Shown: piece after piece, positions 1 to 64,000 of the stretch
Position numbering within the stretch: the first letter of the stretch is position 1
How the letters are laid out: each line of letters begins with the position of its first letter
Assembly: GCA_964456285.1 (NCBI GenBank)
Contig: CAYWBC010000002.1
Span: 16,999 to 80,998, forward strand
Reading direction: 5' to 3'
From: an uncultured Bacteroidales bacterium
GTDB taxonomy: Bacteria; Bacteroidota; Bacteroidia; Bacteroidales; UBA10428
Length of the DNA stretch: 64,000 bases
Notes under the pieces: generated by a model
What the model was told of the DNA's origin: nothing
Database searches by the model: none
Seen by the model: the letters and a program-made list of their open reading frames with translations, nothing else
Position numbers and translations under genes: made by a program

Positions 1-1206
1 GATGTATTTTCATTGTTACGAGGTGCCAAAGGAACAAAAGTTTCTGTCTCGGTTGTGCGCAAATCTGTCTCTGAACTACTGAATTTTACAATAACAAGAG
101 ATAAAATACCCATTAACAGCCTTGATGCTGCATATATTGTTCAGGACGGAATAGCTTATATAAAACTTAATCGATTTGCAATGACAACGATGGATGAATT
201 TGCAGAGGCTTCGATTGAGTTGAAAATGGCGGGTGTTAAAGATCTGATCCTGGATCTTACCGGCAATGGTGGTGGTTACCTGGATATAGCAGTAGTATTG
301 GCTGATCAGTTTCTCGGAGATCAAAAATTAATTGTATACACTGAGGGACTGCATAGTCCCAAAAGAGAATATTTCGCCTCTTCAAAAGGCTTGTTTGAAG
401 ATGGCAGGGTAATTATCTTAATTGATGAAGGTTCTGCCAGCGCAAGTGAAATAGTTTCCGGTGCCATTCAGGATTGGGACAGGGGTATTATAATTGGACG
501 TCGTTCATTTGGAAAAGGCCTTGTTCAAAGACAGCTCGAATTGCCTGATGGTTCCATGATAAGACTTACCAGTGCAAAGTATTATACTCCTTCAGGTCGA
601 CTAATACAGAAATCATATGAAGACGGTATTGAAAAATATGACAGTGAGATATACGATAGGTATGAGAATGGCGAATTTATAAATAAAGACAGCATAAGAT
701 TTCCTGATTCCCTGCAGTATAAAACCCTATTGAATAATAGAATCGTTTTCGGAGGTGGGGGAATCATGCCCGATATTTTTATTCCTCTGGACACTACTTT
801 GTATTCAGATTATTATGGGAGTTTAATAAGAGAGGGAATTTTAAACCAGTTCGTTCTTGAATACGTTGACCAAAACAGGAAAGAGTTAACTAAAGACATT
901 GCTGATCAACAGGACCATAAGAGCAGCCTTACAGATTTTCAGGACTATAATGCAAATTTTGAGATAACAGATAAATTGCTGAAAGATCTTACAAACTATG
1001 CCGAGAAAGAAGGATTAAGTTTAAATAAGGAGGAGTTTGAATTATCGAAAGAAAGAATATCCTTAATTTTGAAAGCATACATAGCCAGAGATATATGGAC
1101 TACCAGTGAATTTTATCAGATCATCAATCAGGAGAATGACAATCTGTTAAAAGCGATTGAGGTATTGAATAATTGGGAAAAGTATTCTGAGAAACTTTTA
1201 TATTAA
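1..1206 (+). CDS. S41-family C-terminal processing (tail-specific) peptidase, 5' end outside window
   Basis: Frame is open from base 1 (DVFSLLRGAKGTKVSV...). S41 motifs LDLTGNGGGYL, IDEGSASASEIVSGA and GRRSFGKGLVQ. TAA stop overlaps the next ATG (TAATG, 1204-1208). Confidence 0.85.
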   Translation, partial: DVFSLLRGAKGTKVSVSVVRKSVSELLNFTITRDKIPINSLDAAYIVQDGIAYIKLNRFAMTTMDEFAEASIELKMAGVKDLILDLTGNGGGYLDIAVVLADQFLGDQKLIVYTEGLHSPKREYFASSKGLFEDGRVIILIDEGSASASEIVSGAIQDWDRGIIIGRRSFGKGLVQRQLELPDGSMIRLTSAKYYTPSGRLIQKSYEDGIEKYDSEIYDRYENGEFINKDSIRFPDSLQYKTLLNNRIVFGGGGIMPDIFIPLDTTLYSDYYGSLIREGILNQFVLEYVDQNRKELTKDIADQQDHKSSLTDFQDYNANFEITDKLLKDLTNYAEKEGLSLNKEEFELSKERISLILKAYIARDIWTTSEFYQIINQENDNLLKAIEVLNNWEKYSEKLLY

Positions 1207-1835
1207 TGTTTTTTTCTGTGCCTGGAATTCATGATGCTTTAGCCCGGGTTATTTGGTGGATAATATCCAATTGCATTGAAGTGATTGCTACCTTAACCGG
1301 ATTGATCTATCTCATTTATTCAGTGAAAGGAAAGATATTGTGCTGGTTCTTTGGTATAATAAGTTCATTGTGCTTTATATATGTCTTTTCCCAATCGAAG
1401 ATATATGCCAATATGGGGCTTTATGTTTATTATGTTTTTATTAGCATTTATGGTTGGATCCATTGGAGTAAGTCAAATTCCAATGGAAAGGAGCTTCAGG
1501 TATCTATCATTGACACGAAATACGGAGTAATTCTTTTATCAATAAGTGCAATCCTTTTTGTTCTTATTACCCTGGGTTTAAAAAAGTATACAGATTCAGA
1601 CATTGTTTTCTGGGATGCTTTCACTACATCATTAAGTATTGTTGCAACCTGGATGCTGGCAAGAAAAATATTGTATCACTGGTTAGTATGGGTTGTAATT
1701 GATTCCGTATATATTGGCATGTATATATATAAAGGATTGTACGCGACGATAGTATTGTTCGTGGTATATACAATTTTTGCAATAATAGGCTATATTGAAT
1801 GGCATCAGAAGTGGAAAATACAAGTCGCAAAATAA
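1206..1835 (+). CDS. pnuC: nicotinamide riboside transporter PnuC
   Basis: 209 aa, multi-TM. PnuC-like pattern (EVIATLTGLIYLIYSVKG, IYGWIHW). Followed directly by a NadR-type kinase gene. Confidence 0.8.
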   Translation: MFFSVPGIHDALARVIWWIISNCIEVIATLTGLIYLIYSVKGKILCWFFGIISSLCFIYVFSQSKIYANMGLYVYYVFISIYGWIHWSKSNSNGKELQVSIIDTKYGVILLSISAILFVLITLGLKKYTDSDIVFWDAFTTSLSIVATWMLARKILYHWLVWVVIDSVYIGMYIYKGLYATIVLFVVYTIFAIIGYIEWHQKWKIQVAK

Positions 1836-2356
1836 TAAGGATTATTCTAACAGGACCTGAATCGACAGGGAAAACAGCTCTTACAACAAGTTTAGCAGCT
1901 ATTTACAAAGTTGGCAGTATTCAGGAATATGCCAGGGAGTATATTGCCAGCCTGAAAAGACCATATACCTATAAGGATGTTTTGCACATTGCACAGACTC
2001 AGGTCAGGCAGTTAGAAAACCACTCAAAAAAGGCTGATAGCATGCTATTTGTAGATACCTATTTAATTATTACAAAAATTTGGTTTGTGAAAGTTTATGG
2101 GGAATATCCCCTTTGGATTGATTCAGAAATTGGAAAAACAAGGAATGATCTGTATCTACTTCTAAAACCAGATATTCCCTGGATTCAGGATGAGGTTAGA
2201 GAAAATGGAGGTGCCATGCGAGAATTGCTATTCAGGGATTATGAAAAGGAATTAATAAAAGCAAAGCTAAATTATAAAATAGTCGGTGGCACAGATAATG
2301 ATAGGATAGATAATGCTCATGAGGAGGTACAGAAATTTATAAATTCTAGCATATGA
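1799..2356 (+). CDS. NadR C-terminal-domain-like P-loop kinase (putative ribosylnicotinamide kinase)
   Basis: Walker A GPESTGKT, ~185 aa, YAREY motif. Overlaps pnuC by 37 nt (alternative in-frame GTG at 1811). Confidence 0.65.
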   Translation: MASEVENTSRKIIRIILTGPESTGKTALTTSLAAIYKVGSIQEYAREYIASLKRPYTYKDVLHIAQTQVRQLENHSKKADSMLFVDTYLIITKIWFVKVYGEYPLWIDSEIGKTRNDLYLLLKPDIPWIQDEVRENGGAMRELLFRDYEKELIKAKLNYKIVGGTDNDRIDNAHEEVQKFINSSI

Positions 2357-3510
2357 CACAAAAAGAGGATCAGATGGAAATGGTTGCCAAAACATTTCCT
2401 GGTCTGGAAGAAATACTTGCAAAGGAAATAAGCCAGATTGGAGGTAAAGGAATAGAAATTTTAAATCGGGCAGTGAGGTTTTATGGCAATAAGTCATTAT
2501 TGTACAAATCAAATTTGTATTTAAGAACGGCATTGCGCATCCTTGTCCCAATCCTTAAGAAAAACATAAAAACCCAAATTGATTTATATGCTGTAATTAA
2601 AGAGTATGAATGGGAAAAGCATTTGAAACCAGGCATGACAATATCGATAGATACCTTTCTGAATTCATCTACTTTCACTCATTCACAATTTGTATCTCTT
2701 CGAACAAAAGATGCAATTGCTGATCGATTAAGACAAGTATTTAACCGAAGACCAAGTGTGGATAAAAACAATCCTGATCTTTCTGTCAACGTTCATTTGG
2801 TAAATAATGCACTAACAGTATCGATTGATTCTTCGGGTTCTTCTCTACATAAACGAGGATACAGAAAAGGAGATTTTGAAGCTCCTATAAATGAAGTGCT
2901 GGCAGCTGGATTAATTATGCTTACTGGCTGGAAAGGGGAAAAAGATTTTTATGATCCGATGTGTGGCTCAGGAACAATAGGCATTGAAGCTAGTCTTATT
3001 GCCCGGGAAATTCCTCCGGGTATTTTCAGAACACAGTTTGGATTTGAAAAACACAAGGACTTTGATGAAGCATTATGGAGCCAAATATATGATGATGTTC
3101 AGGAAAAAGAGTGGAAAGGAAAGATTATCTCAAGCGATATTTCTAAACAAGCAATTAAAATTGCTGCTGCAAATGCTAAAAATGCATCTGTTTTGAAAAA
3201 TATAAACTATATAGGCATTGATTTTCGGAATTACCCGCCAATTGACAATGGAGGAGTGGCAATTATAAATCCACCTTACGGGGAACGCATGGGGAGCGGT
3301 CAGATGACTAATTTCTATCGAATTATAGGAGATAGCATGAAGAAAAATTTTACTGGCGCAGAAGTTTGGATTTTAAGCAGTAATTTAAATGCATTGAAAC
3401 ATGTTGGCTTAAGACCCGTAGAAAGGTATAAAGTCTTTAATGGCGCCTTAGAATGCAGGTTTTTTAAATATGAAATTTATTCAGGGAGCAAGAAAAGTAA
3501 ATATAATTAA
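2353..3510 (+). CDS. THUMP-domain class I SAM-dependent RNA methyltransferase (RlmL/YpsC-like)
   Basis: SAM motif I DPMCGSGTIGIEA and catalytic NPPYGERMG. N-terminal THUMP-like region. ATGA start/stop overlap with the upstream gene. Confidence 0.8.
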   Translation: MTQKEDQMEMVAKTFPGLEEILAKEISQIGGKGIEILNRAVRFYGNKSLLYKSNLYLRTALRILVPILKKNIKTQIDLYAVIKEYEWEKHLKPGMTISIDTFLNSSTFTHSQFVSLRTKDAIADRLRQVFNRRPSVDKNNPDLSVNVHLVNNALTVSIDSSGSSLHKRGYRKGDFEAPINEVLAAGLIMLTGWKGEKDFYDPMCGSGTIGIEASLIAREIPPGIFRTQFGFEKHKDFDEALWSQIYDDVQEKEWKGKIISSDISKQAIKIAAANAKNASVLKNINYIGIDFRNYPPIDNGGVAIINPPYGERMGSGQMTNFYRIIGDSMKKNFTGAEVWILSSNLNALKHVGLRPVERYKVFNGALECRFFKYEIYSGSKKSKYN

Positions 3511-3653
3511 GCTGATAAAAGAATTGTAGAATTGTTGTTCTTAAAACGAAATAGTTTAAACATTTTATATTATATTTATCTAATAGCATTGCTTTAAATT
3601 ATCCTAAATGTTTTATGTGCCTTATTTTAAAGTTATACAATTAAGATTTTTTC

Positions 3654-3661
3654 TATATTTG
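3654..3661 (+). promoter_or_regulatory. candidate Bacteroidota -7 box (TATATTTG, fits TAnnTTTG)
   Basis: Exact TAnnTTTG match 40 nt upstream of the ATG at 3701. No clear -33 TTTG seen. Confidence 0.3.
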
Positions 3662-3700
3662 TTGAATTCAAAACAGAGTTTTTGCTAACATAAGCTTTAT

Positions 3701-4249
3701 ATGAGCTTTAACATAAACGAATATTACACAGACATAAGTAAGGGAGATGTTCTTTTAGCCTACAAAGGAAGTATCACATCTGACTTAATTAATGAGGTAT
3801 TAGAAGCTGTTGAAGATAAGATGGAAGCTAATAAAGAAGAGGGAAAGACAAGGAAAAAGCTATACAATGTGCTTGTTGAAAGTCTCCAGAATTTATACCA
3901 TCATATTGAAGAAACACATGATGGAATAAACGAAGATCTAGATCCCAAATTTGGAATTCTTGTGGTTGAGAGAGAAAAAAATGGAGATTTTCGCGTTGTA
4001 ACCGGGAATTTTGTCGCCAATTCAAAAACTAAGTTTCTCAAAGAAAAAATTGATAAAATCAATTCATTGTCAAAAGATGAGTTGAAAGACATGTATAAAT
4101 TTATCTTAAATCATCAAAGAATCTCGGCTAAAGGTGGGGGAGGCCTGGGACTTGTTGATATTGCAAGGAAAACAGGTAAAAAAATGGTTTACAATTTCTA
4201 CCCCTACAACGATAAGTATGTATTTTTTGATTTAGCAATTCAGGTTTAA
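3701..4249 (+). CDS. SiaB-like small GHKL-type protein kinase (partner-switch kinase)
   Basis: 182 aa. Glycine-rich ATP-lid-like GGGGLGLVDIARKTG near the C-terminus. Size and pattern of the SiaB/DUF6272 family. Immediately upstream of a DUF1987 gene. Confidence 0.6.
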   Translation: MSFNINEYYTDISKGDVLLAYKGSITSDLINEVLEAVEDKMEANKEEGKTRKKLYNVLVESLQNLYHHIEETHDGINEDLDPKFGILVVEREKNGDFRVVTGNFVANSKTKFLKEKIDKINSLSKDELKDMYKFILNHQRISAKGGGGLGLVDIARKTGKKMVYNFYPYNDKYVFFDLAIQV

Positions 4250-4269
4250 TTGACTCAATATTTTTTGAT

Positions 4270-4650
4270 ATGGAATCACTGATAATAGAAGGAAGTACAA
4301 AAACACCAGATGTTAATTTCGACATCGAAAATGGTGCTTTAGAAATAAAAGGGAGATCAATTCCTGAAAATTCAATTGAGTTTTACAAACCATTGGTCGA
4401 TTGGCTGGAAGAATATGCTCAGGATCCAAAGTCTAAGACTATTGTTAATGTGCATTTGGAATATTTCAATACGAGTTCTTCTAAATGTATACTTGATGTA
4501 TTCAAAAAACTTGAAGCCATTCATAAAAACAAATACGATGTGCAGATAAACTGGTATTATGAAGAAGATGATGAAGATATGCTGGAAGCAGGGGAAGATT
4601 ATGAATCAATTATTAGAGTTCCGTTCAAAATGATTGAAATTGTAGATTAA
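4270..4650 (+). CDS. DUF1987 / SiaC-like regulatory phosphoprotein
   Basis: 126 aa. DUF1987 N-terminal pattern TPDVNFDIENGALEIKGRSIPENSIEFYKPLVDWLEEY. Thr68 within YFNTSSSK. Acidic tail. Confidence 0.7.
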   Translation: MESLIIEGSTKTPDVNFDIENGALEIKGRSIPENSIEFYKPLVDWLEEYAQDPKSKTIVNVHLEYFNTSSSKCILDVFKKLEAIHKNKYDVQINWYYEEDDEDMLEAGEDYESIIRVPFKMIEIVD

Positions 4651-4675
4651 TATAAAGAATTTGCGAAATATAAAA

Positions 4676-4704
4676 GGTTGCCTGATTAGGCAGCCTTTTT
4701 TTTT
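4676..4704 (+). terminator. rho-independent terminator after the SiaC-like gene
   Basis: Stem GGTTGCC (4676-4682) pairs with GGCAGCC (4689-4695), with one U-G wobble in the plus sense. 6-nt loop, then a 9-T run (4696-4704). Confidence 0.8.
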
Positions 4705-4839
4705 GCCCGAAAAGGAAAGATAATTTAGCCTGGGGCAGCAACTTTGTTCGAAACCATAAACTTCATGGCCCATTTAAATCAAATTCTCTTCAATAAACCA
4801 AAACTTGTGTTATTATAGCGCATATAAAATTGACACTTT

Positions 4840-5028
4840 GAAATATCATAGCAGATGCGCCATTAAAATATCGTATCCGATACCCATGGCGCTGCCATGG
4901 GCTAATTTATTATTGCCTTTCAGGCAAAAGATAAAATAAGGCTGCAAGCCTTAAATATTATAGCCTCGATCATTGGCCGGGGTATTAAGGTATAATTTCA
5001 AAATTGTCGCATCTGCCCACAATATTTC
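4840..5028. ncRNA. candidate ~190-nt structured RNA or inverted-repeat element (unclassified)
   Basis: Closing helix 4840-4846/5022-5028 (7 bp) plus 4851-4859/5008-5016 (9 bp) across a 4x5 internal loop. Encloses five hairpins: 4869-4882, 4883-4901, 4913-4927, 4938-4952, 4957-4996. No ORF >=60 aa. Confidence 0.35.
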
Positions 5029-5403
5029 GATAGTATAAATAATGTATGCGACAGGTAGCAGTAAACCTGACAAGAACAAAATATTAAGGATATCGATTTC
5101 TGAAATCTGAAATTAGTGCAATAGGATTTTTAAAAATTTAAGTTGTTTCTCATGTTTCGAACACCAGGGCACCACCAGGGTAAGAGGTTCAGAGTACCGC
5201 AATAACTATAGCTTGTATTATGTAAATTCTACAAAGGTACAGAGTACCGAAACATTGAAAAGCTCACGAGTGCCAGTTATAAATTAATATTGCAGTGCTT
5301 TGCATCTAAATTTGAACATTAAGACATCATAATTAGAGATATTATGCTGCTCTGCTACTCAATAAGAAGGGGCATAAGGAAAAAGAATTAACCTATATCA
5401 GAA

Positions 5404-5424
5404 AAGGCTGCAATTTGCAGCCTT
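5404..5424 (-). terminator. probable terminator of the ABC transporter gene
   Basis: Hairpin AAGGCTGC/GCAGCCTT (8 bp, 5-nt loop) a few nt beyond the minus-strand stop. Followed on the minus strand by only a short TTTT. Confidence 0.5.
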
Positions 5425-5427
5425 AGT

Positions 5428-8400
5428 TCATTCCTTTTTATTTAACCTTTGATTCAGGTTCTCAAACGCATCAAGTAACCTGCGCAGTCCTCTGTAATAG
5501 AGTAAAATATAGAAGAAAATACTCATTAACCAGATTACAATAGTGTTTACCCAGAATGTCGGATGATAGACTCCTAAAAATTTCTTCTGTGCCGCATAGA
5601 AATGTGCTTTGATAAAATTAGATTCCGGATCAAGATAAATAGGATCAATCTTTTGAATTAACCGACCCTTAAATTCTACAATCCTTACCGGTTCGTTACT
5701 ATTTTCAACAAATTCAGCCAACCTGTCATTGTGATAATCTCTTTTTTGCTGGATAAAGGTTTCTTTGTTCTCCGTTGATGTCTGATAGGAACGAATAATC
5801 TTATCTCTATTGTCGCTGGCTCTGTTGTATACAGTAATATAAACTCTATTTACTTTTCGAATGTACTCTTTGGTTGCGTTTATAATTTTAGCATCAATTT
5901 TATCTGGGTACAATTGATCCAGGTATTCAAATTCAATTCTATTATTTACTTTCAGTTCATCCCCGATTTCATTTCTTAATAACCTGAGGTAATTCTCAAT
6001 TTTAGCCTCATCACCATCTTTTTCCAGGTATTTATTTATATAGTCAAGTTTATTTTCAAGATTTTTAACCCAGTAGTACTTTTTGAATTCCGCAATACTC
6101 ATTACCTTGTTGATAGGGTAAAACTGGCTCATGTATTCATTTTGAGTGAATTGATAAACCGCTAAAGCTTCATAACCCCATCGGGCAGTCATAATTTCTC
6201 CGTAAAATGGAATTTTATTAGGAGACGATATGCTTGGATTCAGTTTTTCGTATTTCACAATTACACCACTAAGAATGATTTGAGGTATAACAAGAAAAGG
6301 TATTAATATGTAAATGGTTACTACTGTTTTAAAACTGTCCGATATCACTAATCCCATGAGATTGGCACTTACCCAGCAGCTAAACAATATAATCCAGTAA
6401 TGAAGATACATTCCCTTAATTTCCATTATCGAGTTCCCGACAATAACAAACAATGCAGCTTGAATTGCTGAAAGAGTGAGAAGCACCATTATTTTTGAGA
6501 TCAAATAACTCGACCAGCTTAAATTTAAGAAAGCCTCGCGCTTTAAGATCTTCCTGTCTTTTATAATTTCCTCTGCGCTTATGGTTAATCCCATAAAGAT
6601 TGCGACAATTACAGACATAAAGATGTAAACCGGCAAATTACTGTTTCCCAGCAATGTATACCCTACTTCATTCAAATCACTCTCGTTATAATACTTAATA
6701 ATAAAAGACAGAATGAAAGCCAATAAAGGAGCTTCAAGAAAATTGATTATTAAGTATTGTGAATTGGCAATCTTTGAAAGTACGTCACGCTTAACAAATA
6801 CAAGAAATTGCCGTATTTTATTTGGAATTTTGAAGGAAATATTTGGCAATTCTGTTACTTCTTTGACTTCTTCTCTCTGTTTCTTCTGTGTATGTTCAAT
6901 AAAGTACTTGTTCCATTCTTTAGGTGATTTTTTCCTTCGATGTGTGAATTTTCCATATTCATCAAGTATGTTTGATTCAACGATATTAAAAATCTGTTCA
7001 GGATTAACATTACCACAAACATTGCATTCACTCTCGTTGTAATTGGCGTAATGCGTCTTTGATTTGAAATACACAATCGAATCAATCGGATCACCATCAT
7101 AAATAAGGTATCCTCCGGTATCGAGAATCAGCAATTCATCGAACATCTTAAAAATATCTGATGAAGGTTGATGAATTACTACAAAAACAAGTTTTCCTTT
7201 TAAGGACAGTTCCTTCAACAAGTCCATGATGTTCTCAGAATCTCGTGATGACAATCCGGACGTTGGTTCATCTAGAAAAAGAACAGCTGGTTCACGAATC
7301 AGTTCCAGGGCTATATTCAGTCTTTTTCTTTGCCCTCCGCTAATCATCTTGTTCAGGGGTGAACCAACCTGAACATCTTTGATCTCAAACAATCCTAAAC
7401 TTTGCAACATCTTATCGACAGTAGCAATTAATTTTGCTTCTTTGTAGTTGCTAAAACAAAGTTTTGCATTGTAGTATAAATTCTGAAAAACAGTAAGTTC
7501 TTCAATCAGCAAATCATCTTGTGACACATAACCAATCAATCCCTCAATTTTATTCTTTTCTGTATGGATGTTTATTCCATTTACAGTAATGTTTCCTGTT
7601 GTAGGCTTTTCAGTACCATTAAGGACGTTTAGCAGGGTTGATTTGCCTGCTCCACTTGCTCCCATTATACCTACAAGTCTTCCCGAATCCTTCACAAAGC
7701 TCAAGGGTTCTAAACCCATATTGCCATTTTTAAACCGATAGCTAATATCGTTTACGCGAAATGTTATTTTGGATTCCTGTTGACCCGTATGAAATAAGGT
7801 TACTATATCGCTATAATATACCGGCCTAATGTTGTGATCGCGAATTGAGGAGCCTGAATTGAAAACAAAAACTTTAAAAGGTTGAAGTAGCTGGCCATTC
7901 AAATACAATTCATGATTCCCAAGATACCTTAATAGGTATATATTGGCAGTTGTAGCTTTTAATAACCAAAGCTCGCCTTTGAAATGCTTCGAATATAAGT
8001 GCTTGCTTATCGGGTTAGCTTTTTCATCCTGATTTTCATCAATAATGAGAATATTTTCAGACTGCGGTGCATTTCCGACCTCTTTTATTGTGAAATCACG
8101 AATCAAATCATGTTCTTCAGTATCAACATTGAATGAATCGGCAACTGTTTGTATAAATTCAAACTCCTGTTTTGAAATTTCTGCAGCATCTGAATCAGCA
8201 AACTCAAACAAGTGAATTACAACAATTAATTTTTGTTTTTGTGTAAGTTCCTTATTGATCTGATCGCAAATTCTGAGAATCTTCACTGAATCAGGACCAA
8301 TTCGTTTTACTCCTCTGGAATTTACAAGGCTTTGATGTCGTGCAAAAAATCTGTCGAAAATCTCAAGATAACCCTCAACGAGTTCCTGATTTAGTATACG

Positions 8401-8514
8401 ACCTAAATAGGACTCAACAACAGTACGCCTGTCGCTTCCATCAGTATTGTATTCATCGGGCCTCGCAATAATTGCGAAAAGCTCCATGAGGGCTTGTAAA
8501 ATTTGTTCACTCAT
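5428..8514 (-). CDS. ABCG-type ABC transporter, fused ATPase-permease with ~270-aa N-terminal regulatory region and ~250-aa C-terminal extension
   Basis: Walker A GASGAGKST, signature ISGGQRKR, Walker B LFLDEPTSGL. ABC-2-type 6-TM domain. Extra C-terminal soluble region plus a final TM. N-terminal region is TerB-like and weakly FHA-like by eye. Confidence 0.85.
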   Translation of the reverse strand: MSEQILQALMELFAIIARPDEYNTDGSDRRTVVESYLGRILNQELVEGYLEIFDRFFARHQSLVNSRGVKRIGPDSVKILRICDQINKELTQKQKLIVVIHLFEFADSDAAEISKQEFEFIQTVADSFNVDTEEHDLIRDFTIKEVGNAPQSENILIIDENQDEKANPISKHLYSKHFKGELWLLKATTANIYLLRYLGNHELYLNGQLLQPFKVFVFNSGSSIRDHNIRPVYYSDIVTLFHTGQQESKITFRVNDISYRFKNGNMGLEPLSFVKDSGRLVGIMGASGAGKSTLLNVLNGTEKPTTGNITVNGINIHTEKNKIEGLIGYVSQDDLLIEELTVFQNLYYNAKLCFSNYKEAKLIATVDKMLQSLGLFEIKDVQVGSPLNKMISGGQRKRLNIALELIREPAVLFLDEPTSGLSSRDSENIMDLLKELSLKGKLVFVVIHQPSSDIFKMFDELLILDTGGYLIYDGDPIDSIVYFKSKTHYANYNESECNVCGNVNPEQIFNIVESNILDEYGKFTHRRKKSPKEWNKYFIEHTQKKQREEVKEVTELPNISFKIPNKIRQFLVFVKRDVLSKIANSQYLIINFLEAPLLAFILSFIIKYYNESDLNEVGYTLLGNSNLPVYIFMSVIVAIFMGLTISAEEIIKDRKILKREAFLNLSWSSYLISKIMVLLTLSAIQAALFVIVGNSIMEIKGMYLHYWIILFSCWVSANLMGLVISDSFKTVVTIYILIPFLVIPQIILSGVIVKYEKLNPSISSPNKIPFYGEIMTARWGYEALAVYQFTQNEYMSQFYPINKVMSIAEFKKYYWVKNLENKLDYINKYLEKDGDEAKIENYLRLLRNEIGDELKVNNRIEFEYLDQLYPDKIDAKIINATKEYIRKVNRVYITVYNRASDNRDKIIRSYQTSTENKETFIQQKRDYHNDRLAEFVENSNEPVRIVEFKGRLIQKIDPIYLDPESNFIKAHFYAAQKKFLGVYHPTFWVNTIVIWLMSIFFYILLYYRGLRRLLDAFENLNQRLNKKE

Positions 8515-8659
8515 TGATATGAGTTTGGATCATTTTTATGCTGTATGCTCCGAATTCTACGGAATTGAAACATTATTGTTACGCCTAAAATGACATTTGT
8601 CTTTATTATTTAAATGCTGTTTATTTACCTTTATGATTCATTCCAAATTGAAAATCGAA

Positions 8660-10804
8660 ATGAAAAAACATTTTTTCCTGATACTTGTCTTTTTATTTAC
8701 GTCCTTATGTTCTTATAATCAATACTTTACTGTTGAAGACATTGAAACTGGCAGGAAATCCTACCTTAAACCTGCTGATTATGATAATCTTCAATGGAGC
8801 CATTCTGCAATGAGTTTAGTTTTTTCTCATGGCGATAGTCTTTTTGAAAAAGATATAAAAGGGAAGGATAAACATTTGTTATTGGATTTGAATCAACTGA
8901 ATGATATTCTATCTAAATACAATAAGAAAGCTCTTTCAGCTTTTCCCTCGATCAGAACTCTTTCTAAAAACAGAATCGCTTTTTTGAACTCTACTGATTA
9001 CTATGTTTTTGATCTTGAAAAAAAAGATATTGACAAATTATTTGAACTGCCTTCTGGTTCAGAAAATGCTTCTTTGAGCCCTGATACTAAGCACCTATGT
9101 TTCACTTGTGAGAACAATGTATGGATACAGGATGAGAGTGGAAATCAATTTCAGATTACCAGAGATTCTATTGATGGAATAACAAATGGAGAAATAGTTT
9201 ATAGGAATGAATTTGGAATAAAGGAAGGTATTTTTTGGTCGCCTCAGGGCAGTAGACTAGCTTTTTACAGAAGAGATCAGACACAGGTAAGCAAATACCC
9301 TTTGATTGATTATAATACCAAAATTGCTGAAACAAAATTTATCAGGTATCCATTGTCAGGAATGAAGAGCGAAGAGACGGATGTGTTGGTATATTCTATC
9401 GAGGATAAATCTGTTGTAAAACTACAGGTAAAGGGAGATCATGAACAATACCTGACAAACCTTAGCTGGACACCCGACGAAAAATCTATTTATTTACAGC
9501 AATTGAACAGAGAACAGGATAGAATGAAATTGAAAAGCTATAGCGCTCAAACTGGTGCTTTGATATCGGAATTGTTCACTGAAACAGATGATCGCTATAT
9601 TGAGCCCCTAAATTCTCTTGCTTTTTCGATGGTTTCACCTGGCGATTTTTTCTACCAGAGCGAGAAATCTGGGTACAACCATCTTTATTATTACAACTCC
9701 GAAAAAGAAACCCTGGAAAGTATTACTGAAGGAAGTTGGGAAGTCACAGAATTTCTTGGCTTTGATGAAAGTGAGCATGCTATTTATTTTATGGCAACAA
9801 AAGAGGGCCCTCTTGAAAATCATTGTTATCGGTTGACTAGGGACAATATGGAGATTACCAGATTGACAAACGAAGAAGGCAGTCATGAAGTTATATTCAA
9901 TAAGAATATGAGTTATTTTATTGATAGATTTTCCAATTATACTGTTCCGAACAAGATATTGGTATCAAAAAATGATGGAGAGTTAGTTCATGAATTGCTT
10001 GTTTCTGATAATCCCATCGAGGATTATTCACTTGGCAAAACTGAAAGAGGAACAATTTTGGCTGCTGATGATAGTACTGAATTATACTATCGTCTTATAA
10101 AACCAACAGATTTTGATCCTGAAAAGAAATATCCCTTGCTGATTTATGTTTATGGAGGATCTCATGTTCAACTACTTACCAATTCATGGCTTGACAGAAT
10201 AGAATATTTCCAGCAATACATGGCTCAACATGGATTTATTTCTTTCACTCTTGATTGCCGCGGGTCAGATAATAGGGGTAAAGATTTTGAAGATATTGTT
10301 TACCGGCAACTTGGAATTCCCCAACTTGATGATCAGATGGCAGGAGTTAATTATCTTAAATCGCTTCCATATATTGATACAAATCGCATTGGTGTGCATG
10401 GTTGGAGTTTCGGCGGGTACATGACTATATCAATGATGTTGAAGTATCCTGACGTCTTCAAAACAGGTGTCGCCGGTGGACCGGTAATTGACTGGCGGTA
10501 TTATGAGGTAATGTATACTGAGCGCTACATGGATAAACCCTCAGAAAATATTGATGGCTATAATAAGTCAGATTTGAAAAACTATGCTGACAAGCTTGCG
10601 GGAGATTTGCTAATTATTCATGGGGTTCAGGATCCGGTAGTTATCTGGCAGCAAAGCATTCTATTTTTACAGGCTTGTATTGATGCTGATGTATTTGTCG
10701 ATTATTTTATTTATCCAGGCCAGGAGCACAATGTTGCTGGAGAAGAAAGGGTTTATCTTACCCGGCAAATTACCAACTATTTCATTGAACATCTTTCACA
10801 TTAA
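8660..10804 (+). CDS. dipeptidyl-peptidase IV family S9B serine peptidase
   Basis: Signal peptide starts at the ATG at 8660 (MKKHFFLILVFLF). DPPIV N-terminal propeller region. Nucleophile GWSFGGYMT, IHGVQDPVV, GQEHNV. The track's start at 8597 is probably too early. Confidence 0.9.
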   Translation: MKKHFFLILVFLFTSLCSYNQYFTVEDIETGRKSYLKPADYDNLQWSHSAMSLVFSHGDSLFEKDIKGKDKHLLLDLNQLNDILSKYNKKALSAFPSIRTLSKNRIAFLNSTDYYVFDLEKKDIDKLFELPSGSENASLSPDTKHLCFTCENNVWIQDESGNQFQITRDSIDGITNGEIVYRNEFGIKEGIFWSPQGSRLAFYRRDQTQVSKYPLIDYNTKIAETKFIRYPLSGMKSEETDVLVYSIEDKSVVKLQVKGDHEQYLTNLSWTPDEKSIYLQQLNREQDRMKLKSYSAQTGALISELFTETDDRYIEPLNSLAFSMVSPGDFFYQSEKSGYNHLYYYNSEKETLESITEGSWEVTEFLGFDESEHAIYFMATKEGPLENHCYRLTRDNMEITRLTNEEGSHEVIFNKNMSYFIDRFSNYTVPNKILVSKNDGELVHELLVSDNPIEDYSLGKTERGTILAADDSTELYYRLIKPTDFDPEKKYPLLIYVYGGSHVQLLTNSWLDRIEYFQQYMAQHGFISFTLDCRGSDNRGKDFEDIVYRQLGIPQLDDQMAGVNYLKSLPYIDTNRIGVHGWSFGGYMTISMMLKYPDVFKTGVAGGPVIDWRYYEVMYTERYMDKPSENIDGYNKSDLKNYADKLAGDLLIIHGVQDPVVIWQQSILFLQACIDADVFVDYFIYPGQEHNVAGEERVYLTRQITNYFIEHLSH

Positions 10805-10833
10805 AAACGCAGAACTTATTAATAATCAATAAA

Positions 10834-12711
10834 ATGATACTTCATTATTCCTCAAATCAAAATTATCATGAAACGGAAGTTGCGGGTACGCTAAATAATA
10901 AAAGGCTTTTTAAGTGGATAAAAGCTCAACTGACATTGTCCATTTACTTGATCCTCGCAGTAGTATTGCTTGCAACTTGCAACAATTCTCAATCTTCGAA
11001 TTCGGTAATAAAGTTGCCTGAGAATAAAGCAAATAATGTTAATCCTGACACACAACTTAAGCTTACTTTCTCCGGAGAGCCCATTTTAGGCAATTCAGGA
11101 AAGATTCGCATTTATGATGCTGCCGATGACAGACTTGTTGATTCACTGGATTTGAGCATCCCCCCGGGACCGACTACTCCGAATAGGAAAAGGGTTCCCT
11201 ATATTACTACTCCTTACGAGTATGGATCAGAATACTTTACCAACGCAAATATTAAACCGGGAACTCCATCGGGTGGTGCGCTTCCCAATCCTGATTCCTT
11301 TCAGCTTACAATCATCGGAGGTTTTACAGATGCATTTCATTTTTACCCTGTAATCATTGAAAATACTACTGCCAGGATATACTCTCACAACAATATTCTT
11401 GACTATAACAAAACCTATTACATACAAATCGATCCGGGAGTATTAATCCTTCCTGACAGTAGCTTCCCCGGGATCATGGGGAAAGAAGAATGGACATTTT
11501 CAACAAAAAAGGCACCCCCTCCTGCCAATGCAAGTTTACTCGTGGTATCAGGAGATGGCACAGGTGATTTTAGTACAGTACAGGGTGCTATCGATTTCAT
11601 CCCGGACCACAATCCCAATCGTATTACTATTTTTATAAAAAATGGAACTTATGAGGAGATCGTTTATTTCCGAAACAAGTCTAATGTTACATTTTTGGGT
11701 GAGGATATGGATAAAGTTATAGTATGTTACAAGAATAACGAAGTGTTTAATCCACATCCGGCAAATATAGCCACTAACGAATGGCCAGGTACTTTTCCTT
11801 CTCGTCGCGCAGCTTTTATGGGAGACAATTCAAGTGGCATTCACCTTGTCAATTTTACTATAAAATCTATCAACGAAGAGCCAGCTCAGGCTGAAGGACT
11901 TCTTCTGATGGGTCAGCAGAATATTATAAGCAATGTCATTATTGAAGGCTCAGGAGATGCCTTGCAGGTCAACGGCTCAGTATATCTGAGTCATACTAAA
12001 ATTACAGGATTAGGAGATAATGTGCTTGGACGCGGACCAGCGTTCTTCAATAATTGCAAACTCATTTCAACAGGCGGTCCTCATATGTGGATTCGAAACA
12101 CAGAGGCGAACCACGGTAATATCTTTCTAAATTGCAAATTTAAAATGGCTGGTCCAGGCAGCACATACATTGCCCGAACATCAGACAACAAAGGCAAGGG
12201 TTATCCATACTGCGAGTCGGTTTTACTCAATTGTGCCCTGGATGGCATTGATCCTGTGGGATGGGGTGTGGAAGGTAATAATACTTCCAACATTCATTAT
12301 TGGGAGTATAACAGTACCAATATAAGCGATGGTAAACCTATTGATGTTAGCCAACGGCATCCTATTTCCAGGCGATTGACTATGGAGAATGATTCAGCAA
12401 TTATTGCCAACTATAGTAATCCTACTTTTGTTCTTGGTGGCTGGACTCCAAAAATGGCTCCCATTATTCTTTCGCAACCGGATTCCAAAGAGGCTAAAAA
12501 TGGCCAGGCAATTGATTTCAGGGTAAAAGTGGCTGCCGTACCAGAGGCCACCTATCAATGGTTTAAAGATGGACAGATTATTGATGGTGAAACTAATTCA
12601 GTTCTAAGCATAGATTCTGTTAGTCCTGATGATGAAGCTAACTATAGTGTTTCTGTTAAGAACAACTCAGGAAAAGTGACAAGCCACATTGCAACTTTAG
12701 AGATTTTGTAA
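10834..12711 (+). CDS. CE8 pectinesterase-like lipoprotein with C-terminal Ig (I-set-like) domain
   Basis: LLATC lipobox. Pectinesterase pattern VVSGDGTGDFSTVQGAIDFIP...IFIKNGTYEE, QAEGLLL, GSGDALQ, GLGDNVLGRG. C-terminus YQWFKDGQIIDGETNSVLSIDSVSPDDEANYSVSVKN. Confidence 0.7.
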   Translation: MILHYSSNQNYHETEVAGTLNNKRLFKWIKAQLTLSIYLILAVVLLATCNNSQSSNSVIKLPENKANNVNPDTQLKLTFSGEPILGNSGKIRIYDAADDRLVDSLDLSIPPGPTTPNRKRVPYITTPYEYGSEYFTNANIKPGTPSGGALPNPDSFQLTIIGGFTDAFHFYPVIIENTTARIYSHNNILDYNKTYYIQIDPGVLILPDSSFPGIMGKEEWTFSTKKAPPPANASLLVVSGDGTGDFSTVQGAIDFIPDHNPNRITIFIKNGTYEEIVYFRNKSNVTFLGEDMDKVIVCYKNNEVFNPHPANIATNEWPGTFPSRRAAFMGDNSSGIHLVNFTIKSINEEPAQAEGLLLMGQQNIISNVIIEGSGDALQVNGSVYLSHTKITGLGDNVLGRGPAFFNNCKLISTGGPHMWIRNTEANHGNIFLNCKFKMAGPGSTYIARTSDNKGKGYPYCESVLLNCALDGIDPVGWGVEGNNTSNIHYWEYNSTNISDGKPIDVSQRHPISRRLTMENDSAIIANYSNPTFVLGGWTPKMAPIILSQPDSKEAKNGQAIDFRVKVAAVPEATYQWFKDGQIIDGETNSVLSIDSVSPDDEANYSVSVKNNSGKVTSHIATLEIL

Positions 12712-12862
12712 AACAAAGATGATAAACCAGAAAAGACTTCTTTTATCTTTGGGGTATAAAATTCGAGATAGGATTTTTAAAAACCTGTTATAAATTAGTA
12801 TTCAGCCTGTAGTCCTTTTTATTAGCATGTTGTATTTCATATAAAACCTAAATACTATTATT

Positions 12863-13777
12863 ATGAGAAAATACTTTTTCATTGGTCTTTGCCTGTTAAT
12901 AAATATTAATGCCTGTTTTGGTCAGGAAATTATACCTCTCTGGTCGGGAAATATTCCAAATCACCGGGAAACTGATGAAGTTGAAACTCAAAGAAATGAA
13001 AATATTTTATGGATTGAAAATGTGCAGGAACCAAGCCTTGAGATTTATCTGCCAACAAAACAAAATGCAACAGGAAAGGCTGTGGTGATATGTCCTGGAG
13101 GAGGATACCAGGGTTTGGCGTATGATTGGGAAGGTACCGACTTTGCAAAATTTTTAAATTCTAAAGGAATTGCAGCATTTGTTTTAAAATATAGATTACC
13201 AAAGTCAAAATCTATAATTTCAGGACACAAAGCTCCATTACAAGACGCCCAAAGAGCAATAAGGCTGGTTAGATTTAATTCTGAGAAATGGAATGTGTCC
13301 AGAAACCAAATCGGAATTATGGGTTTTTCGGCTGGTGGCCACTTAGCCTCAACATTGGGGACACATTACGATGATTATAAAGATTCTTTGCCGGACAATA
13401 TAGACTCATTGAGTGCACGACCTGATTTTATGATCTTGATATATCCGGTTATTACAATGAAGTCTATATATACACATGAAGGTTCAAGAAATAATTTGTT
13501 AGGTGATAAGCCTGAACAGGAATTAATAGATTTTTATTCAAATGAGCTTCATGTAAATAAAAATACTCCTCCGACTTTTATTGTTCATTCATCAGATGAT
13601 GACGTCGTTCCAGTAATGAATAGCATTTTATTTTATCAGGCTTTGGCAAAGGAGAAAATTTATTCAGAAATGCACATTTATCCGGAAGGAGGACATGGAT
13701 ATTCACTGGCAATAGGAAAGGGCCATTTACAAACATGGACTGATCGTCTTTCTGAATGGATTGAAAGTCTGAAATAA
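12863..13777 (+). CDS. secreted alpha/beta-hydrolase esterase (fold-3 / carbohydrate-esterase-like)
   Basis: Signal peptide. Oxyanion CPGGGY, nucleophile elbow GFSAGGHLAS, HSSDDDVVP, EGGHGY. Confidence 0.8.
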   Translation: MRKYFFIGLCLLININACFGQEIIPLWSGNIPNHRETDEVETQRNENILWIENVQEPSLEIYLPTKQNATGKAVVICPGGGYQGLAYDWEGTDFAKFLNSKGIAAFVLKYRLPKSKSIISGHKAPLQDAQRAIRLVRFNSEKWNVSRNQIGIMGFSAGGHLASTLGTHYDDYKDSLPDNIDSLSARPDFMILIYPVITMKSIYTHEGSRNNLLGDKPEQELIDFYSNELHVNKNTPPTFIVHSSDDDVVPVMNSILFYQALAKEKIYSEMHIYPEGGHGYSLAIGKGHLQTWTDRLSEWIESLK

Positions 13778-14040
13778 CAGGATATGATAAGATAAATTGA
13801 GTTTTTTCCTCATCGTCTTTTTTTTTATCCCCGTTCGGTATAGTCTCCAGACTATCTTGTTGCTAAAAGGTAGTCAGTGACTGCCAATAGACAAGATGTT
13901 TTTCAATCCTGCTAAAATAGCAGTATAGCATGAATTCAACCTGACAAAAAGACAATTAAAGTACTGGTTAACATGCCATTATGGCGTTTATATATTTTGG
14001 CTGAGAATTTGACGATCCCCTCAGAAAGGAGATAAATAGT

Positions 14041-16629
14041 ATGAACTTAAATAATTTTACAATAAAGTCACAGGAAGTAATTCAGGAGGGATTCCTGATT
14101 GCTCAGGAGAATGGTAACCAGTCTGTTGAAACCGGTCACCTTTTGAAAGGATTATTGCTGAAAGGGAATGGAATAGCCGATTTTATCTTTAAAAAGGTAG
14201 GTGCAAACGGACCTGTGATTGAACAAGTTTTGGAAAAAATTCTGAATTCCTATCCTAAAGTTTCGGGAGGAGAGCAATATCTTTCTGCAAATGCATCCAA
14301 AGCTGTGCAGAATGCTTTAAACCTCAGTAAGAAAAAAGGGGATCAATATGTTTCAGTTGAAAACCTATTATCGGGGCTATTGACTGTAGGTGATGATGTT
14401 TCTCAATTGTTGAAAGACAACGGATTATCTAAAACTGAGGTTGATAAAGCGATTGAAGAATTGCGACAAAATGTTTCTGCAGATTCTGCTTCAGCTGAAG
14501 ATTCATACAATGCCCTTGATAAGTATGCAATTAATTTGAATGATAGTGCCCGAAAAGGAAAACTTGATCCTGTTATTGGTCGCGACGAAGAAATACGGAG
14601 AATTTTACAGATTCTCTCTCGAAGAACAAAGAACAATCCAATTTTAATAGGTGAACCAGGTGTAGGGAAAACAGCTATTGCTGAAGGCTTGGCGCATCGT
14701 ATTGTCTCTGGTGATGTGCCTGAAAACCTGAAATCGAAACAAGTATATTCATTGGATATGGGAGCCCTGATAGCCGGAGCAAAATACAAGGGAGAGTTTG
14801 AGGAAAGACTAAAAGGAGTGATAAAGGAAGTAATCCATTCTGATGGAGAGATCATTTTGTTTATCGATGAGATACATACGCTTGTAGGAGCCGGTAAATC
14901 TGAAGGAGCCATGGATGCAGCGAATATCTTAAAACCGGCACTTGCCAGGGGAGAATTAAGAGCAGTGGGAGCTACAACACTAGGTGAATATCAAAAGTAT
15001 TTTGAAAAAGATAAGGCCCTGGAAAGAAGGTTTCAGATAGTAAATGTTCAGGAACCAGACAATTTGAGTGCAATCTCAATTTTAAGAGGACTGAAAGAAA
15101 GGTATGAAACACATCATAAGGTACGTATTAAAGATGAAGCAATTATCGCTGCTGTTGAATTATCCTCAAGGTATATTACTGAAAGATTCTTGCCTGATAA
15201 AGCAATTGATTTGATTGATGAAGCTGCATCAAAAATGAGAATTGAGATGGATTCTCTTCCTCAGGAAATAGATGAGATCGAAAGAAAAATAAAACAAATT
15301 GAGATTGAAAGAGAGGCTTTGAAACGTGAGGGGGATAAAAATAAAATGGATGATTTGGCTAAAGAAATAGCAAATTTGGGAGAGGAAAGAGATAAAATGA
15401 GGGCAAAATGGAAGGCTGAAAAAGAAATAATAGAGAATATTCAAACTAACAAAGCGGCAATCGAAGAATATAAACTGGAAGCAGATCAGGCAGAAAGAGC
15501 AGGGGATTATGGCAAAGTTGCCGAATTAAGATACGGTAAAGTGAAAGAGGCTGAAGATAATATTGAAAAATTGAAAATCCAGTTAAATGCAAAGCAAAAA
15601 GACCAGATAATGATCAAGGAGGAGGTAACTTCAGAAGATATTGCTGAAATAGTATCACGCTGGACAGGGATCCCGGTAAGCAAAATGCTTGAAACCGAGA
15701 AAGTTAAGCTTCTGAATCTTGAGAAACAATTGCACGAAAGAGTGGTAGGGCAAAATGAAGCAATACAAGCAGTAGCTGATGCTGTTAGAAGAAGCAGAGC
15801 CGGACTTCAGGATGAATCCAAACCTATCGGATCTTTCATTTTTCTGGGTACTACAGGTGTTGGAAAAACTGAATTGGCCAAAGCATTGGCAGAAGTTTTA
15901 TTCAATGATGATAACCTTATTACCCGAATTGATATGTCTGAATATCAGGAAAGACATTCGGTATCGCGATTAATTGGCGCACCTCCTGGATATGTTGGTT
16001 ATGACGAAGGAGGTCAATTAACTGAATCGGTCAGAAGAAAACCTTATTCCGTAGTACTTCTTGATGAGATCGAAAAAGCACATCCTGATGTATTTAATAT
16101 TCTGCTCCAGGTCCTTGATGACGGTCGACTGACTGATAATAAGGGTAGGGTAGTGAATTTTAAGAATACAATTATTATAATGACTTCCAATATAGGGTCG
16201 CATCTAATTCAGGAGAAACTGAATAATTCTTCTGCAAAAAATAGAAGCGCATTGCTGGAGGAAATAAAAAAACAGGTATTTGAACTTATGCGTAAAATGA
16301 TTCGTCCTGAATTTCTGAACAGAATAGATGAAGTGATTATGTTCACTCCTTTAAATGCAGAAGAGATCAAAGATATTGTACGACTACAGATAAATCAAAC
16401 ACAGAAAAAACTGGATAAAATCCAGGTGAAAATTAAAGTCACTGAAGAGGCTATAGACCTGATAAGCAAGGTAGGTTTTGACCCGCTCTTTGGCGCACGG
16501 CCAATAAAAAGAATTATTCAGAGGGAACTTCTCAATAAGCTATCAAAGGAAATATTGGCAAATACAATATCGAAAACTAAGACAATTGTGGTGGATAGAG
16601 AAAAGGATGAGCTGATTTTAAAAAATTAA
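14041..16629 (+). CDS. clpB: ATP-dependent chaperone/disaggregase ClpB
   Basis: 862 aa. Clp N domain, two AAA+ modules (GEPGVGKTAI, GTTGVGKTEL), long coiled-coil middle domain. No ClpP-binding loop recognised. Confidence 0.97.
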   Translation: MNLNNFTIKSQEVIQEGFLIAQENGNQSVETGHLLKGLLLKGNGIADFIFKKVGANGPVIEQVLEKILNSYPKVSGGEQYLSANASKAVQNALNLSKKKGDQYVSVENLLSGLLTVGDDVSQLLKDNGLSKTEVDKAIEELRQNVSADSASAEDSYNALDKYAINLNDSARKGKLDPVIGRDEEIRRILQILSRRTKNNPILIGEPGVGKTAIAEGLAHRIVSGDVPENLKSKQVYSLDMGALIAGAKYKGEFEERLKGVIKEVIHSDGEIILFIDEIHTLVGAGKSEGAMDAANILKPALARGELRAVGATTLGEYQKYFEKDKALERRFQIVNVQEPDNLSAISILRGLKERYETHHKVRIKDEAIIAAVELSSRYITERFLPDKAIDLIDEAASKMRIEMDSLPQEIDEIERKIKQIEIEREALKREGDKNKMDDLAKEIANLGEERDKMRAKWKAEKEIIENIQTNKAAIEEYKLEADQAERAGDYGKVAELRYGKVKEAEDNIEKLKIQLNAKQKDQIMIKEEVTSEDIAEIVSRWTGIPVSKMLETEKVKLLNLEKQLHERVVGQNEAIQAVADAVRRSRAGLQDESKPIGSFIFLGTTGVGKTELAKALAEVLFNDDNLITRIDMSEYQERHSVSRLIGAPPGYVGYDEGGQLTESVRRKPYSVVLLDEIEKAHPDVFNILLQVLDDGRLTDNKGRVVNFKNTIIIMTSNIGSHLIQEKLNNSSAKNRSALLEEIKKQVFELMRKMIRPEFLNRIDEVIMFTPLNAEEIKDIVRLQINQTQKKLDKIQVKIKVTEEAIDLISKVGFDPLFGARPIKRIIQRELLNKLSKEILANTISKTKTIVVDREKDELILKN

Positions 16630-16802
16630 ATCGCTTGTATTGATAATTGCAGGTTTTAGAGACGCTATAAAAAAGAGCAAAATTTATTTTTATCCTGTTG
16701 GAATATTTTAGGACAATACACTCTTGAAACCAACTGCCTTAACTACCTCCAAATAAACTTTAGAAATATATTTTTACATATCAATTTTACTTATTACGAA
16801 AT

Positions 16803-16845
16803 AACCAGGATTTTGACATACTTAGAGCAATCCCTGGTTGTTTTT
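16803..16845 (+). terminator. terminator-like hairpin ~175 nt downstream of clpB
   Basis: AACCAGG (16803-16809) pairs with CCTGGTT (16833-16839); extra ATT/AAT pairs across a 1-nt bulge. Followed by GTTTTTCTTT. Confidence 0.45.
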
Positions 16846-16940
16846 CTTTGTTCCTGAAAAAAATACCTGCAAGACTATGTAAATCGAATATTTGCTAACT
16901 TTTATTATTCTTAAAAAGAAAAAAATCGTAATTTAAATAA

Positions 16941-19900
16941 ATGTTGAAAAGAATAAGTAATAAATTTTTAATTCGAAATAATCGATTCATTGGGATACTG
17001 TTTACCTTGATTATGGGATTAATATTGCTTATATCAATTCCACTTCATGGCCAGTATAAAAATATGCAATTCGAATCGTTTAACGAAACGAATGGTTTAT
17101 CAAACAATAATGTAAATTGTATATTGAAAGATGCTGAAGGTTTCATCTGGGTAGGTACCGATAATGGCTTAAATCGATTTGATGGATACAATTTTACATC
17201 TTATGTTAATAATTCTGACGACTCAACCAGTCTGATCCATAATCATGTGCTGACTTTATTTCTGGCAAGTGATTCTACGCTTTGGGTAGGAACGCAATAT
17301 GGCATGTGCCGTTTCCAGAAGGAATATAATAATTTCGTCCAGATTCATGAGAGGTATATAGATGGTTTTACTAGAGGGTTTTTTGAAGATCAGAATGGAC
17401 AAGTGTATGCGGTACTCGACCGGGGAGAAATTTTTTCTTTAAAGGATAATAGACTTACCTCAAAACATAATGCAAATATATATGCACACTGTTACCTAAA
17501 AGGCAATGATGATATTCACTGGTTTGGAGTAGAAGACGGAATATGCAAATATTACGCCAGTAAAGACTCTCTGGTAAATTTTTCTTTAAGAAGATATAAT
17601 TCCGGGGAGAAAGTTGCTGTTTTTGCTCTTCAGGAATATAATAATAAATTATGGATAGGTACTCGTGGGTTTGGAGTATTCCTATTTGATTTGAGTTCAA
17701 ATCAAATCACACATCTTGATGAGAGTCTCGATTTTATTAAAACCATCGAGAAAGACAATCATGGATTAATATTTATTGGCAATACAATTGGATTGAAAGT
17801 TTATAACCAGGATTACAAAATGCTGGGTAGCTATAAGCCATTTAAAAAGTATAATCAGCAGGAAATTGATAATTCTGTTGAGGCTATATATTCAGATAAA
17901 CAGGGTAATTTATGGCTGGGTGTAAAATTCAGAGGTATTCAGATGGCTTATCCTCAAAAAGGTTTCCACAGTCTTAAGGAAGCCTTAGTTGCAAAAGTTT
18001 CACAAGAAGTGACTGTTGCTTCTGTACTGGCCGATGATGACCAGAACATTTGGTTAGGCTCCTTTAATAATGGTATTTTAAAACTAAACCTAAGAAGTGG
18101 TAAATCGGAGTATATTCCCTGCGCTGAAGGTGGATCCTCTGGTCTTCAATGTGGGACTGTATTTGAATTATTTCGTGATAAGAATTTGAACATCTGGATT
18201 GGAAGCTATTTTGGAGGCTTGCAAAAATTAATTCCGGAAACAAAGCAGGTAATCCATTATTCTCTTAACCATATTGACAAAAATGAACAGAGCTTAAAGG
18301 ATATCCGATCGATATGTGAGGATTATGAAGGGAATTATTGGATTGCTCCTCAAGGCAATGGCTTGATAAAATGGAATATGAATACAGGTGAATATGAACA
18401 GTTCCTGAATAATTACAACGACTCGTCAAGTCTTTGTAGTAATTGGGTTTTTCATGTAATTTGTGATAGTATGGGCTATATCTGGTGTGCCACCTCCAGT
18501 GGTCTTTCAGTGACTCGCAATAATGGGAAAACCTTTGAGAATTATTATCACAAATCTAATAATTCATCAAAACTCCTGAGCAATGAGGTTTTTACTGTAT
18601 TTGAGGATTCAAATAATCAAATATGGGTGGGAACCAGGAAAGGAATTAGTAAGTACAGAAAAGAATCGAATGATTTTATTCATTACACTTCAAAAGATGG
18701 TTTAATCAATGATTTTATCTGTGCCATTCAGGAAGATCATAATGGTTTATTATGGATATCAACTATGGAAGGTCTTTCCTGTTTTAATCCAAAAACAATT
18801 GAATTTAAAAATTATGATATGAGTGATGATTTCCCCAGCAATGAATTTATGGAAAATTCCTGTGCAATCACTCCATCAGGATATTTAATCTTTGGCGGCA
18901 TAAATGGCGGAATATGGTTTCATCCCGACTCCATTACTGAAAATAAGTTTCCTCCTAAGGTAAAACTAACTGATTTTAAGATCTTTAATCAGTCTGTTCC
19001 AATCAAGCCCAACGACAAAAATGCAGTACTAAATAAAGATATACAATACACCAGGAACCTGACGATTGATCACAAGCAAAAAATGATATCATTTGATTTT
19101 GTTGCTCTTAGTTTTGTGCATCCTGAGCAAAATAAATATGCATACAAACTGGAAAATTTTGATAATGATTGGATTAACGCAAATGACAAACGTGAAGCTA
19201 CTTATACCAGCTTGCCCCCTGGGAAATATATTTTTCGGGTCAAAGCAGCCAATAATGATGGGTATTGGAACAACGAAGGAGCGTCCGTTCAAATCACGGT
19301 ATTACCTTCCCCATGGAAGACCTGGTGGTTCCGTCTAATTGTAATTATTCTATTTCTTTCTATTACATTTTTAATTTATTATTTACGCGTTCAAAGAATG
19401 CGTGCCATTAACCTTACATTGGAAGACCTTGTGGATCAAAGGACCAAAGAACTTCAGACAATGAATATGAAACTTCAGGAACTCAATGCTACAAAAGACA
19501 AGCTTTTTTCCATAATTGGTCATGATCTCATGAACCCAATCAATACAATAAATGGATTCTCAGAATTATACATCAATTCATATCAAAAACTTTCTGATGA
19601 GAAAAAATGGAGTTACATGAGTCATATCCATACAGAAGTGAATAAAACAATTGATTTGCTGGATGGACTGCTTAACTGGGCAAGATCGAAAAGTGGGACG
19701 CTAGCCTTTAATCCCAAAAAAATTAACCTACACAATTTGATCGAGGTTAATATTACTTTTAATAAGCAAGCAGCGGACAAGAAGAAAATACGAATACAAA
19801 GTGAAATAGACGAAGAATATATTATTGCTCTGGGCGATGAGAATATGATTAATACAGTACTGCGAAATCTGATTTCCAATGCCATAAAATTTACTCCAAA

Positions 19901-20186
19901 TAAAGGAAGTATTTCAATCAAATGCGGTCCATTTTCGGAGTCTGGATTTGTTTTACTAGAGGTTTCCGATACAGGTGTTGGTATTCTTTCGAAGGATATT
20001 GACTGCCTTTTTAGGATTGATAGTAATAAAACTACTAAAGGGACAGAAGGTGAAACAGGCACGGGTTTGGGATTGATTCTTTGTAAGGAATTTGTAGAAA
20101 AAAATAACGGAACCATATGGATAGAAAGTGAAGTAGAGAAAGGTTCAAGTTTCTTTTTTACATTACCTGTCGTTGCGCCTAATTAA
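16941..20186 (+). CDS. sensor histidine kinase with tandem beta-propeller (Reg_prop) + Y_Y_Y periplasmic sensor; no receiver or DNA-binding domain
   Basis: N-terminal TM. Many W.GT..GL propeller repeats. Y_Y_Y region YAYKLENFDNDW...GKYIFRVKA. TM WWFRLIVIILFL. H-box FSIIGHDLMNPIN. HATPase GTGLGL. Ends right after the ATPase domain. Confidence 0.9.
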   Translation: MLKRISNKFLIRNNRFIGILFTLIMGLILLISIPLHGQYKNMQFESFNETNGLSNNNVNCILKDAEGFIWVGTDNGLNRFDGYNFTSYVNNSDDSTSLIHNHVLTLFLASDSTLWVGTQYGMCRFQKEYNNFVQIHERYIDGFTRGFFEDQNGQVYAVLDRGEIFSLKDNRLTSKHNANIYAHCYLKGNDDIHWFGVEDGICKYYASKDSLVNFSLRRYNSGEKVAVFALQEYNNKLWIGTRGFGVFLFDLSSNQITHLDESLDFIKTIEKDNHGLIFIGNTIGLKVYNQDYKMLGSYKPFKKYNQQEIDNSVEAIYSDKQGNLWLGVKFRGIQMAYPQKGFHSLKEALVAKVSQEVTVASVLADDDQNIWLGSFNNGILKLNLRSGKSEYIPCAEGGSSGLQCGTVFELFRDKNLNIWIGSYFGGLQKLIPETKQVIHYSLNHIDKNEQSLKDIRSICEDYEGNYWIAPQGNGLIKWNMNTGEYEQFLNNYNDSSSLCSNWVFHVICDSMGYIWCATSSGLSVTRNNGKTFENYYHKSNNSSKLLSNEVFTVFEDSNNQIWVGTRKGISKYRKESNDFIHYTSKDGLINDFICAIQEDHNGLLWISTMEGLSCFNPKTIEFKNYDMSDDFPSNEFMENSCAITPSGYLIFGGINGGIWFHPDSITENKFPPKVKLTDFKIFNQSVPIKPNDKNAVLNKDIQYTRNLTIDHKQKMISFDFVALSFVHPEQNKYAYKLENFDNDWINANDKREATYTSLPPGKYIFRVKAANNDGYWNNEGASVQITVLPSPWKTWWFRLIVIILFLSITFLIYYLRVQRMRAINLTLEDLVDQRTKELQTMNMKLQELNATKDKLFSIIGHDLMNPINTINGFSELYINSYQKLSDEKKWSYMSHIHTEVNKTIDLLDGLLNWARSKSGTLAFNPKKINLHNLIEVNITFNKQAADKKKIRIQSEIDEEYIIALGDENMINTVLRNLISNAIKFTPNKGSISIKCGPFSESGFVLLEVSDTGVGILSKDIDCLFRIDSNKTTKGTEGETGTGLGLILCKEFVEKNNGTIWIESEVEKGSSFFFTLPVVAPN

Positions 20187-20399
20187 AATGTTGCCAATAA
20201 GAAAACTTATTCAAAGAGAACTGCTTAATTAACTTTCAGAAGTAATATTAGCAAATAATATTCCAAAAAATAGAAAGATAATAATTGGTACAGAAAACAA
20301 TGAGAGTACTTTATGCAATTAAGAACTTGGAGTATAAAAAACGAATCCTTATTTATGGTAAAGGGCTAAATGAAAAATGCTGAAAATTTGTATTTTTTC

Positions 20400-20738
20400 T
20401 TAATTGAAACTTTTTAAACAATCATCCTGAGTTTCATAAAGATCAAATACGTTGTGCAACTGTAAAAGTTTAAACAGATCCATTACTTCTTTTTTGATGT
20501 TACAGATTTTAAACTGTCCGTGGTTACTGTTTGCGGTTTTCATTATAGACAGGAAAACGCCAAAACCGGAGCTGTCAATAAATTTAATGCCTTCCAAATC
20601 AAGGGCTAATTTAGTGCCGGGCTTATTAAACATATTTTTCAGCTGTTCTTTTACTGGCTCAACAATCAAAGCATTAAAACGGTCTACCTCATTGAATTTT
20701 ACCACAATAACGTTGTTAACTTTCTCAGTTTTAAGCAT
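20400..20738 (-). CDS. STAS-domain anti-sigma-factor-antagonist-like protein
   Basis: 112 aa. SpoIIAA-like pattern with the conserved phospho-serine motif FIDSSGFGVF. Confidence 0.85.
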   Translation of the reverse strand: MLKTEKVNNVIVVKFNEVDRFNALIVEPVKEQLKNMFNKPGTKLALDLEGIKFIDSSGFGVFLSIMKTANSNHGQFKICNIKKEVMDLFKLLQLHNVFDLYETQDDCLKSFN

Positions 20739-20750
20739 AAGTAGAAATAT

Positions 20751-21104
20751 TTAAATGTAAATATCAATGTTATTAATTACTTCATTTAGCTCCTCAACTG
20801 CCTCTCTTGTTACATCTTTGAACTTTTCAATAAACTCAGGATACGTTTCAACTTCCTCTCCAGCCTTCGTAAGTTCTTCAAATGATTTAAGATCCTTTGC
20901 CAAATCCTCCAACCCCATGATTGAGATGGATGATTTTGCTTTGTGTGCAAGTCTTCCTAATTGCTCATAATCCTTGTTGTTGTATAACTCTTTCATTCCA
21001 AGATTGAATTCAATAACCTGAGATTTAAAGATAGTGATCATTTCAATGATCAGCTCTTTATTCCCAGCCGACATATTTTTCAAATAAGTGAGGTCGATTT
21101 TCAT
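20751..21104 (-). CDS. stand-alone Hpt (histidine phosphotransfer) domain protein
   Basis: 117 aa. Hpt signature LAHKAKSSISIMGLEDLA (HxxKxS...G). 12-nt gap to the downstream STAS gene. Confidence 0.8.
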   Translation of the reverse strand: MKIDLTYLKNMSAGNKELIIEMITIFKSQVIEFNLGMKELYNNKDYEQLGRLAHKAKSSISIMGLEDLAKDLKSFEELTKAGEEVETYPEFIEKFKDVTREAVEELNEVINNIDIYI

Positions 21105-21199
21105 TTAAAAATTATACTTGTGAATAAATTCACCTCTAAATTAATTTATTTTTTTATTTTTAATAAAATTATGACCTCAATATAACAAAATCAAGCTTT

Positions 21200-21215
21200 T
21201 TGCAGTATACTGCAA
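21200..21215. promoter_or_regulatory. perfect 16-bp palindrome TTGCAGTATACTGCAA (candidate operator)
   Basis: Exact self-complementarity, checked base by base. Ends 16 nt upstream of the TPR gene ATG (21231), in the 126-bp divergent region shared with the Hpt-STAS operon. Confidence 0.4.
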
Positions 21216-21230
21216 TAAAATACTTAACAA

Positions 21231-22286
21231 ATGATCAATCGAATCTTTATTTTAACTTTCTTTTTTTGCATTTCAGCCACTTTGCTTGCTCAAACAAGTG
21301 AATTTGACTATGAGAATTATCGCAATCAGAGAATAGCAGAAAGATTATACAACACTGCTGTTGAGGCTGTGCATGCGAAAGATTATTATGGAGCTCTGTT
21401 CTATCTTGACAGCATTGTCAGACTTCAACCTAATTTTGCTGAGGCATATATTGAGAGAGGAAAAATTTACTATGTGAAAGAAAGAAAAAGTGATGCGTTG
21501 ATGGAATTTCAGGAAGTTTTAAACTTTGAACCCAATAATGGAGAAGCATTATTTTATAAAGCCTACGTTAAATTCACACAGGATACTTCAAGTGTCGGAC
21601 CATCTGACTTCGATATGGCAATACAGAACAATTATACTCTTCCACATGCATATTATTATCGCGGCCTCATGAAATTACTTGATAAAAAATACAATGATGC
21701 CATTGCTGATTTCAGTTTGGCCATCCAAAAGAAAGCTGATTATGCTAAAGCTTACCACGATCGAGGAACTGCAAAGCGTATGCTTGGTGATTATCAGGGT
21801 GCGATATACGATTACAGACTTGCCATAACCTATGACAATGATTTGTTAATGGCTTACATCAATATGGGATCAACAAAGAAAAATCTGGGAGATTTTCAGG
21901 GAGCAGAACAAGATTATACTGTTGCTATAAATATAGACTCTTCAAGTTTTATCCCATACAACAACAGGGGAGGAGCCAGATATATTCTTGGCAATCTTGA
22001 GGAAGCAGAAGCTGATTTTAAAAAGGCTTATGAATTGAATCCGGAGTCTCCGTCAGTAATGTGCAATATGGGCAATGTTTTGGCCAAGACGGGAGATTAT
22101 GAATCAGCTATTGAATGGTACAATAAATCCCTGGAACTGGATCCTAATTATAATATTTCATTTTTAAACAGGGGATTAACTTACGAATTGCTTGGAATGC
22201 TTACTGAAGCTTGCGCAGATTGGGAGCTTGCAGCTGAACTGGGATTGGAAGAAGCCAATGAATACCTAAAAGAGTGTAACAAATAA
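21231..22286 (+). CDS. secreted tetratricopeptide (TPR) repeat protein
   Basis: Signal peptide. About 8 TPR units (repeated A..Y..G........A..D...AI..(D/N)P....A pattern). Confidence 0.85.
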   Translation: MINRIFILTFFFCISATLLAQTSEFDYENYRNQRIAERLYNTAVEAVHAKDYYGALFYLDSIVRLQPNFAEAYIERGKIYYVKERKSDALMEFQEVLNFEPNNGEALFYKAYVKFTQDTSSVGPSDFDMAIQNNYTLPHAYYYRGLMKLLDKKYNDAIADFSLAIQKKADYAKAYHDRGTAKRMLGDYQGAIYDYRLAITYDNDLLMAYINMGSTKKNLGDFQGAEQDYTVAINIDSSSFIPYNNRGGARYILGNLEEAEADFKKAYELNPESPSVMCNMGNVLAKTGDYESAIEWYNKSLELDPNYNISFLNRGLTYELLGMLTEACADWELAAELGLEEANEYLKECNK

Positions 22287-22298
22287 CCCGACAGGATC

Positions 22299-24377
22299 AT
22301 GCCTAAAAAAATAATACTATTTTCCATACTGTTTTTATTTGCAATTGTTTCTTCAGAAATCTATGCTCAGATCAGTCCTTTAAAGATTAAAAAAAAGGAG
22401 TTTAGAAAACAAGAATATGGGTTTAAGGATGCCTGGATGAATATTAAGGATGGTAATTACTACTATTCGAAAGGTTTGGGATCATACAGACTGGCCAGGG
22501 AGAGTTATTTAAAAGCTTATGGATACAACCCGGATAACCCGGAGTTGAATTATATGATTGGCAGATGCTATTTATTTAGCGATAATAAATTTGAATCCAT
22601 AAAATACATTGAGAAGGCCTATAAACTTGAACCAGATGTGCATTTTGATATTCATCTTATGCTGGGAATGGCTTTCCATCAGATTCTTGAATTTGATAAA
22701 GCAATTGACGAATACAATTACTTCATAAACAAACTTCACCCTAAGTTCAGGCCGGATTATCAATCCAAGGTTGATTTGTTTATACAGCAGTGCAAAAATG
22801 GAAAAATACTGGCTGCTGAGCCAAAAAGGGTGGTGATTAACAATTTAGGGCCAACAGTAAACTCAGTCTTTGATGAGTATGGACCTATGATTAGTGCCGA
22901 TGGCAATACCATGTATTTCACTTCACGAAGGAAATACTCTAAGAAAAGTAAAAAGAGCATAATCGATGATAAATTTTTTGAAGACGTTTATTCTACTCAA
23001 CTGGATAATAACTCATGGACAAGGGCCAGGCGTGTAGATGCAAAAGTTACCGGGAAAACAAACACTACAAATGTTGCTGCTGTTGGCATTTCTCCTGATA
23101 AGCAAAGCTTGTATATTTATAAAGGAAAAAATAATAGTGGTGATTTATATGTATGCAGAATGAAAAAAGGGGAATGGACTGCACCGAAATCACTTTCGAA
23201 ATTTAATTCTAAGCATCGTGAGGTTTCTATGTGTATTTCTTCTGATGAATCTACTTTGTACTTTGTTTCGAGCAATACCAAAACTGGTTATGGAGGAACT
23301 GATATTTACATAAGCACAAAAAATATCAAAGGGAAATGGCAAAAACCTGTAAATGCAGGAAATGTGATCAATACATTTTCTGATGAACTGGGAGTAAGCC
23401 TGGGAGCAAATGATTCAGTATTGTATTTTAGTTCAAAGGGACACAACTCTATGGGTGGTTATGATGTGTTTCAGAGTTCGCTCAGCAATGTCGGATTGTG
23501 GTCAAAACCTATAAATCTAGGATATCCTATAAATACTCCTAACGATGATATTTTTTATTCGGATATTCCTGATGGAAAAACCGGATACTATTCTTCGAAC
23601 AGGGAGTCTGGACTTGGAGGAATGGATATTTATAAGGTGATTTACCTGGGAGCAGAAAAAGATATGTTTGTTGGTGATGCGGAAGATCTTATTGCAGGAG
23701 CAAAAATTCCTTACGATAATATTTATTTTGTCCCTACTCAAAAACTTAATGTAGATACAGCCATCTTGATGAGGGGATTCATCAACGATTCTGAAAATCA
23801 AAATCCAATTGTTGCTAAGATTGAAATTATTGATTCGGATAGAAGTCAGGTTGTAGCTACAACTATGTCTGATGCTACTGGTAATTACTCTGTTAAAATA
23901 CCGGAATCAAAACAATATGGTGTTGAGATCATTGCTACAGGCTATTTACTCTACCTTGATATGGTTGATCTTTCAATGAACACTTACGATGAGGTTGTAG
24001 TGAAGAATTTCTTGCTTGACAGGGTAGAAGTTGGAGCAAAGGTGATTCTTAAGAACATTTATTTCGAAACCGGAAAGTCTACTCTTAAAACCGAATCTCA
24101 TGCCAGTCTGGATAATGTTGTTAAGCTTCTTGAGACCAATCCATCCATTCGAATTGAAATCTCTGGCCATACTGATAATGTCGGAAGTTTAAGTGTGAAC
24201 ACCAAGCTGTCAAATAACAGGGCAAAAGCAGTTGTGAATTACCTGGTAAGCAAAGGTGTCGCTGAAAGCAGACTTGAATACAAAGGTTATGCATACTCGC
24301 AGCCCATTGCGCCTAACAACACTTCTGAAGGAAGAGCGCAAAACAGAAGGGTAGAGTTTAAGGTACTTAGTAAGTAG
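22299..24377 (+). CDS. OmpA-family peptidoglycan-associated protein with N-terminal TPR, TolB-like PD40 propeller and CarboxypepD_reg-like domains
   Basis: Signal peptide. PD40-like repeats (ST.YF.S.R....GG.DIY). C-terminal OmpA domain (IEISGHTDNVGS...NRAKAV..YL...GV...R......G...P.A.N.T.EGRAQNRRVEF). Confidence 0.9.
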   Translation: MPKKIILFSILFLFAIVSSEIYAQISPLKIKKKEFRKQEYGFKDAWMNIKDGNYYYSKGLGSYRLARESYLKAYGYNPDNPELNYMIGRCYLFSDNKFESIKYIEKAYKLEPDVHFDIHLMLGMAFHQILEFDKAIDEYNYFINKLHPKFRPDYQSKVDLFIQQCKNGKILAAEPKRVVINNLGPTVNSVFDEYGPMISADGNTMYFTSRRKYSKKSKKSIIDDKFFEDVYSTQLDNNSWTRARRVDAKVTGKTNTTNVAAVGISPDKQSLYIYKGKNNSGDLYVCRMKKGEWTAPKSLSKFNSKHREVSMCISSDESTLYFVSSNTKTGYGGTDIYISTKNIKGKWQKPVNAGNVINTFSDELGVSLGANDSVLYFSSKGHNSMGGYDVFQSSLSNVGLWSKPINLGYPINTPNDDIFYSDIPDGKTGYYSSNRESGLGGMDIYKVIYLGAEKDMFVGDAEDLIAGAKIPYDNIYFVPTQKLNVDTAILMRGFINDSENQNPIVAKIEIIDSDRSQVVATTMSDATGNYSVKIPESKQYGVEIIATGYLLYLDMVDLSMNTYDEVVVKNFLLDRVEVGAKVILKNIYFETGKSTLKTESHASLDNVVKLLETNPSIRIEISGHTDNVGSLSVNTKLSNNRAKAVVNYLVSKGVAESRLEYKGYAYSQPIAPNNTSEGRAQNRRVEFKVLSK

Positions 24378-24399
24378 CTTTAACCTACTAAGTGTTTTT
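24273..24399 (+). repeat. copy A of direct repeat: 3' end of OmpA gene plus its terminator
   Basis: Matches 25640-25764. The last ~50 nt (GTAGAGTTTAAGGTAC...CTACTAAGT...TTTTT) are ~90% identical by eye; upstream the similarity is mainly at protein level. Confidence 0.8.
24365..24399 (+). terminator. rho-independent terminator overlapping the OmpA stop codon
   Basis: ACTTAGTA (24365-24372) pairs with TACTAAGT (24386-24393), 13-nt loop, then G + TTTTT. Confidence 0.7.
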
Positions 24400-24515
24400 A
24401 ATGTAAGTACAATTATTAAAATCAGGGTGAATTATCCTTATAAACAAAGAAAAATAGATTTTACATGAATTCGTTATTAATTTAAGTAGGACTCTTTTAA
24501 TTTAAAATTATTCTC

Positions 24516-25604
24516 ATGAAAAAATTAAATTATCTGCTCGTTATTTCATTATTGATTCTCTTGGCTTCTACCTGCGAAAAAGAAGGACAAGGAGAAGGTG
24601 AGTTGAAATCAAAAGGTCCAATAAGTTTATCTTTTTCTAATTTGCCTGTTGAAGGTGAACTTTTGTCTAAGTCATCAGATGAATCTACGCCAAAATCTAT
24701 TATAATTTCTATTAAAAATTCAAAGGGAGATTATGCACTAAATGCTTACCAACTTAAACTTATTAAGATTGGAGAGGATTATTTTACTGAACATGTTGAA
24801 CTAGTTGTCGGTGACTATACTGTCGAAGATTTCTTAGTATTAGACTCGAATGATTCGGTGATCTACCTTACACCGAAAGTTGGTTCAGAATTTGAAGACT
24901 TTGTTCCAAATCCTTTGCCGGTAAGCTTTTATGTTGCTGCTGATTCTACTACTAAAGTTATTTTGGATGTAATTTCTTCTCATTTGGGTTGCGCTGAGCA
25001 ATTTGGATACGCTATTTTTTCATTTAATATTTTGAATTCCCTGGTGATTCAACCTGATCCTGTTGACGGGAAAGATGCAGTTTTTGGTAAAATTGTTCCA
25101 GACAATAATTATGGAGATATTCCGGATATTCATTTATATGCATGGACGCAAGGCGGCATATTAAATGTAAACAGAGTAGCAATCGATTTTGATTTATCAA
25201 TAGTTCCCAAAGGTGTTATAATTGATAGTGCTTTCATCAGCCTATATTTTAATTCTACATCTGCTTATAAAGATGTAATTGGTGTTGACGGACACTATGG
25301 AGATAATAGTTTTGTTATTGATAAGATTACTGAAGAATGGGATGAAGATTCCATTACATGGAACAATCAACCTACTGTTTCTTCTGATTATCAGGTATAT
25401 GTAGAAGATACTGATGATGTCACCTTGGATTTTAAAAACATTGATATATCAAAGCTTATTATTGATTCTTATAAGTATCCTGAGTCTTCTTTTGGACTGA
25501 TGTTGAGGCATAATCTGGAAGAACCATATAAAGTTACTTTTTTTGCTTCCAGCGATCATCCGGACAAATCAAAGAGGCCAAAGCTTGTAATTTTTTATCA
25601 TTAG
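24516..25604 (+). CDS. lipoprotein with C-terminal DNRLRE-type (CBM96-like) domain
   Basis: Lipobox LLASTC. C-terminal pattern NYGD...L.AW......NVNRVAIDFDLSIVPKGVIIDSAFISLYF and ITEEWDEDSITWNNQP, as I recall for DNRLRE-domain proteins. Confidence 0.55.
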   Translation: MKKLNYLLVISLLILLASTCEKEGQGEGELKSKGPISLSFSNLPVEGELLSKSSDESTPKSIIISIKNSKGDYALNAYQLKLIKIGEDYFTEHVELVVGDYTVEDFLVLDSNDSVIYLTPKVGSEFEDFVPNPLPVSFYVAADSTTKVILDVISSHLGCAEQFGYAIFSFNILNSLVIQPDPVDGKDAVFGKIVPDNNYGDIPDIHLYAWTQGGILNVNRVAIDFDLSIVPKGVIIDSAFISLYFNSTSAYKDVIGVDGHYGDNSFVIDKITEEWDEDSITWNNQPTVSSDYQVYVEDTDDVTLDFKNIDISKLIIDSYKYPESSFGLMLRHNLEEPYKVTFFASSDHPDKSKRPKLVIFYH

Positions 25605-25618
25605 AAGCATCGTCTATT

Positions 25619-25744
25619 ATCGGCATAGTTGCCAGGTGATTTGAATACAAAGGATACTCATGCCCGAACTCTGTTGCGCCAAAGAACACATTTGATGGAA
25701 GGGCACAAAACAAGAAGGTAGAGTTTAAGGTACATAGTAAATAG
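25619..25744 (+). pseudogene. relic 3' fragment of a second OmpA-family gene
   Basis: Translates to IGIVAR*FEYKGYSCPNSVAPKNTFDGRAQNKKVEFKVHSK*, compared with KGVAESRLEYKGYAYSQPIAPNNTSEGRAQNRRVEFKVLSK* at the end of the intact gene. Internal TGA, no 5' part. Confidence 0.7.
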
Positions 25745-25764
25745 TTTTAATCTACTAAGTTTTT
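25640..25764 (+). repeat. copy B of direct repeat (OmpA 3' end + terminator-like hairpin)
   Basis: See copy A. Hairpin ACATAGTA/TACTAAGT (one mismatch) followed by TTTT at 25761-25764. Confidence 0.8.
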
Positions 25765-25788
25765 AAATAATCTATCCTATACCTAGCA

Positions 25789-25796
25789 TAGTTTTG
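25789..25796 (+). promoter_or_regulatory. candidate -7 box TAGTTTTG
   Basis: Exact TAnnTTTG match 86 nt upstream of the ATG at 25882. Confidence 0.3.
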
Positions 25797-25881
25797 TTTT
25801 AAGATGAACTAATAGTATAAAAGTAAAATTAGTGGTCTTTGTATTATTCTTAAGGTTAGCGAATGCATAATTTCTCCTTTT

Positions 25882-26517
25882 ATGAAGAGATTAAAAACAA
25901 TTCTGATCTTTCTTTTCAAAACAGGGATATGTTTTTCTCAATTTCGGGTGAGTGAGAAAGAAAAATGGAGAATTAAACTGGGAGGTGGGTATTCTTATAA
26001 CTATTACAGCGAAAAAACTGAAAATTAGTTAAGTAATCATCGGTCAATATATCTTTTTTTAACTGTTGGTTATAAGAAATATAACATAAATCTCTCAATT
26101 AAGCCCATGACCATCAATCCACAAATAGAACTGGATTTTAATGGAACAATTTTGCCTTTGGAAGCCAGACTGAATCCAATAAAAGCTGAAATATGTTTAG
26201 GCTATGAGTATGAGCTTTTTAATAATTTTCGGATTGAACCTTATTTAGGCTATCTGGGACATTCATTCCATGTAATCAATGAAGATGAATTAGGAACTAC
26301 TTTTGACTTTAATACGGAAAGAGGATTGACTATTGGCACAAATATTTTTAAATACTTTATTACAGGCCGGACTTTGAGTATTGGTGGATTCTTTAACCTT
26401 AGCTACAATTTAATAAACTTTAAAAAGGTTCAACCAAGCTTGGATAACAACTACTTTGCTTTTAGCTTTGGATCGGTATTTATGGGTGTTTCTCTTCTGG
26501 AGAATTCTTCGCAATAA
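25882..26517 (+). pseudogene. small outer-membrane beta-barrel protein gene interrupted by one in-frame TAG (26026-26028)
   Basis: ATG at 25882 gives a signal peptide (MKRLKTILIFLFKTGICFSQ) plus 48 codons, then TAG. The same frame continues without a further stop into the track ORF 26107-26517. Alternating beta-strand-like sequence, aromatic-rich. Confidence 0.55.
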
Positions 26518-26582
26518 AATTAAAATCAGGCTGTTTCATTGTTTCAACAATATTTATCATAAAATTCTTCCATCTTTATTTT

Positions 26583-26590
26583 TACATTTG
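26583..26590 (+). promoter_or_regulatory. candidate -7 box TACATTTG for gcvT
   Basis: Exact TAnnTTTG match ending 19 nt upstream of the gcvT ATG (26609). Confidence 0.35.
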
Positions 26591-26608
26591 CAGCATAATT
26601 TTCTGGCG

Positions 26609-27697
26609 ATGAAAAATACAGTACTGACTAATTTGCATGAAAAGGCAGGTGCTCGCATGGTGGAATATGCCGGCTTTAATATGCCTGTTGAATACTCCGG
26701 GGTAGTAAAAGAACATCTTGCCGTAAGAAATGCTGCCGGTATGTTTGATGCTTCTCATATGGGAGAATTTTGGGTAAAAGGAAAATATGCAATTGACCTT
26801 CTGCAGTATACCACAACCAATGATGTTTCTAAACTCGAAGTAGGGAAAGCTCAATACTCTTGCATACCAAACGAAAAGGGCGGAATTGTTGATGATCTGA
26901 TTATTTACAAATTCGCAGAGGAAAAATACATGCTGGTTGTCAATGCCTCCAATAGTGAGAAAGATTGGAAATGGTTTAATCAGCACAACACAGTTGGAGC
27001 TGAACTGGAGAATGCTTCTGATCAGATGTCGCTAATTGCACTTCAGGGTCCAAAAGCAATTGATATACTTAAAACTTTGGTTGATCATGACCTGAAATCT
27101 ATGAAGAGTTTTTCGTTTGTAACTATATCTGTTGGACGATCCGAAGATGTTATTGTTTCGGCTACGGGTTATACAGGTGCAGGTGGATTTGAATTGTATT
27201 GTTACAACAAATATGCATCCGTATTATGGGAGGAACTGTTAAAGGCAGGAGAGCCCTTTGGACTTGTTCCTGCAGGCTTGGCCGCGAGAGATACCTTAAG
27301 ACTTGAAATGGCTTACTCATTGTATGGCAATGATATCGACGATACAACATCGCCAATTGAAGCTGGATTGGGCTGGATAGTGAAGGTAAATAAGAACAGT
27401 GATTTTATTGATAAGAAGATTTATCTGGAGCAAATTAAGAATGGAGTAAAACAAAAATTAGTTGGCTTTAAATTGATTGATAAAGGGATTCCCAGAAAAG
27501 ATTACATTTTGTTGAATTCTGATGGAGATGAAATAGGACGTGTAACATCAGGAACAATGTCGCCAATACTTAAGCAGGGAATTGGTATGGGGTATGTTCT
27601 TTCTGAATATGCTGGCATAGATAGCGAAATTTATGTGCAGGTGAGGAACAAATCATTGAAGGCTGTTGTTGTTAAACTACCGTTCTTAACAAAATAA
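26609..27697 (+). CDS. gcvT: glycine cleavage system aminomethyltransferase GcvT
   Basis: Start at MKNTVLTNLHEKAGARMVEYAGFNMPVEY, a typical GcvT N-terminus. 362 aa. ARDTLRLE motif. The track start at 26456 adds an implausible 51-aa extension. Confidence 0.93.
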   Translation: MKNTVLTNLHEKAGARMVEYAGFNMPVEYSGVVKEHLAVRNAAGMFDASHMGEFWVKGKYAIDLLQYTTTNDVSKLEVGKAQYSCIPNEKGGIVDDLIIYKFAEEKYMLVVNASNSEKDWKWFNQHNTVGAELENASDQMSLIALQGPKAIDILKTLVDHDLKSMKSFSFVTISVGRSEDVIVSATGYTGAGGFELYCYNKYASVLWEELLKAGEPFGLVPAGLAARDTLRLEMAYSLYGNDIDDTTSPIEAGLGWIVKVNKNSDFIDKKIYLEQIKNGVKQKLVGFKLIDKGIPRKDYILLNSDGDEIGRVTSGTMSPILKQGIGMGYVLSEYAGIDSEIYVQVRNKSLKAVVVKLPFLTK

Positions 27698-27702
27698 TTT
27701 TC

Positions 27703-28419
27703 ATGGATAAATGCAAAATTGAAGTTTGTCTTACCCCTGGCATTTATGATACTTTCCGTAACGATAATGCCATTGTTGTTGTGGTTGATATTTTACGTGC
27801 TACTTCAGCAATTTGCACGGCTTTCATGCATGGAGCAAAACGAATTATTCCTGTTGCTACGCTTGAAGAAGCTCAGGATTATAAGAATAAAGGATATATG
27901 GTAGCTGCTGAGAGGGATGGGATTGTGCGTGATTTTGCAGATTTTGGTAACTCTCCTTACAATTTTACTCCCGAACGGGTTAAGGGCCAGGAGATTGTTT
28001 ATAGTACTACCAATGGAACCAATACCATTATGATGGCCTCTCACAGTCATGAAGTTCTTATTGGAGCATATTTGAATCATAGTGCCCTGGTTGAACACAT
28101 TCAGAATAAAAAACATGACGTACTCATTCTGTGTGCGGGATGGAAAAATAAATTCAATCTCGAAGACACCCTTTTTGCAGGAGTATTGGCTGAATCAATT
28201 TTAAAGAGCGATAATTTCTATACTATATGCGATTCAACTTATGCTGCTATGGATTTGTGGAATTTGGCTAGTCATGACTTGAATGCTTACTTTGAAAAAG
28301 TAGCTCAACGTCATCGGCTTAAGAAAAATGGACTGGATGATGTTTTGGAATATTGCCATACATTCGACTTAACGAAACAAATACCTTACTTAAAAGACTT
28401 TTATTTGGTTACACTTTAA
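27703..28419 (+). CDS. 2-phosphosulfolactate phosphatase (ComB) family protein
   Basis: 238 aa. ComB-family pattern VVVDILRATS...IPV; size and layout fit. 5-nt gap after gcvT. Confidence 0.7.
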   Translation: MDKCKIEVCLTPGIYDTFRNDNAIVVVVDILRATSAICTAFMHGAKRIIPVATLEEAQDYKNKGYMVAAERDGIVRDFADFGNSPYNFTPERVKGQEIVYSTTNGTNTIMMASHSHEVLIGAYLNHSALVEHIQNKKHDVLILCAGWKNKFNLEDTLFAGVLAESILKSDNFYTICDSTYAAMDLWNLASHDLNAYFEKVAQRHRLKKNGLDDVLEYCHTFDLTKQIPYLKDFYLVTL

Positions 28420-28505
28420 ACATTTTGGAGAAGAAAAATCGCACTTTGGATACCTGTTAGTAAAATGTAAATAGATATTATAGGGTGAAACGACGATAGT
28501 ATTGA

Positions 28506-28513
28506 TATTTTTG
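28506..28513 (+). promoter_or_regulatory. candidate -7 box TATTTTTG upstream of serC
   Basis: Exact TAnnTTTG match 112 nt upstream of the ATG at 28625, implying a ~100-nt leader. Confidence 0.25.
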
Positions 28514-28624
28514 TATTTTTACCCTTCCATTTTTCAGTTGTTATTTAATTAACAAATGAATTCTTTGTTCATTTTGCTTTATTAGTAGCCGGAAGTCATT
28601 TACAAACAGAAAATTTATTAAAGT

Positions 28625-29695
28625 ATGAAAAAGCACAATTTTAACGCAGGACCTTCAATTATTCCCGATCAGGTCAAAGAAGTAACCGCCAAAGGTATAT
28701 TGGATCTAGATGGTATAGGATTATCAGTGATGGAGATCTCGCATCGGTCGAAGGAGTTTTCTGCAATTATCGAAGAAGCTGTTGATCTTGTTCGTGAATT
28801 ATTGCTTGTGCCTGATTCACATTCTGTTATTTTTACTCATGGAGGAGCCAGCCTTAATTTTTGCATGATACCCTACAATTTATTGCAAACAAAAGCTGCC
28901 TATCTTGATACAGGATCATGGTCATCAAAAGCCATTAAAGAAGCTAAATTGTTTGGAGAGGTAGAAATAGTTGCTTCATCTAAGGATAAGAACTATACCT
29001 ATATTCCAAAAGATTTTTCAATACCTACAGATGTTGATTATTTTCATATCACTACAAACAATACAATTTTTGGAACAGAAATTAAAGAAGATATGGATTC
29101 TCCTGTTCCTATGATAGCTGATGCTTCTTCTGATATATTGAGTCGGCCCGTTGACGTATCCAAATATGCAATGATCTATGGAGGTGCCCAGAAAAATGTT
29201 GGACCTGCAGGTGTTGCATTTGTTATTATTAGAAATGATATTCTTGGGAAAGTGGATCGTCAGATACCAAGCATGCTGAATTACAAAACCTATATTGATA
29301 ATGCCTCGTTATTCAATACTCCTTCATGCCTGGCAATTTACGGTTGTCTGAACATGCTAAAATGGCTTAAAGGTCTTGGAGGTGTTCCTGCTATTCATAA
29401 AATGAACATTGAAAAAGCTAAAGTGCTTTACAATGAGATTGACAGGAACAAACTCTTTAATTCTCCGATTCCAGGCGAAGAAGATCGATCTGATATGAAC
29501 GTAACTTTTGTTATGAATGAAGAATATAAGGATAAAGAGGCAGATTTTCTTCAATATGCCATTTCTCAGGGTATGGTTGGTATTAAGGGACATCGTTCAG
29601 TTGGCGGATTCAGAGCATCTATTTACAATGCATTGCCTTTGGAAAGTGTTATGGCATTAGTAGATGCAATGAAAGAATTTGAAGCAAAAATTTAA
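28625..29695 (+). CDS. serC: 3-phosphoserine aminotransferase SerC
   Basis: 356 aa. N-terminus NFNAGPS, SHRSKEF; class V aminotransferase layout. Followed by serA. Confidence 0.93.
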
Positions 29696-29708
29696 TAAAT
29701 ATTGATTT

Positions 29709-30629
29709 ATGACAAAAGTACTTTTAGCAACTGTTAAACCCTTTGCTCCGGCTGCTGTTGAGGGAATTAAGAAAATAATTGATGATGCAGGTTTTGAGTT
29801 GATTCTTTTGGAAAAATACAATGGGCAGGAAGAACTGATTTCAGCGGCCTCAGATGTTGATGCAATTATTTTGAGAAGCGATATAATAGATAAGGATGTT
29901 ATTGAGGCAGGGAAGAATCTTAAAATAGTTGTAAGGGCAGGAGCAGGTTATGATAATGTAGATCTTAATGCTGCAACAGCAAATGATGTTTGCGTAATGA
30001 ATACTCCCGGTCAGAATTCGAATGCAGTTGCTGAGCTGGGCATAGGAATGATGATTCTGCTCAATCGTAATAAATACAATGGAACTGCAGGAACTGAATT
30101 AAGAGGAAAAACATTTGGACTTCATGCATACGGACACATTGGAAAAATCATGGGACACATCGGGAAAGGCTTGGGAATGGAGATTTATGCACACGATCCT
30201 TTTGTTGACAAAGTAGTAATTGAAAATGATGGTGTGAAATGTGTTGAAAATGTAAAAGATCTTTACAAGAATTGTCAGTATGTAGCTGCGAATCTTCCTG
30301 CAAATGAAAAAACAAAAGGATCTATTAATTATGATCTCATGTCACTTATGCCTAAGGGAGCTACCATTGTAAACACAGCAAGAAAAGAAATCGTTGATGA
30401 ACCCTCATTGCTTAAGATGTTTGAAGATCGTGACGATTTCAGGTACATAACAGATATTGTTCCTGATTGCAAAGATATCCTTGAAGAGAAATATTCTGAT
30501 CGCTATTTTGCTACTCCTAAAAAGATGGGTGCACAAACTGCTGAAGCAAATATTAATGCAGGTCTTGCAGCTGCCCGTCAGATTGTTGGATTTATTAAGG
30601 ATGGAGACACTACCTTTAAGGTAAATTAG
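29709..30629 (+). CDS. serA: D-3-phosphoglycerate dehydrogenase (short form, D-2-hydroxyacid dehydrogenase family)
   Basis: RAGAGYDNVD, NAD-binding GLHAYGHIG, 306 aa. Adjacent to serC. Confidence 0.85.
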   Translation: MTKVLLATVKPFAPAAVEGIKKIIDDAGFELILLEKYNGQEELISAASDVDAIILRSDIIDKDVIEAGKNLKIVVRAGAGYDNVDLNAATANDVCVMNTPGQNSNAVAELGIGMMILLNRNKYNGTAGTELRGKTFGLHAYGHIGKIMGHIGKGLGMEIYAHDPFVDKVVIENDGVKCVENVKDLYKNCQYVAANLPANEKTKGSINYDLMSLMPKGATIVNTARKEIVDEPSLLKMFEDRDDFRYITDIVPDCKDILEEKYSDRYFATPKKMGAQTAEANINAGLAAARQIVGFIKDGDTTFKVN

Positions 30630-30658
30630 TTTTTTTTTCAAATACAGAACAAGATTTT

Positions 30659-31906
30659 ATGGCAATTTTAAAGCCCTTCAGAGGGTTCAGACCTGCGAAG
30701 GAATTAGTTGATCGTATTGCTTCCAGACCTTACGATGTGCTTAATTCTGATGAAGCAAGATCGGAAGCAGAGGATAATCCCTACACTTTTTTACACGTTG
30801 TTAAGCCTGAGATCGATCTTCCTGCTGATACTGATCACTATGCAGATGTCGTTTACGAAACAGGTAGAGAAAATCTTAAAAAGTTAATTTCTGAAGGCAC
30901 TTTTTCGCAGGACGAAACTGACATTTACTACATCTATGCTCAAACATTATGGGGCAAGACTCAGTATGGTCTGGTTGCCTGTGCAAGTGTTAATGATTAC
31001 CTCAATGGAATCATTCGGAAACACGAATTGACAAGACCGGATAAGGAAGAGGACAGGAAAAAACATATTCGTGTAACCAATTTTAATGCTGAACCTGTAT
31101 TTTTTGCATATCCGGATAATAAAAACATTGATGCGATTGTTGACAGGATTATCAAGGGCGCACCTGAATATAATTTCTCCACAAAAGATGGTGTTGGACA
31201 TGCCTTTTGGTTGGTAGACATTGAAGATGATGTTAATGATATTGAGAGAATTTTCAAAGAAGAGGTGGATTATACTTATGTGGCCGACGGACATCACCGA
31301 ACAGCTGCAGCAGCTCATGTTGGTGAAGAAAGAAAGAAAGAAAATCCAAATCATACAGGCAATGAACAGTACAATTATTTTTTAGCAGTTCATTTCCCAG
31401 CTTCTCAACTTACTATAATTGATTATAACAGGCTTGTTGAAGACCTGAATGGTAATTCTCCTGAGGAATTTATTGCAAAAATAGAAAAGGACTTTGATGT
31501 TCAGGAGTTTGGAACTGAGCCTTATAAACCTTTAGCTTTGCATGAGTTTTCAATGTATATGAAGGACAAATGGTATATATTGAAAGCAAAAGAAAATACT
31601 TACGATGATAATGCTCCCATAGGCTGCCTTGATGTAACTGTGCTCTCAAATGCTTTATTAGACCCTATTCTGGATATTAAGGATTTACGTAAATCTAAAA
31701 GAATTGATTTTGTTGGTGGTATACGTGGATTGGAAGAATTAGAGCGCAGGGTAGATTCAGGTGAAATGGCCGTTGCATTTGCTTTGTATCCCGTATCTAT
31801 GGAGCAGTTAATCAATATAGCCGACACAGGCAATATTATGCCTCCAAAAACAACCTGGTTTGAACCTAAGTTGAGAAGCGGCCTGGTTGTTCATGAATTG
31901 GAGTAG
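30659..31906 (+). CDS. DUF1015 family protein
   Basis: 415 aa. N-terminal ILKPFRGFRP...SRPYDV and the central ADGHHR motif, as I recall for DUF1015. Confidence 0.75.
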   Translation: MAILKPFRGFRPAKELVDRIASRPYDVLNSDEARSEAEDNPYTFLHVVKPEIDLPADTDHYADVVYETGRENLKKLISEGTFSQDETDIYYIYAQTLWGKTQYGLVACASVNDYLNGIIRKHELTRPDKEEDRKKHIRVTNFNAEPVFFAYPDNKNIDAIVDRIIKGAPEYNFSTKDGVGHAFWLVDIEDDVNDIERIFKEEVDYTYVADGHHRTAAAAHVGEERKKENPNHTGNEQYNYFLAVHFPASQLTIIDYNRLVEDLNGNSPEEFIAKIEKDFDVQEFGTEPYKPLALHEFSMYMKDKWYILKAKENTYDDNAPIGCLDVTVLSNALLDPILDIKDLRKSKRIDFVGGIRGLEELERRVDSGEMAVAFALYPVSMEQLINIADTGNIMPPKTTWFEPKLRSGLVVHELE

Positions 31907-32072
31907 TATCCCTTTTGGTTTTACGCTTAATGGGTTTAGCTCAATAAATTCTCTCGTTTACAGCACCATTGATAAATATTTTTTATTGTATTCATATTGA
32001 ACCTATTGAATAATTATTTGTAATAGTATTAGGTGCAAATTTTAGATAGGACTTTTAAGATTTTTTTTTTTC

Positions 32073-32080
32073 TATCTTTG
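32073..32080 (+). promoter_or_regulatory. candidate -7 box TATCTTTG for the PEPCK gene
   Basis: Exact TAnnTTTG match 70 nt upstream of the ATG at 32150. Confidence 0.35.
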
Positions 32081-32149
32081 TTGCCGCAAAAAATTATGCT
32101 AGTGTTATGAATTAATCAAATATACATACCATTTTAAAAGGAACAAATT

Positions 32150-34015
32150 ATGAACATTGATCATAGTATTTTAAGCAAAGAAAATTTAGAAAAACTTGAG
32201 TATTTAAATAACTCTAAGGTTTTAAAAATTGTGGAAGACTTCACAAATCTGCTAAAGCCATCAAAGGTTACAGTTATTACCGATTCTCAAGATGATATAG
32301 ATTATGTTAGAGAATTAGCTTTAAGGAGTGGGGAAGAAAGGGCGTTGAGTATGAAAGGCCATACAATACATTATGATGGCTATTTTGATCAGGCCAGAGA
32401 TAAAGATAATACTAGCATACTGGTTACGCCTGATATGAAAATGAGCAAGGTAATCAAAACAAAACTCAGACAAGAAGGAGTAAAGGAAGTATTAGAAATA
32501 ATGGATGGAGCTATGACAGGAAAAGAAGCTCTGGTCAGGTTTTTTTGCCTTGGTCCTCTGAACTCAAAGTTCTCAATTTGTGCTTTACAGATAACAGATT
32601 CGTCCTATGTTGGACATAGTGAGGATATTCTTTACAGATCAGGCTATGAGGAATTTAAAAAATTGAATGGTTCTGATGATTTCTTCTATCTGGTTCATTC
32701 AGCAGGTGAATTGGATGAAAGAGGAAACACAAAAAATATTGACAAAAGAAGAATTTACATGGACCTGAAAGAAAACAGGGTGTTTACTGTAAATAATCAA
32801 TATGCTGGAAATAGTCTGGGATTAAAGAAATTAGCTCTTAGATTGGCAATTTACAAGGCTAATAATGAAGATTGGTTAACAGAACATATGTTTATCATGG
32901 GAATAAAGCCTGAGGGCAAAAATAGGATTTCTTATTTTACCGGAGCATTTCCAAGTGCATGTGGTAAGACTTCAACAGCTATGGTGCCAGGCCAGACAAT
33001 TGTTGGAGACGATATTGCATATCTTAGAGAATGGAACGATGGGACATGTCATGCAGTTAATATTGAGCAAGGGATATTTGGAATTATTACAGATGTTAAC
33101 CCAAAAGATGATCCCTTCATTTATGAAGTACTTACTACTCCTCGAGAACTTATATTTTCAAATATTTTAATTCATGATGGTCAACCATATTGGCTAAATA
33201 TGGGGAGAGAGCTTCCAAAGGAAGGTATGAATCATTTCAGTGAGAACTGGAAATTAGGAGATAAAGACAATGATGGTAAAGAAATTGAACATGCACACAA
33301 GAATGCGAGATATACTGTCAGAATTAATGAATTATCCAATGTTGATCCAAATCTTCATAATCCGGATGGCGTTGCCATTAGTGGAGTTATATACGGTGGC
33401 CGCGATTCTGATACATCTGTTCCTGTATTTCAAAGTCTGAATTGGGAGCATGGTGTATACATTGGAGCGACAATTGAATCAGAGACTACAGCCGCAACTC
33501 TGGGACAGGAAGGTGTCAGAAAGTTCAGTCCAATGGCCAATCTCGATTTTCTTGTTGTACAATTGGGTAAGTACATTGATAATCATTTAAACTTTGGAAA
33601 AAAACTGAAAAGTAAACCTTCGGTATTTGCTACCAATTATTTTATTAAAGAAAACGGTGAGTTTCTCTGTGAGAAGGTCGATAAAAAAGTATGGTTAATA
33701 TGGATGGAAGGGAGAGTGCATGGAGAATATGATGCAATAGAAACTCCAATTGGATATATTCCAAAATATGAAAACTTGCAATCATTGTTTATGCAGGTAT
33801 TTAATAGAGAATATACAAAAGAACTTTATGAAAAACAGTTTTCAATCAGAATTCAAAAATTCCTTGAGAAGATTGAACGAATGGAAAAAATTTATGCTGA
33901 TGAGAAGGATATTCCGGAAGCGTTTAATGCTATAATGAAAAATCAAAAAGAAAAACTTTTAGCATTTAAAGAACGGCATGGGAAAAGTACGGTAAACCCG
34001 TTTGATATTGTTTAA
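32150..34015 (+). CDS. pckG: phosphoenolpyruvate carboxykinase (GTP-dependent type)
   Basis: 621 aa. Kinase-1a FPSACGKTS, GDDIAYL, YGGRDSDT. Layout of the GTP-PEPCK family. Confidence 0.92.
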   Translation: MNIDHSILSKENLEKLEYLNNSKVLKIVEDFTNLLKPSKVTVITDSQDDIDYVRELALRSGEERALSMKGHTIHYDGYFDQARDKDNTSILVTPDMKMSKVIKTKLRQEGVKEVLEIMDGAMTGKEALVRFFCLGPLNSKFSICALQITDSSYVGHSEDILYRSGYEEFKKLNGSDDFFYLVHSAGELDERGNTKNIDKRRIYMDLKENRVFTVNNQYAGNSLGLKKLALRLAIYKANNEDWLTEHMFIMGIKPEGKNRISYFTGAFPSACGKTSTAMVPGQTIVGDDIAYLREWNDGTCHAVNIEQGIFGIITDVNPKDDPFIYEVLTTPRELIFSNILIHDGQPYWLNMGRELPKEGMNHFSENWKLGDKDNDGKEIEHAHKNARYTVRINELSNVDPNLHNPDGVAISGVIYGGRDSDTSVPVFQSLNWEHGVYIGATIESETTAATLGQEGVRKFSPMANLDFLVVQLGKYIDNHLNFGKKLKSKPSVFATNYFIKENGEFLCEKVDKKVWLIWMEGRVHGEYDAIETPIGYIPKYENLQSLFMQVFNREYTKELYEKQFSIRIQKFLEKIERMEKIYADEKDIPEAFNAIMKNQKEKLLAFKERHGKSTVNPFDIV

Positions 34016-34037
34016 ACAAAATCAATTAAATAATATT

Positions 34038-34075
34038 AAGCCTCTAAGTATTTCATTTAGAGGCTTTTTGTTTTT
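34038..34075 (+). terminator. rho-independent terminator after the PEPCK gene
   Basis: 10-bp stem AAGCCTCTAA (34038-34047) pairs with TTAGAGGCTT (34057-34066), then TTTGTTTTT. Confidence 0.85.
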
Positions 34076-34160
34076 ATAACTATCAAATTGTAAGTCAATA
34101 GTTTTGATACTAAAATATTTACTCTAAATTTGTAACGCCTTATCAATCTGTTCTTTGATT

Positions 34161-34811
34161 ATGTCTTTGATAATCAAGATTTTATTTATTGTTTTAGCTT
34201 ATCTCCTTGGATCTGTCCCATCATCGGTTTGGATTGGAAAACGATTTTACAGCATAGATGTTAGAGAACATGGAAGCGGTAATGCTGGTTTTACTAACAC
34301 TGTAAGGGTGCTTGGTTGGAAAGCTGGTTTGCCCGTTTTTTTACTCGATATATTAAAGGGTTATATTGCGGTTAGCATAATCAGGCTTTCTTCAGTTTAT
34401 ATACCTGGTACAGCCGATTTTGTCAATTATCAACTGATCCTTGGGGCTGCAGCTGTTCTTGGTCATATTTTCCCTGTTTATGTTAATTTTAAAGGAGGAA
34501 AGGGAGTGGCTACATTGCTCGGATTGCTATTAGCAATTCAACCACAGCCAACACTTATTTGCTTGGGGATTTTTTTGGTTGTTTTTCTTACAACAAGATA
34601 CGTTTCTCTAAGCTCAATGATTGCGGGAATATCTTTTCCTATTTTAATAATCTTCGTTTTTAAAACTACTATATCATCTCTCATCATCTTTTCTATGATA
34701 GTATCAATTCTGCTGATTTTAACTCATCAGAAGAACATTGAGCGTTTGCTAAACAGAGAAGAATCAAGAGCTAAGATTATCAAGAAGAGAGAGAAGCACA
34801 GATTTAAATAA
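34161..34811 (+). CDS. plsY: glycerol-3-phosphate acyltransferase PlsY
   Basis: HGSGNAGFTN and KGGKGVAT motifs, multi-TM. ATG at 34161 preferred over the TTG at 34155. Confidence 0.9.
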   Translation: MSLIIKILFIVLAYLLGSVPSSVWIGKRFYSIDVREHGSGNAGFTNTVRVLGWKAGLPVFLLDILKGYIAVSIIRLSSVYIPGTADFVNYQLILGAAAVLGHIFPVYVNFKGGKGVATLLGLLLAIQPQPTLICLGIFLVVFLTTRYVSLSSMIAGISFPILIIFVFKTTISSLIIFSMIVSILLILTHQKNIERLLNREESRAKIIKKREKHRFK

Positions 34812-34820
34812 TCCCAACTA

Positions 34821-35663
34821 CTATTCATTCGTTTTATCCGGATAAAAATGCACATCCCTTTGAGGGAAAGGAATTCTGATGCCATTCTTTCTGAATGCAT
34901 CGTCAATCTTAAAGCGAATATTACTTTTTGTATCTTCTACACGAAATGTTTCTATTGTCCAAAAAAACAATTCAAAATCGAGTGAAGAATTTCCAAAATC
35001 GACAAAACGAACAAAGGGTGAAGGGTTGTTGAAAATTGTTTCCTGATCGGTTGCACATTCAAGCAAAACTTTTTTTACAAGGGGTACATCCGATCCATAG
35101 GCTACACCCACTTTGACACAGAAACGGGTTTTCTTTTCCATATGGCTCCAGTTTATAACCACATCGTTAATAAGCTTCGAATTTGGTACAATCAGTATAA
35201 TGTTATCTCTGGTTTCAAGCTTGGAAGTGCGCAAGTTTATTTGCTTTACTCTGCCCACTTCACCTTCTGCAATTTGCACAACATCATTTACCCTCAATGT
35301 ACCTTCAATAAGCAAAGATATGCCCGATACAAAATCCTGAAATATTTTCTGCAGGCCAAGACCCAGACCAACCAATAAAGCGGCTGAACTGGCCAGTAGA
35401 AATGTAATCTTTATACCAATCGAATCAAGAGTCAAGGCAACTGCAATTACCCACAACACATACTTGATTAACTGATACATGGCTTGACCGGTTCCCTGAT
35501 CAATGCGGTTTCGCTTTTCTTGTTTGAAAAATATTCTGCGAATAATTAATAAAATAATTGGCGTAATGATCAATATTAAAAAGACAATGAGGAGGTGAAA
35601 TACCGTAATTTGAATTTTGTCAGTACTGATCAATTCAATCTCAAAAAATTCTTTTATACTCAT
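34821..35663 (-). CDS. MscS-family mechanosensitive channel
   Basis: 3 TM plus MscS beta-domain pattern (VNDVVQIAEGEVGRVKQINLRTSKLETRDNIILIVPNSKL). Starts 12 nt after the cdaA stop. Confidence 0.85.
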   Translation of the reverse strand: MSIKEFFEIELISTDKIQITVFHLLIVFLILIITPIILLIIRRIFFKQEKRNRIDQGTGQAMYQLIKYVLWVIAVALTLDSIGIKITFLLASSAALLVGLGLGLQKIFQDFVSGISLLIEGTLRVNDVVQIAEGEVGRVKQINLRTSKLETRDNIILIVPNSKLINDVVINWSHMEKKTRFCVKVGVAYGSDVPLVKKVLLECATDQETIFNNPSPFVRFVDFGNSSLDFELFFWTIETFRVEDTKSNIRFKIDDAFRKNGIRIPFPQRDVHFYPDKTNE

Positions 35664-35675
35664 TTAAGTAATGTA

Positions 35676-36455
35676 TTATCCAAAGTGTTTTTTCAAAATA
35701 TTCCAAAGATCTTGTTCTCCAACTCCCGAAATCAATTCTCCATGTTCTGCAATGGAAATATCTCCACGTTCCTCAGAAACAATAATTACAACAGCATCTG
35801 TATTTTCACTAATTCCAAGTCCGGCCCTATGTCTCATGCCATAATAGGGTGGAAGATTTGTATTGCTTGAAAATGGTAAAACAGATCGTGCAGATACAAT
35901 CAGGTCATCGTGAATGATTGCTGCTCCATCATGCAGGGGACCGGTTTTCAGAAATATACTCTCTAGCAATCGGCTGGAAGTCTGAGCATTCAAAATATCT
36001 CCCGTTTCGGCATATAATTCGAGAGATGATTTACGGGAGATTACTATCAGGGCACCTGTATAACTATTCGACATATTAATACAGGCTTTATGAATGGATG
36101 ATATCTTAACTTTTTCTATGATTGACTCACCTCTTTTTAATATGTTCTGCAGGGAAAATTTCTTGTTGGGAAAGTATTTGCTACCTAAAAAAATCAAATA
36201 CCTTCTTATTTCCTGCTGAAAAAGAATAATTAGGGCTATGGCTCCTCCTTCAATTACAGCACCTAAAATTGATGTGAGTAGTTTCATTTTTAACATGCTC
36301 ACAAAAAAGTGAAGGAGCCAGATACCTATTATAGCAACAAAAATATTGAATGCAGCAGTGCCTCTGATTATCATGTATATCTGGTACATTAAAAAGGCAA
36401 CTAGAAGAATGTCAATAATATCTATAAAACGTACTGTTATAAATGTGAAAAGCAT
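35676..36455 (-). CDS. cdaA: membrane-anchored diadenylate cyclase CdaA
   Basis: 3 N-terminal TM. DAC domain motifs DGAAII and GMRHRAGLGISE. Confidence 0.9.
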   Translation of the reverse strand: MLFTFITVRFIDIIDILLVAFLMYQIYMIIRGTAAFNIFVAIIGIWLLHFFVSMLKMKLLTSILGAVIEGGAIALIILFQQEIRRYLIFLGSKYFPNKKFSLQNILKRGESIIEKVKISSIHKACINMSNSYTGALIVISRKSSLELYAETGDILNAQTSSRLLESIFLKTGPLHDGAAIIHDDLIVSARSVLPFSSNTNLPPYYGMRHRAGLGISENTDAVVIIVSEERGDISIAEHGELISGVGEQDLWNILKKHFG

Positions 36456-36487
36456 GATTAAAAATAATTCTTAGATAAAGATACACA

Positions 36488-37375
36488 TTACTTCTGTAGG
36501 TTGATATAATTCATACCCTCCTCCTTTGTTTTCAAATATAAATTAATGGTTTGTCTGGCTTCTTTAACATCATGAACCCGTAAGATATTTGCTCCATTTG
36601 TAAGTGCAATCATGTTTAGAGCAATGGTTCCATTCAATGACTCCTCAGCATTGATTTCCAGAAAACGATAGATCATAGATTTCCTGCTAATTCCTGCAAG
36701 CACGGGACAATTTAAAATTTTGAAGGCACTGAGATGTGCCAATAGTTGATAATTTTGCCCCATGGTCTTGCCAAAGCCGAATCCGGGATCAATTATGATA
36801 TCATTGAGTCCCTTCTGCTTCAATGAATCAATTTGAGTTCCCAGAAAATCAATGATGTCATTTATCAGGTCATTGTATTTAGTCTTTGATTGCATATTCT
36901 TTGGGGTTCCGGGCATGTGCATAATGATATAAGGTATCTGAAGTTCTGCAATAGTATCATGCATTTTAGAATCTATTTGCCCCCCGGAAATATCATTAAT
37001 CATATTGATACTAAATTCATTAACAAGTTCTCGAGCTATTGCAGATCTAAATGTATCAACAGATAGCAGATGATCAGGATATTTCTTACGTATTATATTT
37101 AATGCTAAAGTCAATCTTCGTAATTCTTCCTTTTCACTAATATTATCTGCTCCCGGTCTTGATGAATATGCTCCTATGTCAATAATTTCTACGCCATCTA
37201 AAATCAATTCTCCCACTCTTGCGAGTATTGAATTTTCTTCCGTGTATTTTCCACCGTCAAAGAAGGAATCGGGAGTAATATTTAGAATGCCCATAATTTT
37301 TGGAGACGAAAAATCCAGACATTTTCCTCTGCAGTTAATGATTTGTTTCTTTTCAAAAAATGTATCTTTATCCAT
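36488..37375 (-). CDS. folP: dihydropteroate synthase FolP
   Basis: GILNITPDSFFDGG, DIGAYSSRPG, DPGFGFGK. ATG at 37375 (MDKDTFF...) preferred; the ORF is open to a GTG at 37426. Confidence 0.9.
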   Translation of the reverse strand: MDKDTFFEKKQIINCRGKCLDFSSPKIMGILNITPDSFFDGGKYTEENSILARVGELILDGVEIIDIGAYSSRPGADNISEKEELRRLTLALNIIRKKYPDHLLSVDTFRSAIARELVNEFSINMINDISGGQIDSKMHDTIAELQIPYIIMHMPGTPKNMQSKTKYNDLINDIIDFLGTQIDSLKQKGLNDIIIDPGFGFGKTMGQNYQLLAHLSAFKILNCPVLAGISRKSMIYRFLEINAEESLNGTIALNMIALTNGANILRVHDVKEARQTINLYLKTKEEGMNYINLQK

Positions 37376-37450
37376 CAGAACAATTGGTGTTGATCCCTTC
37401 GTAAAGGTAAAAATAAGCATTAGCACCTGGAATATCTTGAGAAAAAATTA

Positions 37451-38146
37451 TTGACCGTGAGTTTTATAGTTATTGAAGGTTTGGATGGTTCAGGAAAATC
37501 GACACAATTAAATCTTGTTGAGCAGTTTTTCAAGAAGCGGAATTTAAAGAGTAAATTTTTGCATTTTCCCCGCACTGATTCTCCTATTTGGGGTGAACTG
37601 ATAAGTCGGTTTTTGCGTGGTGATCTGGGAAAGATAACTCAGGTTAATCCATACCTTATCGCTTTACTTTATGCCGGAGATCGAAATGATGCAGCTGCTG
37701 ACTTAAAACTATGGATGACTGAAGGCTTTTTTGTTATAGCTGATCGCTATTTGTATTCCAACATTGCTTTTCAATGTGCTAAACTTACAGATAAAGCAGA
37801 AAAAGAACGACTTGCAAAATGGATAAAACATTTCGAATACGAGTACAATAAAATACCTGTACCTGATTTAAATCTGTATTTGAATGTACCTTTTCATTTC
37901 ACACAAAAAAATTTAAACAATGCCCGCCAGGGAACAGACAGGGATTATTTAAATGGTGCTTTTGATATTCATGAAGCAGACCTTGATTTTCAGAAAAGAG
38001 TTCGGGAAGTCTATTTGTGGCAGGTGGAAGATAATGATGACTTTGAATCGATAGAATGTGGGGACATAAATGGTAATGTAATTGCACCGGAGAAAATATC
38101 AGAACTTATCATTGAAAAAATCAAATCAAAACTTTCATTATTATAA
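37451..38146 (+). CDS. tmk: dTMP (thymidylate) kinase
   Basis: P-loop IEGLDGSGKSTQ, DRY motif. Start is non-ATG (TTG at 37451 or GTG at 37457). Confidence 0.88.
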   Translation: MTVSFIVIEGLDGSGKSTQLNLVEQFFKKRNLKSKFLHFPRTDSPIWGELISRFLRGDLGKITQVNPYLIALLYAGDRNDAAADLKLWMTEGFFVIADRYLYSNIAFQCAKLTDKAEKERLAKWIKHFEYEYNKIPVPDLNLYLNVPFHFTQKNLNNARQGTDRDYLNGAFDIHEADLDFQKRVREVYLWQVEDNDDFESIECGDINGNVIAPEKISELIIEKIKSKLSLL

Positions 38147-38148
38147 TC

Positions 38149-39396
38149 ATGACAATTATCAGAAATATTGCAAGGTTTATAATGGGAACTGTCTTTATTT
38201 TTTCAGGCTTTGTTAAAGCCATTGATCCTTTGGGGTCCACCTATAAATTTCAGGATTATTTTGATGCTTTTGGATGGGATTTTTTATCGCCTTTGGCCCT
38301 GGTATTGGCCATATTGTTGAGTAGTGCCGAATTAATTATTGGACTTTGCCTGTTTTTTAAGATAAAAATGAAGGTAACAGCCTGGGCTCTATTATTGTTT
38401 ATGTCTTTTTTCACAGTTCTTACTTTTGTAATTGCTCTTACAAATCCGGTTACAGACTGTGGCTGCTTTGGAGATGCTATCATTCTTACCAATTGGCAGA
38501 CCTTCTACAAAAATCTTATATTATTTATTCCTACATTCCTGATATTTCATCAACGGAATCATTTTATTCAAATTTTTAAAGACCTTGTTCAGTGGACTAT
38601 GGTTATAGCCTTAAGTATTGCTACTCTGCTTTTATCGCTTCATTGTTATTTTAACCTGCCATTTATTGATTTCAGACCATATAAAATTGGTACAAACATT
38701 TCTGCTTCAATGAAAATACCGGAGGGCATGCCTTCAGATGAGTATGAAACAGTTCTTGTTTATGAGAAAGATGGCGTCTCTGAGGATTTTACACTCGATT
38801 CTGAAATTGAACCATGGAATGATAGTTCCTGGCATTGGGTGGAAACAAAGAATATTTTGTTAAAGAAAGGTTATCAACCTCCTATTCATGATTTTACATT
38901 GACATCTTATGAAGGTATTGATGTTACTGATAGTGTATTGAATAATTCAGAATATTCATTCCTTGTTGTAGCATACGATTTGTCGAAGGCTAATCTTGGA
39001 GGACTTATCAGAATCAATGAATTTACTAAAAGTGCTATTCAAAACAATTACAACGTATATGGTATGACTTCTTCCATGAGTGAGCTTGTAGATGAAATTA
39101 ATGCTACTGTAAATCCTGCTTTTGAATTTTTCATCACCGATAATATCACCCTGAAAACAATGATTCGAAGTAATCCGGGATTGATGTTAATAAAGGATGG
39201 GAATGTTATTGGTAAGTGGCATTATAGAAATATCCCAGATGAAAGCTTTTTTAGTGAGAACGGTTTGTCTTTTTCTTTAAAGGAAATAACTGCAATAAAG
39301 AATGATTATTTGTCCTTAATTGTGGTCTTAATTATAGCTTCAATATCATTATTTCTGAACATTTTTCGTATGCGTAAACTCAAGTCAAAATCTTGA
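38149..39396 (+). CDS. MauE/DoxX-like membrane protein fused to a periplasmic thioredoxin-fold-like domain (BT_3928-like)
   Basis: 4-5 N-terminal TM with the TDCGCFGD motif. Soluble ~200-aa domain with no CxxC. C-terminal TM anchor. Confidence 0.6.
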   Translation: MTIIRNIARFIMGTVFIFSGFVKAIDPLGSTYKFQDYFDAFGWDFLSPLALVLAILLSSAELIIGLCLFFKIKMKVTAWALLLFMSFFTVLTFVIALTNPVTDCGCFGDAIILTNWQTFYKNLILFIPTFLIFHQRNHFIQIFKDLVQWTMVIALSIATLLLSLHCYFNLPFIDFRPYKIGTNISASMKIPEGMPSDEYETVLVYEKDGVSEDFTLDSEIEPWNDSSWHWVETKNILLKKGYQPPIHDFTLTSYEGIDVTDSVLNNSEYSFLVVAYDLSKANLGGLIRINEFTKSAIQNNYNVYGMTSSMSELVDEINATVNPAFEFFITDNITLKTMIRSNPGLMLIKDGNVIGKWHYRNIPDESFFSENGLSFSLKEITAIKNDYLSLIVVLIIASISLFLNIFRMRKLKSKS

Positions 39397-39470
39397 ATAA
39401 GCTGGTAGTATTCATTAGTTATTTACTGGAAATTTCAAATACTCAAACAACAAATTGTTACTAAACAGAT

Positions 39471-40772
39471 ATGCTTCAATTTAGGCTTTCAAAATTTGGC
39501 GAAAGATCATCTGCACCATCAACAGTAAATGAGATGACCGGTGAGTTTGCTGATAATTTTAGGGAGGGTATTGATGTTAATTTGGGAGTTGGGTATGTAA
39601 ATGATAAAACCATTCCTGTTAAAGAAATCGTCAAAGCATACGAAGAGATAATTTGCAATCCTTTAAAATACAGGAGTGCTCTTAATTATGGCGGCGGTGA
39701 GGGCTCATTGAATTTACGAAAAGCTATTCGCAACCATTATGTAAAAAACAATATTGGCAATCTCTCACAACAGGAACTGGCAGAATACAGTATTCTGATA
39801 GGAGCAGATGGAGCCACAAGTATTCTGGATTCATTTGCTGATATTATTGAACCGGGATATGTGATTACAGCCGATCCATATTATTATATATATACAGAGA
39901 CATTGAGGCGAAAAGGATTTGATTTACTTCCTGTTGAAGAGGATGACCAGGGAATAAGGATTGATCTGATAGAAAAGGCTTTGAGTAAAATTGATATTGA
40001 AAGAATTTCCTTTTTCTATATTGTTACAGTAAACAATCCAACAGCTACTATTCTTTCAAACGACCGTAGAAAAAAGATTGTTGAAATATCCCTTAAGCTT
40101 TCCAAAAAACTAAAAAGAAAGATTCCTGTTCTCTTTGATAAAGCTTATGAAGATATTATTCATAATCCGGATGTTCCAAAGCCAATTTCTGGTCTGAAAT
40201 ACAATACCCTGGGAAATGTATTTGAGGTAGGAACTTTATCAAAAGTAATTGCTCCGGCTCTGAGAATAGGATATATATTTTCTTCATCAGACGTAATTTC
40301 CAGTTTATTGATTCAAAGAACTTCGGATATTGGTTTTAGCGCTTCGCTTATTAACCAGGAGATAGCAAGTTGGCTGCTGGATAATTACATTGAGATCCAA
40401 AAGGAAAATGTGAACTTTGGATACAAAGAAAAAGCTATAGCAATTAAGCGTTTGCTTATTACTGAACTGGGAAATTACCTTTCAGAACTTAGAGGGGGTG
40501 AGGCTGGATTTTATTTTTACCTGACATTAAAGAAAATAGAGACTCACAAAGATTCAAAATTCCATAAGTACTTGTCTCGGAATACTGGCGTTTTTGAGAT
40601 AGACGGAAGTCCTGAGAAATTGCCACGACTTATTTATGTGCCGGGAACAATGTGCAGTATTGGTTTGCAGGCAAAATATCAATTGAGACTATCCTATGGG
40701 TTTGAGGATATAAAAGTATTCGTAAAGGCAATTGCAATGATAAAAGAGGCTTGTGAATATGCAGTCTCATAA
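39471..40772 (+). CDS. class I/II PLP-dependent aminotransferase
   Basis: 433 aa. Fold-type I pattern with candidate PLP lysine in GTLSKVIAPALRIGYI. Substrate not inferable. Confidence 0.75.
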   Translation: MLQFRLSKFGERSSAPSTVNEMTGEFADNFREGIDVNLGVGYVNDKTIPVKEIVKAYEEIICNPLKYRSALNYGGGEGSLNLRKAIRNHYVKNNIGNLSQQELAEYSILIGADGATSILDSFADIIEPGYVITADPYYYIYTETLRRKGFDLLPVEEDDQGIRIDLIEKALSKIDIERISFFYIVTVNNPTATILSNDRRKKIVEISLKLSKKLKRKIPVLFDKAYEDIIHNPDVPKPISGLKYNTLGNVFEVGTLSKVIAPALRIGYIFSSSDVISSLLIQRTSDIGFSASLINQEIASWLLDNYIEIQKENVNFGYKEKAIAIKRLLITELGNYLSELRGGEAGFYFYLTLKKIETHKDSKFHKYLSRNTGVFEIDGSPEKLPRLIYVPGTMCSIGLQAKYQLRLSYGFEDIKVFVKAIAMIKEACEYAVS

Positions 40773-40889
40773 GAAATAATTGCCCTTATTTAAGTATAAT
40801 CATCCTAAATTAATTCTTTCTTGATCAGTTAATTAAGATTTTTATAATTTCGCGCCGAGGAAATATTTATTAAAAACATATACCATATT

Positions 40890-41639
40890 ATGAGAAAACA
40901 TATTGTTGCAGGAAACTGGAAAATGAACACCACATTGCAAGAAGGAATTAAACTTGCAAAGGCTGTTAATGAAAAGGTCTCGGGAAATGATGTAACTGTA
41001 GTTCTTTGTACTCCTTTCGTTCATTTAACTGAAGTCAGTAAAACGATTGATAAAGAGGCTCTGTTTTTAGGAGCTCAGAATTGTGCAGATAAAGAAAGTG
41101 GAGCCTATACAGGAGAAATATCTGTTGATATGATCAAATCTACCGGTGCTACTCATGTTATTCTTGGCCATTCAGAACGCAGAGCATACTATGGAGAGAA
41201 AAACCAAATTCTGGCAGTAAAAGTCAAACTTGCTCTTGAAGCTGGCCTAATTCCAATTTTTTGCATCGGAGAAGTTCTTGAAGAAAGAGAAGCAGGAAAA
41301 CATTTTGATGTAGTTAAAACGCAACTGGATGAAGGTCTGTTTAATTTGTCTTCAGATGAGTTTAGTAAAGTTGTTATAGCCTATGAACCTGTTTGGGCTA
41401 TTGGCACAGGAAAAACTGCCTCGCCTGACCAGGCTCAGGAAATTCATAAGGTAATTCGAGATCATATTGTTTCTAAATACGGACAAGGTATTGCCGATAA
41501 TACTACAATTTTATATGGCGGAAGCTGCAAACCTTCAAATGCTGCAGAACTTTTTGAAAATCCAGACGTAGATGGCGGTTTGATCGGAGGCGCAGCCTTA
41601 AATGCTGATGACTTCATGGGCATAGTAAATGCCTTCTGA
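40890..41639 (+). CDS. tpiA: triose-phosphate isomerase
   Basis: [28 protein letters not shown]. Confidence 0.96.
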
Positions 41640-41660
41640 AAATATTTTAATGTGCATAAA

Positions 41661-41695
41661 ACGACAATCGATTTCTAAGCTTGTCGTTTTTTTTT
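41661..41695 (+). terminator. rho-independent terminator after tpiA
   Basis: ACGACAA (41661-41667) pairs with TTGTCGT (41681-41687), followed by an 8-T run. Confidence 0.8.
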
Positions 41696-41754
41696 GCCGA
41701 ATTTTAACAAGATCGAGTTAAATTATATTGCCCGAGAGTTTAATAGTATGTGCA

Positions 41755-42594
41755 ATGATTTATAAATCCATCCATTTTACAATGGAGCCCTGCAAAGAGG
41801 AGTTCACTGAAATTTTATCGGCCTTTTTAGATGCATCCAATTACGAAGGCACCTATGAAGAAAATGATACAATTACAGCGTATATTCCAATAGAAAGTTA
41901 TTCTCTTAGCGCTCTCAATGAGATTAAATCAATACTAAAAAATTCGGGTTGTATTCTTAGCTGGAAGCTGGAAGATATTCCTGAACAAAATTGGAATCTA
42001 ATATGGGAAAGAAATTTTGAGCCTGTAATCATTTCAGATCAATGCCTTGTGAGGGCTCCTTTTCACCAGGAATACCCGCATATTCCATTGGAGATAATCA
42101 TTGAGCCAAAAATGTCATTTGGTACTGGTCATCATCAAACTACAAGCTTAATGATGGAACAGATGCTACGCATTGATTTTAAAAATATGAATGTCCTGGA
42201 TATGGGCTGTGGCACAGGAGTGCTGGGTATTTTGGCTTCTAAATTAGGTGCATCAAAAGTGACAGGGGTAGATATTGACAATTGGTCATATAATAATACC
42301 CTTGAGAATATTGAGAGAAATTCTGTTAAAAATATGCAGGTTTTTCAAGGTGGAAGTAAATGCATTCCGAAAGAAAAATATCATATTGTCCTGGCAAATA
42401 TTAACCTTAATGTTTTACTTGATCAGATAAACGAATATTCTAAAATAACTAAGAAAGGGAGCATATTGCTTCTAAGCGGTATACTTAATGAAAATCAAGA
42501 GATTATATTGGAGATGGCTGAGAAGAATTTCTTTAATCTTCAAAACAAAAATGAGCAAGATGGATGGTTGATGCTTATGTTTGTCCGGAATTGA
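41755..42594 (+). CDS. prmA: ribosomal protein L11 methyltransferase PrmA
   Basis: FGTGHHQTT, DMGCGTGVLGI. ATG at 41755 preferred over the TTG at 41728. Confidence 0.9.
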   Translation: MIYKSIHFTMEPCKEEFTEILSAFLDASNYEGTYEENDTITAYIPIESYSLSALNEIKSILKNSGCILSWKLEDIPEQNWNLIWERNFEPVIISDQCLVRAPFHQEYPHIPLEIIIEPKMSFGTGHHQTTSLMMEQMLRIDFKNMNVLDMGCGTGVLGILASKLGASKVTGVDIDNWSYNNTLENIERNSVKNMQVFQGGSKCIPKEKYHIVLANINLNVLLDQINEYSKITKKGSILLLSGILNENQEIILEMAEKNFFNLQNKNEQDGWLMLMFVRN

Positions 42595-42663
42595 TTATTT
42601 TTAAGATTAAGAATGATAATTGTATTTTAAACATTGCCTTTCGATTAAGAAAATCAACAGATT

Positions 42664-45600
42664 ATGCATTCAGCGATTCACTGTAAACGATTATTCAAGC
42701 TAGTATTCATTGTCTTTCTCAATATCTGTGCAGTTACGCTATATGCGAAAAAAATTGAAGTGTTTAGCGGTGATCCTTTAGTTTATATTGAAGAGCTATC
42801 TAATTTCCTGAGCAGTCTGCCTGAACAATACGAAGATGTTCCTGAAAAATTTATACAGGCCTGGGAAGAGGATAGTTTATTTGACTCAACAGAGCGAGAA
42901 AATATAATTCGCATGAGTCAGCTTATGATCAAAAGAAATACAAAACCATATCCGCATTTTTACAATTTTTTGTCCTGTATGCTTGCATTTGAAGAATTCA
43001 ATTCAAGCGAATCGAATTACAACAATTGGGTGGAAGGTTTTGAAAAACTTCTGGATAAAAGAAAAACCAAGACCTTTGAAATAAATAATATTCTTACGTT
43101 CACCAACATTTTGCTAAGGGAAAGTCTAATTTATAGATCAAACTCTACAACATGGAAAGTTGGCAATGGAAGCTACAAGATTCTAGACGATAAGGATTTA
43201 AGTGTTGAATTTACTGATGTTGATTTGATATGTTATGCAAAGCGTGATAGCATGCACCTTTTCAATACAAATGGAGTTGCCTATCCAATTGAAATAATCT
43301 GGAAAGGGAGCGGAGGACTAGTTACCTGGGAAAGAGGTGGATATAGTCGGGATGATGTTTTTGCTACTATTAAGGACTATGAAATCGATCTTAAGAAATC
43401 AGAATACTATGCCGAGGATGTAACCTTCACAAACAAGATATATTTTGATGAACCTCTTCAAGGTGTATTGCATGATAAAGTTAAGTTCAATAGTGATCCG
43501 GACAATGCCACTTATCCTAAATTCGATTCTTACACCAAAGAATTTACGATTGAAAATTTGTATGAAAACATTGATTATGAAGGAGGTTTATCGATGCAGG
43601 GAGCAAAACTTGTGGGAACAGGGACCATAGAAAAAACTGCCAAGCTGAAAATATATCGGAATGACACCCTTGTACTTACAGCGTCCTCTGTTTTCTTTGG
43701 ATTTAGGAGTGACAGGGTTTCGAGTTTGAGAACTTCTGTTTCAATAAAGTTGAGAAATGATTCTATTTTTCATCCAGATCTGTTTTTTACTTATAGGGTG
43801 AAAAATAAAGAACTTACACTTCTTAAATCAGACAATTACGCTTCACAGGGTCCTTATTCAGATTCTTATCATAAGGTGGATATGAATTTTGAGCAGTTAA
43901 CTTGGCGTATGGATGAAGATGTAATGAATTTTACGGCTCCCCGTGGTGCTGCTATTGGTAATGCCTATTTTGAATCAGTAAACTATTTTAATCATGATAA
44001 ATTCATGAAAATGATGATGATGGATAATGCTCATCCATTGGTGTCATTGAAGAGTTTTGCCAGGAAATATGGCAGCGATGAATTTTCTGTGAGTGTTTAT
44101 GCTGATTATTTAAATATGCCATTGCATGAAGTTCAACAACAGGCAATGCGGATGGCTTATGGAGGATTTATTTATTATGATAAAAATACAGAAACAATAA
44201 CTCTAAAACCCCGCTTATACGATTACCTTGCTGCAAGTATCAATAAAATAGATTATGATGTTATGGGCTTTGAATCAGTAGTTGAAGCACCCATGGAAAA
44301 TGCTATTTATAATTTGAAAACCAACGATTTGATAATCAATGGCATTCCCGAAATTCACGTTAGTGATTCTCAAAATGTTATCATATATCCAAAATACAAC
44401 CGAATCATTCTGAAAAGCAACAGGAATTTTCAATTTGATGGGATTGTACAGGCTGGATTATTATCATTTTTCGGCAGTAATTTTTTCTTTCATTACGATT
44501 CCTTTAAAGTGAATATGCAAAATGTAGATTCACTGAATATTGAATTTCTTACAGGCAAGAGGGATAATTATGGTTTGCCAATCGTCGACTTTGTTAAAAA
44601 CAGATTACATCACATTACCGGGGAGGTTTTGATTGACAAACCAGATAATAAATCAGGAAGAGAAAGCTATCCGGAATACCCCATTTTTACCAGCAAGGAA
44701 AACTCTTTTGTATACTATGAAAAAAGTAATATTCAGAAAGGAGTATATGAATCGAATGATTTTTATTTTGAGGTCTATCCATTTGTAATGGATAGTCTGG
44801 ACAATTTTAATTATAAGGACCTGTATTTTGAAGGTGAGTTTGTATCCGCGGGAATATTTCCTTCGTTCGAGAAAAAATTATCACTTCAACCTGATAATTC
44901 GCTGGGCTTTAGACATATGACTCCTGAAGAGGGGTATCCGGTTTACAATGGGAAAGGTACATTCAATAATGAGATTTGGCTATCTAACAAAGGATTGAGA
45001 GCTGATGGGACCCTGAAATACCTGACTTCAACTACTCAATCCAATGATTTCATTTTTTATCCGGACTCAATGAATACGCTTTCCAATAGTTATGCTATTG
45101 TCCAGCAAACTACTGAGCCGCAGTATCCAAGAGTAAAATCAGTTAATAACTACATTCATTGGTTGCCTTATGCTGATAAAATGTACGCTGAAAAAACAGA
45201 TACTGATTTTACAATGTTTAACGATTCAACGAAACTTAATGGCAATCTACTCCTGGAACCAATTGGCTTATCAGGTAATGGAAAGATGGATCTGAAAAAT
45301 TCAGATTTGCATTCCAACTTATTTACATATAAAGCACAGGATATATATTCAGATACTGCCGATTTTTATCTAAAATCGCTTCATACAGATGGTTTTACAG
45401 TGTTAACAGACAATATGAATGCCCACATTGATTACCGACAAAAAAAGGGCTGGTTTAAATCAAATGATGAATTTGCCCTGGTAAATTTCCCGGATAATAA
45501 GTACGTCAGTTACATTGACTATTTCATATGGGATATGGTAGAGAAGGAGTTGGCCATGGGATCCTGGTCAGATACAGATAGTATTGATTATACTGGTGAA

Positions 45601-47181
45601 AATGAAGATATTGAACCCTATGGACCAAGATATATCTCTCTACATCATGATCAGGATTCTTTGAATTTTGTGTCCCCTTTGGCATATTACGATTATGAAA
45701 AGAATCATATTAACGCTACGGGAGTTAAATTCATTGAGGTAGCAGATGCAAGAATTTATCCCTTTGAAGGTGACGTTACTATCATGAGAGATGCCTTAAT
45801 GCGTACTCTTGAGAATGCAATTATTAGAACTCATAAAGAAACGAAATACCATACAATTCATTCTGCCACCTTAAATATTACTGGCCGGAACTACTATTCA
45901 GGGGTTGGCAATTATGATTATGTTGATGAAACCGGAGAAATACAATTGATACATTTTGATAAAATCAAAGTTGATAGTACAATAATTTCAATTGCAAGTG
46001 GAGAAATTTATGAATCAGCTGATTTCAAACTAAGCCCGGTATATCAATATCAAGGCAAGGTCTTCCTTAGATCGACTGACTCTCTTTTGACATTTAAGGG
46101 TGGTGTTATGATTGAACAAAATTGTGATCATCTAAAGCCTCAATGGCTTTATTTCAGTTCCAGAATTGACCCTAACGACATTTATATTCCTTTACCTGAG
46201 CAACCAGTTAATATAGACAGGAATAAGATATATACCGGTATGTATATGTATTACGATTCGGTTCATATTTATCCTGCATTTCTAACTGCCCGAAAAAGCT
46301 ATAGCGACAGAGTTCTTATTCCTGCGGATGGATTTCTATTTTATGATAAAGCTCAACAATTGTATAAAATTGGATCAAAGGAAAAAATTAATGACTTTAC
46401 CTTACCCGAAAATTACCTCAGTTTGCATCCTGAAGATTGTCGAATATACAGCGAGGGGAAAATTGATCTTGGCGAGGACCTTGGACAGCTTAAACTCAGC
46501 ACATATGGGAATGTGGTACATGAAGAACCTGAAAATAAAACTACACTTGATCTAGTGCTTATGATTGATTTTTATTTATCGGAAGATATGATACAACTTA
46601 TGGCTCAGGAAATAGACAGTGCGCCACGTCTTGATCCGGTCAATATGAACAGACCTGTTTTAACGAAAACAATTGAGTCTCTTATTGGAGTTGAACAATC
46701 TCAAAAATTCCGTGATGAATTGACATTGTTTGGAACAATTAAGCAATTGCCTAATGAATTGAAGCATACTATGGTTTTGACAGATCTGAAATTCGTTTGG
46801 AATGATGAAACAAATTCATATCGTTCAGAAGGGAAAATTGGTATTGGAAGTATAGGAAATACACAGATTAATAAAAAAGTGAATGGTTTTATTGAATTGC
46901 AAATTAAGCGAAGCGGTGACATAATGGATATCTTTCTTGAGATTGACAGGCGAACATATTACTATTTCGGATATACAAGAGGTGTAATGCAAACTCTTTC
47001 AAGCAATCGACAATATGTTGAAACCATAATGAACATGAAAACCCGCGATAGAAAAATGAAAGTTCCCAGGGGGGAAACATCATATATATATATGATTGCA
47101 ACAGACAGGAAGAAAACCAATTTTTATAGAAGATACCAGGATGCATTGGAGGGAAAATCTGAATTGGAAAATGACGATTAA
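42664..47181 (+). CDS. 1505-aa secreted protein of unknown function
   Basis: Uninterrupted 4.5-kb ORF with an N-terminal signal/anchor (LFKLVFIVFLNICAVTLYA). I recognise no domains or internal repeats. Confidence 0.7.
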   Translation: MHSAIHCKRLFKLVFIVFLNICAVTLYAKKIEVFSGDPLVYIEELSNFLSSLPEQYEDVPEKFIQAWEEDSLFDSTERENIIRMSQLMIKRNTKPYPHFYNFLSCMLAFEEFNSSESNYNNWVEGFEKLLDKRKTKTFEINNILTFTNILLRESLIYRSNSTTWKVGNGSYKILDDKDLSVEFTDVDLICYAKRDSMHLFNTNGVAYPIEIIWKGSGGLVTWERGGYSRDDVFATIKDYEIDLKKSEYYAEDVTFTNKIYFDEPLQGVLHDKVKFNSDPDNATYPKFDSYTKEFTIENLYENIDYEGGLSMQGAKLVGTGTIEKTAKLKIYRNDTLVLTASSVFFGFRSDRVSSLRTSVSIKLRNDSIFHPDLFFTYRVKNKELTLLKSDNYASQGPYSDSYHKVDMNFEQLTWRMDEDVMNFTAPRGAAIGNAYFESVNYFNHDKFMKMMMMDNAHPLVSLKSFARKYGSDEFSVSVYADYLNMPLHEVQQQAMRMAYGGFIYYDKNTETITLKPRLYDYLAASINKIDYDVMGFESVVEAPMENAIYNLKTNDLIINGIPEIHVSDSQNVIIYPKYNRIILKSNRNFQFDGIVQAGLLSFFGSNFFFHYDSFKVNMQNVDSLNIEFLTGKRDNYGLPIVDFVKNRLHHITGEVLIDKPDNKSGRESYPEYPIFTSKENSFVYYEKSNIQKGVYESNDFYFEVYPFVMDSLDNFNYKDLYFEGEFVSAGIFPSFEKKLSLQPDNSLGFRHMTPEEGYPVYNGKGTFNNEIWLSNKGLRADGTLKYLTSTTQSNDFIFYPDSMNTLSNSYAIVQQTTEPQYPRVKSVNNYIHWLPYADKMYAEKTDTDFTMFNDSTKLNGNLLLEPIGLSGNGKMDLKNSDLHSNLFTYKAQDIYSDTADFYLKSLHTDGFTVLTDNMNAHIDYRQKKGWFKSNDEFALVNFPDNKYVSYIDYFIWDMVEKELAMGSWSDTDSIDYTGENEDIEPYGPRYISLHHDQDSLNFVSPLAYYDYEKNHINATGVKFIEVADARIYPFEGDVTIMRDALMRTLENAIIRTHKETKYHTIHSATLNITGRNYYSGVGNYDYVDETGEIQLIHFDKIKVDSTIISIASGEIYESADFKLSPVYQYQGKVFLRSTDSLLTFKGGVMIEQNCDHLKPQWLYFSSRIDPNDIYIPLPEQPVNIDRNKIYTGMYMYYDSVHIYPAFLTARKSYSDRVLIPADGFLFYDKAQQLYKIGSKEKINDFTLPENYLSLHPEDCRIYSEGKIDLGEDLGQLKLSTYGNVVHEEPENKTTLDLVLMIDFYLSEDMIQLMAQEIDSAPRLDPVNMNRPVLTKTIESLIGVEQSQKFRDELTLFGTIKQLPNELKHTMVLTDLKFVWNDETNSYRSEGKIGIGSIGNTQINKKVNGFIELQIKRSGDIMDIFLEIDRRTYYYFGYTRGVMQTLSSNRQYVETIMNMKTRDRKMKVPRGETSYIYMIATDRKKTNFYRRYQDALEGKSELENDD

Positions 47182-47182
47182 G

Positions 47183-47707
47183 CTAATATCGTTGTTCTAT
47201 TTCAACAACTTCAAGCTCTGTAATCTTTCTACCGTCAATTGTAAATCTGACAACAGTTCTGATTTTATGCAAACCATTTTTTCCTGCAGCTCCCGGATTT
47301 ATATGCAAGAGCTTATTTTTTGAATCGTTTATTACTTTCAAAATATGTGAATGTCCGGATATAAATAAATCCGGGGGGCTTTCAACAATTGTCTTATAAA
47401 TTGATCGGTCATACCTTCCCGGATAGCCTCCAATATGTTTTATCAATACATCAACTTCTTCACAATTAAATCGTTGTATTTCAGGAACAGCAGCTCTAAT
47501 TGTATGCCCATCTATATTTCCATATACTGCTTTTACAGGCTTCCAACTGGCAAGTTTATCAAATGTTTCAATTGTCCCAATATCGCCCGCATGCCAAATC
47601 TCATCGCAATTATTAAAATATTTCTGAATGCGATCATCCAAAAATCCGTGAGTATCTGAAAGCAATCCTATCCTTTTCAATTCTCTGAATTCTTTATATT
47701 TGAACAA
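47183..47707 (-). CDS. YfcE/MJ0936-type metallophosphoesterase
   Basis: SDTHG, WHAGDIG, GNID, GHSH motifs. Both candidate starts are TTG (47707, or 47680 giving MKRIGLLSDTHG). Confidence 0.85.
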   Translation of the reverse strand: MFKYKEFRELKRIGLLSDTHGFLDDRIQKYFNNCDEIWHAGDIGTIETFDKLASWKPVKAVYGNIDGHTIRAAVPEIQRFNCEEVDVLIKHIGGYPGRYDRSIYKTIVESPPDLFISGHSHILKVINDSKNKLLHINPGAAGKNGLHKIRTVVRFTIDGRKITELEVVEIEQRY

Positions 47708-47720
47708 AGATTACAATTTT

Positions 47721-48425
47721 ATGCAATTATTTTACGCTCCTGAACAACAAGGAGAACATTATTTTTTAAACGAGGAGGAGTCTAAGCACTGTACTAGGGT
47801 TCTTCGTCTGAGATCAGGAGATCATATTTTTCTTACAGATGGCAAGGGTAATTTGTCTGAGGGAATAATTGATACTTCAGGTAAGGGAAATATTTCTGTT
47901 AAAGTTTCAAGTACTGAAAATGAATATCAGAAAAGGAATTATTATTTGCATTTGGCAATAGCACCAACCAAAAACATTGATAGATTTGAATGGTTTCTTG
48001 AAAAGGCTACAGAAATTGGAATTGATGAGATAAGCCCAATACTTACAGATCATTCTGAGCGAAAAAAGATAAAGCTTGATCGACTTGAGAAAATAGTTAT
48101 AGCGGCAATGAAACAATCATTGAAGGCCTATAAGCCAATAGTTAATCCTTTGATAAGGTTTAGTGATTTCATAAAAGAAAAACATGGTGAAGAAGAACTG
48201 TTTATTGCACATTGCTATAAAAAAGAAAGATTTAATTTAAAAACTATTTACCATGCCGGTAAAAATAGCATTGTATTGATAGGTCCGGAAGGAGATTTTT
48301 CGGAAAGAGAAATTGATGTTGCGTTGGCTAATAATTTCAGGCCTGTAACTCTTGGTGAAAGTCGATTAAGAACTGAAACAGCCGGAATTGTAGCTTGTCA
48401 TACAATTTATCTGTTAAACCAATAA
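47721..48425 (+). CDS. rsmE: 16S rRNA (uracil1498-N3)-methyltransferase RsmE
   Basis: MQLFYAP N-terminus, PUA-like then SPOUT domain (IGPEGDFSEREI, LGESRLRTETA). Confidence 0.88.
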   Translation: MQLFYAPEQQGEHYFLNEEESKHCTRVLRLRSGDHIFLTDGKGNLSEGIIDTSGKGNISVKVSSTENEYQKRNYYLHLAIAPTKNIDRFEWFLEKATEIGIDEISPILTDHSERKKIKLDRLEKIVIAAMKQSLKAYKPIVNPLIRFSDFIKEKHGEEELFIAHCYKKERFNLKTIYHAGKNSIVLIGPEGDFSEREIDVALANNFRPVTLGESRLRTETAGIVACHTIYLLNQ

Positions 48426-48461
48426 GATTTAATAATTTTGTCAGTGTACTAATCCAACAAT

Positions 48462-48905
48462 ATGAAAAAAGAAAAAGCAGTTCAAAAATTCATGAAGGGA
48501 TACAATTGCGCGCAATCCATAGTATCAACTTTTAGTGAAGAATTAGGCCTAATGGAAAAACAAGCTTTGATGATAACTACTGGTTTGGGAGCAGGGATTA
48601 ATTATCAGGGTAAAACCTGCGGTGCAGTTCTTGGAGCTTATATTATTCTGGGTTTAAGATATGGAGTAGAAAATGCTGATGACCAGGAAGGAAAGTTAAA
48701 ACTTCGAAAGCTGCTGGATCAGTTTTCGAAAGATTTTTCTGAAAAATATAATTCTCTCAACTGTAAGGACATTCTTGGTTTGGATGTGAGTAAAGAGGAA
48801 GAGCTTGAGGAGTTGCGTGAGAAAAATGCTTTTAGAGAAGTTTGTCCCAAGGTTGTAGAAACTGCAGCAATAATTGTCGATAAGATGTTAAAAGATTCTA
48901 AATAA
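48462..48905 (+). CDS. C_GCAxxG_C_C family (seleno)protein-like redox protein
   Basis: YNCAQSI, GKTCGAVLGA, later Cys residues (LNCKD, EVCPKV), as in the family signature. Confidence 0.75.
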   Translation: MKKEKAVQKFMKGYNCAQSIVSTFSEELGLMEKQALMITTGLGAGINYQGKTCGAVLGAYIILGLRYGVENADDQEGKLKLRKLLDQFSKDFSEKYNSLNCKDILGLDVSKEEELEELREKNAFREVCPKVVETAAIIVDKMLKDSK

Positions 48906-49021
48906 AACAGCAGTCATTTATTTCGAAAGATGCTTGTTTTTACTAAATTTCTTAAACAAAAATCCTTTATTAAATGTTTTTAGTACTTTCTAAATGTTAA
49001 ACTAAAGAAATTTTAATAATT

Positions 49022-49840
49022 ATGGGAAAATTTAACGAATTCAGTAGTTATTTGATGGACTTACTGGAAAAGTTTGGGCCAAAAGTTCTGTTGGCAATTG
49101 TTGTTCTTGTTGCTGGTTTATGGGTAATCAGGATTATTTCAAAATTCTTAAAAAGAGCCTTTAATAAATCAAATCTTGATGAATCTTTAAGACCTTTTCT
49201 AACTAGTTTCTTATCTGTCTTGCTGAAAGTACTATTGGTTATTTCAGTTGCAGGGATGATCGGCATTGAAATGACTTCATTTATTGCTATCCTTGCTGCT
49301 GCCGGACTCGCTGTGGGTATGGCATTATCAGGAACGTTGCAAAATTTTGCGGGTGGTGTTATGCTGCTTATTTTTAAACCTTTTAAAGTAGGTGATTATA
49401 TCGAGGCACAGGGTCATTCTGGAATTGTAACGGAAATTCAGATATTCAATACACTTTTAAAGACTCCTGATAATAAAAAGGTGATTATTCCCAATGGAGG
49501 ACTCTCAACAGGTTCTATGATCAATTATACTGCAGAGGATACTCGAAGGGTAGATATGACTTTTGGTATAGGTTACCAGGATGATATAGATAAGGCGAAA
49601 GGTATACTTCAGGGAATAATTGATGGAAATGATTTAATATATAATGAACCTGAACCATTTGTTGGTATTATGGAACTTTCTGATAGTTCAGTGAATTTGG
49701 TCGTAAGGGTTTGGACAAAAACATCTGATTATTGGAATGTTTATTTTTATATGCAGGAAACTGTGAAGAAAACATTCGATAAAGAAGGCATTTCTATACC
49801 TTTTCCACAGAGCGATGTACATCTTTATCAAATCAAATAA
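49022..49840 (+). CDS. MscS-family mechanosensitive channel (small)
   Basis: 3 TM. FKPFKVGDYIEAQGHSGIVTEIQIFNTLLKTPDNKKVIIPNG. Confidence 0.85.
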   Translation: MGKFNEFSSYLMDLLEKFGPKVLLAIVVLVAGLWVIRIISKFLKRAFNKSNLDESLRPFLTSFLSVLLKVLLVISVAGMIGIEMTSFIAILAAAGLAVGMALSGTLQNFAGGVMLLIFKPFKVGDYIEAQGHSGIVTEIQIFNTLLKTPDNKKVIIPNGGLSTGSMINYTAEDTRRVDMTFGIGYQDDIDKAKGILQGIIDGNDLIYNEPEPFVGIMELSDSSVNLVVRVWTKTSDYWNVYFYMQETVKKTFDKEGISIPFPQSDVHLYQIK

Positions 49841-49850
49841 GAATGTTATT

Positions 49851-50780
49851 ATGAAAAAAGTAATTCTACTAGTTACGGTTTGTACTCTTTTTTTCGGGAT
49901 TCAAGTACATTCTCAAAGTGCTGACTCAGTAGCATCCATTGTAACTGCAAAAGATACTGCATGGAAAGCAGGAGGGAATGTAACAGCCACTTTTTCTCAG
50001 GCTTATTTTGATAATTGGGCATCTGGAGGTGAAAACTCTTTTGCATTAAATAGCCGGGTAAATCTCTTTTCAAGATACCAGCTAAACAAAGTATTGTGGG
50101 AAAATAATCTTGATTTGGCTTACGGTTTCACAAAACAAAAAAGTACAGATTTTAGAAAGAACGATGACTTATTTGATTTCACTTCTCAATTTGGATATAA
50201 AGCTTCAAAAAAATGGTATTATAGTGCCATTATCAATATTAAGAGCCAATTTTCCACAGGATATGATTATGCAAGTGAACCTGCTGATACTATATCCGGT
50301 TTTTTGTCTCCCTTAAATGTGAATCTGGCAGTCGGTATGGATTACAAGCCGAATGAGCAGTTTTCAGTCTTTCTTTCGCCTGTAAATCTGAAATTGATAT
50401 ATGTGAATGATACTGCATTTAGTACAAGAAATTCTATCGATGCTGGCAAAAATCTTAGAACTGAATTTGGATTCATTGCTAAAATCAAATACCAGAAAGA
50501 AATCATAGAAAATATTAACCTGATGACAAAACTCGATATTTTTTACAATTACCTCGAGACTAATATAACATTGTTTGATGGTAGTTCTAGATTTAAATCT
50601 CCTTATATAAGCTGGGAAGTACTTATAAATATGAAAGTTTTTACAGCACTTTCCATTAATTTAAATACTCATCTGATTTACGACGAAAACTTCAGACAAC
50701 TCGATGAGGAAGGCAATGCAAAAAATCCAAAAGTACAGTTTAAGGAAGTTTTTGGAGTTGGTCTGGCGGTGAAATTCTAG
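49851..50780 (+). CDS. DUF3078-type outer-membrane protein
   Basis: Signal peptide from the ATG at 49851 (MKKVILLVTV). W.AGGN....FSQAYFDNWASGGENS pattern. Beta-barrel-like, C-terminal F. Confidence 0.65.
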   Translation: MKKVILLVTVCTLFFGIQVHSQSADSVASIVTAKDTAWKAGGNVTATFSQAYFDNWASGGENSFALNSRVNLFSRYQLNKVLWENNLDLAYGFTKQKSTDFRKNDDLFDFTSQFGYKASKKWYYSAIINIKSQFSTGYDYASEPADTISGFLSPLNVNLAVGMDYKPNEQFSVFLSPVNLKLIYVNDTAFSTRNSIDAGKNLRTEFGFIAKIKYQKEIIENINLMTKLDIFYNYLETNITLFDGSSRFKSPYISWEVLINMKVFTALSINLNTHLIYDENFRQLDEEGNAKNPKVQFKEVFGVGLAVKF

Positions 50781-50807
50781 AACTATCTGAAGTCAAATAT
50801 TTTATGA

Positions 50808-50836
50808 AGAGACGTAGCACATGCTACGTCTCTTTT
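50808..50836 (+). terminator. rho-independent terminator after the DUF3078 gene
   Basis: 11-bp stem AGAGACGTAGC/GCTACGTCTCT, ACAT loop, then TTT. Confidence 0.8.
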
Positions 50837-51039
50837 GGTATAAAACGATATTCCTTTTTTAAGTTAGCTTTTGCATACGGTATTTCTTTAATAAATTTTG
50901 ATCCTTCCATGTGCAATATTGACGAAATTTTTTTAAATATCAGTAAAACAACTAGTTAGAATTTTTTTGTTGAGTTTTTGTTGAGGTGAGGATGAGTTTT
51001 TGATGTGTTAGATTTTTATGATTCATAGCTTTCCATCCA

Positions 51040-51047
51040 TAGATTTG
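51040..51047 (+). promoter_or_regulatory. candidate -7 box TAGATTTG for susC
   Basis: Exact TAnnTTTG match 56 nt upstream of the ATG at 51103. Confidence 0.35.
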
Positions 51048-51102
51048 AAGTTACTTATTAAAAAGTGAACCTTATTTAATCACTAACCTTAACTTATTAT
51101 CT

Positions 51103-54100
51103 ATGATTAAACGAATTCTATTATCTATGCTTGCTTTTTTGTTCATTAGTTTAACAGCTAATGCACAACAAGTTAGTATTAACGGTATTGTTACCGGGGA
51201 AGACGGAGAAGGCCTTCCTGGTGCTACAGTAATGGTTAAAGGAACATCTAATGGAGTTACTACCAATGCAGATGGTGCATACTTCATTACCGTGGAAGGT
51301 GTTGAAAGCCCGGTACTGGTAATCTCTTACATTGGCTATTTGTCTGAAGAAATAGCCGTAGACAATCAGACTGAAATTAATGTTACGATGTCTCTTGACA
51401 TGCAATCTCTTGATGAGATTGTTGTTGTAGGATATGGCACCCAGAAGAAAAGTCTGGTAACAGGTGCTATTAGTAAAGTAAGTTCTGAAGAATTGCAAAA
51501 GACTCCGGCATTAAGAGTTGAACAGGCATTGATTGGAAAAGCTGCCGGCGTATATATTGCGAATATGGAAGGTTCTCCGGGGGGTGGACTTTCAGTGAGG
51601 ATCCGTGGAACAGGAACTAATTCGAATTCCGATCCTCTATACATTGTCGATGGTATGTCAACAGGTGGGATTGAATTCTTAAATCCAGGAGATATTGAGT
51701 CCATTGAGATATTGAAGGATGCTGCTTCAGCAGCGATTTATGGAGCAGAAGCTGCTAACGGAGTGGTTCTGATTACTACAAAATCGGGTAAGATAGGTGG
51801 CGAATCTACTGTTAGTTATGAATTTTATTATGGGGTTCAGAATCCCTGGAAGAAGATAGAAGTACTTGATGCAGAGGGTTATATAACCGCACAACGTGAA
51901 ATGTGGCGAAATGCCGGGGGGAACATGAGCAGTTTGAATGAACTACTTGCTGATTCAACCGATTATGAATTTAATACCAACTGGCTTGACCAGGTAACAA
52001 GGAAAAATGCACCATTTCAGAATCATCAGTTAAGTATTACCGGAGGGAATGAAAAAATGCACTATAGTACATCCCTAAATTATTATGATCAGGATGGAAT
52101 GATAGGGGATGGCCGTTCCAACTTCAGGCGTTATTCAGGAAGATTCAATGGTACATATCATGTAAAGGACTGGTTGCATGTTGGAAACCGTATCAATATA
52201 ATTCAAACCGAAAGAATAGGAATTGGTGAAAATGATGTGTTTGGTGGAGTAGTATCTCTGGCAACCCAGCTCGATCCCTTGTTTCCTGTTCGGGATCCTG
52301 CAATGGATACGATAGACGGTGGTGCTCATCGGGGGTGGGGGCAATCCAGCATACTTTCAGCTGAGTATGTCAATCCTTTGGGTTCACTGGATATAGATAA
52401 TGCAAAAACTGTTACACAAAAAGTATTTGGTGACGTATGGATCGAAGCCGAAATTATAAATGGGCTGAAAATCAAAACAGATCTATTTGTTGAACAGAGC
52501 TATGTAAATTATTCCAATTGGGAACCGCATTATATATTCACCGGTACGGCGCAAAATCAAACTTCAAGTGTTACCAAACGTGTTGATCAATATCCGGGCA
52601 TACAATGGGATAATATCATAACTTACGATAAGAGTTTTGGCAAACATAATATTGGAGCAGTATTGGGTATGTCAGCCAGGGTAAATAAGGCAAATCGTCT
52701 GGAAGCAACAGGTACAGATATGTTTCTGGAAAATGAAAACTTTGCTCATATTTTCGCAACAACATCTGAGACTCAAACAGCTACCGATCAGAACACTGAA
52801 GATTGGAATGTTATGCCAAGAGAAAAGCGCTTGATGTCTTATTTTGGACGGTTAAACTACAATTATGATGAACGCTATCTGTTAACCCTGATTGTTCGTC
52901 GCGATGGATCAAATAAATTAGCAAGCGGAAACAGATTTCAAACATTTCCATCAGTATCTGCAGGATGGATTATTTCCAATGAAAATTTCTGGGGTGTTGC
53001 TCCCATTAACTTTTTAAAAATCAGGGCCAGCTGGGGACAAAATGGAAATATCGAATCGCTGGATTACTTTCAGTATGTTTCGCTCATAGAAGTTGGAGTA
53101 TGGAATTATTATTTTGATGATGTACTTTCCACAGGAGCAGTTCCTTCAACCCTAAGTAATAGAGACCTTATTTGGGAAACCAGTGAACAAATCGATTTAG
53201 GTATTGATATTCGTTTGCTGGCTAATAGACTTTCATTAAGCGCCGACTATTACGATAAGAGAACAAAAGATCTGCTTGTGCAAGCTTCAACTCCTTATTT
53301 AACAGGAAATAACAATCCCTGGATCAATGCGGGAGAGGTGCAGAATAAAGGATTCGAAATTGAATTTAGATACAACGACATGATCGGTGAATTTAAATAT
53401 GGTGTAAATATTAATTTCGCTACAAATAAAAATGAAGTACTTTCCTATGGTAATGAAAGTGGATCCATTAATGGAGTTGGCTATGGAGTGGAAGGAAGAC
53501 AAATGACCAAGTTTGAAGTTGGATATCCTATAGGTTATTTCTATGGTTTTGAAAGTGATGGAATATTCCAGAATGAGGAAGAGGTTCTGGCACATACAAC
53601 CAATGGAGTTGTATTGCAGCCCAGAGCTGAACCTGGCGATGTAAGGTTTGTCGATGTAAATGGCGATAGTCTAATAAATGACAATGACAGGACAATGATA
53701 GGTAATCCACATCCAAAATTCTTATATGGTCTGGGACTGGATTTTGAATACAAAGGATTTGATCTGAGTTTATTCTTCCAGGGAACAGCTGGAAATGATA
53801 TCTATAATGCCCGAAGGCGATATGATGTAAATAATGTAAATCTGGAAAAATGGATATATGATGAGCGCTGGCATGGTGAAGGTACATCAAACGAGTTCCC
53901 TCGTCTATATAGTGGCGATCCGAATGGCAATTGGAACAGGAGCGATATTATGATCGAGGATGCTTCATATCTTCGATTAAGAGATTTGCGCCTCGGGTAC
54001 ACAATACCCAATAAGATTACTGAAAAAGCAAAAATTAGTCAACTCTACTTCTACGTTCAGGGAACAAACTTACTAACCTTTACAAAGAAGAGTTTCCACG

Positions 54101-54210
54101 GATCGAATCCTGATATTGGAGCTATTTGGGGTAACCTGGGTTCCGGTCTGGATTTTGGTTTCTATCCGGCGGCTAAAACTTATCAGATTGGTGCCAAAAT
54201 TACATTTTAA
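51103..54210 (+). CDS. susC: SusC/RagA-family TonB-dependent outer-membrane transporter
   Basis: Signal peptide. CarboxypepD_reg domain (INGIVTGEDGEGLPGATVMVKGTSNGVTTNADGAY), TonB box DEIVVVGYG, plug plus 22-strand barrel. Ends ...KITF. Confidence 0.93.
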   Translation: MIKRILLSMLAFLFISLTANAQQVSINGIVTGEDGEGLPGATVMVKGTSNGVTTNADGAYFITVEGVESPVLVISYIGYLSEEIAVDNQTEINVTMSLDMQSLDEIVVVGYGTQKKSLVTGAISKVSSEELQKTPALRVEQALIGKAAGVYIANMEGSPGGGLSVRIRGTGTNSNSDPLYIVDGMSTGGIEFLNPGDIESIEILKDAASAAIYGAEAANGVVLITTKSGKIGGESTVSYEFYYGVQNPWKKIEVLDAEGYITAQREMWRNAGGNMSSLNELLADSTDYEFNTNWLDQVTRKNAPFQNHQLSITGGNEKMHYSTSLNYYDQDGMIGDGRSNFRRYSGRFNGTYHVKDWLHVGNRINIIQTERIGIGENDVFGGVVSLATQLDPLFPVRDPAMDTIDGGAHRGWGQSSILSAEYVNPLGSLDIDNAKTVTQKVFGDVWIEAEIINGLKIKTDLFVEQSYVNYSNWEPHYIFTGTAQNQTSSVTKRVDQYPGIQWDNIITYDKSFGKHNIGAVLGMSARVNKANRLEATGTDMFLENENFAHIFATTSETQTATDQNTEDWNVMPREKRLMSYFGRLNYNYDERYLLTLIVRRDGSNKLASGNRFQTFPSVSAGWIISNENFWGVAPINFLKIRASWGQNGNIESLDYFQYVSLIEVGVWNYYFDDVLSTGAVPSTLSNRDLIWETSEQIDLGIDIRLLANRLSLSADYYDKRTKDLLVQASTPYLTGNNNPWINAGEVQNKGFEIEFRYNDMIGEFKYGVNINFATNKNEVLSYGNESGSINGVGYGVEGRQMTKFEVGYPIGYFYGFESDGIFQNEEEVLAHTTNGVVLQPRAEPGDVRFVDVNGDSLINDNDRTMIGNPHPKFLYGLGLDFEYKGFDLSLFFQGTAGNDIYNARRRYDVNNVNLEKWIYDERWHGEGTSNEFPRLYSGDPNGNWNRSDIMIEDASYLRLRDLRLGYTIPNKITEKAKISQLYFYVQGTNLLTFTKKSFHGSNPDIGAIWGNLGSGLDFGFYPAAKTYQIGAKITF

Positions 54211-54221
54211 AGTATAGCAAC

Positions 54222-55841
54222 ATGAAAAATTTATTTAAAGTAAAATACATATTAGTAGCTGCATTGGCATTCATAGTCTTGTCATGCGGTGAAGACTGGT
54301 TAGAAACTGAACCGCAGGGTTTGGTTCTTGAATCGAATTTTTATCAGACTGAAGACGATGCATTTGCTGCACTAACAGCTGCTTATGATCCTTTGGAATG
54401 GGACTATATGAGTGGTCTTGACGGTGCATATAATCCATTCTTTATGATCATGAATATTTCTTCCGATGATACGGAGAAAGGAGGAGATACTCCTACTGAT
54501 CAGGCCAATATGGAACAGTTTAATGATTATAATCTAAATCCTGATAATGAGATGATCCGGGGTTTATGGGTTAAATATGCCAGAGGGATTTATCGTTGTA
54601 ACCTGGTTCTTGAAAATACCTCTGATGGTTTTAGCACTGCAGCCACAATTAAAGCTGAAGCACAAACTTTAAGGGCTTATTATTTCTTTGATGCTGTTCG
54701 AATATGGGGGGACTATCCATTACTTGATCATGTATTAGGTCCAGACGAGTATTATTCAACAGGAAGAGCTCCGAAAAGAGAAATATTTGATTTGATAGTG
54801 AATGACTTAAAAGCCGCAATTAGTTCAGGAGCACTTAAAAGATTAACTCAGGTTCCGGGAGGACGTGTTACTTTAGGTACTGCACATGCTCTTCTAGGGA
54901 AAGTATATCTGTATATGGCCTCTCCATATTATGCATATAGCGATGAGGACTACTACCAATTGGCAGCAAATGAATTTGCATCGGTCATACAATTGGGCGA
55001 TTATGAATTAATTGATAATTATGCCGATGTAAATGATCCACGCCTGGGACAGAATACCAACGAAGCTGTATTTGAAATTCAACACAGTGCTCGCTCAGAA
55101 TGGAGTGATTGGAATTATGCTACTCCGGGAGAGGGTAACTTTACAGCTACTATGAGCGGTATCAGAACAGGTGGAACTCTCGGCCATCCTATATATAGCA
55201 ATGGATGGTGTTTTAATTTACCAAATCAGAACAATGTAGATGCTTACATTGCAATGGAAGATGATATTAGATTCAGCGCTAACATTATTACCAGCTTTCC
55301 TGTTGAGGTGGGTGGTGTGACAATACCTTCCGATTTGGGTGTTGCTACTGATACCTCAGGACGCGATGTGACCACTGATATCGGCGTTAATTTTGCTATG
55401 GGATATCAACATACTGGCTATTGGGTGAAGAAGTATGCCATTTATGCTGAATTAATTCCAAGTGTTGGTGATCAGTTCAATAATAATCCCAATAACATGG
55501 TTGCAATACGTTATTCTGATGTATTGCTTATGCATGCTGAAGCATTGGTAAGTGGGGCTTCCGATCCATTAGGTGCAACAGCAGTTGATTATGTAAATGA
55601 GGTTCGTGATCGTGTAGATCTTGATCTGCTAAGTTCAGTTGATCTGGATGCTATCCTGGCTGAAAGACGATTGGAATTGGATCACATGGGACATCGATGG
55701 TTTGATATGGTTCGATTGAATCGCGCAGTTACAGTTTTTGGACCACAAGGTTTTACTGTTGGTCATGAAGTATTTCCAATTCCCCGACAGGAGATTGATA
55801 ATACCAGGGGAGCCCTTGAACAAAATGAGGCGTATAAATAG
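54222..55841 (+). CDS. susD: SusD/RagB-family glycan-binding lipoprotein
   Basis: Lipobox VLSCGEDW. 11-nt gap after susC. SusD-like TPR-rich helical core, C-terminal R.ELD..GHRWFD..R. Confidence 0.9.
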   Translation: MKNLFKVKYILVAALAFIVLSCGEDWLETEPQGLVLESNFYQTEDDAFAALTAAYDPLEWDYMSGLDGAYNPFFMIMNISSDDTEKGGDTPTDQANMEQFNDYNLNPDNEMIRGLWVKYARGIYRCNLVLENTSDGFSTAATIKAEAQTLRAYYFFDAVRIWGDYPLLDHVLGPDEYYSTGRAPKREIFDLIVNDLKAAISSGALKRLTQVPGGRVTLGTAHALLGKVYLYMASPYYAYSDEDYYQLAANEFASVIQLGDYELIDNYADVNDPRLGQNTNEAVFEIQHSARSEWSDWNYATPGEGNFTATMSGIRTGGTLGHPIYSNGWCFNLPNQNNVDAYIAMEDDIRFSANIITSFPVEVGGVTIPSDLGVATDTSGRDVTTDIGVNFAMGYQHTGYWVKKYAIYAELIPSVGDQFNNNPNNMVAIRYSDVLLMHAEALVSGASDPLGATAVDYVNEVRDRVDLDLLSSVDLDAILAERRLELDHMGHRWFDMVRLNRAVTVFGPQGFTVGHEVFPIPRQEIDNTRGALEQNEAYK

Positions 55842-55916
55842 TCAAATCAATAATATGATTGCTGATTATAAAAATGCCTGATTATAAATTAGCGATAATA
55901 ATAAGATTTAAGATCA

Positions 55917-55959
55917 AGATTCCTGATTCGGGTAAGCATGTGGCTTACCTGAATAAGGA
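55917..55959 (+). other. long imperfect hairpin between susD and the MFS gene (terminator/attenuator candidate)
   Basis: ATTCCTGATTCGGGTAAGC / GCTTACCTGAATAAGGAAT: perfect 7-bp core GGTAAGC/GCTTACC, 5-nt loop, 10 of 12 outer positions pair. No strong T run. Confidence 0.4.
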
Positions 55960-56148
55960 ATTTACTTAAAAATTATTTGAATAAAATAATAGTGGTATGA
56001 ACTTGTTCATTTGAATTCAATTGAAAATTAAATGATATTAATATCCAGTTAGATGATTGTAATATAGAATCCGGTAATTTAAAAGTCTGGATCGAAGGCA
56101 GATAAATAACCGATTTGGAATATATTTTAGTATTAAATAACTGATTAC

Positions 56149-57714
56149 ATGAAAAATAATAACTCACTCTTTCATTCCTTTCTAATAGTTTTCATCGTAG
56201 CACTTGGTGGATTCTTAATGGGTTTTGATGCATCAGTAATTTCTGGTGTTGTAGAGTTTATTGGGCCGCAATTCGAATTAACAAAACTAGAATTGGGTTG
56301 GGCAGTCAGTTGCCTGACATTAACAGCTACACTGGCCATGATCATTTCCGGACCCATCTCTGATAGAATAGGTAGAAAACTGGTTTTAAAATATGCGGCA
56401 ATATTGTATTTTATTTCGGCAGTGTTTTCTGCGCTTGCTCCTTCATTTATAAGTCTTGTTATTGCTCGTATGATTGGAGGAATTGGCGTTGGAGCCTCAC
56501 TGATAATTGCACCCATGTATATAGCTGAAATTGCTCCTCCAAGGCTTCGGGGAAGGATGGTTTCTTTTAATCAGTTGAATATTGTTATAGGTATTTCCGT
56601 TGCATTTTTCACAAACTATTTAATACTTCAATTGGGAAAATCTGATGCCGGCTGGGCAAAATCTCTAATGTTTGAAGCCTATAACTGGCGATGGATGTTA
56701 GGATTGGAGGCACTTCCTGCTATTTTGTACTTCTTCTTTTTATTCATTGTACCAGAAAGTCCAAGATGGTTGGCAATGAAAGGTTTTGAAGACAGGGCGC
56801 TGGATATTATGATTAAAATGAGTAGTGAAGAACAAGCCAGGAAGGAATACAAGGAAATTAAAGCCAGCATATCAAGTAATACTAAGAAAGAGAAAGTTTC
56901 AATTGCTGAACTATTCAAACCAGCTATGAAACTTGTTCTTACCATTGGTATCGTGATAGCGATCCTGCAACAAATTACAGGTATCAATGCTGTTTTCTTT
57001 TATGCACCTATGATATTCAAGCAGACGGGAATAGGAACAGATGCTTCTTTTGTTCAGGCTATAATAGTAGGTTTAACAAATTTAATTTTTACAGTTGTTG
57101 CCATTTTATTTGTTGATCGCCTGGGGAGAAAACCTTTGCTTGCCTTTGGTGTTTCAGGCATTGTTATTTGTATGTTTCTTTTGGCATATTCTTTCAATAC
57201 GGCTACCTACGAGCTATCTGTTGAATCTGTTTCAAATCTTTCTGAAATTACTGATCTGGCCGTAATTGGCCAGTTGCAGGGACAAACATTCACTTCTGAT
57301 ATTGCTTTTAAGGATGCACTTATACAAGTTTTAGGGGACAATGTAGCCAGCGAACATCAGGGAGAAATAATTGCACAGGCAATAAGCATTAATCCATGGC
57401 TTGTTCTGATCGGTATTATTGGATTTGTTGCTTCATTTGCTGTTTCTTTGGGACCGGTAATGTGGATTCTCTTTTCAGAACTATTTCCAAATCGTTTAAG
57501 AGGTCTTGCTATTTCCCTGGCAGGATTTGTGAATTCAGGGATAAGCTTCACAGTTCAGCTTATGTTTCCATGGGAACTTTCAAATATTGGCAATGCCGGA
57601 ACATTCCTGATTTATGGAATATTTGGTCTGGCAGGTCTTATTTTCATACTTATTTATCTTCCTGAAACAAAGGGTAAATCACTGGAGGAACTGGAAAAAG
57701 TATTAATTAGTTAA
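56149..57714 (+). CDS. MFS sugar porter (sugar:H+ symporter family)
   Basis: 12-TM layout. GRK motifs, PESPRWL, PETKGKSLEELE. ~65-aa soluble insertion (ELSVESVSNL...AISINP) in the C-terminal half. Confidence 0.9.
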   Translation: MKNNNSLFHSFLIVFIVALGGFLMGFDASVISGVVEFIGPQFELTKLELGWAVSCLTLTATLAMIISGPISDRIGRKLVLKYAAILYFISAVFSALAPSFISLVIARMIGGIGVGASLIIAPMYIAEIAPPRLRGRMVSFNQLNIVIGISVAFFTNYLILQLGKSDAGWAKSLMFEAYNWRWMLGLEALPAILYFFFLFIVPESPRWLAMKGFEDRALDIMIKMSSEEQARKEYKEIKASISSNTKKEKVSIAELFKPAMKLVLTIGIVIAILQQITGINAVFFYAPMIFKQTGIGTDASFVQAIIVGLTNLIFTVVAILFVDRLGRKPLLAFGVSGIVICMFLLAYSFNTATYELSVESVSNLSEITDLAVIGQLQGQTFTSDIAFKDALIQVLGDNVASEHQGEIIAQAISINPWLVLIGIIGFVASFAVSLGPVMWILFSELFPNRLRGLAISLAGFVNSGISFTVQLMFPWELSNIGNAGTFLIYGIFGLAGLIFILIYLPETKGKSLEELEKVLIS

Positions 57715-57726
57715 TTTATCTCAAAG

Positions 57727-59028
57727 ATGAAAAATACAATATTATTGATAAGTCTGCTATTGGTTATGGTTGATTGTACTTCTTTAAAAAGAAAAAAGAA
57801 GGATGTACCTGTAAAAGTTACTTTAGAACAGGTTGAAGGAAAATACCGACTATTTGTTGATGGTGAAGAATTTTATGTGAAAGGAGCAGGATGTGAATTT
57901 GGGAACATCGAAGCACTAGGAGAGTATGGTGCCAATTCATTCAGAACTTGGAGAATTGAAAATGGTGAAAGTACTGCAGAAGAAATACTGGAACGAGCAC
58001 AAAATACAGGCTTGTTGGTTTTAATGGGTCTGGATGTTGGACGTGAACGGCATGGCTTTGATTACAATGATTCTGTATGGGTCAAGCAACAATACGATTC
58101 CATACAGGCAAGGGTAACGAGAATAAAAGATCATCCTGCGCTGCTCGGATGGGCAATTGGCAATGAAATCAATCTTGACGCTGAAAATTTAAAAGTCTTT
58201 GATGCTGTGAACGATATATCGAAAATGATTCATGAAATTGATCCTAATCACGTAACAACTACAACTCTGTCCGGTATTGATAAAAGAGTAGTGGACTATC
58301 TTAAAGAACATTGCACAGACATTGATTTCTTATCAATTCAAATGTACGGTGATATTGTAAACCTTCAACAGCGCATTGACGATGCTGGCTGGGAAGGTCC
58401 TTATATGGTGACTGAATGGGGTGCAACCGGACATTGGGAAGTTCCGCTTACTGCCTGGGATGTGGCTATTGAACAAACCAGTAAAGAAAAAGCCAATGCC
58501 CTTATCGAAAGGTATAAAGTGGCCATTGCAGCAGATTCGAAAAATTGTCTGGGCTCATATGTCTTTCTTTGGGGTCAAAAGCAGGAGCGGACACCAACCT
58601 GGTATGGAATGTTTTTAGAAAATGATTATAAGACAGAAATGGTCGATGCTATGCATTTCCTCTGGAATGGTAAATGGCCGGAAAATAGATGTCCTACTCT
58701 TGATTCTTTCAAAATTGATAATCAAACAGCCTACGATAATATTCAGTTTGAACTGGGTGATGAGTTTGTTGCAAATGTATATGCCCACGACTATCAAAAT
58801 GATTCTCTTGTATACAAATGGGAAATAATTCCTGAGAGTACTAATTTGGGTCAGGGTGGTGATTTTGAAAGCCGGCCTGAGTCTGTTTTTTTAATGGAAG
58901 GAGAAGCAACAGCTAAACTTCAGGTTCCTGAAAAAACAGGTGCTTATCGTCTCTTCATTTATGTTTTTGATGGCAACAAGCAGGCTGCAACAGCCAATAT
59001 TCCATTCCTTGTCATGGAAAAAATATGA
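57727..59028 (+). CDS. clan GH-A TIM-barrel glycoside hydrolase lipoprotein with C-terminal beta-sandwich (GH158-like endo-beta-1,3-glucanase candidate)
   Basis: Lipobox VMVDCTS. FYVKGAGC entry strand. Candidate acid/base in WAIGNEINL (E147) and nucleophile in MVTEWGATG (E230). ~90-aa C-terminal domain. Family assignment is tentative. Confidence 0.55.
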   Translation: MKNTILLISLLLVMVDCTSLKRKKKDVPVKVTLEQVEGKYRLFVDGEEFYVKGAGCEFGNIEALGEYGANSFRTWRIENGESTAEEILERAQNTGLLVLMGLDVGRERHGFDYNDSVWVKQQYDSIQARVTRIKDHPALLGWAIGNEINLDAENLKVFDAVNDISKMIHEIDPNHVTTTTLSGIDKRVVDYLKEHCTDIDFLSIQMYGDIVNLQQRIDDAGWEGPYMVTEWGATGHWEVPLTAWDVAIEQTSKEKANALIERYKVAIAADSKNCLGSYVFLWGQKQERTPTWYGMFLENDYKTEMVDAMHFLWNGKWPENRCPTLDSFKIDNQTAYDNIQFELGDEFVANVYAHDYQNDSLVYKWEIIPESTNLGQGGDFESRPESVFLMEGEATAKLQVPEKTGAYRLFIYVFDGNKQAATANIPFLVMEKI

Positions 59029-59071
59029 TAAATTAATACGATAAGATTAAGGATTTGATAAATAGTTCAAA

Positions 59072-61339
59072 ATGAGAAGTAAGGCTAAGATATTGGGATT
59101 AATATTTCTGTCAGGACTGGTAATTTTTGCTTGCAATAAGGAGGATTCGCAAGATCCGGATAAACTTATATACCAAAAAGTAGACAGCATAATTTCATTA
59201 ATGACACTGGAAGAAAAGGCAGGACAAATGCTTAATCTGGGTCTTCCTGCATTGCTTACAGGTGAATTCTATTCCACTCGCGATACTTTGGTATTCGACT
59301 CAGCAAAAATCAACCATCTTTTAGTGAAATGTGGAGCAGGCTCGGTTCAGAATCTTGGCAATTATCCGCTTACACCTGATGAGTGGCGATACTATATCTC
59401 ATCTATTCAGGATATAGTTAAAGAACGTACAAGGTTAAAAATTCCAATACTTTATGGAATTGATGCAGTTCACGGAGCAAATTATACAGCTGGATCGGTA
59501 ATGATGCCACACCAGATAAATATTGCCGCTACCTTTGATTCATCATTGGCCCGAATAGCAGGTGAGATCACCGCTTATGAGATGAAAGCCAGCGCTATTC
59601 CCTGGAACTTTTGTCCAAACTTCGATGTCGCCCGTAATCCATTGTGGGGCAGAATTTATGAAACTTTCGGAGAAGATGTTTATTTGACCACTACAATGGG
59701 TAAAGCAATGCTTGAAGGAATGATGGGAAGTAATCCTGCTGACTGGAATAAAGTAGTTGCATCGGCCAAACATTATATAGCATATGGGGCTTCTGTTACT
59801 GGAAAGGACAGATCATTCATCATGATGCCTGAATCGTATATCAGGCAAATTATGTTGCCTCCGTTTGAAGAAGCACTTAAGAGTGGATTGTTGTCTGTTA
59901 TGGTTTCATCAGGTTCATTAAATGGTACGCCTACCCATGTCGATCATTATTTCTTAACCAGGGTATTGAAAGAAGAACTTGGGTTTAAAGGTGTAATAAT
60001 TAGCGATTGGGGCGAAATTGACAATCTTATTAGTATCCACAGGGTTGCGAAAGATGAACGTGAAGCTGTTAAAATGAGTGTACTGGCTGGAATAGATATT
60101 TGCATGGAACCATACGATGCCAGTTTTTTTGAATACCTTGTCGATTTGGTGAATTCAGGTGAAATTCCGATTTCAAGAATTGATGATGCGGTTCGCCGAA
60201 TATTATTTGTAAAATACAAATCGGGGATTTTCGATGATGTTATGTTTGAAAAACACAGCTATAAAAAATTTGCATCAAAAGAATTTGACTCATTAAATTT
60301 ACATATTGCCAGGGAGAGCATTACTTTATTAAAAAACTCTAGCGAGATATTGCCTTTGGCGAAGAACAAGAAAATATTAGTTGCCGGAGTAGCAGGGAAT
60401 TCCTTAAACTATTTGAATAATGGGTGGTCTAGGACCTGGTTAGGAGAAGATACAGCATATAACGATACGGAGAAATTTACGATACTTGAAGCTGTGAAAG
60501 CCGAAATTGGGAGCAACAATGTTTTGTATTCGCAAGGAACTGACTACCTTAATGAAATAGACATCGATGATGCTCTTAAAAAGGCAAATCAGGTTGATTA
60601 TATAATTGCTTGTGTTGGTGAGAAACCAGCAACTGAGGTGCCAAGCAATATTGAAGATCTTGAATTGCCCGAATCCCAGTTAAAATTAGTAAGAAAACTT
60701 GCTGAAACCGGCAAACCAGTTATCCTGGTTATGACACAAGGAAGACCCAGAATTATTCGTAAAATAGAGCCGCTTGTGCAGGCTGTGATAATGGCCTATG
60801 TGCCGGGCAACGAAGGAGGAATTGCTATATCCGATGTTATTTTTGGAAATGTGAATCCCAGTGGAAAATTGCCTTATACTTACCCTAAATATTCTGGGTC
60901 AATCAATATGTACGATCATCAGCATGAAAATGATTTTGGATTTATGGGATATTCGCCGCAATATGAATTTGGATACGGTTTAAGCTATACAAGTTTTAAA
61001 TATGGCGATATTGTACTTAATACCGATTCTGTAAAAGCGGGTGATAAAATCACTTGTAGTATTGATATAACAAATACTGGCAATGTGATGGGAAAAGAGG
61101 CAGTTCTGCTTTTTGTCACCGATGAGGTAGCCACAAAAAGTCCGGTTGTAAAACAACTCAGACGATATTCTAAGATAAGCCTGAAGCCAAACGAATCCAA
61201 AGTGGTATTTTTTGAACTTGATTTAAAGGACATGATGTTTGTTGATAATTCGAATAAATGGGTTTATGAGCCAGGATATTTTACAATTGGTATTGGGGAT
61301 AAAAAAGCCAGCTTTTATTTACAAGAAGCTGATTTCTGA
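59072..61339 (+). CDS. GH3 beta-glucosidase / exo-beta-glucanase lipoprotein
   Basis: Lipobox VIFACNKE. GH3 N-terminal domain with nucleophile motif GVIISDWGE. C-terminal alpha/beta and Fn3-like domains. Confidence 0.93.
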   Translation: MRSKAKILGLIFLSGLVIFACNKEDSQDPDKLIYQKVDSIISLMTLEEKAGQMLNLGLPALLTGEFYSTRDTLVFDSAKINHLLVKCGAGSVQNLGNYPLTPDEWRYYISSIQDIVKERTRLKIPILYGIDAVHGANYTAGSVMMPHQINIAATFDSSLARIAGEITAYEMKASAIPWNFCPNFDVARNPLWGRIYETFGEDVYLTTTMGKAMLEGMMGSNPADWNKVVASAKHYIAYGASVTGKDRSFIMMPESYIRQIMLPPFEEALKSGLLSVMVSSGSLNGTPTHVDHYFLTRVLKEELGFKGVIISDWGEIDNLISIHRVAKDEREAVKMSVLAGIDICMEPYDASFFEYLVDLVNSGEIPISRIDDAVRRILFVKYKSGIFDDVMFEKHSYKKFASKEFDSLNLHIARESITLLKNSSEILPLAKNKKILVAGVAGNSLNYLNNGWSRTWLGEDTAYNDTEKFTILEAVKAEIGSNNVLYSQGTDYLNEIDIDDALKKANQVDYIIACVGEKPATEVPSNIEDLELPESQLKLVRKLAETGKPVILVMTQGRPRIIRKIEPLVQAVIMAYVPGNEGGIAISDVIFGNVNPSGKLPYTYPKYSGSINMYDHQHENDFGFMGYSPQYEFGYGLSYTSFKYGDIVLNTDSVKAGDKITCSIDITNTGNVMGKEAVLLFVTDEVATKSPVVKQLRRYSKISLKPNESKVVFFELDLKDMMFVDNSNKWVYEPGYFTIGIGDKKASFYLQEADF

Positions 61340-61353
61340 AAATCAATACGGAA

Positions 61354-64000
61354 ATGCAAAAAAAATACAAAACATATATTGGGAATTCAGCTTCGGAAAA
61401 TGTTCAGAAAAAAATAACAGGAGAGATTATAGACCATGATGGAGTTGGTTTCTATAAAATCAGCAATTATGATAAAATGCCCCCGTTCCTTATGTCCCTG
61501 GTGGGTGCCGGCAATCACTGGATGTTTATTTCCAGCAACGGCGCTCTAACTGCTGGTCGACGTGAGCCAACAAATGCACTATTTCCATATACTACCGATG
61601 ATAAAATAACCGACAGTGCTGATGTAACAGGCAGCAAATCTATCTTTCGAATTCGCCTGGAAGAAAAAGAATTCTTATGGGAACCATTCTCATCTCGTTA
61701 TGAAGGACTTTATAATGCAGAGCGCAACATTTACAAAAGTATTTTTGGCAATATCCTGATTTTTGAAGAAATAAATTATACGCTCGGTATCACTTTTTCC
61801 TACCAATGGCAGTTTAGCAATGCATTTGGTTTTGTTAAAACATCCAAACTAAGGAATATGAAAAAGACAGATCAGGAAATTACTTTGTTGGATGGTATAC
61901 AGAACATATTACCCTACGGGGTTGATGAAGGAATGCAAATGAGGTATAGTACCCTCGTGGATGCCTACAAGAAAAATGAACTGGATGTTTCATCCGGAAT
62001 GGGTATCTATTACCTGAGTTCTATACCTACAGACAGGGCTGAACCGAGTGAAGGATTAAAGTCAACAACCATATGGACTGTTGGATTAGAAAAAACAAAA
62101 AAGCTGTTATCATCCGATCAGGTTAAAGCATTCCGTTTCGGTGAAGAAATTATTCAGGAAGAAAACATTAGAGGTCGACGGGGAGCTTATTTTGTTTCTA
62201 AAAAGGCAATTATTAAATCGAGTGAAGAATTGAGTTGGATGACAGTTGCTGAACTGGAGCAGGATCTGGTAGCAATTCATCAACTTCAAAATCAACTTAA
62301 ATCTTCATCACAACTAATGACAGGACTGGTTAGCGACCTGGAATTAGGGACAAAACAACTTGTTGAGTTAGTAGCAATGGCAGATGGGTTACAACTGGTA
62401 GAGGATGATCTGGTATCTACAAGACATTTTTCAAATGTTTTGTTTAATGTAATGAGGGGAGGCATTTTTCAAAATCATTACAAGATCAATAGGACTAAAC
62501 TCACAGAATACTTATATCACTTCAACAAAAAAATTGCAGAACTTGTTAAGGATAAGATAATATTTACTTTACCGGAAGAGATCGAATATGGTGATTTAAT
62601 TTCATTTGCTGAAGATATCGGCAATGCAGATATACTGAGATTATGCAGTGAATACCTTCCTCTTTCATTTGGAAGAAGACATGGAGATCCAAGTCGTCCC
62701 TGGAATAAGTTTTACATTCAAAATTTCAATGATGATGGTAGTCGAGAGATAGATTACCAGGGCAATTGGCGTGATATTTTTCAAAACTGGGAAGCCCTCG
62801 CATTTAGTTACCCTGAATTTGCTGAGAGTATGATTTGCAGGTTTTTAAATGCTTCAACAGCAGATGGCTACAATCCCTATCGTATTACGAAAGATGGAAT
62901 AGACTGGGAAGAAATTGACCCTGATGATCCCTGGTCAAATATTGGATACTGGGGCGATCATCAGATTATATATTTACTAAAGCTCCTGGAATTATCAGAA
63001 AATTTTCATCCTGACAGGCTTGTTAAATGGTTATCAGAGGATATGTTTGTTTATTCGAATGTACCTTACCGAATAAAAAACTATCCTGAAAAACTCGAAG
63101 ATCCTCGCAATACTATATTATTTGATAAAGAAGAAGCAGACAAAATAAGTAGGTGTGTTATGCAAAACGGAGCGGATGGAAAGTTAATTTGGCTGAATGG
63201 GGAAACTTACAAGGTGAACATGACAGAAAAGCTTTTAGTACCCTTGTTGGCTAAACTTAGCAATTTTGTGGCTGATGGTGGTATCTGGCTTTGCAATCAA
63301 CGTCCTGAGTGGAACGATGCAAACAATGCTATGGTAGGCAATGGTTTGTCTATGGTCACTGTGTATCATTTGCGGAGGCACATTGCCTTTTTACAAAATC
63401 TGTTCTGTAAAATTGAAAATGATAGTGTTGCTATTTCAGAGGAGGTATCCGGATGGATAAAAAACACATACAGGATCTTTTCTGACAATCAGATAATCCT
63501 GGAAAATATGATAAATTCTTCCCCAAGAAGAAAATTACTTGATGCACTGGGTTATGCGGTTGACAAGTATCAGACCTCGATTTACAGGAAGGGTTTCAAA
63601 GGAAAAAAATCATCTTTAAAAATAAAAGAACTTACTGATTTTCTTTCTCTTGTATTGCAATACATTGATTCAACAATTGCTCATAATCAGAGGGAGGATA
63701 AGTTATTCCATTCCTATAACCTGATGAGATTAGAGGAAGATGGAGGCATCTCCATTGTTAACTTGCATGAAATGTTAGAAGGTCAGGTAGCTATTTTAAA
63801 TAGTGGAGTACTTGACGGAAAACAATCACTGGATGTTCTTGATGCATTAAAAAATAGTGATATGTATAGCTCTGATCAGAAGAGCTATACCTTGTATCCG
63901 AATAGGAACCTGCCTCGTTTTCTGGAAAAAAACCGAGTGCCACTATCTGACATTTCTTCCCTTGTTTTGGTCAATGAATGTTTGAAAAGAAAAGATTTCA
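61354..64000 (+). CDS. large cytoplasmic protein, 3' end outside window; possible (alpha/alpha)6 GH94-clan-like glycoside phosphorylase
   Basis: My own translation is stop-free for 882 codons from the ATG at 61354 (14 nt after the GH3 stop) to the window edge. Absent from the supplied track. No signal peptide. Motifs GRRHGDPSRPWNKF, GYWGDHQIIYLLKLLE, RPEWNDANNAMVGNG. Confidence 0.8.
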   Translation, partial: MQKKYKTYIGNSASENVQKKITGEIIDHDGVGFYKISNYDKMPPFLMSLVGAGNHWMFISSNGALTAGRREPTNALFPYTTDDKITDSADVTGSKSIFRIRLEEKEFLWEPFSSRYEGLYNAERNIYKSIFGNILIFEEINYTLGITFSYQWQFSNAFGFVKTSKLRNMKKTDQEITLLDGIQNILPYGVDEGMQMRYSTLVDAYKKNELDVSSGMGIYYLSSIPTDRAEPSEGLKSTTIWTVGLEKTKKLLSSDQVKAFRFGEEIIQEENIRGRRGAYFVSKKAIIKSSEELSWMTVAELEQDLVAIHQLQNQLKSSSQLMTGLVSDLELGTKQLVELVAMADGLQLVEDDLVSTRHFSNVLFNVMRGGIFQNHYKINRTKLTEYLYHFNKKIAELVKDKIIFTLPEEIEYGDLISFAEDIGNADILRLCSEYLPLSFGRRHGDPSRPWNKFYIQNFNDDGSREIDYQGNWRDIFQNWEALAFSYPEFAESMICRFLNASTADGYNPYRITKDGIDWEEIDPDDPWSNIGYWGDHQIIYLLKLLELSENFHPDRLVKWLSEDMFVYSNVPYRIKNYPEKLEDPRNTILFDKEEADKISRCVMQNGADGKLIWLNGETYKVNMTEKLLVPLLAKLSNFVADGGIWLCNQRPEWNDANNAMVGNGLSMVTVYHLRRHIAFLQNLFCKIENDSVAISEEVSGWIKNTYRIFSDNQIILENMINSSPRRKLLDALGYAVDKYQTSIYRKGFKGKKSSLKIKELTDFLSLVLQYIDSTIAHNQREDKLFHSYNLMRLEEDGGISIVNLHEMLEGQVAILNSGVLDGKQSLDVLDALKNSDMYSSDQKSYTLYPNRNLPRFLEKNRVPLSDISSLVLVNECLKRKDF

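Follow-up and report, generated by a model that had tools for sequence, protein, structure and literature searches.

What does a SiaB/SiaC-like pair act on when neither the phosphatase nor the diguanylate cyclase of the SiaABCD system is encoded beside it? To our knowledge, SiaB and SiaC have been studied in one setting only, namely in Pseudomonas, where their output is the activation of a diguanylate cyclase. A pair of this kind is present in the 64-kb stretch of DNA analysed here (referred to as the window), and it is probably an independently transcribed two-gene operon in which a SiaB-family Ser/Thr kinase and its SiaC-family substrate make up the kinase/phosphoprotein core of a SiaABC-type partner switch. 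Comparisons were made with a set of 84 related loci from different species, each taken with 10 kb on either side and picked by similarity to SiaC.

The first gene of the pair (positions 3701-4249, plus strand) encodes a SiaB-like protein of 182 amino acids and the second (4270-4650, plus strand) encodes a SiaC-like protein of 126 amino acids. Both ORFs and the 20-nt gap between them were found where the preliminary description had placed them, and its assignment of the products to the SiaB-like and DUF1987 families was borne out by profile searches. The SiaB-like protein matches Pfam DUF6272 (PF19788) with an E-value of 6.6e-39 and belongs to the NCBIfam family NF038262 (SiaB_fam_kinase), which it matches over residues 7-182 of 182 with 160.3 bits against a cutoff of 85. 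It also matches SiaB of P. aeruginosa (PDB 6kko_A) over 166 residues with an E-value of 1e-13. E60 of the SiaB-like protein aligns with E61 of P. aeruginosa SiaB, which is the predicted catalytic residue (PMC7647112), and the glycine-rich GGGGLGL segment at residues 145-151 (G145-L151) resembles an ATP-lid loop. E60, Q63, N64 and the GGGLGL stretch are kept in at least 97% of 84 sequences, E60 and N64 forming a catalytic-type motif. The AF2 model of the protein, based on a shallow alignment with nine sequences more than 90% identical, has a pLDDT of 39.5 and is unusable for judging the GHKL-type fold that the preliminary description gave the kinase.

The SiaC-like protein is a member of Pfam PF09345 (SiaC/DUF1987), with an E-value of 3.3e-46 and 156.3 bits against a cutoff of 24.5, and its residues 6-123 cover profile positions 1-119 of 120. 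Its alignment to P. aeruginosa SiaC (6kko_C/6k4f) is ungapped (E-value 5e-19), and therefore its N67-T68-S69 falls on the published N67/T68/S69 phospho-site (PMC8457831, PMC7647112). This agrees with the earlier placing of T68, within YFNTSSSK, at the phospho-acceptor position of SiaC. In P. aeruginosa, T68 is the site under the control of SiaB and SiaA, and N67, T68 and S69 are required for partner binding (PMC8457831, PMC7278518). The motif YFNTSSSKC, including the predicted acceptor T68, is kept in at least 97% of 87 SiaC-like sequences, and identity to the SiaC-like proteins of 83 related loci ranges from 76 to 94%. DUF1987 also occurs in fusions with TIR and with HEAT repeats, and as tandem copies.

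Neither protein attains its NCBIfam equivalog cutoff, the SiaB-like protein scoring 90.1 bits against 225 for NF038264 (kinase_SiaB) and the SiaC-like protein 104.2 bits against 150 for the SiaC model NF038265. They are thus family members and not orthologues of SiaB (PA0171) or SiaC proper, and judging by these scores their function may have diverged from that of the Pseudomonas proteins. Values of dN/dS are 0.03 for the siaB-like gene and 0.025-0.066 for the siaC-like gene, and this range (0.03-0.07) indicates that both ORFs are real genes under very strong purifying selection.

The arrangement of the two genes is that expected of an operon. The 20-nt intergenic spacer (4250-4269, plus strand) is consistent with co-transcription; among about 83 loci from different species there are 77 in which the siaB gene immediately precedes siaC, and the gap is 1-44 nt in these 77 loci. 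In other genomes DUF6272 and SiaC are fused into single polypeptides. The genes for kinase and phosphoprotein are thus adjacent, co-oriented and conserved as a unit, as in a partner-switch module. A sigma-70 promoter scan of the plus strand upstream of the pair gave no match, and a scan for the Bacteroidetes motif TAnnTTTG, which we take to be the -7 consensus of that group, was used in its place. The candidate promoter read from the sequence is a -7 box of this type, TATATTTG, at 3654-3661 on the plus strand, about 40 nt 5' of the start codon of the siaB-like gene. Of 79 related loci, 75 have the motif in the 200 nt preceding siaB, and its positions cluster sharply between -50 and -41. Downstream of the pair, a terminator scan found an intrinsic terminator-like hairpin of 12 pairs, with a loop of 4 and a T-tract behind it (placed at 4672-4699 or 4672-4705, plus strand). 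In 51 of 78 related loci, too, a hairpin with a T-tract lies in the 120 nt that follow the siaC stop codon. The candidate promoter and the strong terminator credited to the pair in the preliminary description both recur in relatives. Rfam matches around the pair were all sub-threshold.

The absence of SiaA and SiaD partners from the window, claimed at the outset, is upheld by a wider search. Pfam detected no PP2C/SpoIIE or GGDEF gene in most of the large ORFs of the 64-kb window. Using phmmer at E<=1, two SiaA-like SpoIIE queries found no SpoIIE/PP2C protein in the six-frame translation of the window or within 10 kb of the 84 related loci, a search that a very divergent PP2C could escape, and a SiaD-like cyclase query found no GGDEF protein in the window or the same loci. 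Neither the SiaA phosphatase nor the SiaD cyclase accompanies the pair at this locus. A second SiaC paralogue was considered as a general part of the system and rejected, being found in only about 10 related loci and in none of the closest relatives. A role of the pair in anti-phage defence was likewise set aside, PADLOC having given nothing meaningful.

How such a pair would work can be sketched by analogy with SiaB and SiaC of P. aeruginosa. The SiaC-like protein is most likely the substrate of the SiaB-like kinase, which would phosphorylate it at T68 with ATP. Unphosphorylated SiaC would bind and modulate a target protein, and phosphorylation would block this binding. The switch would be reset, on a signal, by a phosphatase of the SpoIIE/PP2C family whose gene would lie elsewhere in the genome. 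The target itself would be unlinked to the pair and would differ from a SiaD-type diguanylate cyclase. Sequence identity in the same 25 genomes is 78% for SiaC, a figure somewhat inflated by the choice of loci for SiaC similarity, 64% for ClpB and 57% for SiaB. The better conservation of SiaC suggests that the output runs through SiaC rather than SiaB, as SiaC must fit the kinase, the phosphatase and the target.

It is also conceivable, although unlikely, that it is the kinase which carries the output, as RsbW and SpoIIAB do. The SiaB-like protein would then sequester a sigma factor or an enzyme, and unphosphorylated SiaC would be only the antagonist that frees this target. Published work does cast SiaABC as a partner switch, with SiaB in the role of the anti-sigma kinase and SiaC in that of the antagonist (PMC7647112), and no SiaC target is encoded near the pair. 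However, in the sole characterised system it is SiaC that binds SiaD, whereas SiaB does not bind SiaD (PMC7278518). Moreover, the conserved neighbours of the pair include no sigma factor gene, and the lower identity of SiaB fits the presence of extra interaction surfaces on SiaC.

An output through SiaC could be directed at a neighbouring gene product, and the flanks of the pair are those named in the preliminary description. Pfam identifies a THUMP/RlmL-type RNA methyltransferase gene upstream (2353-3510, plus strand) and an ABCG-type ABC transporter gene convergent to the pair (5428-8514, minus strand). That the pair regulates either of these products is doubtful. The authors of the SiaC-SiaD structure proposed that DUF1987 proteins modulate adjacent proteins (PMC8457831), and of 61 informative loci, 54 have rlmL next to the pair and 53 have the ABC gene next to it in convergent orientation. 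However, a 20-kb block comprising rpsA, guaA, rlmL, siaBC, the ABC gene and clpB is syntenic in the clade as a whole, so that adjacency is a feature of the block rather than of the pair. The pair also persists where one of the neighbours has been lost (rlmL in 7 of the 61 loci, the ABC gene in 8), and the pairs in Bernardetia and at loci L002 and L003 have other neighbours. The pair and the ABC gene, being convergent, are not co-transcribed.

A point in favour of the transporter is its cytoplasmic N-terminus, in which a helical TerB-like domain is combined with a beta domain of FHA-like type. Phosphothreonine is the usual ligand of FHA domains. An AF2 model of this N-terminus has a pLDDT of 89.8, and its top 30 Foldseek matches in the PDB are all FHA. 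However, the E-values of these matches are weak (best 0.011), the sequence profile of the region gives only the FHA domain of MEK1 at an E-value of 1.1, Pfam finds TerB alone, and the canonical phosphothreonine-binding residues of FHA domains are not evident by eye. A more specific version, which we regard as improbable, is that SiaB/SiaC of Bacteroidales have been rewired away from c-di-GMP to another kind of output, for which the syntenic ABCG-type exporter is the most concrete candidate. The pair would gate this exporter by docking of SiaC on its N-terminus with the TerB-like and divergent FHA-like domains. This version would place the SpoIIE phosphatase elsewhere, shared with the nearby Hpt-STAS operon (20400-21104), which is separate from the SiaB/SiaC pair in the window.

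It is more improbable still that the pair has no dedicated phosphatase, and that phosphorylation of SiaC tracks ATP/ADP and the turnover of SiaC, making the pair a sensor of energy state. SpoIIAB in its ADP-bound form traps unphosphorylated SpoIIAA, which is a point for such a scheme, as is the lack of a phosphatase gene linked to the pair in any related locus examined. SiaABCD, furthermore, answers to carbon availability in Pseudomonas (PMC7647112). However, a gene that is absent from the neighbourhood need not be absent from the genome, and SpoIIE-family phosphatases are common in Bacteroidales and in Bacteroidota generally, where they occur alongside other SiaB/SiaC modules. The least credible reading, that of a rearranged or decayed siaABCD locus with SiaA and SiaD nearby in relatives, can point to canonical SpoIIE-SiaB-SiaC-(HK)-DGC loci in Proteobacteria (e.g. 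Azospirillum) and to SpoIIE-SiaB-SiaC triples in Bacteroidota but is largely refuted, as neither the window nor the 84 related loci with 10 kb on either side gave a SpoIIE/PP2C or GGDEF match at E<=1, the phosphatase-linked SiaC of Bacteroidales is only 40% identical, and the pair is extremely conserved.

The preferred reading, a kinase/phosphoprotein core with its output through SiaC, is that of a module in its own right. The pair holds together when either flank changes, which argues for an autonomous module and against a rearranged siaABCD locus, in line with the preliminary description. Its view of the pair as an orphan needs to be qualified. The pair does stand alone, but it is less unusual than the term implied: the NCBI name "SiaB family protein kinase" is already carried by one member of the 90% cluster of the SiaB-like protein, similar pairs occur in Cytophagales, and the pair is very common in species genomes of Bacteroidales.

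In Bacteroidales, an order with many environmental and gut anaerobes, the kinase/phosphoprotein core is very widespread as an operon of its own, with no linked cyclase or phosphatase. The exceptional constraint on SiaC relative to ClpB, together with this spread without a linked cyclase, implies an important and conserved target. Our analysis speaks for DUF1987 as a phospho-switch domain of general use. Both families and the public naming of the pair were already known, and the novelty lies in the wiring and the pattern of conservation. The practical gain is modest, since the families are already recognised and named in public annotation.

Among the closest known systems is that of P. aeruginosa, where SiaB (PA0171) and SiaC (PA0170; PDB 6KKO/6K4F) belong to the same two families as the window pair. 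In both cases the kinase gene lies immediately 5' of the phosphoprotein gene, and the NTS motif, the catalytic Glu and the glycine-rich loop are common to both. However, the host of SiaABCD is a proteobacterium and that of the window pair a member of Bacteroidales, and SiaABCD includes SiaA (PP2C) and SiaD (GGDEF), which have no counterpart in the operon, elsewhere in the window or at the related loci. The window SiaC must act on a target that is not a neighbouring diguanylate cyclase.

Three-gene SpoIIE-SiaB-SiaC modules are present on plasmid pPP7 of Persicobacter psychrovividus and in the Bacteroidales MAG JAAUTK010000115.1. They share with the window pair the order of the genes, with the SiaB-family kinase ahead of the DUF1987 protein, the phylum Bacteroidota and the lack of a cyclase. 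They differ in having a TPR-SpoIIE gene directly upstream, in one case together with a response-regulator-SpoIIE gene, and their SiaC proteins are only 35-40% identical to the window SiaC (40% in the Bacteroidales MAG), which marks them as a separate lineage. A phosphatase-linked type of SiaB/SiaC is thus present within Bacteroidales too, and phosphatases with TPR or response-regulator domains adjoin this paralogous type in both Bacteroidales and Cytophagales. The pair on the Bernardetia sp. plasmid NZ_CP147018.1 (Cytophagales) resembles the window pair in being stand-alone, with no adjacent phosphatase or cyclase, and was named "SiaB family protein kinase" and "DUF1987 domain-containing protein" by the NCBI pipeline. 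It differs from the window pair in its identity of 45%, its other neighbours and its location on a plasmid.

Further parallels are RsbW/RsbV, SpoIIAB/SpoIIAA and HptB-HsbR-HsbA. SiaC has been reported to be structurally STAS-like (PMC7647112, PMC8457831). At the level of sequence, the SiaB-like protein has no Pfam match to HATPase_c, and hhalign gave no signal either for the SiaB family against an RsbW-like HATPase_c_2 kinase (probability 0.2) or for the SiaC family against a STAS protein, so that kinship with GHKL kinases and STAS proteins is drawn from published structures only. The acceptor also differs, being a Thr in the NTS motif of SiaC and a Ser in the DSSG motif of STAS proteins. The logic shared by all of these systems and the window pair is that of a small kinase acting with a small phosphorylatable antagonist.

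The siaB-like ORF (3701-4249, + strand, 182 aa) and the siaC-like ORF (4270-4650, + strand, 126 aa) are co-oriented and separated by 20 nt. The siaB-like product matches Pfam DUF6272 (E 6.6e-39) and, with 160 bits, exceeds the cutoff of 85 for 'SiaB family protein kinase', a subfamily profile of NCBIfam; with the equivalog model for SiaB itself it reaches only 90 bits, below the cutoff of 225. The siaC-like product matches Pfam SiaC/DUF1987 (E 3.3e-46) and reaches 104 bits with the SiaC equivalog model, below the cutoff of 150. Judged by these profiles, both genes are genuine members of the SiaB and SiaC families but fall outside the SiaB and SiaC orthologues as NCBI's own thresholds define them. 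Both products directly match the chains of the solved SiaB-SiaC complex of Pseudomonas aeruginosa (6KKO): the SiaC match (E 5e-19) covers 119 residues without a gap, the SiaB match (E 1e-13) 166 residues. Because the SiaC alignment contains no gaps, N67-T68-S69 of the window protein coincide with N67/T68/S69 of PA0170, the P. aeruginosa SiaC. T68 of PA0170 is phosphorylated by SiaB and dephosphorylated by SiaA, and the NTS triplet is needed for SiaD binding (PMC8457831, PMC7278518, PMC7647112). In the window SiaB, E60 aligns to Glu61, the predicted catalytic residue of P. aeruginosa SiaB (PMC7647112); N64 comes after it and the GGGGLGL loop spans residues 145-151. The preliminary description, which had recognized a SiaB-like kinase, a DUF1987 protein 20 nt downstream and a Thr68 at the phospho-acceptor position, is thus borne out by the HMM matches, the measured gap and the alignment.

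Across one set of 25 genomes, SiaC has a median identity to the window protein of 78%, a figure somewhat inflated because the loci were picked for SiaC similarity; the corresponding medians are 64% (ClpB), 57% (SiaB), 55% (ABC transporter) and 44% (RlmL). Despite this selection, it is notable that a regulator of 126 aa ranks above ClpB. Compared with its closest relatives, the pair has a dN/dS of 0.025-0.066; synonymous sites are nearly saturated. Conservation of at least 97% is seen in SiaC for YFNTSSSKC and an acidic C-terminal segment, and in SiaB for E60, Q63, N64 and GGGLGL. That SiaC is the more tightly constrained agrees with a role in which it must accommodate kinase, phosphatase and one or more targets.

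A generic scan found no sigma-70 promoter on the + strand, as a Bacteroidota genome would give. A candidate -7 box, TATATTTG (3654-3661), fits TAnnTTTG, the Bacteroidetes -7 consensus. This motif occurs within 200 nt upstream of siaB in 75/79 related loci, peaking sharply 41-50 nt ahead of the siaB ORF start. A terminator scan placed a 12-bp hairpin with a T-tract 3' of siaC (4672-4699), and similar hairpins are present in 51/78 related loci. Between rlmL and siaB the median distance is 162 nt, between siaB and siaC it is 1-44 nt. Because of the -7 box, the hairpin and the gap sizes, the pair looks like a separate two-gene operon, with the promoter box and terminator that had been proposed for it. 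The motif TATGTGCC (3614-3621) precedes the -7 box by ~35 nt, and the four closest relatives (L005-L008) have ATGTGC(C) at the corresponding position; a -33 element or a site bound by a regulator are possible readings. A non-coding spacer of ~730 nt (4700-5427) separates the siaC terminator from the stop codon of the ABC gene; in most relatives the ABC gene ends only ~70-100 nt past siaC. The spacer holds further hairpins (4883-4901, +; 4953-4937, -) and a sub-threshold Rfam Acido-Lenti-1 match at 4883-4927 (27 bits, gathering score 37).

Related loci were drawn from a scan of species-representative genomes, which gave at least 549 confirmed matching stretches; the best 80 of these are all from Bacteroidales or Bacteroidota MAGs, with SiaC identities of 76-94%. 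A SiaB-like ORF lies immediately 5' of SiaC in 77 of ~83 loci, the exceptions being mostly contig edges. Neither PP2C/SpoIIE nor GGDEF domains turned up when most large ORFs of the 64-kb window were scanned with Pfam. Annotated plasmid loci of Azospirillum (SpoIIE-SiaB-SiaC-HK-DGC) and Persicobacter (SpoIIE-SiaB-SiaC) supplied phmmer queries, namely SpoIIE phosphatases resembling SiaA and a cyclase resembling SiaD, and these returned nothing at E<=1 in the six-frame window or in 84 related loci (±10 kb). Both searches agree with the earlier statement that the window lacks these partners.

What is observed for this pair is its family membership, the conservation of catalytic and acceptor residues, an operon-like arrangement, purifying selection and, in the window and related loci searched, no linked phosphatase or cyclase gene. 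We consider it likely that it forms a SiaB-SiaC switch with an unlinked phosphatase. SiaB would phosphorylate T68 of SiaC; the unphosphorylated form would bind its target through the surface around N67-T68-S69, phosphorylation would block this binding, and a SpoIIE-family phosphatase coded elsewhere would reset the switch. The target would be something other than an adjacent diguanylate cyclase.

Output through the kinase, on the model of RsbW-type systems, is unlikely. It is rather improbable that the pair regulates the product of a neighbouring gene. The syntenic block runs through rpsA, STAS, an RNase-Z-like gene, guaA, S41 peptidase, (pnuC, a NadR-like AAA_28 gene), rlmL, siaB, siaC and the convergent ABC transporter, and continues with ClpB and the Hpt+STAS operon. 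Among 61 loci with sufficient sequence on both sides, rlmL and the ABC gene are both kept in 48, the ABC gene alone is lost in 6, rlmL alone in 5 and both in 2. Since siaB-siaC stays intact whichever flank goes, the pair is a conserved unit, the autonomous module first described, and neither flanking gene is specifically tied to it. The ABC gene (5428-8514, - strand) codes for a half-transporter of the ABCG type whose N-terminus is extended by ~260 cytoplasmic aa (7714-8514, -); in this extension Pfam finds TerB only. A confident AF2 model (42 homologues, pLDDT 89.8) has a TerB-like helical domain (residues 1-143) and a beta domain (155-245). All of the best 30 Foldseek matches in the PDB are FHA domains (MEK1, Rad53 FHA1, KIF1A and EssC among them), with weak E-values (0.011 at best); the sole sequence-profile match of the beta domain is MEK1 FHA (E 1.1). 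Phosphothreonine is the normal ligand of FHA domains, so a link between this FHA-like extension and a Thr-phosphorylated SiaC could be imagined. Homologues of the extension share N206, G207, G221, S223, R225, Y233, S235 and D236 with little or no variation. However, canonical FHA binding residues are not evident by eye, the gene is convergent to the pair and its adjacency is no tighter than that of rlmL, which makes such a link highly doubtful. A phosphatase-free switch sensing ATP/ADP appears very improbable. A rearranged canonical siaABCD locus is essentially refuted, as no SiaA or SiaD adjoins the pair in related genomes (84 loci, ±10 kb), and the orphan status given to the pair holds. The preferred SiaB-SiaC switch with an unlinked phosphatase keeps to the earlier reading of a stand-alone pair, which was accurate.

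Some 16 kb beyond siaC there is a small operon for an Hpt-domain protein (20400-20738, -) and a STAS protein whose phospho-serine motif is DSSG (20751-21104, -), with homologues across related loci (47 and 53, respectively); relatives carry a further STAS gene adjoining rpsA. No RsbW-type kinase or PP2C was found near this operon, so a second partner-switch system, too, is without its enzymes nearby. In the window, ClpB and the operon are separated by a histidine kinase of the Reg_prop/Y_Y_Y kind (16941-20186). Only one cyclic-dinucleotide cyclase was found in the window, a CdaA-type diadenylate cyclase (DAC + CdaA_N; 35676-36455, -) at a distance of 31 kb from siaB-siaC. Its gene is flanked by one for an MscS-like channel (34821-35663) and by a Pterin_bind gene that is probably folP (36488-37426). 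The 1,505-aa ORF at 42664-47181 (+) has no Pfam match at E<=1e-4.

The SiaC family comprises 5,190 representative clusters (50% identity, E<=1e-3) in a library of 1.84 billion proteins. The best library matches include DUF6272+SiaC single polypeptides, which support the two proteins working together. Other architectures are tandem SiaC-SiaC, HEAT-repeat+SiaC, TIR+SiaC and an SLT-domain fusion (fusion examples in the representative library are P0205, P0247, P0250, P0216, P0256, P0213 and P0214); some may be gene-calling artefacts. Given this variety, DUF1987 looks like a modular regulatory domain. In the literature searched, DUF1987 is mentioned by a single paper, which suggests a modulating action of such proteins on adjacent ones (PMC8457831). 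The name 'SiaB family protein kinase' is already on a protein in the 90% cluster of the window kinase. The family is known and its parts are named in public annotation; the wiring of the pair is new. What matters is that the pair is widespread and its phosphoprotein extremely conserved.

About ten related loci carry a second stand-alone SiaC-family gene (127-135 aa) upstream of the pair (L003, 4801-5184; L002, 4014-4400; also L012, L019, L020, L027, L035, L039, L040 and L054). In L002 and L003 it lies between guaA and the S41 peptidase gene; the window begins within the latter, downstream of this position. Ser replaces Thr at position 68 in three aligned copies (YYNSSS/YYNSGS). The gene is absent from the closest relatives L006-L008 and L091.

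With the SpoIIE domain from Persicobacter as the seed, a search reached a Bacteroidales MAG contig (JAAUTK010000115.1, L088, 1043-5224) with RR-SpoIIE, TPR, SpoIIE, DUF6272 and SiaC in a row. Its SiaB-like ORF has just 121 aa and may be truncated or miscalled. Since the SiaC of this contig shares just 40% identity with that of the window, Bacteroidales hold at least two SiaB/SiaC lineages, one phosphatase-linked and one stand-alone. The arrangement in L088 resembles the triple of the Persicobacter plasmid (L087), whereas the window pair has no linked phosphatase; a Bernardetia (Cytophagales) plasmid also carries a stand-alone pair, annotated likewise.

Follow-up and report, generated by a model that had tools for sequence, protein, structure and literature searches.

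The region described here belongs to a 64-kb stretch of DNA that was analysed as a whole and is referred to below as the window. It forms the spacer between two convergent genes. On its left, a DUF6272 gene precedes a SiaC-family gene, the pair spanning positions 3701-4650, and on its right lies an ABC transporter gene encoding 1028 amino acids, with a C-terminus that is intact when compared with that of the relative L002. Homologues are annotated as uncultured Bacteroidales MAGs. The features on which the analysis rests are the following.

4270-4650, plus strand: SiaC-family gene, left flank (Pfam PF09345, E 3.3e-46).
4672-4704, both strands: ancestral bidirectional terminator with a 12-bp stem and a T-run (terminator scan; aligns with the single spacer hairpin of L002, L003 and L004).
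4705-5427, strand not applicable: lineage-specific, ORF-free insertion of 723 nt, missing from all syntenic relatives.
4869-4882, 4883-4901, 4913-4927, 4938-4952 and 4957-4996: five hairpins enclosed by a closing helix, all located by reading the sequence.
4883-4927, plus strand: two-hairpin module like Acido-Lenti-1 (RF01687), below threshold (cmscan 27.2 bits, E 5.7e-4).
4937-4953, minus strand: internal terminator-like hairpin of 7 bp followed by UUUUAUCUUUU (terminator scan; arm AAGGCTGC).
5185-5202 and 5235-5252: a direct repeat, AGGT(T/A)CAGAGTACCG, present twice at a distance of 50 nt; both copies form a small GGTNC-AGA-GTACC hairpin (repeat search).
5404-5424, minus strand: terminator of the ABC gene within the insert, AAGGCTGCA-ATT-TGCAGCCTT and then UUUUCUGAU (perfect 10-nt inverted arms and sequence reading).
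5428-8514, minus strand: ABC transporter gene, right flank, an ATPase with fused ABC-2 permease and a TerB-like N-terminus (Pfam, homologues and C-terminal comparison with L002).

Boundaries and content of the insertion

The SiaC and ABC genes are convergent in 89 related syntenic loci, with ~50-100 nt, one bidirectional terminator, between them. Their stop codons are 50-53 nt apart in L002 and L003 (ABC 88% at the amino acid level), in L004 (84%) and in one relative at 79%, and in L002, L003 and L004 this short spacer is a single bidirectional terminator hairpin, and its T-run overlaps with the stop codon of the ABC gene. Across 43 metagenome loci with the same convergent pair the spacer has a median length of 79 nt (range 7-168, with one outlier of 435 nt), and across 46 loci from species-representative genomes one of 75 nt, with a maximum of 493 nt. 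As a separate observation, the DUF6272 and SiaC pair is kept convergent to a TerB-like/ABC/ABC-2 fusion transporter in ~90 Bacteroidales loci (L021-L126), a conserved pairing that may point to a functional connection of the transporter with a SiaB/SiaC-like phospho-switch.

In the window, 723 nt (4705-5427) sit exactly between the ancestral SiaC terminator and the ABC stop codon. The terminator at 4672-4704 still adjoins the SiaC gene and is the last sequence that the window has in common with its relatives, in which the ABC stop codon abuts this shared terminator. Searches with blastn and nhmmer found nothing similar to 4705-5427 in any of the 89 syntenic loci. This is the presence/absence pattern of a mobile insertion, with 89 loci that lack the insert and an empty site in which the terminator abuts the ABC stop codon. 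A JGI contig (L001) is 100% identical to the window over 4054-5177, so that a separate assembly also contains the left junction and the fold described below. These comparisons establish that there is an insertion, where exactly it is bounded and that it is restricted to one lineage.

The closest relatives by nucleotide identity are the two short contigs L127 and L128. Over 4024-4705 their identity with the window is 91.7% and 90.5%, as compared with only 83-86% for L002, L070 and L072. Similarity to the window stops at 4705 in L127 and at 4702 in L128, which is the end of the T-run of the SiaC terminator. Beyond it, both carry AT-rich DNA unrelated to the window (670-1045 in L127, 699-778 in L128). 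Past the T-run the two contigs have only ~30 nt in common with each other, and the sole stretch that L127 shares with the window is the 11-mer TGTTCGAAACC, at a similar offset. Neither spacer contains an Acido-Lenti-like module, and both show only moderate structure (z -2.3 and -2.6). An ORF fragment of 33 amino acids at the end of L127 has no homologue that we could find and may be spurious. Because the close relatives diverge right where the T-run ends, the junction 3′ of the terminator is hypervariable. In another lineage, represented by the related Bacteroidota genomes L059 and L099, the same ABC/SiaC junction is filled by an unrelated palindromic repeat of ~70 nt:

L059 1756-1825, L099 3960-4027 and, in part and at another position, L111 592-624: palindromic repeat GGGATTGCAGGTCGGGACC...GCAATCCC, -31.4 kcal/mol.

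This repeat is probably a dispersed REP- or MITE-like element.

The insert has a GC content of 0.35-0.37, which is the coding level, as compared with 0.20-0.27 in a neighbouring native intergenic region, and it lacks a coding signal. The spacer had been described as free of ORFs of at least 60 amino acids, and this is correct; the longest ORF inside the insert has 44. Pfam searches of its six frames came back empty, and the six reading frames, joined and compared with 5.8 billion proteins (clusters), gave nothing at E values up to 10. The best codon log-likelihood of the insert is 8.8; shuffles give 7.3 +/- 2.8 and real genes 14 +/- 6. A decayed gene was considered and rejected on the strength of the empty Pfam search, the lack of a protein homologue in six frames and the shuffle-level codon log-likelihood; the absence of a coding signal is established. 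Among the short frames, an ORF of 42 amino acids at 5079-4951 on the minus strand has a hydrophobic N-terminal stretch, and its stop codon overlaps the terminator-like hairpin 4953-4937, which raises the idea of a type I toxin-antitoxin-like locus with a putative small membrane toxin and a highly folded mRNA. We consider this very improbable. The ORF starts at TTG, frames of such size are common by chance in AT-rich DNA, and the search returned 0 homologues among 1.84 billion representative proteins or 5.8 billion clusters, with a codon score at the level of shuffles.

Known RNAs and repeats were likewise not encountered. The first-pass annotation had not recognised the structure as 6S, SRP, tmRNA, RNase P or a known riboswitch. 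In Rfam, no family reaches its gathering score anywhere in the 64-kb window; in E-value mode, the matches other than Acido-Lenti-1 are generic terminator look-alikes confined to 4640-4706. The region holds no tRNA or tmRNA gene or fragment. The insert has no match in plasmid and phage collections and none in 743 kb of relatives' DNA (nhmmer, blastn). A covariance model of the fold (R1) retrieves only itself in the window and nothing at E <1 in 548 kb of relatives' DNA, and neither blastn nor the covariance model finds a second copy within the 64 kb. A 23-mer from the left arm had 0 matches in viral contigs, and an R/Y-degenerate 44-nt pattern of the best module had 0 matches in 185,579 species genomes, a collection that does not include the source species. 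Sixteen viral contig matches to GGCTAATTTATNNNNGCCTTT were set aside as chance, as none came with hairpins.

Stability of the fold at 4838-5030

The core of the insertion is a fold at 4838-5030, for which the first-pass annotation had listed individual stems. Direct reading of the sequence placed every one of them at exactly the coordinates given. The outer stem of the closing helix pairs GAAATAT (4840-4846) with ATATTTC (5022-5028), and the inner stem pairs GCAGATGCG (4851-4859) with CGCATCTGC (5008-5016), the two being separated by a 4x5 internal loop (4847-4850 / 5017-5021). RNAfold returned the same closed multi-branch architecture that had been claimed. The fifth hairpin (4957-4996) is the one place where the two differ: the pairing ATTATA(g)CC/GGTATAAT exists, but the minimum free energy structure favours GCCUCG/CGGGGU (4963-4968/4978-4983) in its stead.

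On the plus strand, 4838-5030 folds at -63.2 kcal/mol (z -4.62), and 0 of 200 dinucleotide shuffles were as good; on the minus strand the energy is -67.2 kcal/mol (z -5.32 against shuffles). The mean pair probability of the minimum free energy pairs is 0.85-0.88. In the minus sense the closing stem is longer, at 29 bp (12+8+2+7 bp) with 6 G.U pairs, as compared with 4 G.U pairs in the plus sense. Because the spot had originally been picked out of 64 kb, we folded 3191 overlapping 193-nt windows across the whole stretch on both strands and regressed energy on GC. The fold ranked first of 3191 on the minus strand (residual z -4.56) and seventh on the plus strand, where only a region at 55.8 kb and one window near 63.7 kb ranked higher. 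By this ranking the observation is genuine and more than chance would give, and the fold is shown to be stable.

Taken by itself, the closing helix barely exceeds chance, as perfect inverted repeats of 9 bp are expected about once per 780 nt. The best local inverted self-alignments are not better than those of shuffles. The exceptional feature is the succession of perfect hairpins with short loops, combined with long-range closure. An outer inverted repeat (4725-4754/5154-5183) pairs in both whole-insert folds, with 70% complementarity, and is not significant alone. A long palindrome or inverted duplication at 4669-4962 (nhmmer E ~1e-7) was rejected, as its self-alignment does not rise above dinucleotide shuffles (p = 0.065).

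Elsewhere in the window, a second strongly structured, AT-rich intergenic region lies at 55790-56110 on the plus strand, between the ORFs 54222-55841 and 56149-57714. It folds at -78.2 kcal/mol (z -5.66) and is dominated by a long perfect hairpin at ~55915-55965. It has no similarity to the 723-nt insert and no Rfam match at gathering score.

Terminators and transcription signals

Each of the two convergent genes had been credited with its own terminator, and both are present, 4672-4704 for SiaC and 5404-5424 for the ABC gene. Inside the insert, the hairpin at 4937-4953 is terminator-like on the minus strand and the inner hairpin 4883-4901 passes the scan on the plus strand. Altogether the terminator scan found four terminator-like hairpins where 1.0 was expected. 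The arm AAGGCTGC is common to the three hairpins at 4672-4699, 4937-4953 and 5404-5424. As an 8-mer it occurs at 4690-4697, 4938-4945, 5404-5411 and 5417-5424, which makes four of its six occurrences in the window fall in the spacer, with 1.3 expected per 64 kb, and the terminators of L127 and L128 carry the same arm. Judged by this repetition of sequence, the spacer hairpins appear to be related to the local terminator. The two flanking terminators also both contain AAAAGG(Y)TGC...GCAGCCTT, a loose resemblance only.

A further detail of the old terminator is that the 3′ arm of 4672-4699 differs by an A-to-G change from the more distant relatives L002 and L004. The change gives a T.G wobble in the plus sense and a C.A mismatch in the minus sense. 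The mismatch looks as if the ABC gene now relied on the new hairpin, with the old one needed only for SiaC.

These hairpins resemble intrinsic terminators in that 4672-4704 and 5424-5404 both have GC-rich stems followed by T/U runs. They also resemble the terminator stacks found between convergent genes, as the inner hairpins at 4883-4901 (plus) and 4953-4937 (minus) are terminator-like and the insert provides the terminator of the ABC gene. However, terminator stacks leave the long-range closing helix and the other 500 nt of the insert unexplained, and they do not account for an insert of 723 nt where relatives need only ~50 nt. One could then ask whether the insert is the neutral remains of a decayed or deleted gene cassette, made up of old untranslated 5′ and 3′ DNA and stacked terminators, with a fortuitous closure of the fold. 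Convergent terminator-like hairpins inside the insert, three hairpins with the local terminator arm, a closing helix that is near chance expectation when taken alone and the presence of other, unrelated DNA at the same place in close relatives would all agree with such leftovers. We nevertheless regard this as rather unlikely, given that no frame shows protein homology, no residual codon signal is present and the fold is first of 3191 windows.

The first-pass annotation had favoured a dedicated structured RNA, and the results do not bear this out. The region is absent from 89 syntenic relatives and so offers neither conservation nor covariation; the closest relatives, L127 and L128, diverge at its left edge; no Rfam family matches at gathering score; and no pair of promoter and terminator frames the closed fold on either strand, as judged from motif and terminator scans. 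The fold is not conserved in any collection searched and hence has no homologues in which covariation could appear, an outcome that the annotation itself had named as speaking against its proposal. TAnnTTTG, the Bacteroidetes -7 motif, is found at two places in the insert (5239-5232, minus strand; 5307-5314, plus strand). Over the window as a whole it does not exceed chance density, with 68 occurrences against 87 expected. The minus-strand occurrence, TACCTTTG at 5239-5232, lies upstream of the fold. The terminator scan found no terminator after the end of the fold in either sense, and terminator-like hairpins interrupt it, 4953-4937 with its U-tail midway through the minus-strand fold and 4883-4901 on the plus strand. 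With terminator-like hairpins inside the fold, no terminator after it and motifs at chance level, the region has the look of stacked convergent terminator-like hairpins more than that of a single transcription unit.

An orphan small RNA gene is therefore a doubtful reading, though one that we take seriously. Here the island would be horizontally acquired or newly arisen and its ~190-nt fold would be a functional RNA, either trans-acting or derived from a 3′ UTR. The minus strand would be the likelier sense, as it is the strand of the ABC gene and its closing stem is longer and richer in G.U pairs. Several features are consistent with this reading: both strands are exceptionally stable, with high pair probabilities; the minus-sense stem has 29 bp; the TACCTTTG motif lies upstream; GC is at coding level in an AT-rich genome; and an Rfam sRNA motif (Acido-Lenti-1) matches below threshold. 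Set against these are the lack of conservation in any collection searched, the chance density of the -7 motif, the hairpin and U-tail in the middle of the minus-sense fold, the missing terminator after it in either sense and the failure of any known family to reach threshold. The insert shares with the intergenic sRNAs of Bacteroides (for example GibS, the FopS family and the BTnc RNAs; Rfam 15) a Bacteroidales host, an intergenic position, richness in hairpins and a comparable size. It differs from them in that Rfam matches to those families fall only on the generic SiaC terminator, far below threshold, and in that its fold has neither conservation nor a convincing frame of promoter and terminator.

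Acido-Lenti-1 resemblance and origin of the insert

The one suggestive Rfam match concerns the hairpins at 4883-4927. Their score of 27.2 bits falls below the Acido-Lenti-1 gathering score of 37 bits, and the E value of 5.7e-4 applies to a scan of 881 nt, scaling to ~0.04 for the whole window. The cmscan alignment covers the full model (positions 1-46). The architecture is that of Acido-Lenti-1, with two hairpins of 8 bp and 5 bp and an AU-rich linker of ~12 nt that starts with GCUA and contains UAU. The linker sequence GGCUAAUUUAU agrees fully with the consensus and with several published members, the UUC loop of the second hairpin also matches, and the module sits, as in Acido-Lenti-1, among short GC-rich intergenic hairpins. 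However, hairpin 1 has a 3-nt GCU loop in place of the conserved C-UNAC-G, and UU stands before hairpin 2 where the family has a conserved CG. There is no good further copy in the 64 kb, the sole other match scoring 14.2 bits on the minus strand.

Lentisphaerae, Acidobacteria and marine metagenomes contribute the 89 members of the published Acido-Lenti-1 alignment (Weinberg et al. 2010, PMC2864571). They occur many per genome, often in tandem, within hairpin-rich intergenic units, and have no assigned function (PMC2864571). In Lentisphaera araneosa the members form regular tandem arrays with periods of 74, 110-115 and ~192-200 nt (PMC2864571, supplementary files 183 and 61); tandem arrays suggest that the motif is part of a repeat element as opposed to a stand-alone sRNA. 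A preprint mentions Acido-Lenti-1 matches in Tannerella, a genus of Bacteroidales. The module studied here is solitary, whereas known members are multi-copy, often tandem and described from other phyla. Because it is below the gathering score, lacks the conserved loop and CG, and stands alone, we do not file it as a member, although it behaves like that class of hairpin-cluster repeats and may be distantly akin to it. That the insert is a distant, solitary member of the Acido-Lenti-1 class of such repeats, a reading that overlaps with our preferred one, we judge unlikely: full-length coverage, the identical linker, the UUC loop, the abundance of known members in hairpin-rich units and the Tannerella matches speak for it, and the sub-threshold score, the window-scaled E value, the unconserved loop and CG and the lack of a tandem or second good copy speak against it.

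As a fallback, the first-pass annotation had offered a small non-autonomous inverted-repeat element. This comes nearer to the reading that we favour, except that the inserted unit is 723 nt (4705-5427) and not 190 nt. No target-site duplication had been seen, and we found none flanking 4705/5427, 4838/5030 or 4820/5050. The ends of the insert, GCCCGAAAAGG... and ...GCAGCCTTAGT, are not the inverted repeats that delimit a MITE, and the 16-bp interrupted inverted repeat (4840-4859/5008-5028) is internal to the insert and not at its ends. The search for further copies that a MITE would be expected to leave covered the 64-kb window, 0.55-0.74 Mb of relatives' DNA and, for the 44-nt R/Y pattern, 185,579 species genomes, and returned no second copy. 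Nor is the insert linked to any mobility gene, such as a transposase or integrase. The direct repeats at 5185-5202 and 5235-5252 could be protein-binding sites, for example of the arm type used by a recombinase, or a chance pair.

Compared with MITEs and with REP/BIME, BOX-, ERIC- and Correia-type elements (see also PMC11602168), the insert is similar in being ORF-free, strongly self-complementary and extragenic beside terminators, in being present in one lineage with "empty sites" in relatives, and in having another palindromic repeat at the same junction elsewhere. It differs in the lack of terminal inverted repeats, a target-site duplication and a repeated palindromic unit, and in being single as far as the window and 0.55-0.74 Mb of relatives' DNA show; 723 nt is also large for a MITE. 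REP and BIME elements consist of one palindromic unit in alternating orientation, whereas the five hairpins here have unrelated stems.

Our preferred explanation, which we hold tentatively and with somewhat less than even confidence, is that the 723-nt insert consists of foreign or mobile non-coding DNA, specific to this lineage and placed at a variable junction beside a terminator, and that it now supplies the terminator of the ABC gene. The empty sites, the sharp breakpoint, the failure to find relatives by any route, the lack of a coding relic and the excess of terminator-like hairpins all point this way, as do the palindromic repeat at the junction in L059 and L099, coding-level GC, the shared arm AAGGCTGC and the lack of a promoter and terminator frame. 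Counted against it are the lack of terminal inverted repeats, a target-site duplication, a mobility gene or a second copy in 64 kb. Both the foreign or mobile origin and the role as terminator or insulator are what we infer from this pattern.

We hypothesize that, in this lineage only, 723 nt of DNA entered directly 3′ of the conserved bidirectional terminator, or replaced what lay there. The insert could be a non-autonomous element in single copy, or else what remains of a larger integration or replacement. Stacked hairpins with a likeness to terminators or REP elements make up most of it, and its base-pairing would have been brought along with the foreign DNA as opposed to being selected as a dedicated RNA. 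Its present effect would most probably be passive, keeping two convergent genes apart. It would give the ABC gene a new terminator (5424-5404), and the further hairpins at 4883-4901 (plus) and 4953-4937 (minus) would meet read-through from both sides.

Two observations sit less easily with this explanation. The stability of the fold (first of 3191) and its well-defined ensemble exceed what a random insertion needs and would fit a functional RNA, and the sub-threshold Acido-Lenti-1 match hints at a recurrent RNA-like module. A bolder proposal is that the insert represents a new type of mobile cassette, non-coding and directed to the 3′ side of intrinsic terminators, with a ~190-nt multi-branch RNA distantly related to Acido-Lenti-1 as its cargo. 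We think this improbable. If true, it would be the first clue placing the orphan Acido-Lenti-1 class among terminator-targeting, hairpin-cluster mobile elements that express structured RNA.

If our preferred explanation is right, the event itself is an ordinary one, in which strain- or lineage-specific non-coding DNA became lodged beside a terminator. Its chief worth is then that of a caution, as the fold that ranks first in 64 kb on the minus strand shows no conservation at all. Because three close relatives have three different sequences at this place and another lineage has a palindromic repeat, the ABC/SiaC junction would be marked as a recurrent landing or replacement site in uncultured Bacteroidales. 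If transcription of the fold, or further copies of the unit, came to light, this would be a new hairpin-cluster element, possibly one that ties the unexplained Acido-Lenti-1 motif to mobile DNA.

Follow-up and report, generated by a model that had tools for sequence, protein, structure and literature searches.

The window, a stretch of 64 kb, contains two small genes on the reverse strand, each encoding a single-domain signaling protein. The upstream gene (20751..21104, (-)) encodes a 117-aa Hpt protein (Pfam PF01627, 32.3 bits against a cutoff of 24.6), whose phospho-accepting residue, His54, lies within the motif LAHKAKSS. The downstream gene (20400..20738, (-)) encodes a 112-aa SpoIIAA/RsbV-type STAS protein (PF01740, 57.5 bits against 22.6), which also falls in the NCBIfam family of anti-sigma-factor antagonists (TIGR00377, 66.4 bits against 53.45). 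The 2 genes share strand and reading frame, and only 12 nt (20739..20750, (-)) separate the stop codon of Hpt from the start codon of STAS, a spacing that implies co-transcription. The closest solved relative of the STAS protein is TM1442 (E 9.5e-11), with which the DS motif aligns. The candidate phospho-serine, Ser56 in the motif IDSSGF, corresponds to the phospho-serine position of both TM1442 and SpoIIAA, and 81 STAS orthologs share Asp55, Ser56, Gly58, and Phe59 without exception.

The pair is flanked by genes that recur in related genomes. A divergent intergenic region of 126 bp (21105..21230, assigned to neither strand), the presumed promoter region of the pair, separates the Hpt gene from a gene encoding a 351-aa protein with Pfam TPR families (21231..22286, (+)), which is found at this position and in this orientation in 51 of 80 genome loci. 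A scan of this region for the sigma-70 consensus, which does not apply to Bacteroidota, gave nothing above shuffled background. Next is a conserved neighbor encoding a 692-aa TPR/PD40/OmpA envelope protein (22299..24377, (+)), found in 47 of the 80 loci and also in the Salinivirga locus L090; it resembles CHU_0125 and PorE, with scores under both cutoffs. On the other side lies the gene for ClpB (14041..16629, (+)), the convergent neighbor of the STAS gene in relatives, where it directly follows STAS in 70 of the 80 genome loci; in the window, a sensor kinase gene separates the two.

The larger ORFs of the window were scanned with Pfam, and all ORFs of at least 60 aa were searched with local profiles and phmmer. 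As the earlier note had stated for the neighborhood, no receiver, PP2C/SpoIIE phosphatase, RsbW/SpoIIAB-like protein, or sigma factor was found in the 64-kb window. A separate phospho-switch pair of a different kind is encoded 16 kb from the Hpt and STAS genes (3701..4650), consisting of a SiaB-family Ser/Thr kinase (3701-4249, (+)) and the phosphoprotein SiaC (4270-4650, (+)). It keeps synteny with the Hpt-STAS block and lies within 10 kb of it in 41-43 of 80 loci.

The neighboring sensor kinase

The gene between clpB and STAS (16941..20186, (+)) encodes a classical, non-hybrid sensor histidine kinase of 1081 aa. It consists of a periplasmic double-propeller/Y_Y_Y sensor (Reg_prop, 1.6e-38; Y_Y_Y, 1.6e-21), two membrane helices, and a HisKA-HATPase core, in which the HisKA match is weak (21.9 bits, under the cutoff of 26.9) and HATPase_c (1.5e-22) ends at residue 1077 of 1081. 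The earlier note placed this gene in convergent orientation at 214 bp from the STAS gene; the orientation was confirmed, and the distance between the two stops was corrected to 213 nt. The sensor and kinase core are those of the Bacteroidota hybrid two-component systems (HTCS), but domain scans of the protein detected no receiver and no HTH, and thus not the receiver and AraC HTH that HTCS proteins carry.

That layout had been read as a kinase stripped of its output. Among its best 150 cluster representatives, however, 100 are at most 1210 aa long and have no receiver, so that the kinase is not stripped: it shares its truncated-looking layout with the large family of classical kinases to which it belongs, and among these nearest relatives a sensor joined to a kinase core is more common than any other architecture. 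In its own 90%-identity cluster, the kinase is the only member. No full-length homolog was found in the 80 genome and 80 metagenome loci related to the Hpt-STAS pair, and in the closest relatives (79% Hpt identity) the kinase is absent and ClpB abuts STAS. The kinase is therefore an ordinary classical sensor histidine kinase, whose insertion between clpB and STAS is confined to the lineage of the window, and it is not part of the Hpt-STAS unit; the earlier note had joined two unrelated things. Presumably, the kinase signals to an unlinked response regulator.

Conservation and origin of the Hpt-STAS pair

The adjacency of the Hpt and STAS genes, which the earlier note had singled out for checking in related genomes, is widely kept. 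The genes lie next to each other and share a strand in 77 of 80 species-level genome loci (of the other three, two are contig ends) and in 69 of 80 metagenome contigs. The gap in orthologous loci is mostly 3-20 nt, with a 4-nt overlap in some, and this tight arrangement holds in ~150 loci spanning roughly 40-90% protein identity. The pair is thus a strongly conserved Bacteroidales operon. A mirror-tree test gave no excess co-evolution of the two proteins (r 0.53; partial 0.14 when controlling for ClpB). Moreover, STAS is present where Hpt has been lost (L101, L105, and L140) or disrupted (L095), so that STAS function does not strictly depend on this Hpt.

Homologs of the Hpt protein (n = 254) are nearly always ~117 aa long among the 120 listed. 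Across 141 solo, split, and fused Hpt domains, His54, Lys57, and Ser59 are invariant, and 78 of the 79 solo Hpts group in a single pure clade, which fits one common origin. Residues 3-113 of the window Hpt align with the C-terminal ~110 aa of a family of CHASE8 kinase-receiver-Hpt proteins (best E 2e-33, 51% identity), and a profile search of these kinases found a C-terminal domain matching the whole window Hpt in 56 of 120 members. Judging from this homology, the window Hpt arose when the C-terminal domain of a kinase of this family split off. The earlier note had regarded the receiver that should donate to the Hpt as missing; homology identifies it in these kinases, which in other Bacteroidota are encoded directly upstream of STAS.

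The corresponding chromosomal location in Salinivirga and other Bacteroidota is occupied by genes for a PD40-OmpA protein, a YfiR-like protein (DUF4154; NCBIfam TOL_0243 family, 137 bits against 125), the CHASE8 kinase-receiver-Hpt, and then STAS. The first two and the kinase-receiver part occupy the position of the 126-bp intergenic region of the window. GcvT and ComB flank the locus in L085, L090, L091, and the window, and genes for a class-V aminotransferase, a 2-hydroxyacid dehydrogenase, and a DUF1015 protein are common to L085, L091, and the window. The fused kinase-receiver-Hpt gene is followed by STAS in Salinivirga cyanobacteriivorans (L090), where the two overlap by 4 nt at the Hpt-encoding end, and in L091 and L093. 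In split operons, the CHASE8 kinase-receiver gene lies upstream of a separate Hpt gene (L066, L068, L081, L089, L092, and L087, which has the full five genes). The kinase and Hpt lack an adjacent STAS gene in L066, L081, L089, and L092.

The shared location and the end-to-end alignment suggest that the window keeps only the tail of an operon that was once larger and encoded an envelope-sensor kinase. The ancestral Bacteroidota operon would have encoded a PD40-OmpA protein, a YfiR-like periplasmic protein, a CHASE8-HAMP-HisKA-HATPase-receiver-Hpt kinase, and STAS. In the lineage of the window, the Hpt domain would have become a separate gene, while the envelope-sensor part (OmpA-like protein, YfiR-like protein, and kinase-receiver) would have disappeared from the locus.

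Possible routes from the phosphorelay to the STAS protein

How this tail may act is suggested by characterized systems. The likeliest mechanism, in which we infer the adaptor and each phosphotransfer step by analogy, runs through an HsbR-like adaptor encoded elsewhere. His54 of the Hpt would be phosphorylated by the receiver domain of one or more hybrid kinases, also encoded elsewhere, and would then transfer the phosphoryl group to the receiver domain of an HsbR/SypE/RsbY-type Ser phosphatase or kinase. This enzyme would set the phosphorylation state of Ser56, upon which STAS would bind or release a target that could be something other than an anti-sigma factor. An unrelated kinase insertion beside an operon tail that acts through such an unlinked adaptor is the best overall explanation, with about an even chance of being right. 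In known systems, the STAS gene usually lies beside its own kinase or phosphatase gene, and the lack of any receiver-PP2C or RsbW-type gene within 10 kb of the pair in ~170 loci counts against an unlinked adaptor. The only PP2C proteins seen were a TPR-SpoIIE protein, encoded 8 kb off in L028, and a Reg_prop/Y_Y_Y/PAS/SpoIIE protein adjoining SiaB-SiaC in L091. The mirror-tree result and the lineages in which STAS persists after loss or disruption of Hpt also weigh against this explanation.

The same lack of a PP2C/RsbW-type gene adjoining the pair would be expected if no adaptor were involved and the CHASE8 kinase and its Hpt had STAS itself as their output partner in the cytoplasm. STAS could bind the Hpt domain in phospho-dependent partner switching, or the GHKL ATPase domain of the kinase, which is homologous to RsbW/SpoIIAB, could phosphorylate Ser56. 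Apart from the kinase, STAS is the sole cytoplasmic protein that the full operons encode, and they include no terminal response regulator; the STAS gene overlaps or directly adjoins the kinase gene at the end that encodes the Hpt, and its adjacency to Hpt outlasts the loss of the kinase. Yet we know of no precedent for phosphotransfer from His to Ser, nor of any STAS protein that is phosphorylated by a HisKA-type kinase, and both the mirror-tree result and the lineages with STAS but without intact Hpt argue against direct coupling. Unlinked adaptors are also common, as for Rhodobacter rbaY, which is unlinked to rbaVW (PMC3999984). Direct coupling is thus improbable; it would be more novel than an adaptor mechanism, and the window would then preserve the Hpt-STAS core of what would be a junction of a new type.

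Unlikely too, if slightly less so, is that the pair survives as a frozen leftover of the old operon, co-transcribed without mutual signaling, with the Hpt now devoted to different hybrid kinases and response regulators, and STAS either binding a partner in unphosphorylated form or taking part in a separate partner switch. Because synteny is strong across the whole block, neighbors would be conserved whatever their function, and the background-level Hpt-STAS distance correlation, the survival of STAS without intact Hpt, and the kinase-Hpt genes without adjoining STAS all fit mere inheritance. Against it stand the tight spacing kept over so wide a range of identities, the recurrence of the link in fused and split forms in another taxonomic order, Marinilabiliales, and the characterized systems that do join Hpt proteins to STAS proteins. 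The circuit implied by the earlier note, in which the adjoining Reg_prop/Y_Y_Y kinase, having lost its outputs, feeds the pair via an orphan receiver, is highly improbable. It draws on proximity in this one genome and on the lack of a cognate regulator beside the kinase, and is largely refuted by the absence of the kinase from all 160 related loci. In addition, the kinase is transcribed convergently, has the normal architecture of its family, and without a receiver cannot donate a phosphoryl group to the Hpt, which is specifically homologous to a domain of a different kinase family. The observations of the earlier note are confirmed, and its interpretation is partly supported.

Comparison with known systems

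The kinase-receiver-Hpt arrangement of the CHASE8 relatives is that of unorthodox tripartite kinases such as ArcB, BarA, and TorS, and the window Hpt has weak matches to the Hpt ends of TorS, LetS, BarA, and ArcB. Unlike in these proteins, it is free-standing, and the kinase-receiver part is missing from the locus. The full operon of the relatives, with its OmpA-family protein, YfiR-like DUF4154 protein, and CHASE8-HAMP membrane sensor, recalls the YfiBNR envelope-stress module, composed of the OmpA/Pal-like lipoprotein YfiB, the periplasmic repressor YfiR, and the CHASE8 sensor YfiN. Here, however, the OmpA-family partner is a ~800-aa PD40 protein rather than a small YfiB, the output is kinase-receiver-Hpt plus STAS rather than a GGDEF cyclase, and the window has none of the three sensor genes. 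The YfiR/YfiN core is modular, and divergent homologs in which kinase or Hpt domains replace the YfiN output have been noted previously (PMC3375315).

Phosphorelay-to-STAS junctions, of whose characterization the earlier note was not aware, are already known, always through a receiver-PP2C adaptor. In the CrsR-CrsA and RsbK-RsbY-RsbV systems, STAS serine phosphorylation is placed under phosphorelay control by CrsR and RsbY, each a phosphatase or kinase with a receiver domain. In Vibrio fischeri, SypF controls SypE, which controls SypA (PMC12369376). As may be the case here, a phosphorelay, entering through an Hpt domain or hybrid kinase, governs STAS serine phosphorylation in the SypF-SypE-SypA and RbaY-RbaV systems (PMC12369376, PMC3999984); in both, a receiver-domain phosphatase/kinase adaptor mediates, whereas none was found at the window locus. 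In Pseudomonas, orphan hybrid kinases feed HptB, and the phosphorylation state of the STAS protein is the output (PMC5085249, PMC8256260, bioRxiv 10.1101/2024.11.25.625174). HptB phosphorylates the receiver of HsbR, which dephosphorylates HsbA at Ser56 (PMC5085249, PMC8256260). There, the receiver-PP2C-kinase HsbR is encoded in the same cluster (PA3345-PA3347 in Pseudomonas aeruginosa; hsbAR-hptB in P. putida), whereas ~170 loci have no comparable gene within 10 kb of the pair; the window Hpt differs from HptB in its apparent derivation from a CHASE8 kinase C-terminus and in its phylum, Bacteroidota. What the HptB-HsbR-HsbA system and the window share is a single-domain Hpt and a single-domain STAS protein encoded in one gene cluster, the latter, like HsbA, of the anti-sigma-antagonist type with a (here candidate) phospho-serine at position 56.

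The Hpt-STAS pair and its conservation

Two small genes on the minus strand of the window encode a single-domain Hpt protein of 117 aa (20751-21104) and a STAS protein of 112 aa (20400-20738), with 12 nt between the stop codon of the first and the start codon of the second. The Hpt protein matches PF01627 over residues 21-104 (32.3 bits, against a cutoff of 24.6), and comparison of its sequence with solved structures gave no significant match. The STAS protein matches both PF01740 in Pfam (57.5 bits, cutoff 22.6) and TIGR00377 in NCBIfam (66.4 bits, cutoff 53.45), and its Ser56 aligned with the DS motif and phospho-serine loop of TM1442 and SpoIIAA. Convergent with this pair, 213 nt from the STAS gene, lies a plus-strand gene (16941-20186) for a sensor histidine kinase of 1081 aa, in which Pfam detects Reg_prop repeats, Y_Y_Y, a weak HisKA and HATPase_c. 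ORF calling and the Pfam and NCBIfam searches confirmed the positions and domains that the earlier note had assigned to these three genes. A promoter and terminator scan at the pair stayed at background level, with a consensus that is the wrong one for Bacteroidota.

Conservation was assessed in 80 loci, from one genome per species, whose Hpt proteins are 50-79% identical to that of the window. In 77 of these, the STAS gene directly follows the Hpt gene on the same strand, mostly with gaps of 3-20 nt; the exceptions are 2 contig ends and one locus without a STAS gene (L066; L-numbers denote related loci from genomes and metagenomes). Among 80 metagenome contigs found with the STAS protein as seed, 69 carried a solo Hpt gene and 1 a fused kinase-Hpt gene directly upstream on the same strand, the others being 5 contig ends and 5 loci without an intact Hpt gene. 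The adjacency noticed in the earlier note is therefore conserved in related genomes, and the arrangement is present across a large fraction of uncultured Bacteroidales. In well over a hundred species of Bacteroidales, a phosphorelay is tied to a STAS phospho-switch protein.

The STAS protein is the more conserved of the two (63-91% identity). Its residues Asp55, Ser56, Gly58, and Phe59 are invariant in 81 orthologs, and His54, Lys57, and Ser59 of the Hpt protein, the first two of which make up the HxxK motif, are invariant in 141 solo, split, and fused domains. In a mirror-tree comparison, Hpt and STAS distances correlated with r 0.53 (partial 0.14). The Hpt distances followed more closely those of 2 proteins encoded divergently from the pair (21231-24377, plus strand; partial r 0.65-0.72), which may be a rate effect. 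The smaller of them (351 aa) is a TPR protein. The larger (692 aa), of TPR/PD40/CarboxypepD_reg/OmpA composition, is related to CHU_0125 and PorE, with scores below both NCBIfam cutoffs; the position of both genes is conserved in about 50 of the 80 genome loci.

Loss of the Hpt gene was found as well. Three metagenome loci (L101, L105, and L140) have kept the STAS gene beside the TPR gene, while the Hpt gene is gone. In another (L095), it is cut in two (5536-5694 and 9661-9858) by an insertion of ~4 kb that carries cytochrome c, DUF5777, YceI, and tRNA_anti-like genes, and a single-domain receiver (143 aa) is encoded after the STAS gene.

The neighbouring kinase and other genes of the window

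The kinase has the periplasmic Reg_prop propellers, Y_Y_Y domain, and HisKA-HATPase core found in HTCS proteins, and its last ~240 residues align with many kinase cores in NCBIfam. The fused receiver and AraC-type HTH were not found by Pfam, however, nor did the local receiver profile match. Since HATPase_c is followed by only 4 residues and the receiver profile had no match, the protein is to be regarded as a classical kinase rather than an HTCS. An exhaustive search returned 65,045 relatives at E < 1e-30; at 90% identity, the kinase clusters with no other protein. Among the 150 best cluster representatives, 100 measure at most 1210 aa and have no receiver domain; this census of architectures ruled out a truncated HTCS, and with it the suggestion that the kinase had been stripped of its output.

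The earlier note further implied a local circuit of the kinase and the Hpt protein. Proximity, in this single genome, speaks for such a circuit. However, no full-length homolog of the kinase was encoded in any of the 80 genome loci, nor in any of the 80 metagenome loci, and the kinase, whose gene is convergent with the pair, has no receiver to donate to Hpt. ClpB directly follows the STAS gene, on the opposite strand, in 70 of the 80 genome loci; precisely this place, between ClpB (14041-16629) and STAS, is taken by the kinase in the window. The 3 closest relatives (L001-L003) all lack it. As none of the 160 loci had a full-length homolog close to the pair, the local circuit was discarded as highly improbable. 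The kinase is a normal classical sensor kinase that is not part of the Hpt-STAS pair. For genome scans this is a caution, as the conspicuous large neighbour turned out to be a lineage-specific insertion.

Compared with L001-L003, the window has additional genes at 2 places: those for a pectinesterase-Ig protein and a BD-FAE esterase (10834-13777, plus strand), between DPP4 and ClpB, and that for the kinase. Since all 3 are carbohydrate-related in flavour, the kinase may belong with the pectinesterase-Ig protein and the esterase rather than with Hpt-STAS.

Pfam searches of the larger ORFs also revealed housekeeping genes and a SusC-type locus in the 64-kb window. For two ORFs on the plus strand, of 1505 aa (42664-47181) and 433 aa (57727-59028), Pfam gave nothing at or below E 1e-5; the 433-aa ORF is located downstream of a SusC-like receptor, with an MFS sugar transporter on one side and a GH3 glycosidase on the other. 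The window also encodes a further and different Ser/Thr phospho-switch pair that the earlier note did not mention (3701-4650, plus strand): a SiaB-family protein kinase (NF038262, 160 bits against a cutoff of 85; PDB 6KKO, E 1e-13), followed by a SiaC-type phosphoprotein (PF09345). SiaB/SiaC occur at most 10 kb from the Hpt-STAS pair in 41-43 of the 80 genome loci, and in L091 they adjoin a Reg_prop/Y_Y_Y/PAS/SpoIIE phosphatase. It is purely speculative that the STAS protein might be another target of the SiaB-like kinase. Between SiaB/SiaC and ClpB lies the gene for a 1028-aa protein (5428-8514, minus strand) in which a TerB-like N-terminal region is fused to ABC ATPase and ABC-2 membrane domains, and this synteny is kept in 52 of the 80 loci.

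Kinship with CHASE8 kinase operons

A profile search with the CHASE8 kinase found in several related loci recovered a large family from Bacteroidales and Marinilabiliales, about half of whose members among the matches listed (proteins of ~755 aa) carry a C-terminally fused Hpt domain. Residues 3-113 of the window Hpt align with the C-terminal domain of 56 of the 120 listed family proteins; the best alignment (E 2e-33, 51% identity) is far above its 32-bit match to the generic Pfam Hpt. These alignments place the window Hpt within the Hpt domain family of the YfiR-like/CHASE8 unorthodox kinase. One sub-family (P0151-P0170, 760-800 aa) has 2 receivers in place of a receiver and an Hpt domain. 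A two-receiver kinase is likewise encoded at L092:10001-12286, where a separate Hpt gene comes next and a STAS gene is lacking, as another variant of this modular operon.

The gene clusters of these kinases come in several forms. In the split form (L066 and L068), genes for a DUF4154 (YfiR-like) protein and a CHASE8-HAMP-HisKA-HATPase-receiver kinase lie just upstream of the Hpt gene on the same strand. L087 contains a five-gene operon encoding PD40-OmpA (815 aa), DUF4154, CHASE8 kinase-receiver (633 aa), Hpt, and STAS proteins, in which the Hpt gene overlaps the kinase gene. The fused form is found in Salinivirga cyanobacteriivorans (CP013118.1, L090), where genes for a PD40-OmpA protein (787 aa), a YfiR-like protein, and a CHASE8-kinase-receiver-Hpt protein (757 aa) are followed by a STAS gene that overlaps the kinase-Hpt gene by 4 nt. 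L091 and L093 are arranged in the same way, and the STAS proteins of these 3 loci share 39-43% identity with that of the window (E 1e-26 to 1e-31). Kinase-Hpt variants without an adjacent STAS gene were found in L081, L089, and L092. The YfiR-like protein and the CHASE8-HAMP sensor occur together in L066, L068, L081, L087, and L090-L093. This module is absent from the window, where the local DUF4154 and CHASE8 profiles match only the core of the unrelated kinase.

Beyond the divergent promoter, L090 and the window have in common GcvT, ComB, a TPR/PD40/OmpA protein (681 aa in L090), and one more protein (359 aa in L090); L091 and L085 share more flanking genes with the window. Judged from gene content, the Salinivirga operon and the window pair occupy the same chromosomal spot. 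The window type is therefore a Salinivirga type from which the PD40-OmpA and YfiR-like genes and the kinase-receiver part are missing. In a neighbour-joining tree, 78 of 79 solo Hpts formed one pure clade. This agrees with the orphaned state having arisen once, but it is only suggestive, the tree being short and without bootstrap values. The loci thus form an evolutionary series of fused, split, orphaned, and Hpt-less forms, which makes the pathway testable in cultured S. cyanobacteriivorans. The comparison also gives a candidate input, namely an envelope sensor of the YfiR-like/CHASE8 type that has an OmpA-family protein as its partner. The YfiR/YfiN core is known to be modular, with divergent homologs that have kinase and Hpt outputs (PMC3375315, PMC4887326).

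Signalling partners and known systems

Searches of the window with Pfam (larger ORFs) and with local profiles and phmmer (all ORFs of at least 60 aa) bore out the earlier note in that no receiver, PP2C, RsbW/SpoIIAB-like kinase, or sigma factor is encoded in its 64 kb. The neighbourhoods were searched with the local receiver profile and by phmmer with approximate sequences of RsbU, SpoIIAB, and CheY as queries, which weakens the latter search. About 170 related loci, examined up to 10 kb from the pair, yielded no RsbW-type kinase or receiver-PP2C. Receivers were only sporadic, and SpoIIE proteins were confined to a TPR-SpoIIE in L028 and the phosphatase beside SiaB/SiaC in L091, both at 8-9 kb; the Pfam domain tables of L081-L092 were consistent with this outcome. 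A receiver-PP2C(-kinase) adaptor, of the HsbR/SypE type that would link Hpt to STAS, was absent from the window and from every neighbourhood examined. Nor does the window encode a receiver-bearing hybrid kinase as Hpt donor, while relatives have a CHASE8 hybrid kinase fused or adjacent to Hpt.

By analogy with characterised systems, the Hpt protein may act on STAS Ser56 through an adaptor encoded elsewhere, which we consider the most likely mechanism, with about an even chance. Receiver domains of hybrid kinases encoded elsewhere would phosphorylate Hpt, which would pass the phosphoryl group to a receiver-domain Ser phosphatase/kinase; this protein would set the state of Ser56, upon which STAS would change binding partners. 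By analogy with YfiB/YfiR/YfiN, stress of the envelope or periplasm would have been the ancestral input. Against this mechanism stands the lack of receiver-PP2C and RsbW-type genes in the neighbourhoods. Their adaptor-less state would instead suit direct coupling of Hpt or kinase to STAS, as would the fact that STAS is the sole cytoplasmic partner in the full operons. A YfiR/CHASE8-type envelope kinase would then signal to a SpoIIAA-type STAS protein in Bacteroidota without an adaptor, either by phospho-dependent Hpt-STAS binding or by phosphorylation of Ser56 by the kinase's own GHKL domain, and the window operon would be a self-sufficient core that is now fed by other hybrid kinases. However, the mirror-tree comparison showed no excess Hpt-STAS co-evolution, and we know of no biochemical precedent for such coupling, which we consider improbable.

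It is also conceivable, if rather unlikely, that the adjacency was simply inherited and that no functional link between Hpt and STAS exists. The very strong block synteny and the existence of lineages without Hpt agree with this, but the spacing has been maintained over 2 orders and 3 gene architectures. Returning to the adaptor mechanism, the presence of an adaptor would make the pair a Bacteroidota counterpart of HptB-HsbR-HsbA with dispersed genes; its absence would point to a new coupling of His-Asp relays to Ser-phospho switches. To our knowledge, partner-switch signalling is essentially unstudied in Bacteroidota.

The earlier note knew of no characterised junction of phosphorelay and partner switch, but such junctions have already been characterised in Pseudomonas and Vibrio fischeri. 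In Pseudomonas, HptB signals to HsbR, which in its phosphorylated form dephosphorylates Ser56 of HsbA (PMC5085249, PMC8256260), and SypF, SypE, and SypA of V. fischeri follow an equivalent logic (PMC12369376). The concept itself is therefore known, while the Bacteroidota arrangement is not described in the literature searched. Besides its wide presence in uncultured Bacteroidales, this arrangement is unusual in being an Hpt-STAS operon without an adaptor and in its descent from a YfiR-like/CHASE8 unorthodox kinase-STAS operon. As in the HptB-HsbR-HsbA cluster, the Hpt and STAS genes of the window lie in one cluster; unlike there, no adaptor gene was found with the pair in the window or in the neighbourhoods examined. 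With SpoIIAA/RsbV systems, the window STAS shares the profile match and a phosphorylatable Ser in a DS[ST]G loop, whereas those systems usually have a linked RsbW/SpoIIAB-type kinase and PP2C, neither of which is encoded in the window.

Follow-up and report, generated by a model that had tools for sequence, protein, structure and literature searches.

The long open frame that runs off the end of the window (by which we mean the whole 64,000-nucleotide stretch of Bacteroidales DNA analysed here) encodes an ordinary GH149 beta-1,3-glucan phosphorylase, an enzyme of a known kind and not a new one. We are highly confident that it represents the N-terminal 882 of the 1158 residues of a cytoplasmic laminari-oligosaccharide phosphorylase of this family, and that the gene is the last co-directional member of a Bacteroidales beta-1,3-glucan locus. 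The protein belongs to GH149 and has its fold, retains the active-site residues of the family, has no apparent signal peptide and lies in a conserved gene order. Its activity is probably that of the assayed homologues Pro_7066 (49% identical) and EgP1, from which it is transferred by analogy. Both of these have been assayed as beta-1,3-glucan phosphorylases, from DP2 upward, and their Pi-dependent, reversible cleavage of beta-1,3-gluco-oligosaccharides (DP of at least 2) to alpha-Glc-1-P is known (PMC5827456, PMC6484121).

A gene truncated at the window's edge

On translation, positions 61354-63999 of the forward strand, on which all features described here lie, yield an uninterrupted run of 882 codons whose product opens with MQKKYKTYIGNSASENVQKK and closes with NECLKRKDF. 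The other five frames over the same interval contain 47-83 stops each, with no open run longer than 64 codons. Going upstream, the frame first meets a stop at 61330, after which the earliest start codon is 61354; the same start is used by an NCBI protein of 1158 aa (P0001), to which the frame is identical (100%) over residues 1-882. This identity puts the frame far beyond chance, and because of it the gene can be taken as intact beyond the window, the end of which (61354-64000 holding codons 1-882 of 1158, or 76% of the gene) cuts it about 830 nt short of the predicted stop.

The list of open reading frames has no forward-strand entry after the GH3 frame at 59072-61339. The original prediction had recognised the untracked frame, had placed its ATG 14 nt past the GH3 stop, as we also measure, and had blamed the omission on the lack of a stop within the window; this is correct, since the program that made the list states that it leaves out any frame that continues past the source's end. 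Tracks that discard edge-crossing frames in this way can conceal a large gene.

Family, fold and active site

Membership of GH149 was judged by whether the whole protein scores above the curated cut-off (1150 bits) of a family-specific model. Against the NCBIfam equivalog NF058639.1 (“GH149_beta_1_3”) the full-length protein scores 1619.6 bits, covering model positions 2-1133 of 1134, and the window fragment by itself reaches 1240.1 bits. A PDB search matched the crystallised enzyme Pro_7066 (6HQ6/6HQ8) at 919 bits with the fragment and 1218.7 bits at full length; the alignment is collinear over residues 9-1151, with 49% identity across 893 aligned columns. An AF2 model of the full-length protein (pLDDT 83.6, pTM 0.86) gave 6HQ8/6HQ6 as the top Foldseek match (TM 0.94/0.96, rmsd 2.5 A, 1139 columns), followed by GH161 (TM 0.65/0.72) and then by a GH94 laminaribiose phosphorylase (0.57/0.71). 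The suspicion that the frame encodes an (alpha/alpha)6 phosphorylase of the GH94/GH149/GH161 clan (GH-Q) is thus borne out both by family model and by fold, and the family can be named as GH149. The pLDDT of the model falls below 50 exactly at the active-site loops (residues 442-444, 650-661, 942-955 and 1022-1030), so that active-site geometry is not confidently modelled.

The two related families are clearly more distant. GH161 (PapP; PDB 9GY9, 9QQK) shares the clan, the overall fold and the motifs RxHGD, RD, GYWxDH and WND, but the full-length protein has only partial phmmer matches to it (E ~1e-13, residues 487-846, 15-16% identity), with TM 0.63-0.65 when normalised to the query (best pair 0.65/0.72). 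GH161 enzymes also act only from DP 3 upward, and glucose does not serve them as acceptor (PMC6484121). The GH94 laminaribiose, cellobiose and chitobiose phosphorylases (e.g. PsLBP, PDB 6GGY) have in common with the present protein the clan, the (alpha/alpha)6 domain, the WND loop and inverting phosphorolysis, but phmmer against the PDB matched no GH94 chain at E <= 10, and structural comparison gives 9-12% identity and a query-normalised TM of 0.43-0.57. GH94 enzymes do not possess the insertions Dom 1 and Dom 2, and those named act on disaccharides (PMC6771811).

Pro_7066, by contrast with these, shares with the full-length protein both its four-domain layout and the Dom 1 and Dom 2 insertions (PMC5827456, PMC6771811). 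Residues were mapped to it with SEQRES positions equal to the paper numbering + 19, and conservation was assessed in 40 homologues of 48-75% identity. An N-terminal beta-sandwich domain (approximately aa 1-304; 61354-62265) corresponds to Pro_7066 residues 1-303, with beta strands spanning residues 22 to 303 of the AF2 model, and is joined by a helical linker (approximately aa 305-342; 62266-62379; Pro_7066 residues 304-341; modelled helices 305-315 and 318-342) to the (alpha/alpha)6 catalytic domain. The alignment and the Foldseek match place the first part of that domain, with Dom 1 and the start of Dom 2, at aa 343-882 (62380-64000); its remainder and the C-terminal jelly roll fall outside the window. 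The corresponding boundaries in Pro_7066 are 342-1045 for the catalytic domain, 370-428 for Dom 1 and 852-938 for Dom 2 (PMC6771811), and the alignment is collinear through both insertions, the length of Dom 1 differing by 4 residues. The longer motif spacing remarked on in the original prediction is a trait of GH149 as a whole, owed to its extra domains Dom 1 and Dom 2, and does not set this gene apart.

The active-site residues named in the literature (R473, D474, W653, N654, D655, E952 and H960) are identical to those of Pro_7066 and invariant in all 40 homologues. Three motifs had been picked out beforehand, GRRHGDPSRPWNKF (aa 440-453; 62671-62712), GYWGDHQIIYLLKLLE (aa 531-546; 62944-62991) and RPEWNDANNAMVGNG (63301-63345); all are present at these positions and are invariant family motifs, although two of them had been misread. 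The first, in which R441-N451 are invariant, was taken for the Arg/Asp sugar-phosphate motif, but its aligned counterpart in a GH161 structure is SRKHGDLERDYN and, as read from that alignment, it is a clan-level motif. The genuine Arg-Asp pair lies about 20 residues further on, at R473-D474 (62770-62775) within GNWRDIFQNWE (G470-E480 invariant), and is equivalent to R470-D471 of Pro_7066, which recognises the sugar 1-phosphate (PMC6771811). The second motif, with G531-Q537 invariant, aligns with GYWSDHW of GH161. The third covers the catalytic-loop residues W653-N654-D655 (63310-63318), which align with W651-N652-D653 of Pro_7066 in a stretch (Q649-A659) that is again invariant. It is the Asp of this W-N-D that serves as catalytic residue in GH149 (D653 in Pro_7066; PMC6771811 section 3.2), and D655 is the predicted catalytic acid here.

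It had been proposed that a Glu replaces this Asp and that the protein belongs to a GH94-clan family that is new or has diverged strongly, a reading we consider almost certainly wrong. A Glu does precede the Trp (RPEWND, as against the DWND given for GH94 in the original prediction), and a Pfam scan of the window fragment returned no match even at E <= 10. The Glu, however, is E652, directly before W653 and itself invariant among the GH149 homologues (n=40), and the supposed substitution arises from mis-registration, the catalytic Asp being present after W-N. The silence of Pfam reflects the lack of a matching model for GH149 and is no sign of divergence, given the NCBIfam equivalog score of 1620 bits; a missing Pfam match can make an ordinary CAZyme seem new. 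Together with the end-to-end collinear alignment to Pro_7066, the invariance of the site residues and a fold matching that of GH149 (TM 0.94-0.96), this score refutes the proposal, and homologues are in any case abundant (at least 8000 database proteins and 580 or more genome loci), the best genome-scan match (70% identical) being in a Bacteroidales MAG.

E952 and H960 lie in YEGLGSIYWHM, past the window's end (from nt 64204), and are seen only in the identical database protein. They correspond to the active-site Glu E951 and the phosphate-recognising His H959 of Pro_7066 (PMC6771811), and their invariance bears on whether the protein might instead be a hydrolase, or else a pseudogene remnant without activity. 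The GH number of the family and the truncation of the gene in the window, where only 76% of it is found and no stop codon, might suggest as much. Against this stand the invariant phosphate-recognising His and other site residues, a database protein that is uninterrupted to 1158 aa and aligns at its C-terminus to the end of Pro_7066, and the fact that both assayed GH149 enzymes are phosphorylases (PMC5827456, PMC6484121); we regard either outcome as very improbable.

No signal peptide is apparent in the phosphorylase, as had been anticipated: the best 12-residue window within the first 56 aa has a Kyte-Doolittle hydrophobicity of 1.28, compared with 2.66-3.07 by the same measure for the SusC, SusD, GH158 and GH3 proteins encoded upstream. 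This suggests a cytoplasmic location.

A laminarin-type locus

The gene lies at the end of a run on one strand that qualifies as a polysaccharide utilisation locus (PUL), with adjacent susC and susD genes and beta-1,3-glucan-active CAZymes. The run opens with a SusC-like TonB-dependent transporter (51103-54210; TIGR04056 892 bits; Pfam Plug, TonB_dep_Rec_b-barrel (beta-barrel) and CarbopepD_reg_2), followed after 11 nt by a SusD-like lipoprotein (54222-55841; Pfam SusD_RagB and SusD-like_3; lipobox LSC) and, after a further 307 nt, by a sugar-porter-family MFS transporter of the inner membrane (56149-57714; Pfam Sugar_tr 378 bits; TIGR00879 369.7 bits against a cut-off of 237.8). Next, 12 nt downstream, is a lipoprotein homologue of GH158 endo-beta-1,3-glucanases (57727-59028; PDB 9ORO, a GH158 enzyme, E = 1.8e-89; 6PAL, E = 9e-81; lipobox VDC). 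This 433-aa protein was also considered as GH17-like on the grounds of weak Pfam matches (Glyco_hydro_2_C, Glyco_hydro_72) and the literature pattern, an assignment that was dropped when the PDB search gave GH158. A lipoprotein GH3 beta-glucosidase (59072-61339; Pfam Glyco_hydro_3, Glyco_hydro_3_C and Fn3-like; lipobox FAC) begins 43 nt further on and scores 466 bits, under the cut-off, against the NCBIfam BglX-like model; 14 nt separate it from the GH149 gene.

The order SusC-SusD-(GH3)-MFS-GH158-GH3-GH149 recurs in the five closest relatives (L001, L003, L081, L082 and L083), in all of which GH149 ends the co-directional run and is followed by a convergent MFS_2 transporter. The claim that the gene closes the PUL holds in the sense that it is the last co-directional gene, but the convergent transporter comes after it. 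Scans for sigma-70 promoters (45 matches against 47.7 expected from shuffles) and for intrinsic terminators (6 against 7.9) are uninformative for Bacteroidota and stand at chance level, so that co-transcription of GH3 and GH149 is suggested by the 14-nt gap and the synteny.

Bacteroidota laminarin PULs are known to carry GH149 together with GH3, GH16, GH17, GH30 and GH158, examples being those of Formosa sp. Hel1_33_131, Formosa agariphila KMM3901, Muricauda, Polaribacter and Aurantivirga (PMC6246565, PMC13188888, PMC10108472, bioRxiv 10.64898/2026.01.10.698779). The present locus resembles them in having GH149 within a SusC/SusD locus alongside GH3, GH158 and MFS genes, with beta-1,3-glucan as the target. 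It differs in that the window contains no GH16, GH17 or GH30 gene, nor a regulator adjoining the PUL, whether of the BguR/LuxR type beside SusC or of another kind; in that its MFS transporter and glucanase are separate genes, unlike the MFS-GH17 fusion of Formosa; and in that its closest relatives are Bacteroidales MAGs, in contrast to the marine Flavobacteriia. Laminarin-type loci with GH149 have been described since 2018 and are already known. The finding carries little weight beyond correct annotation and opens no new question, the GH158-GH3-GH149 block with a convergent MFS_2 in anaerobic-type Bacteroidales being one more laminarin-locus configuration.

In the most probable pathway, laminarin-type glucan would be cut by the lipoprotein GH158 endo-beta-1,3-glucanase, the fragments passing through SusC/SusD into the periplasm, where the lipoprotein GH3 would trim them, and glucose and short oligosaccharides would enter the cytoplasm through MFS carriers. 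The GH149 enzyme would then use inorganic phosphate to release non-reducing-end glucose units as alpha-glucose-1-phosphate, presumably by inversion, with the WND-loop residue D655 acting as general acid, the -1 glucose being held by R473-D474 and E952 and the phosphate by H960. Phosphorolysis of this kind would save one ATP per bond compared with hydrolysis followed by hexokinase. The location of each enzyme, and the transporter that supplies the substrate, are likewise only probable. A sugar porter is indeed present in the locus, as TIGR00879 and Sugar_tr confirm, but its role in oligosaccharide import, as originally envisaged, is less apparent: the protein is most similar to the XylE/GlcP monosaccharide carriers, so that an oligosaccharide route into the cytoplasm is no more than proposed.

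The surface site and substrate preference

The principal difference from Pro_7066, a protein probably of Bacteroidota origin (PMC5827456), concerns the surface site at which that enzyme binds laminarihexaose, most of which is not kept. Only two of its eight residues are identical in the full-length protein (K831 and E994): K831, E838, Y841, E982, E990, Y993, E994 and R1062 of Pro_7066 are represented here by K, S, K, G, D, N, E and K, respectively. Two of the six changes are conservative, and both stacking tyrosines are replaced (Y841 to K, Y993 to N). The surface site is not a defining feature of GH149 and, according to the Pro_7066 literature, is poorly conserved in sequences less than 60% identical to that enzyme, so that its loss is common and not special. 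Its near absence does mean that chain-length behaviour may differ from that of Pro_7066.

Since the clade lacks this site and is found together with GH158 and two MFS carriers, the protein might be a GH149 phosphorylase with a substrate preference unlike that of Pro_7066, being restricted to very short oligosaccharides, tolerating beta-1,6 branches or using another beta-linked disaccharide. The six altered surface residues would be consistent with this, as would an identity of only 49% to the nearest assayed enzyme and the ability of Pro_7066 itself to take disaccharide acceptors of other linkages (PMC6484121). The donor-subsite and catalytic residues are nevertheless all invariant, the equivalog cut-off is exceeded by a wide margin, the adjoining GH158 and GH3 genes and the published PUL types indicate beta-1,3-glucan, and poor conservation of the surface site is the norm at this identity; we consider a different preference quite improbable and retain beta-1,3-glucan as the likely substrate.

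Some variation in preference occurs even between the assayed enzymes. EgP1 of Euglena gracilis, the founding assayed member of GH149, has the same predicted catalytic apparatus as the present protein, but is described as eukaryotic, with a targeting peptide and a role in paramylon metabolism, and its acceptor-length preference differs from that of Pro_7066 (PMC5827456). The 65-75% identical MAG relatives of the window protein form a Bacteroidales clade that has lost both aromatic platforms of the surface site and whose compact locus combines GH158 and GH3 with two MFS genes, one of sugar-porter type and one convergent and of GPH type. That this clade constitutes a functional subtype of GH149 is conceivable but improbable; such a subtype might accept a smaller range of chain lengths (only laminaribiose or laminaritriose) or differ from both assayed enzymes in the acceptors that it tolerates.

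A GH149 gene at the window edge

The forward-strand frame from 61354 to 63999 comprises 882 codons without a stop, as the original prediction had stated, beginning MQKKYKTYIGNSASENVQKK and ending NECLKRKDF on translation, and each of the remaining five frames over this stretch is interrupted by 47-83 stops, with a longest open run of 64 codons. The closest in-frame stop upstream is at 61330 and the first start codon thereafter is the ATG at 61354, which lies 14 nt from the stop of the GH3 gene, the same gap as predicted. No forward-strand ORF was reported by the ORF lister beyond that of GH3 (59072-61339); since this tool, by its own statement, drops ORFs that run off the source, the guess that the frame had been omitted for want of a stop in the window was right. 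A large protein collection contains a 1158-residue NCBI protein (P0001, encoded on a 102,875-bp contig) that shares the start and is 100% identical across the whole fragment, so the gene is intact past the window end; the window contains 76% of it.

A Pfam scan of the frame gave no match, even at E ≤ 10. The NCBIfam equivalog NF058639.1 (“1,3-beta-D-glucan phosphorylase, GH149 family”), which has a cut-off of 1150 bits, gave 1240.1 bits for the 882-residue fragment and 1619.6 bits for full-length P0001, covering model positions 2-1133 of 1134. In a PDB sequence search the fragment matched Pro_7066, a crystallised bacterial GH149 beta-1,3-oligosaccharide phosphorylase (6HQ6/6HQ8), at 919 bits over residues 9-873 without large gaps, and P0001 matched 6HQ6 at 1218.7 bits over residues 9-1151; identity to Pro_7066 is 49% across 893 aligned columns. 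Two GH161 structures were retrieved as weak sequence matches only (E about 1e-13), and the matches to the fragment included no GH94 chain. The proposed placement in the GH94 clan (GH-Q) is upheld by the model score, the 6HQ6/6HQ8 match and the fold, and the score above cut-off selects GH149 from the three candidate families that had been named. Given the bit score of P0001 and its identity to Pro_7066, the description of the protein as a divergent or new member is wrong.

GH149 was founded in 2018 on Pro_7066 and EgP1, the Euglena gracilis enzyme (PMC5827456), both of which were assayed as beta-1,3-glucan phosphorylases active from laminaribiose upward (PMC5827456; PMC6484121). At least 8000 homologous proteins are present in the large collection at E ≤ 1e-10, and at least 580 GH149 loci, from many phyla, in species-representative genomes. 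The closest loci among the matches listed belong to Bacteroidales MAGs with 65-70% identity, the source genome not being among these representatives.

Active site, predicted fold and surface site

In Pro_7066 the catalytic loop is formed by W651-N652-D653, with D653 predicted to be catalytic; sugar 1-phosphate is recognised by the R470-D471 motif and phosphate by H959, while E951 touches the ligand bound in the donor subsite (PMC6771811). The PDB SEQRES numbering is that of PMC6771811 plus 19, which was verified on all four active-site elements in the alignments. These residues correspond to W653-N654-D655, R473-D474, H960 and E952 in P0001 and do not vary among 40 aligned homologues with 48-75% identity; E952 and H960 fall past the window end and were seen in P0001. 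The three motifs singled out in the original prediction are present exactly where it placed them, although two had been misread. The Glu assigned there to the acid position is E652 of RPEWND, located before the Trp; the catalytic Asp (D655) comes after W-N and is retained. E652 is invariant in GH149 and is therefore a family trait, not a substitution. Similarly, GRRHGDPSRPWNKF is not the Arg-Asp motif for which it was taken, as R473-D474 is located ~20 residues downstream, in GNWRDIFQNWE. The RRHGD motif within GRRHGDPSRPWNKF is nevertheless invariant in the 40 homologues and aligned to SRKHGD of GH161, and is thus a genuine clan-level motif; no role is named for it in the text of the GH149 literature searched.

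P0001 was modelled with AlphaFold2 from the alignment of 40 sequences, giving a mean pLDDT of 83.6 and a pTM of 0.86. Beta strands up to about residue 303 give way to a helical linker (305-342); the catalytic region that follows is largely helical, and the C-terminus forms a beta domain. When compared with the PDB using Foldseek, the model superimposed on the GH149 structures 6HQ8/6HQ6 with TM scores of 0.94/0.96 (rmsd 2.5 Å, 1139 columns), on GH161 structures 9GY9 and 9QQK with 0.63-0.65 by query and 0.70-0.72 by target, and on the GH94 laminaribiose phosphorylase 6GGY with 0.57/0.71, the remaining GH94 phosphorylases scoring lower. Similarity to (alpha/alpha)6 phosphorylases was therefore found by both HMM and structure, the check that the original prediction had proposed. 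Segments 442-444 and 650-661 (window 62677-62685 and 63301-63336), 942-955 and 1022-1030 have pLDDT below 50, the lowest in the model, and represent invariant loops of the active site, the WND loop among them, so the geometry of the site is deduced from sequence and not from the model. Ordering of these loops may depend on a ligand or on the dimer partner.

Pro_7066 also possesses a surface site for laminarihexaose, comprising K831, E838, Y841, E982, E990, Y993, E994 and R1062 (PMC6771811). In the alignment these positions read K, S, K, G, D, N, E and K in P0001, such that only two of the eight residues match and neither stacking tyrosine is retained. The site is already poorly conserved in GH149 sequences with less than 60% identity to Pro_7066 (PMC6771811), and its loss is therefore common variation and nothing special. 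It is improbable that the Bacteroidales clade without this site has a chain-length preference other than that of the assayed enzymes.

The locus and known laminarin PULs

The PUL context originally proposed is borne out by five upstream genes on the same strand. These encode SusC (51103-54210; TIGR04056, 892 bits) with a signal peptide, SusD (54222-55841), an XylE/GlcP-like sugar-porter MFS protein (56149-57714; TIGR00879, 369.7 bits), a 433-residue GH158 protein (57727-59028; PDB 9ORO, E = 1.8e-89; 6PAL, E = 9e-81) and GH3 (59072-61339); SusD, GH158 and GH3 have lipoprotein-type N-termini. Successive gaps from SusC to GH149 are 11, 307, 12, 43 and 14 nt. GH149 itself lacks a hydrophobic segment at its N-terminus, and Kyte-Doolittle values stay at or below 1.23 for every 19-residue window of the protein, which fits the predicted cytoplasmic location. 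A “GH17-like” label for the 433-residue protein was dropped in view of its matches to 9ORO (“Glycoside hydrolase family 158”) and 6PAL; in Pfam it gives only weak, misleading matches to the GH2 TIM barrel and GH72. The start of the MFS gene is ambiguous, homologues in otherwise near-identical loci being called as 498 residues (L081, L082) or 521 residues (L083); the window ORF is the 521-residue form and its Sugar_tr match is broken into two stretches. Of the intergenic gaps, only that between SusD and MFS (55842-56148) is long; it is AT-rich and non-coding and possibly harbours an internal promoter. Promoter and terminator scans were at chance level and uninformative.

The GH149 gene and its context are of a kind already described. 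Most Bacteroidetes GH149 genes are located in PULs with GH3 and/or GH30_1 plus GH16 and/or GH17 (PMC5827456), and the family is found in laminarin PULs of Formosa strains A and B (Unfried et al.; PMC6246565) and Muricauda (PMC13188888). Laminarin PULs of North Sea bloom MAGs are defined by GH149, GH17, GH16, GH30 and GH158 (PMC10108472), and a Formosa agariphila PUL contains GH16_3, GH17, GH30_1, GH149 and GH158 (bioRxiv 10.64898/2026.01.10.698779). Compared with these, the Bacteroidales-type host and the lack of GH16, GH17 and GH30 in the window are minor differences. Formosa possesses an MFS-GH17 fusion (PMC6246565), whereas here MFS and the glucanase GH158 are separate genes that recall it. 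Marine laminarin PULs carry a BguR/LuxR-type regulator immediately upstream of SusCD (bioRxiv 10.64898/2026.01.10.698779); in contrast, no PUL regulator adjoins SusC in the window. The four genes upstream of SusC (47700-50780) encode an RsmE-like methyltransferase, a C_GCAxxG_C_C protein, an MscS channel and a DUF3078 protein, and the sole sensor in the window with Reg_prop, Y_Y_Y and HATPase_c domains (16941-20186) is 31 kb away.

Synteny and a proposed pathway

Among the five closest related loci, L001 and L081 (GH149 70% and 75% identical) share the window's order, SusC-SusD-MFS-GH158-GH3-GH149, and L003, L082 and L083 (65-68% identical) have an extra GH3 between SusD and MFS, where L001, L081 and the window have a gap; this site points to gain or loss of GH3 among close relatives. 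The MFS-GH158 adjacency is conserved in the relatives. GH149 was predicted to close the PUL, and it does end the co-directional, operon-like run in all five loci. However, in each of them a convergent MFS_2/GPH-type transporter gene (PF13347) follows after about 100-250 nt, on the reverse strand (L001 12550-13992; L003 13721-15103; L081 13597-14889; L082 and L083 13591-14973), so the locus probably extends a little beyond the window, where an MFS_2 gene is predicted directly after GH149. Further on, L001 encodes a CBM6 protein and L003, L082 and L083 a GH9, all with T9SS sorting domains. PF13347 transporters were noted in GH149 clusters in 2018 (PMC5827456), and we infer that the MFS_2 protein is a candidate laminari-oligosaccharide importer, at least as good as the XylE/GlcP-like sugar porter favoured in the original prediction.

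Judging from the families represented, GH158, an endo-beta-1,3-glucanase family, would cut the glucan into fragments for uptake by SusC/SusD, periplasmic GH3 would trim the imported fragments and the MFS carriers would bring in glucose and short oligosaccharides. Cytoplasmic GH149 would then use phosphate to convert non-reducing-end glucose to alpha-Glc-1-P by the inverting GH-Q mechanism, and this product could enter glycolysis via phosphoglucomutase. Each bond cleaved by phosphorolysis would cost one ATP less than if it were hydrolysed and the glucose then phosphorylated.

About 4 kb upstream of the PUL, among housekeeping genes, is a forward-strand ORF of 1505 residues (42664-47181) with a signal-peptide-like N-terminus (MHSAIHCKRLFKLVFIVFLNICAVTLYAKK), for which no Pfam match at E ≤ 10 and no NCBIfam match was found. 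Other carbohydrate-related genes lie far from the PUL, also on the forward strand, and encode a pectinesterase-domain protein with C-terminal Ig domains (10834-12711) and a CBM96-containing protein (24516-25604).
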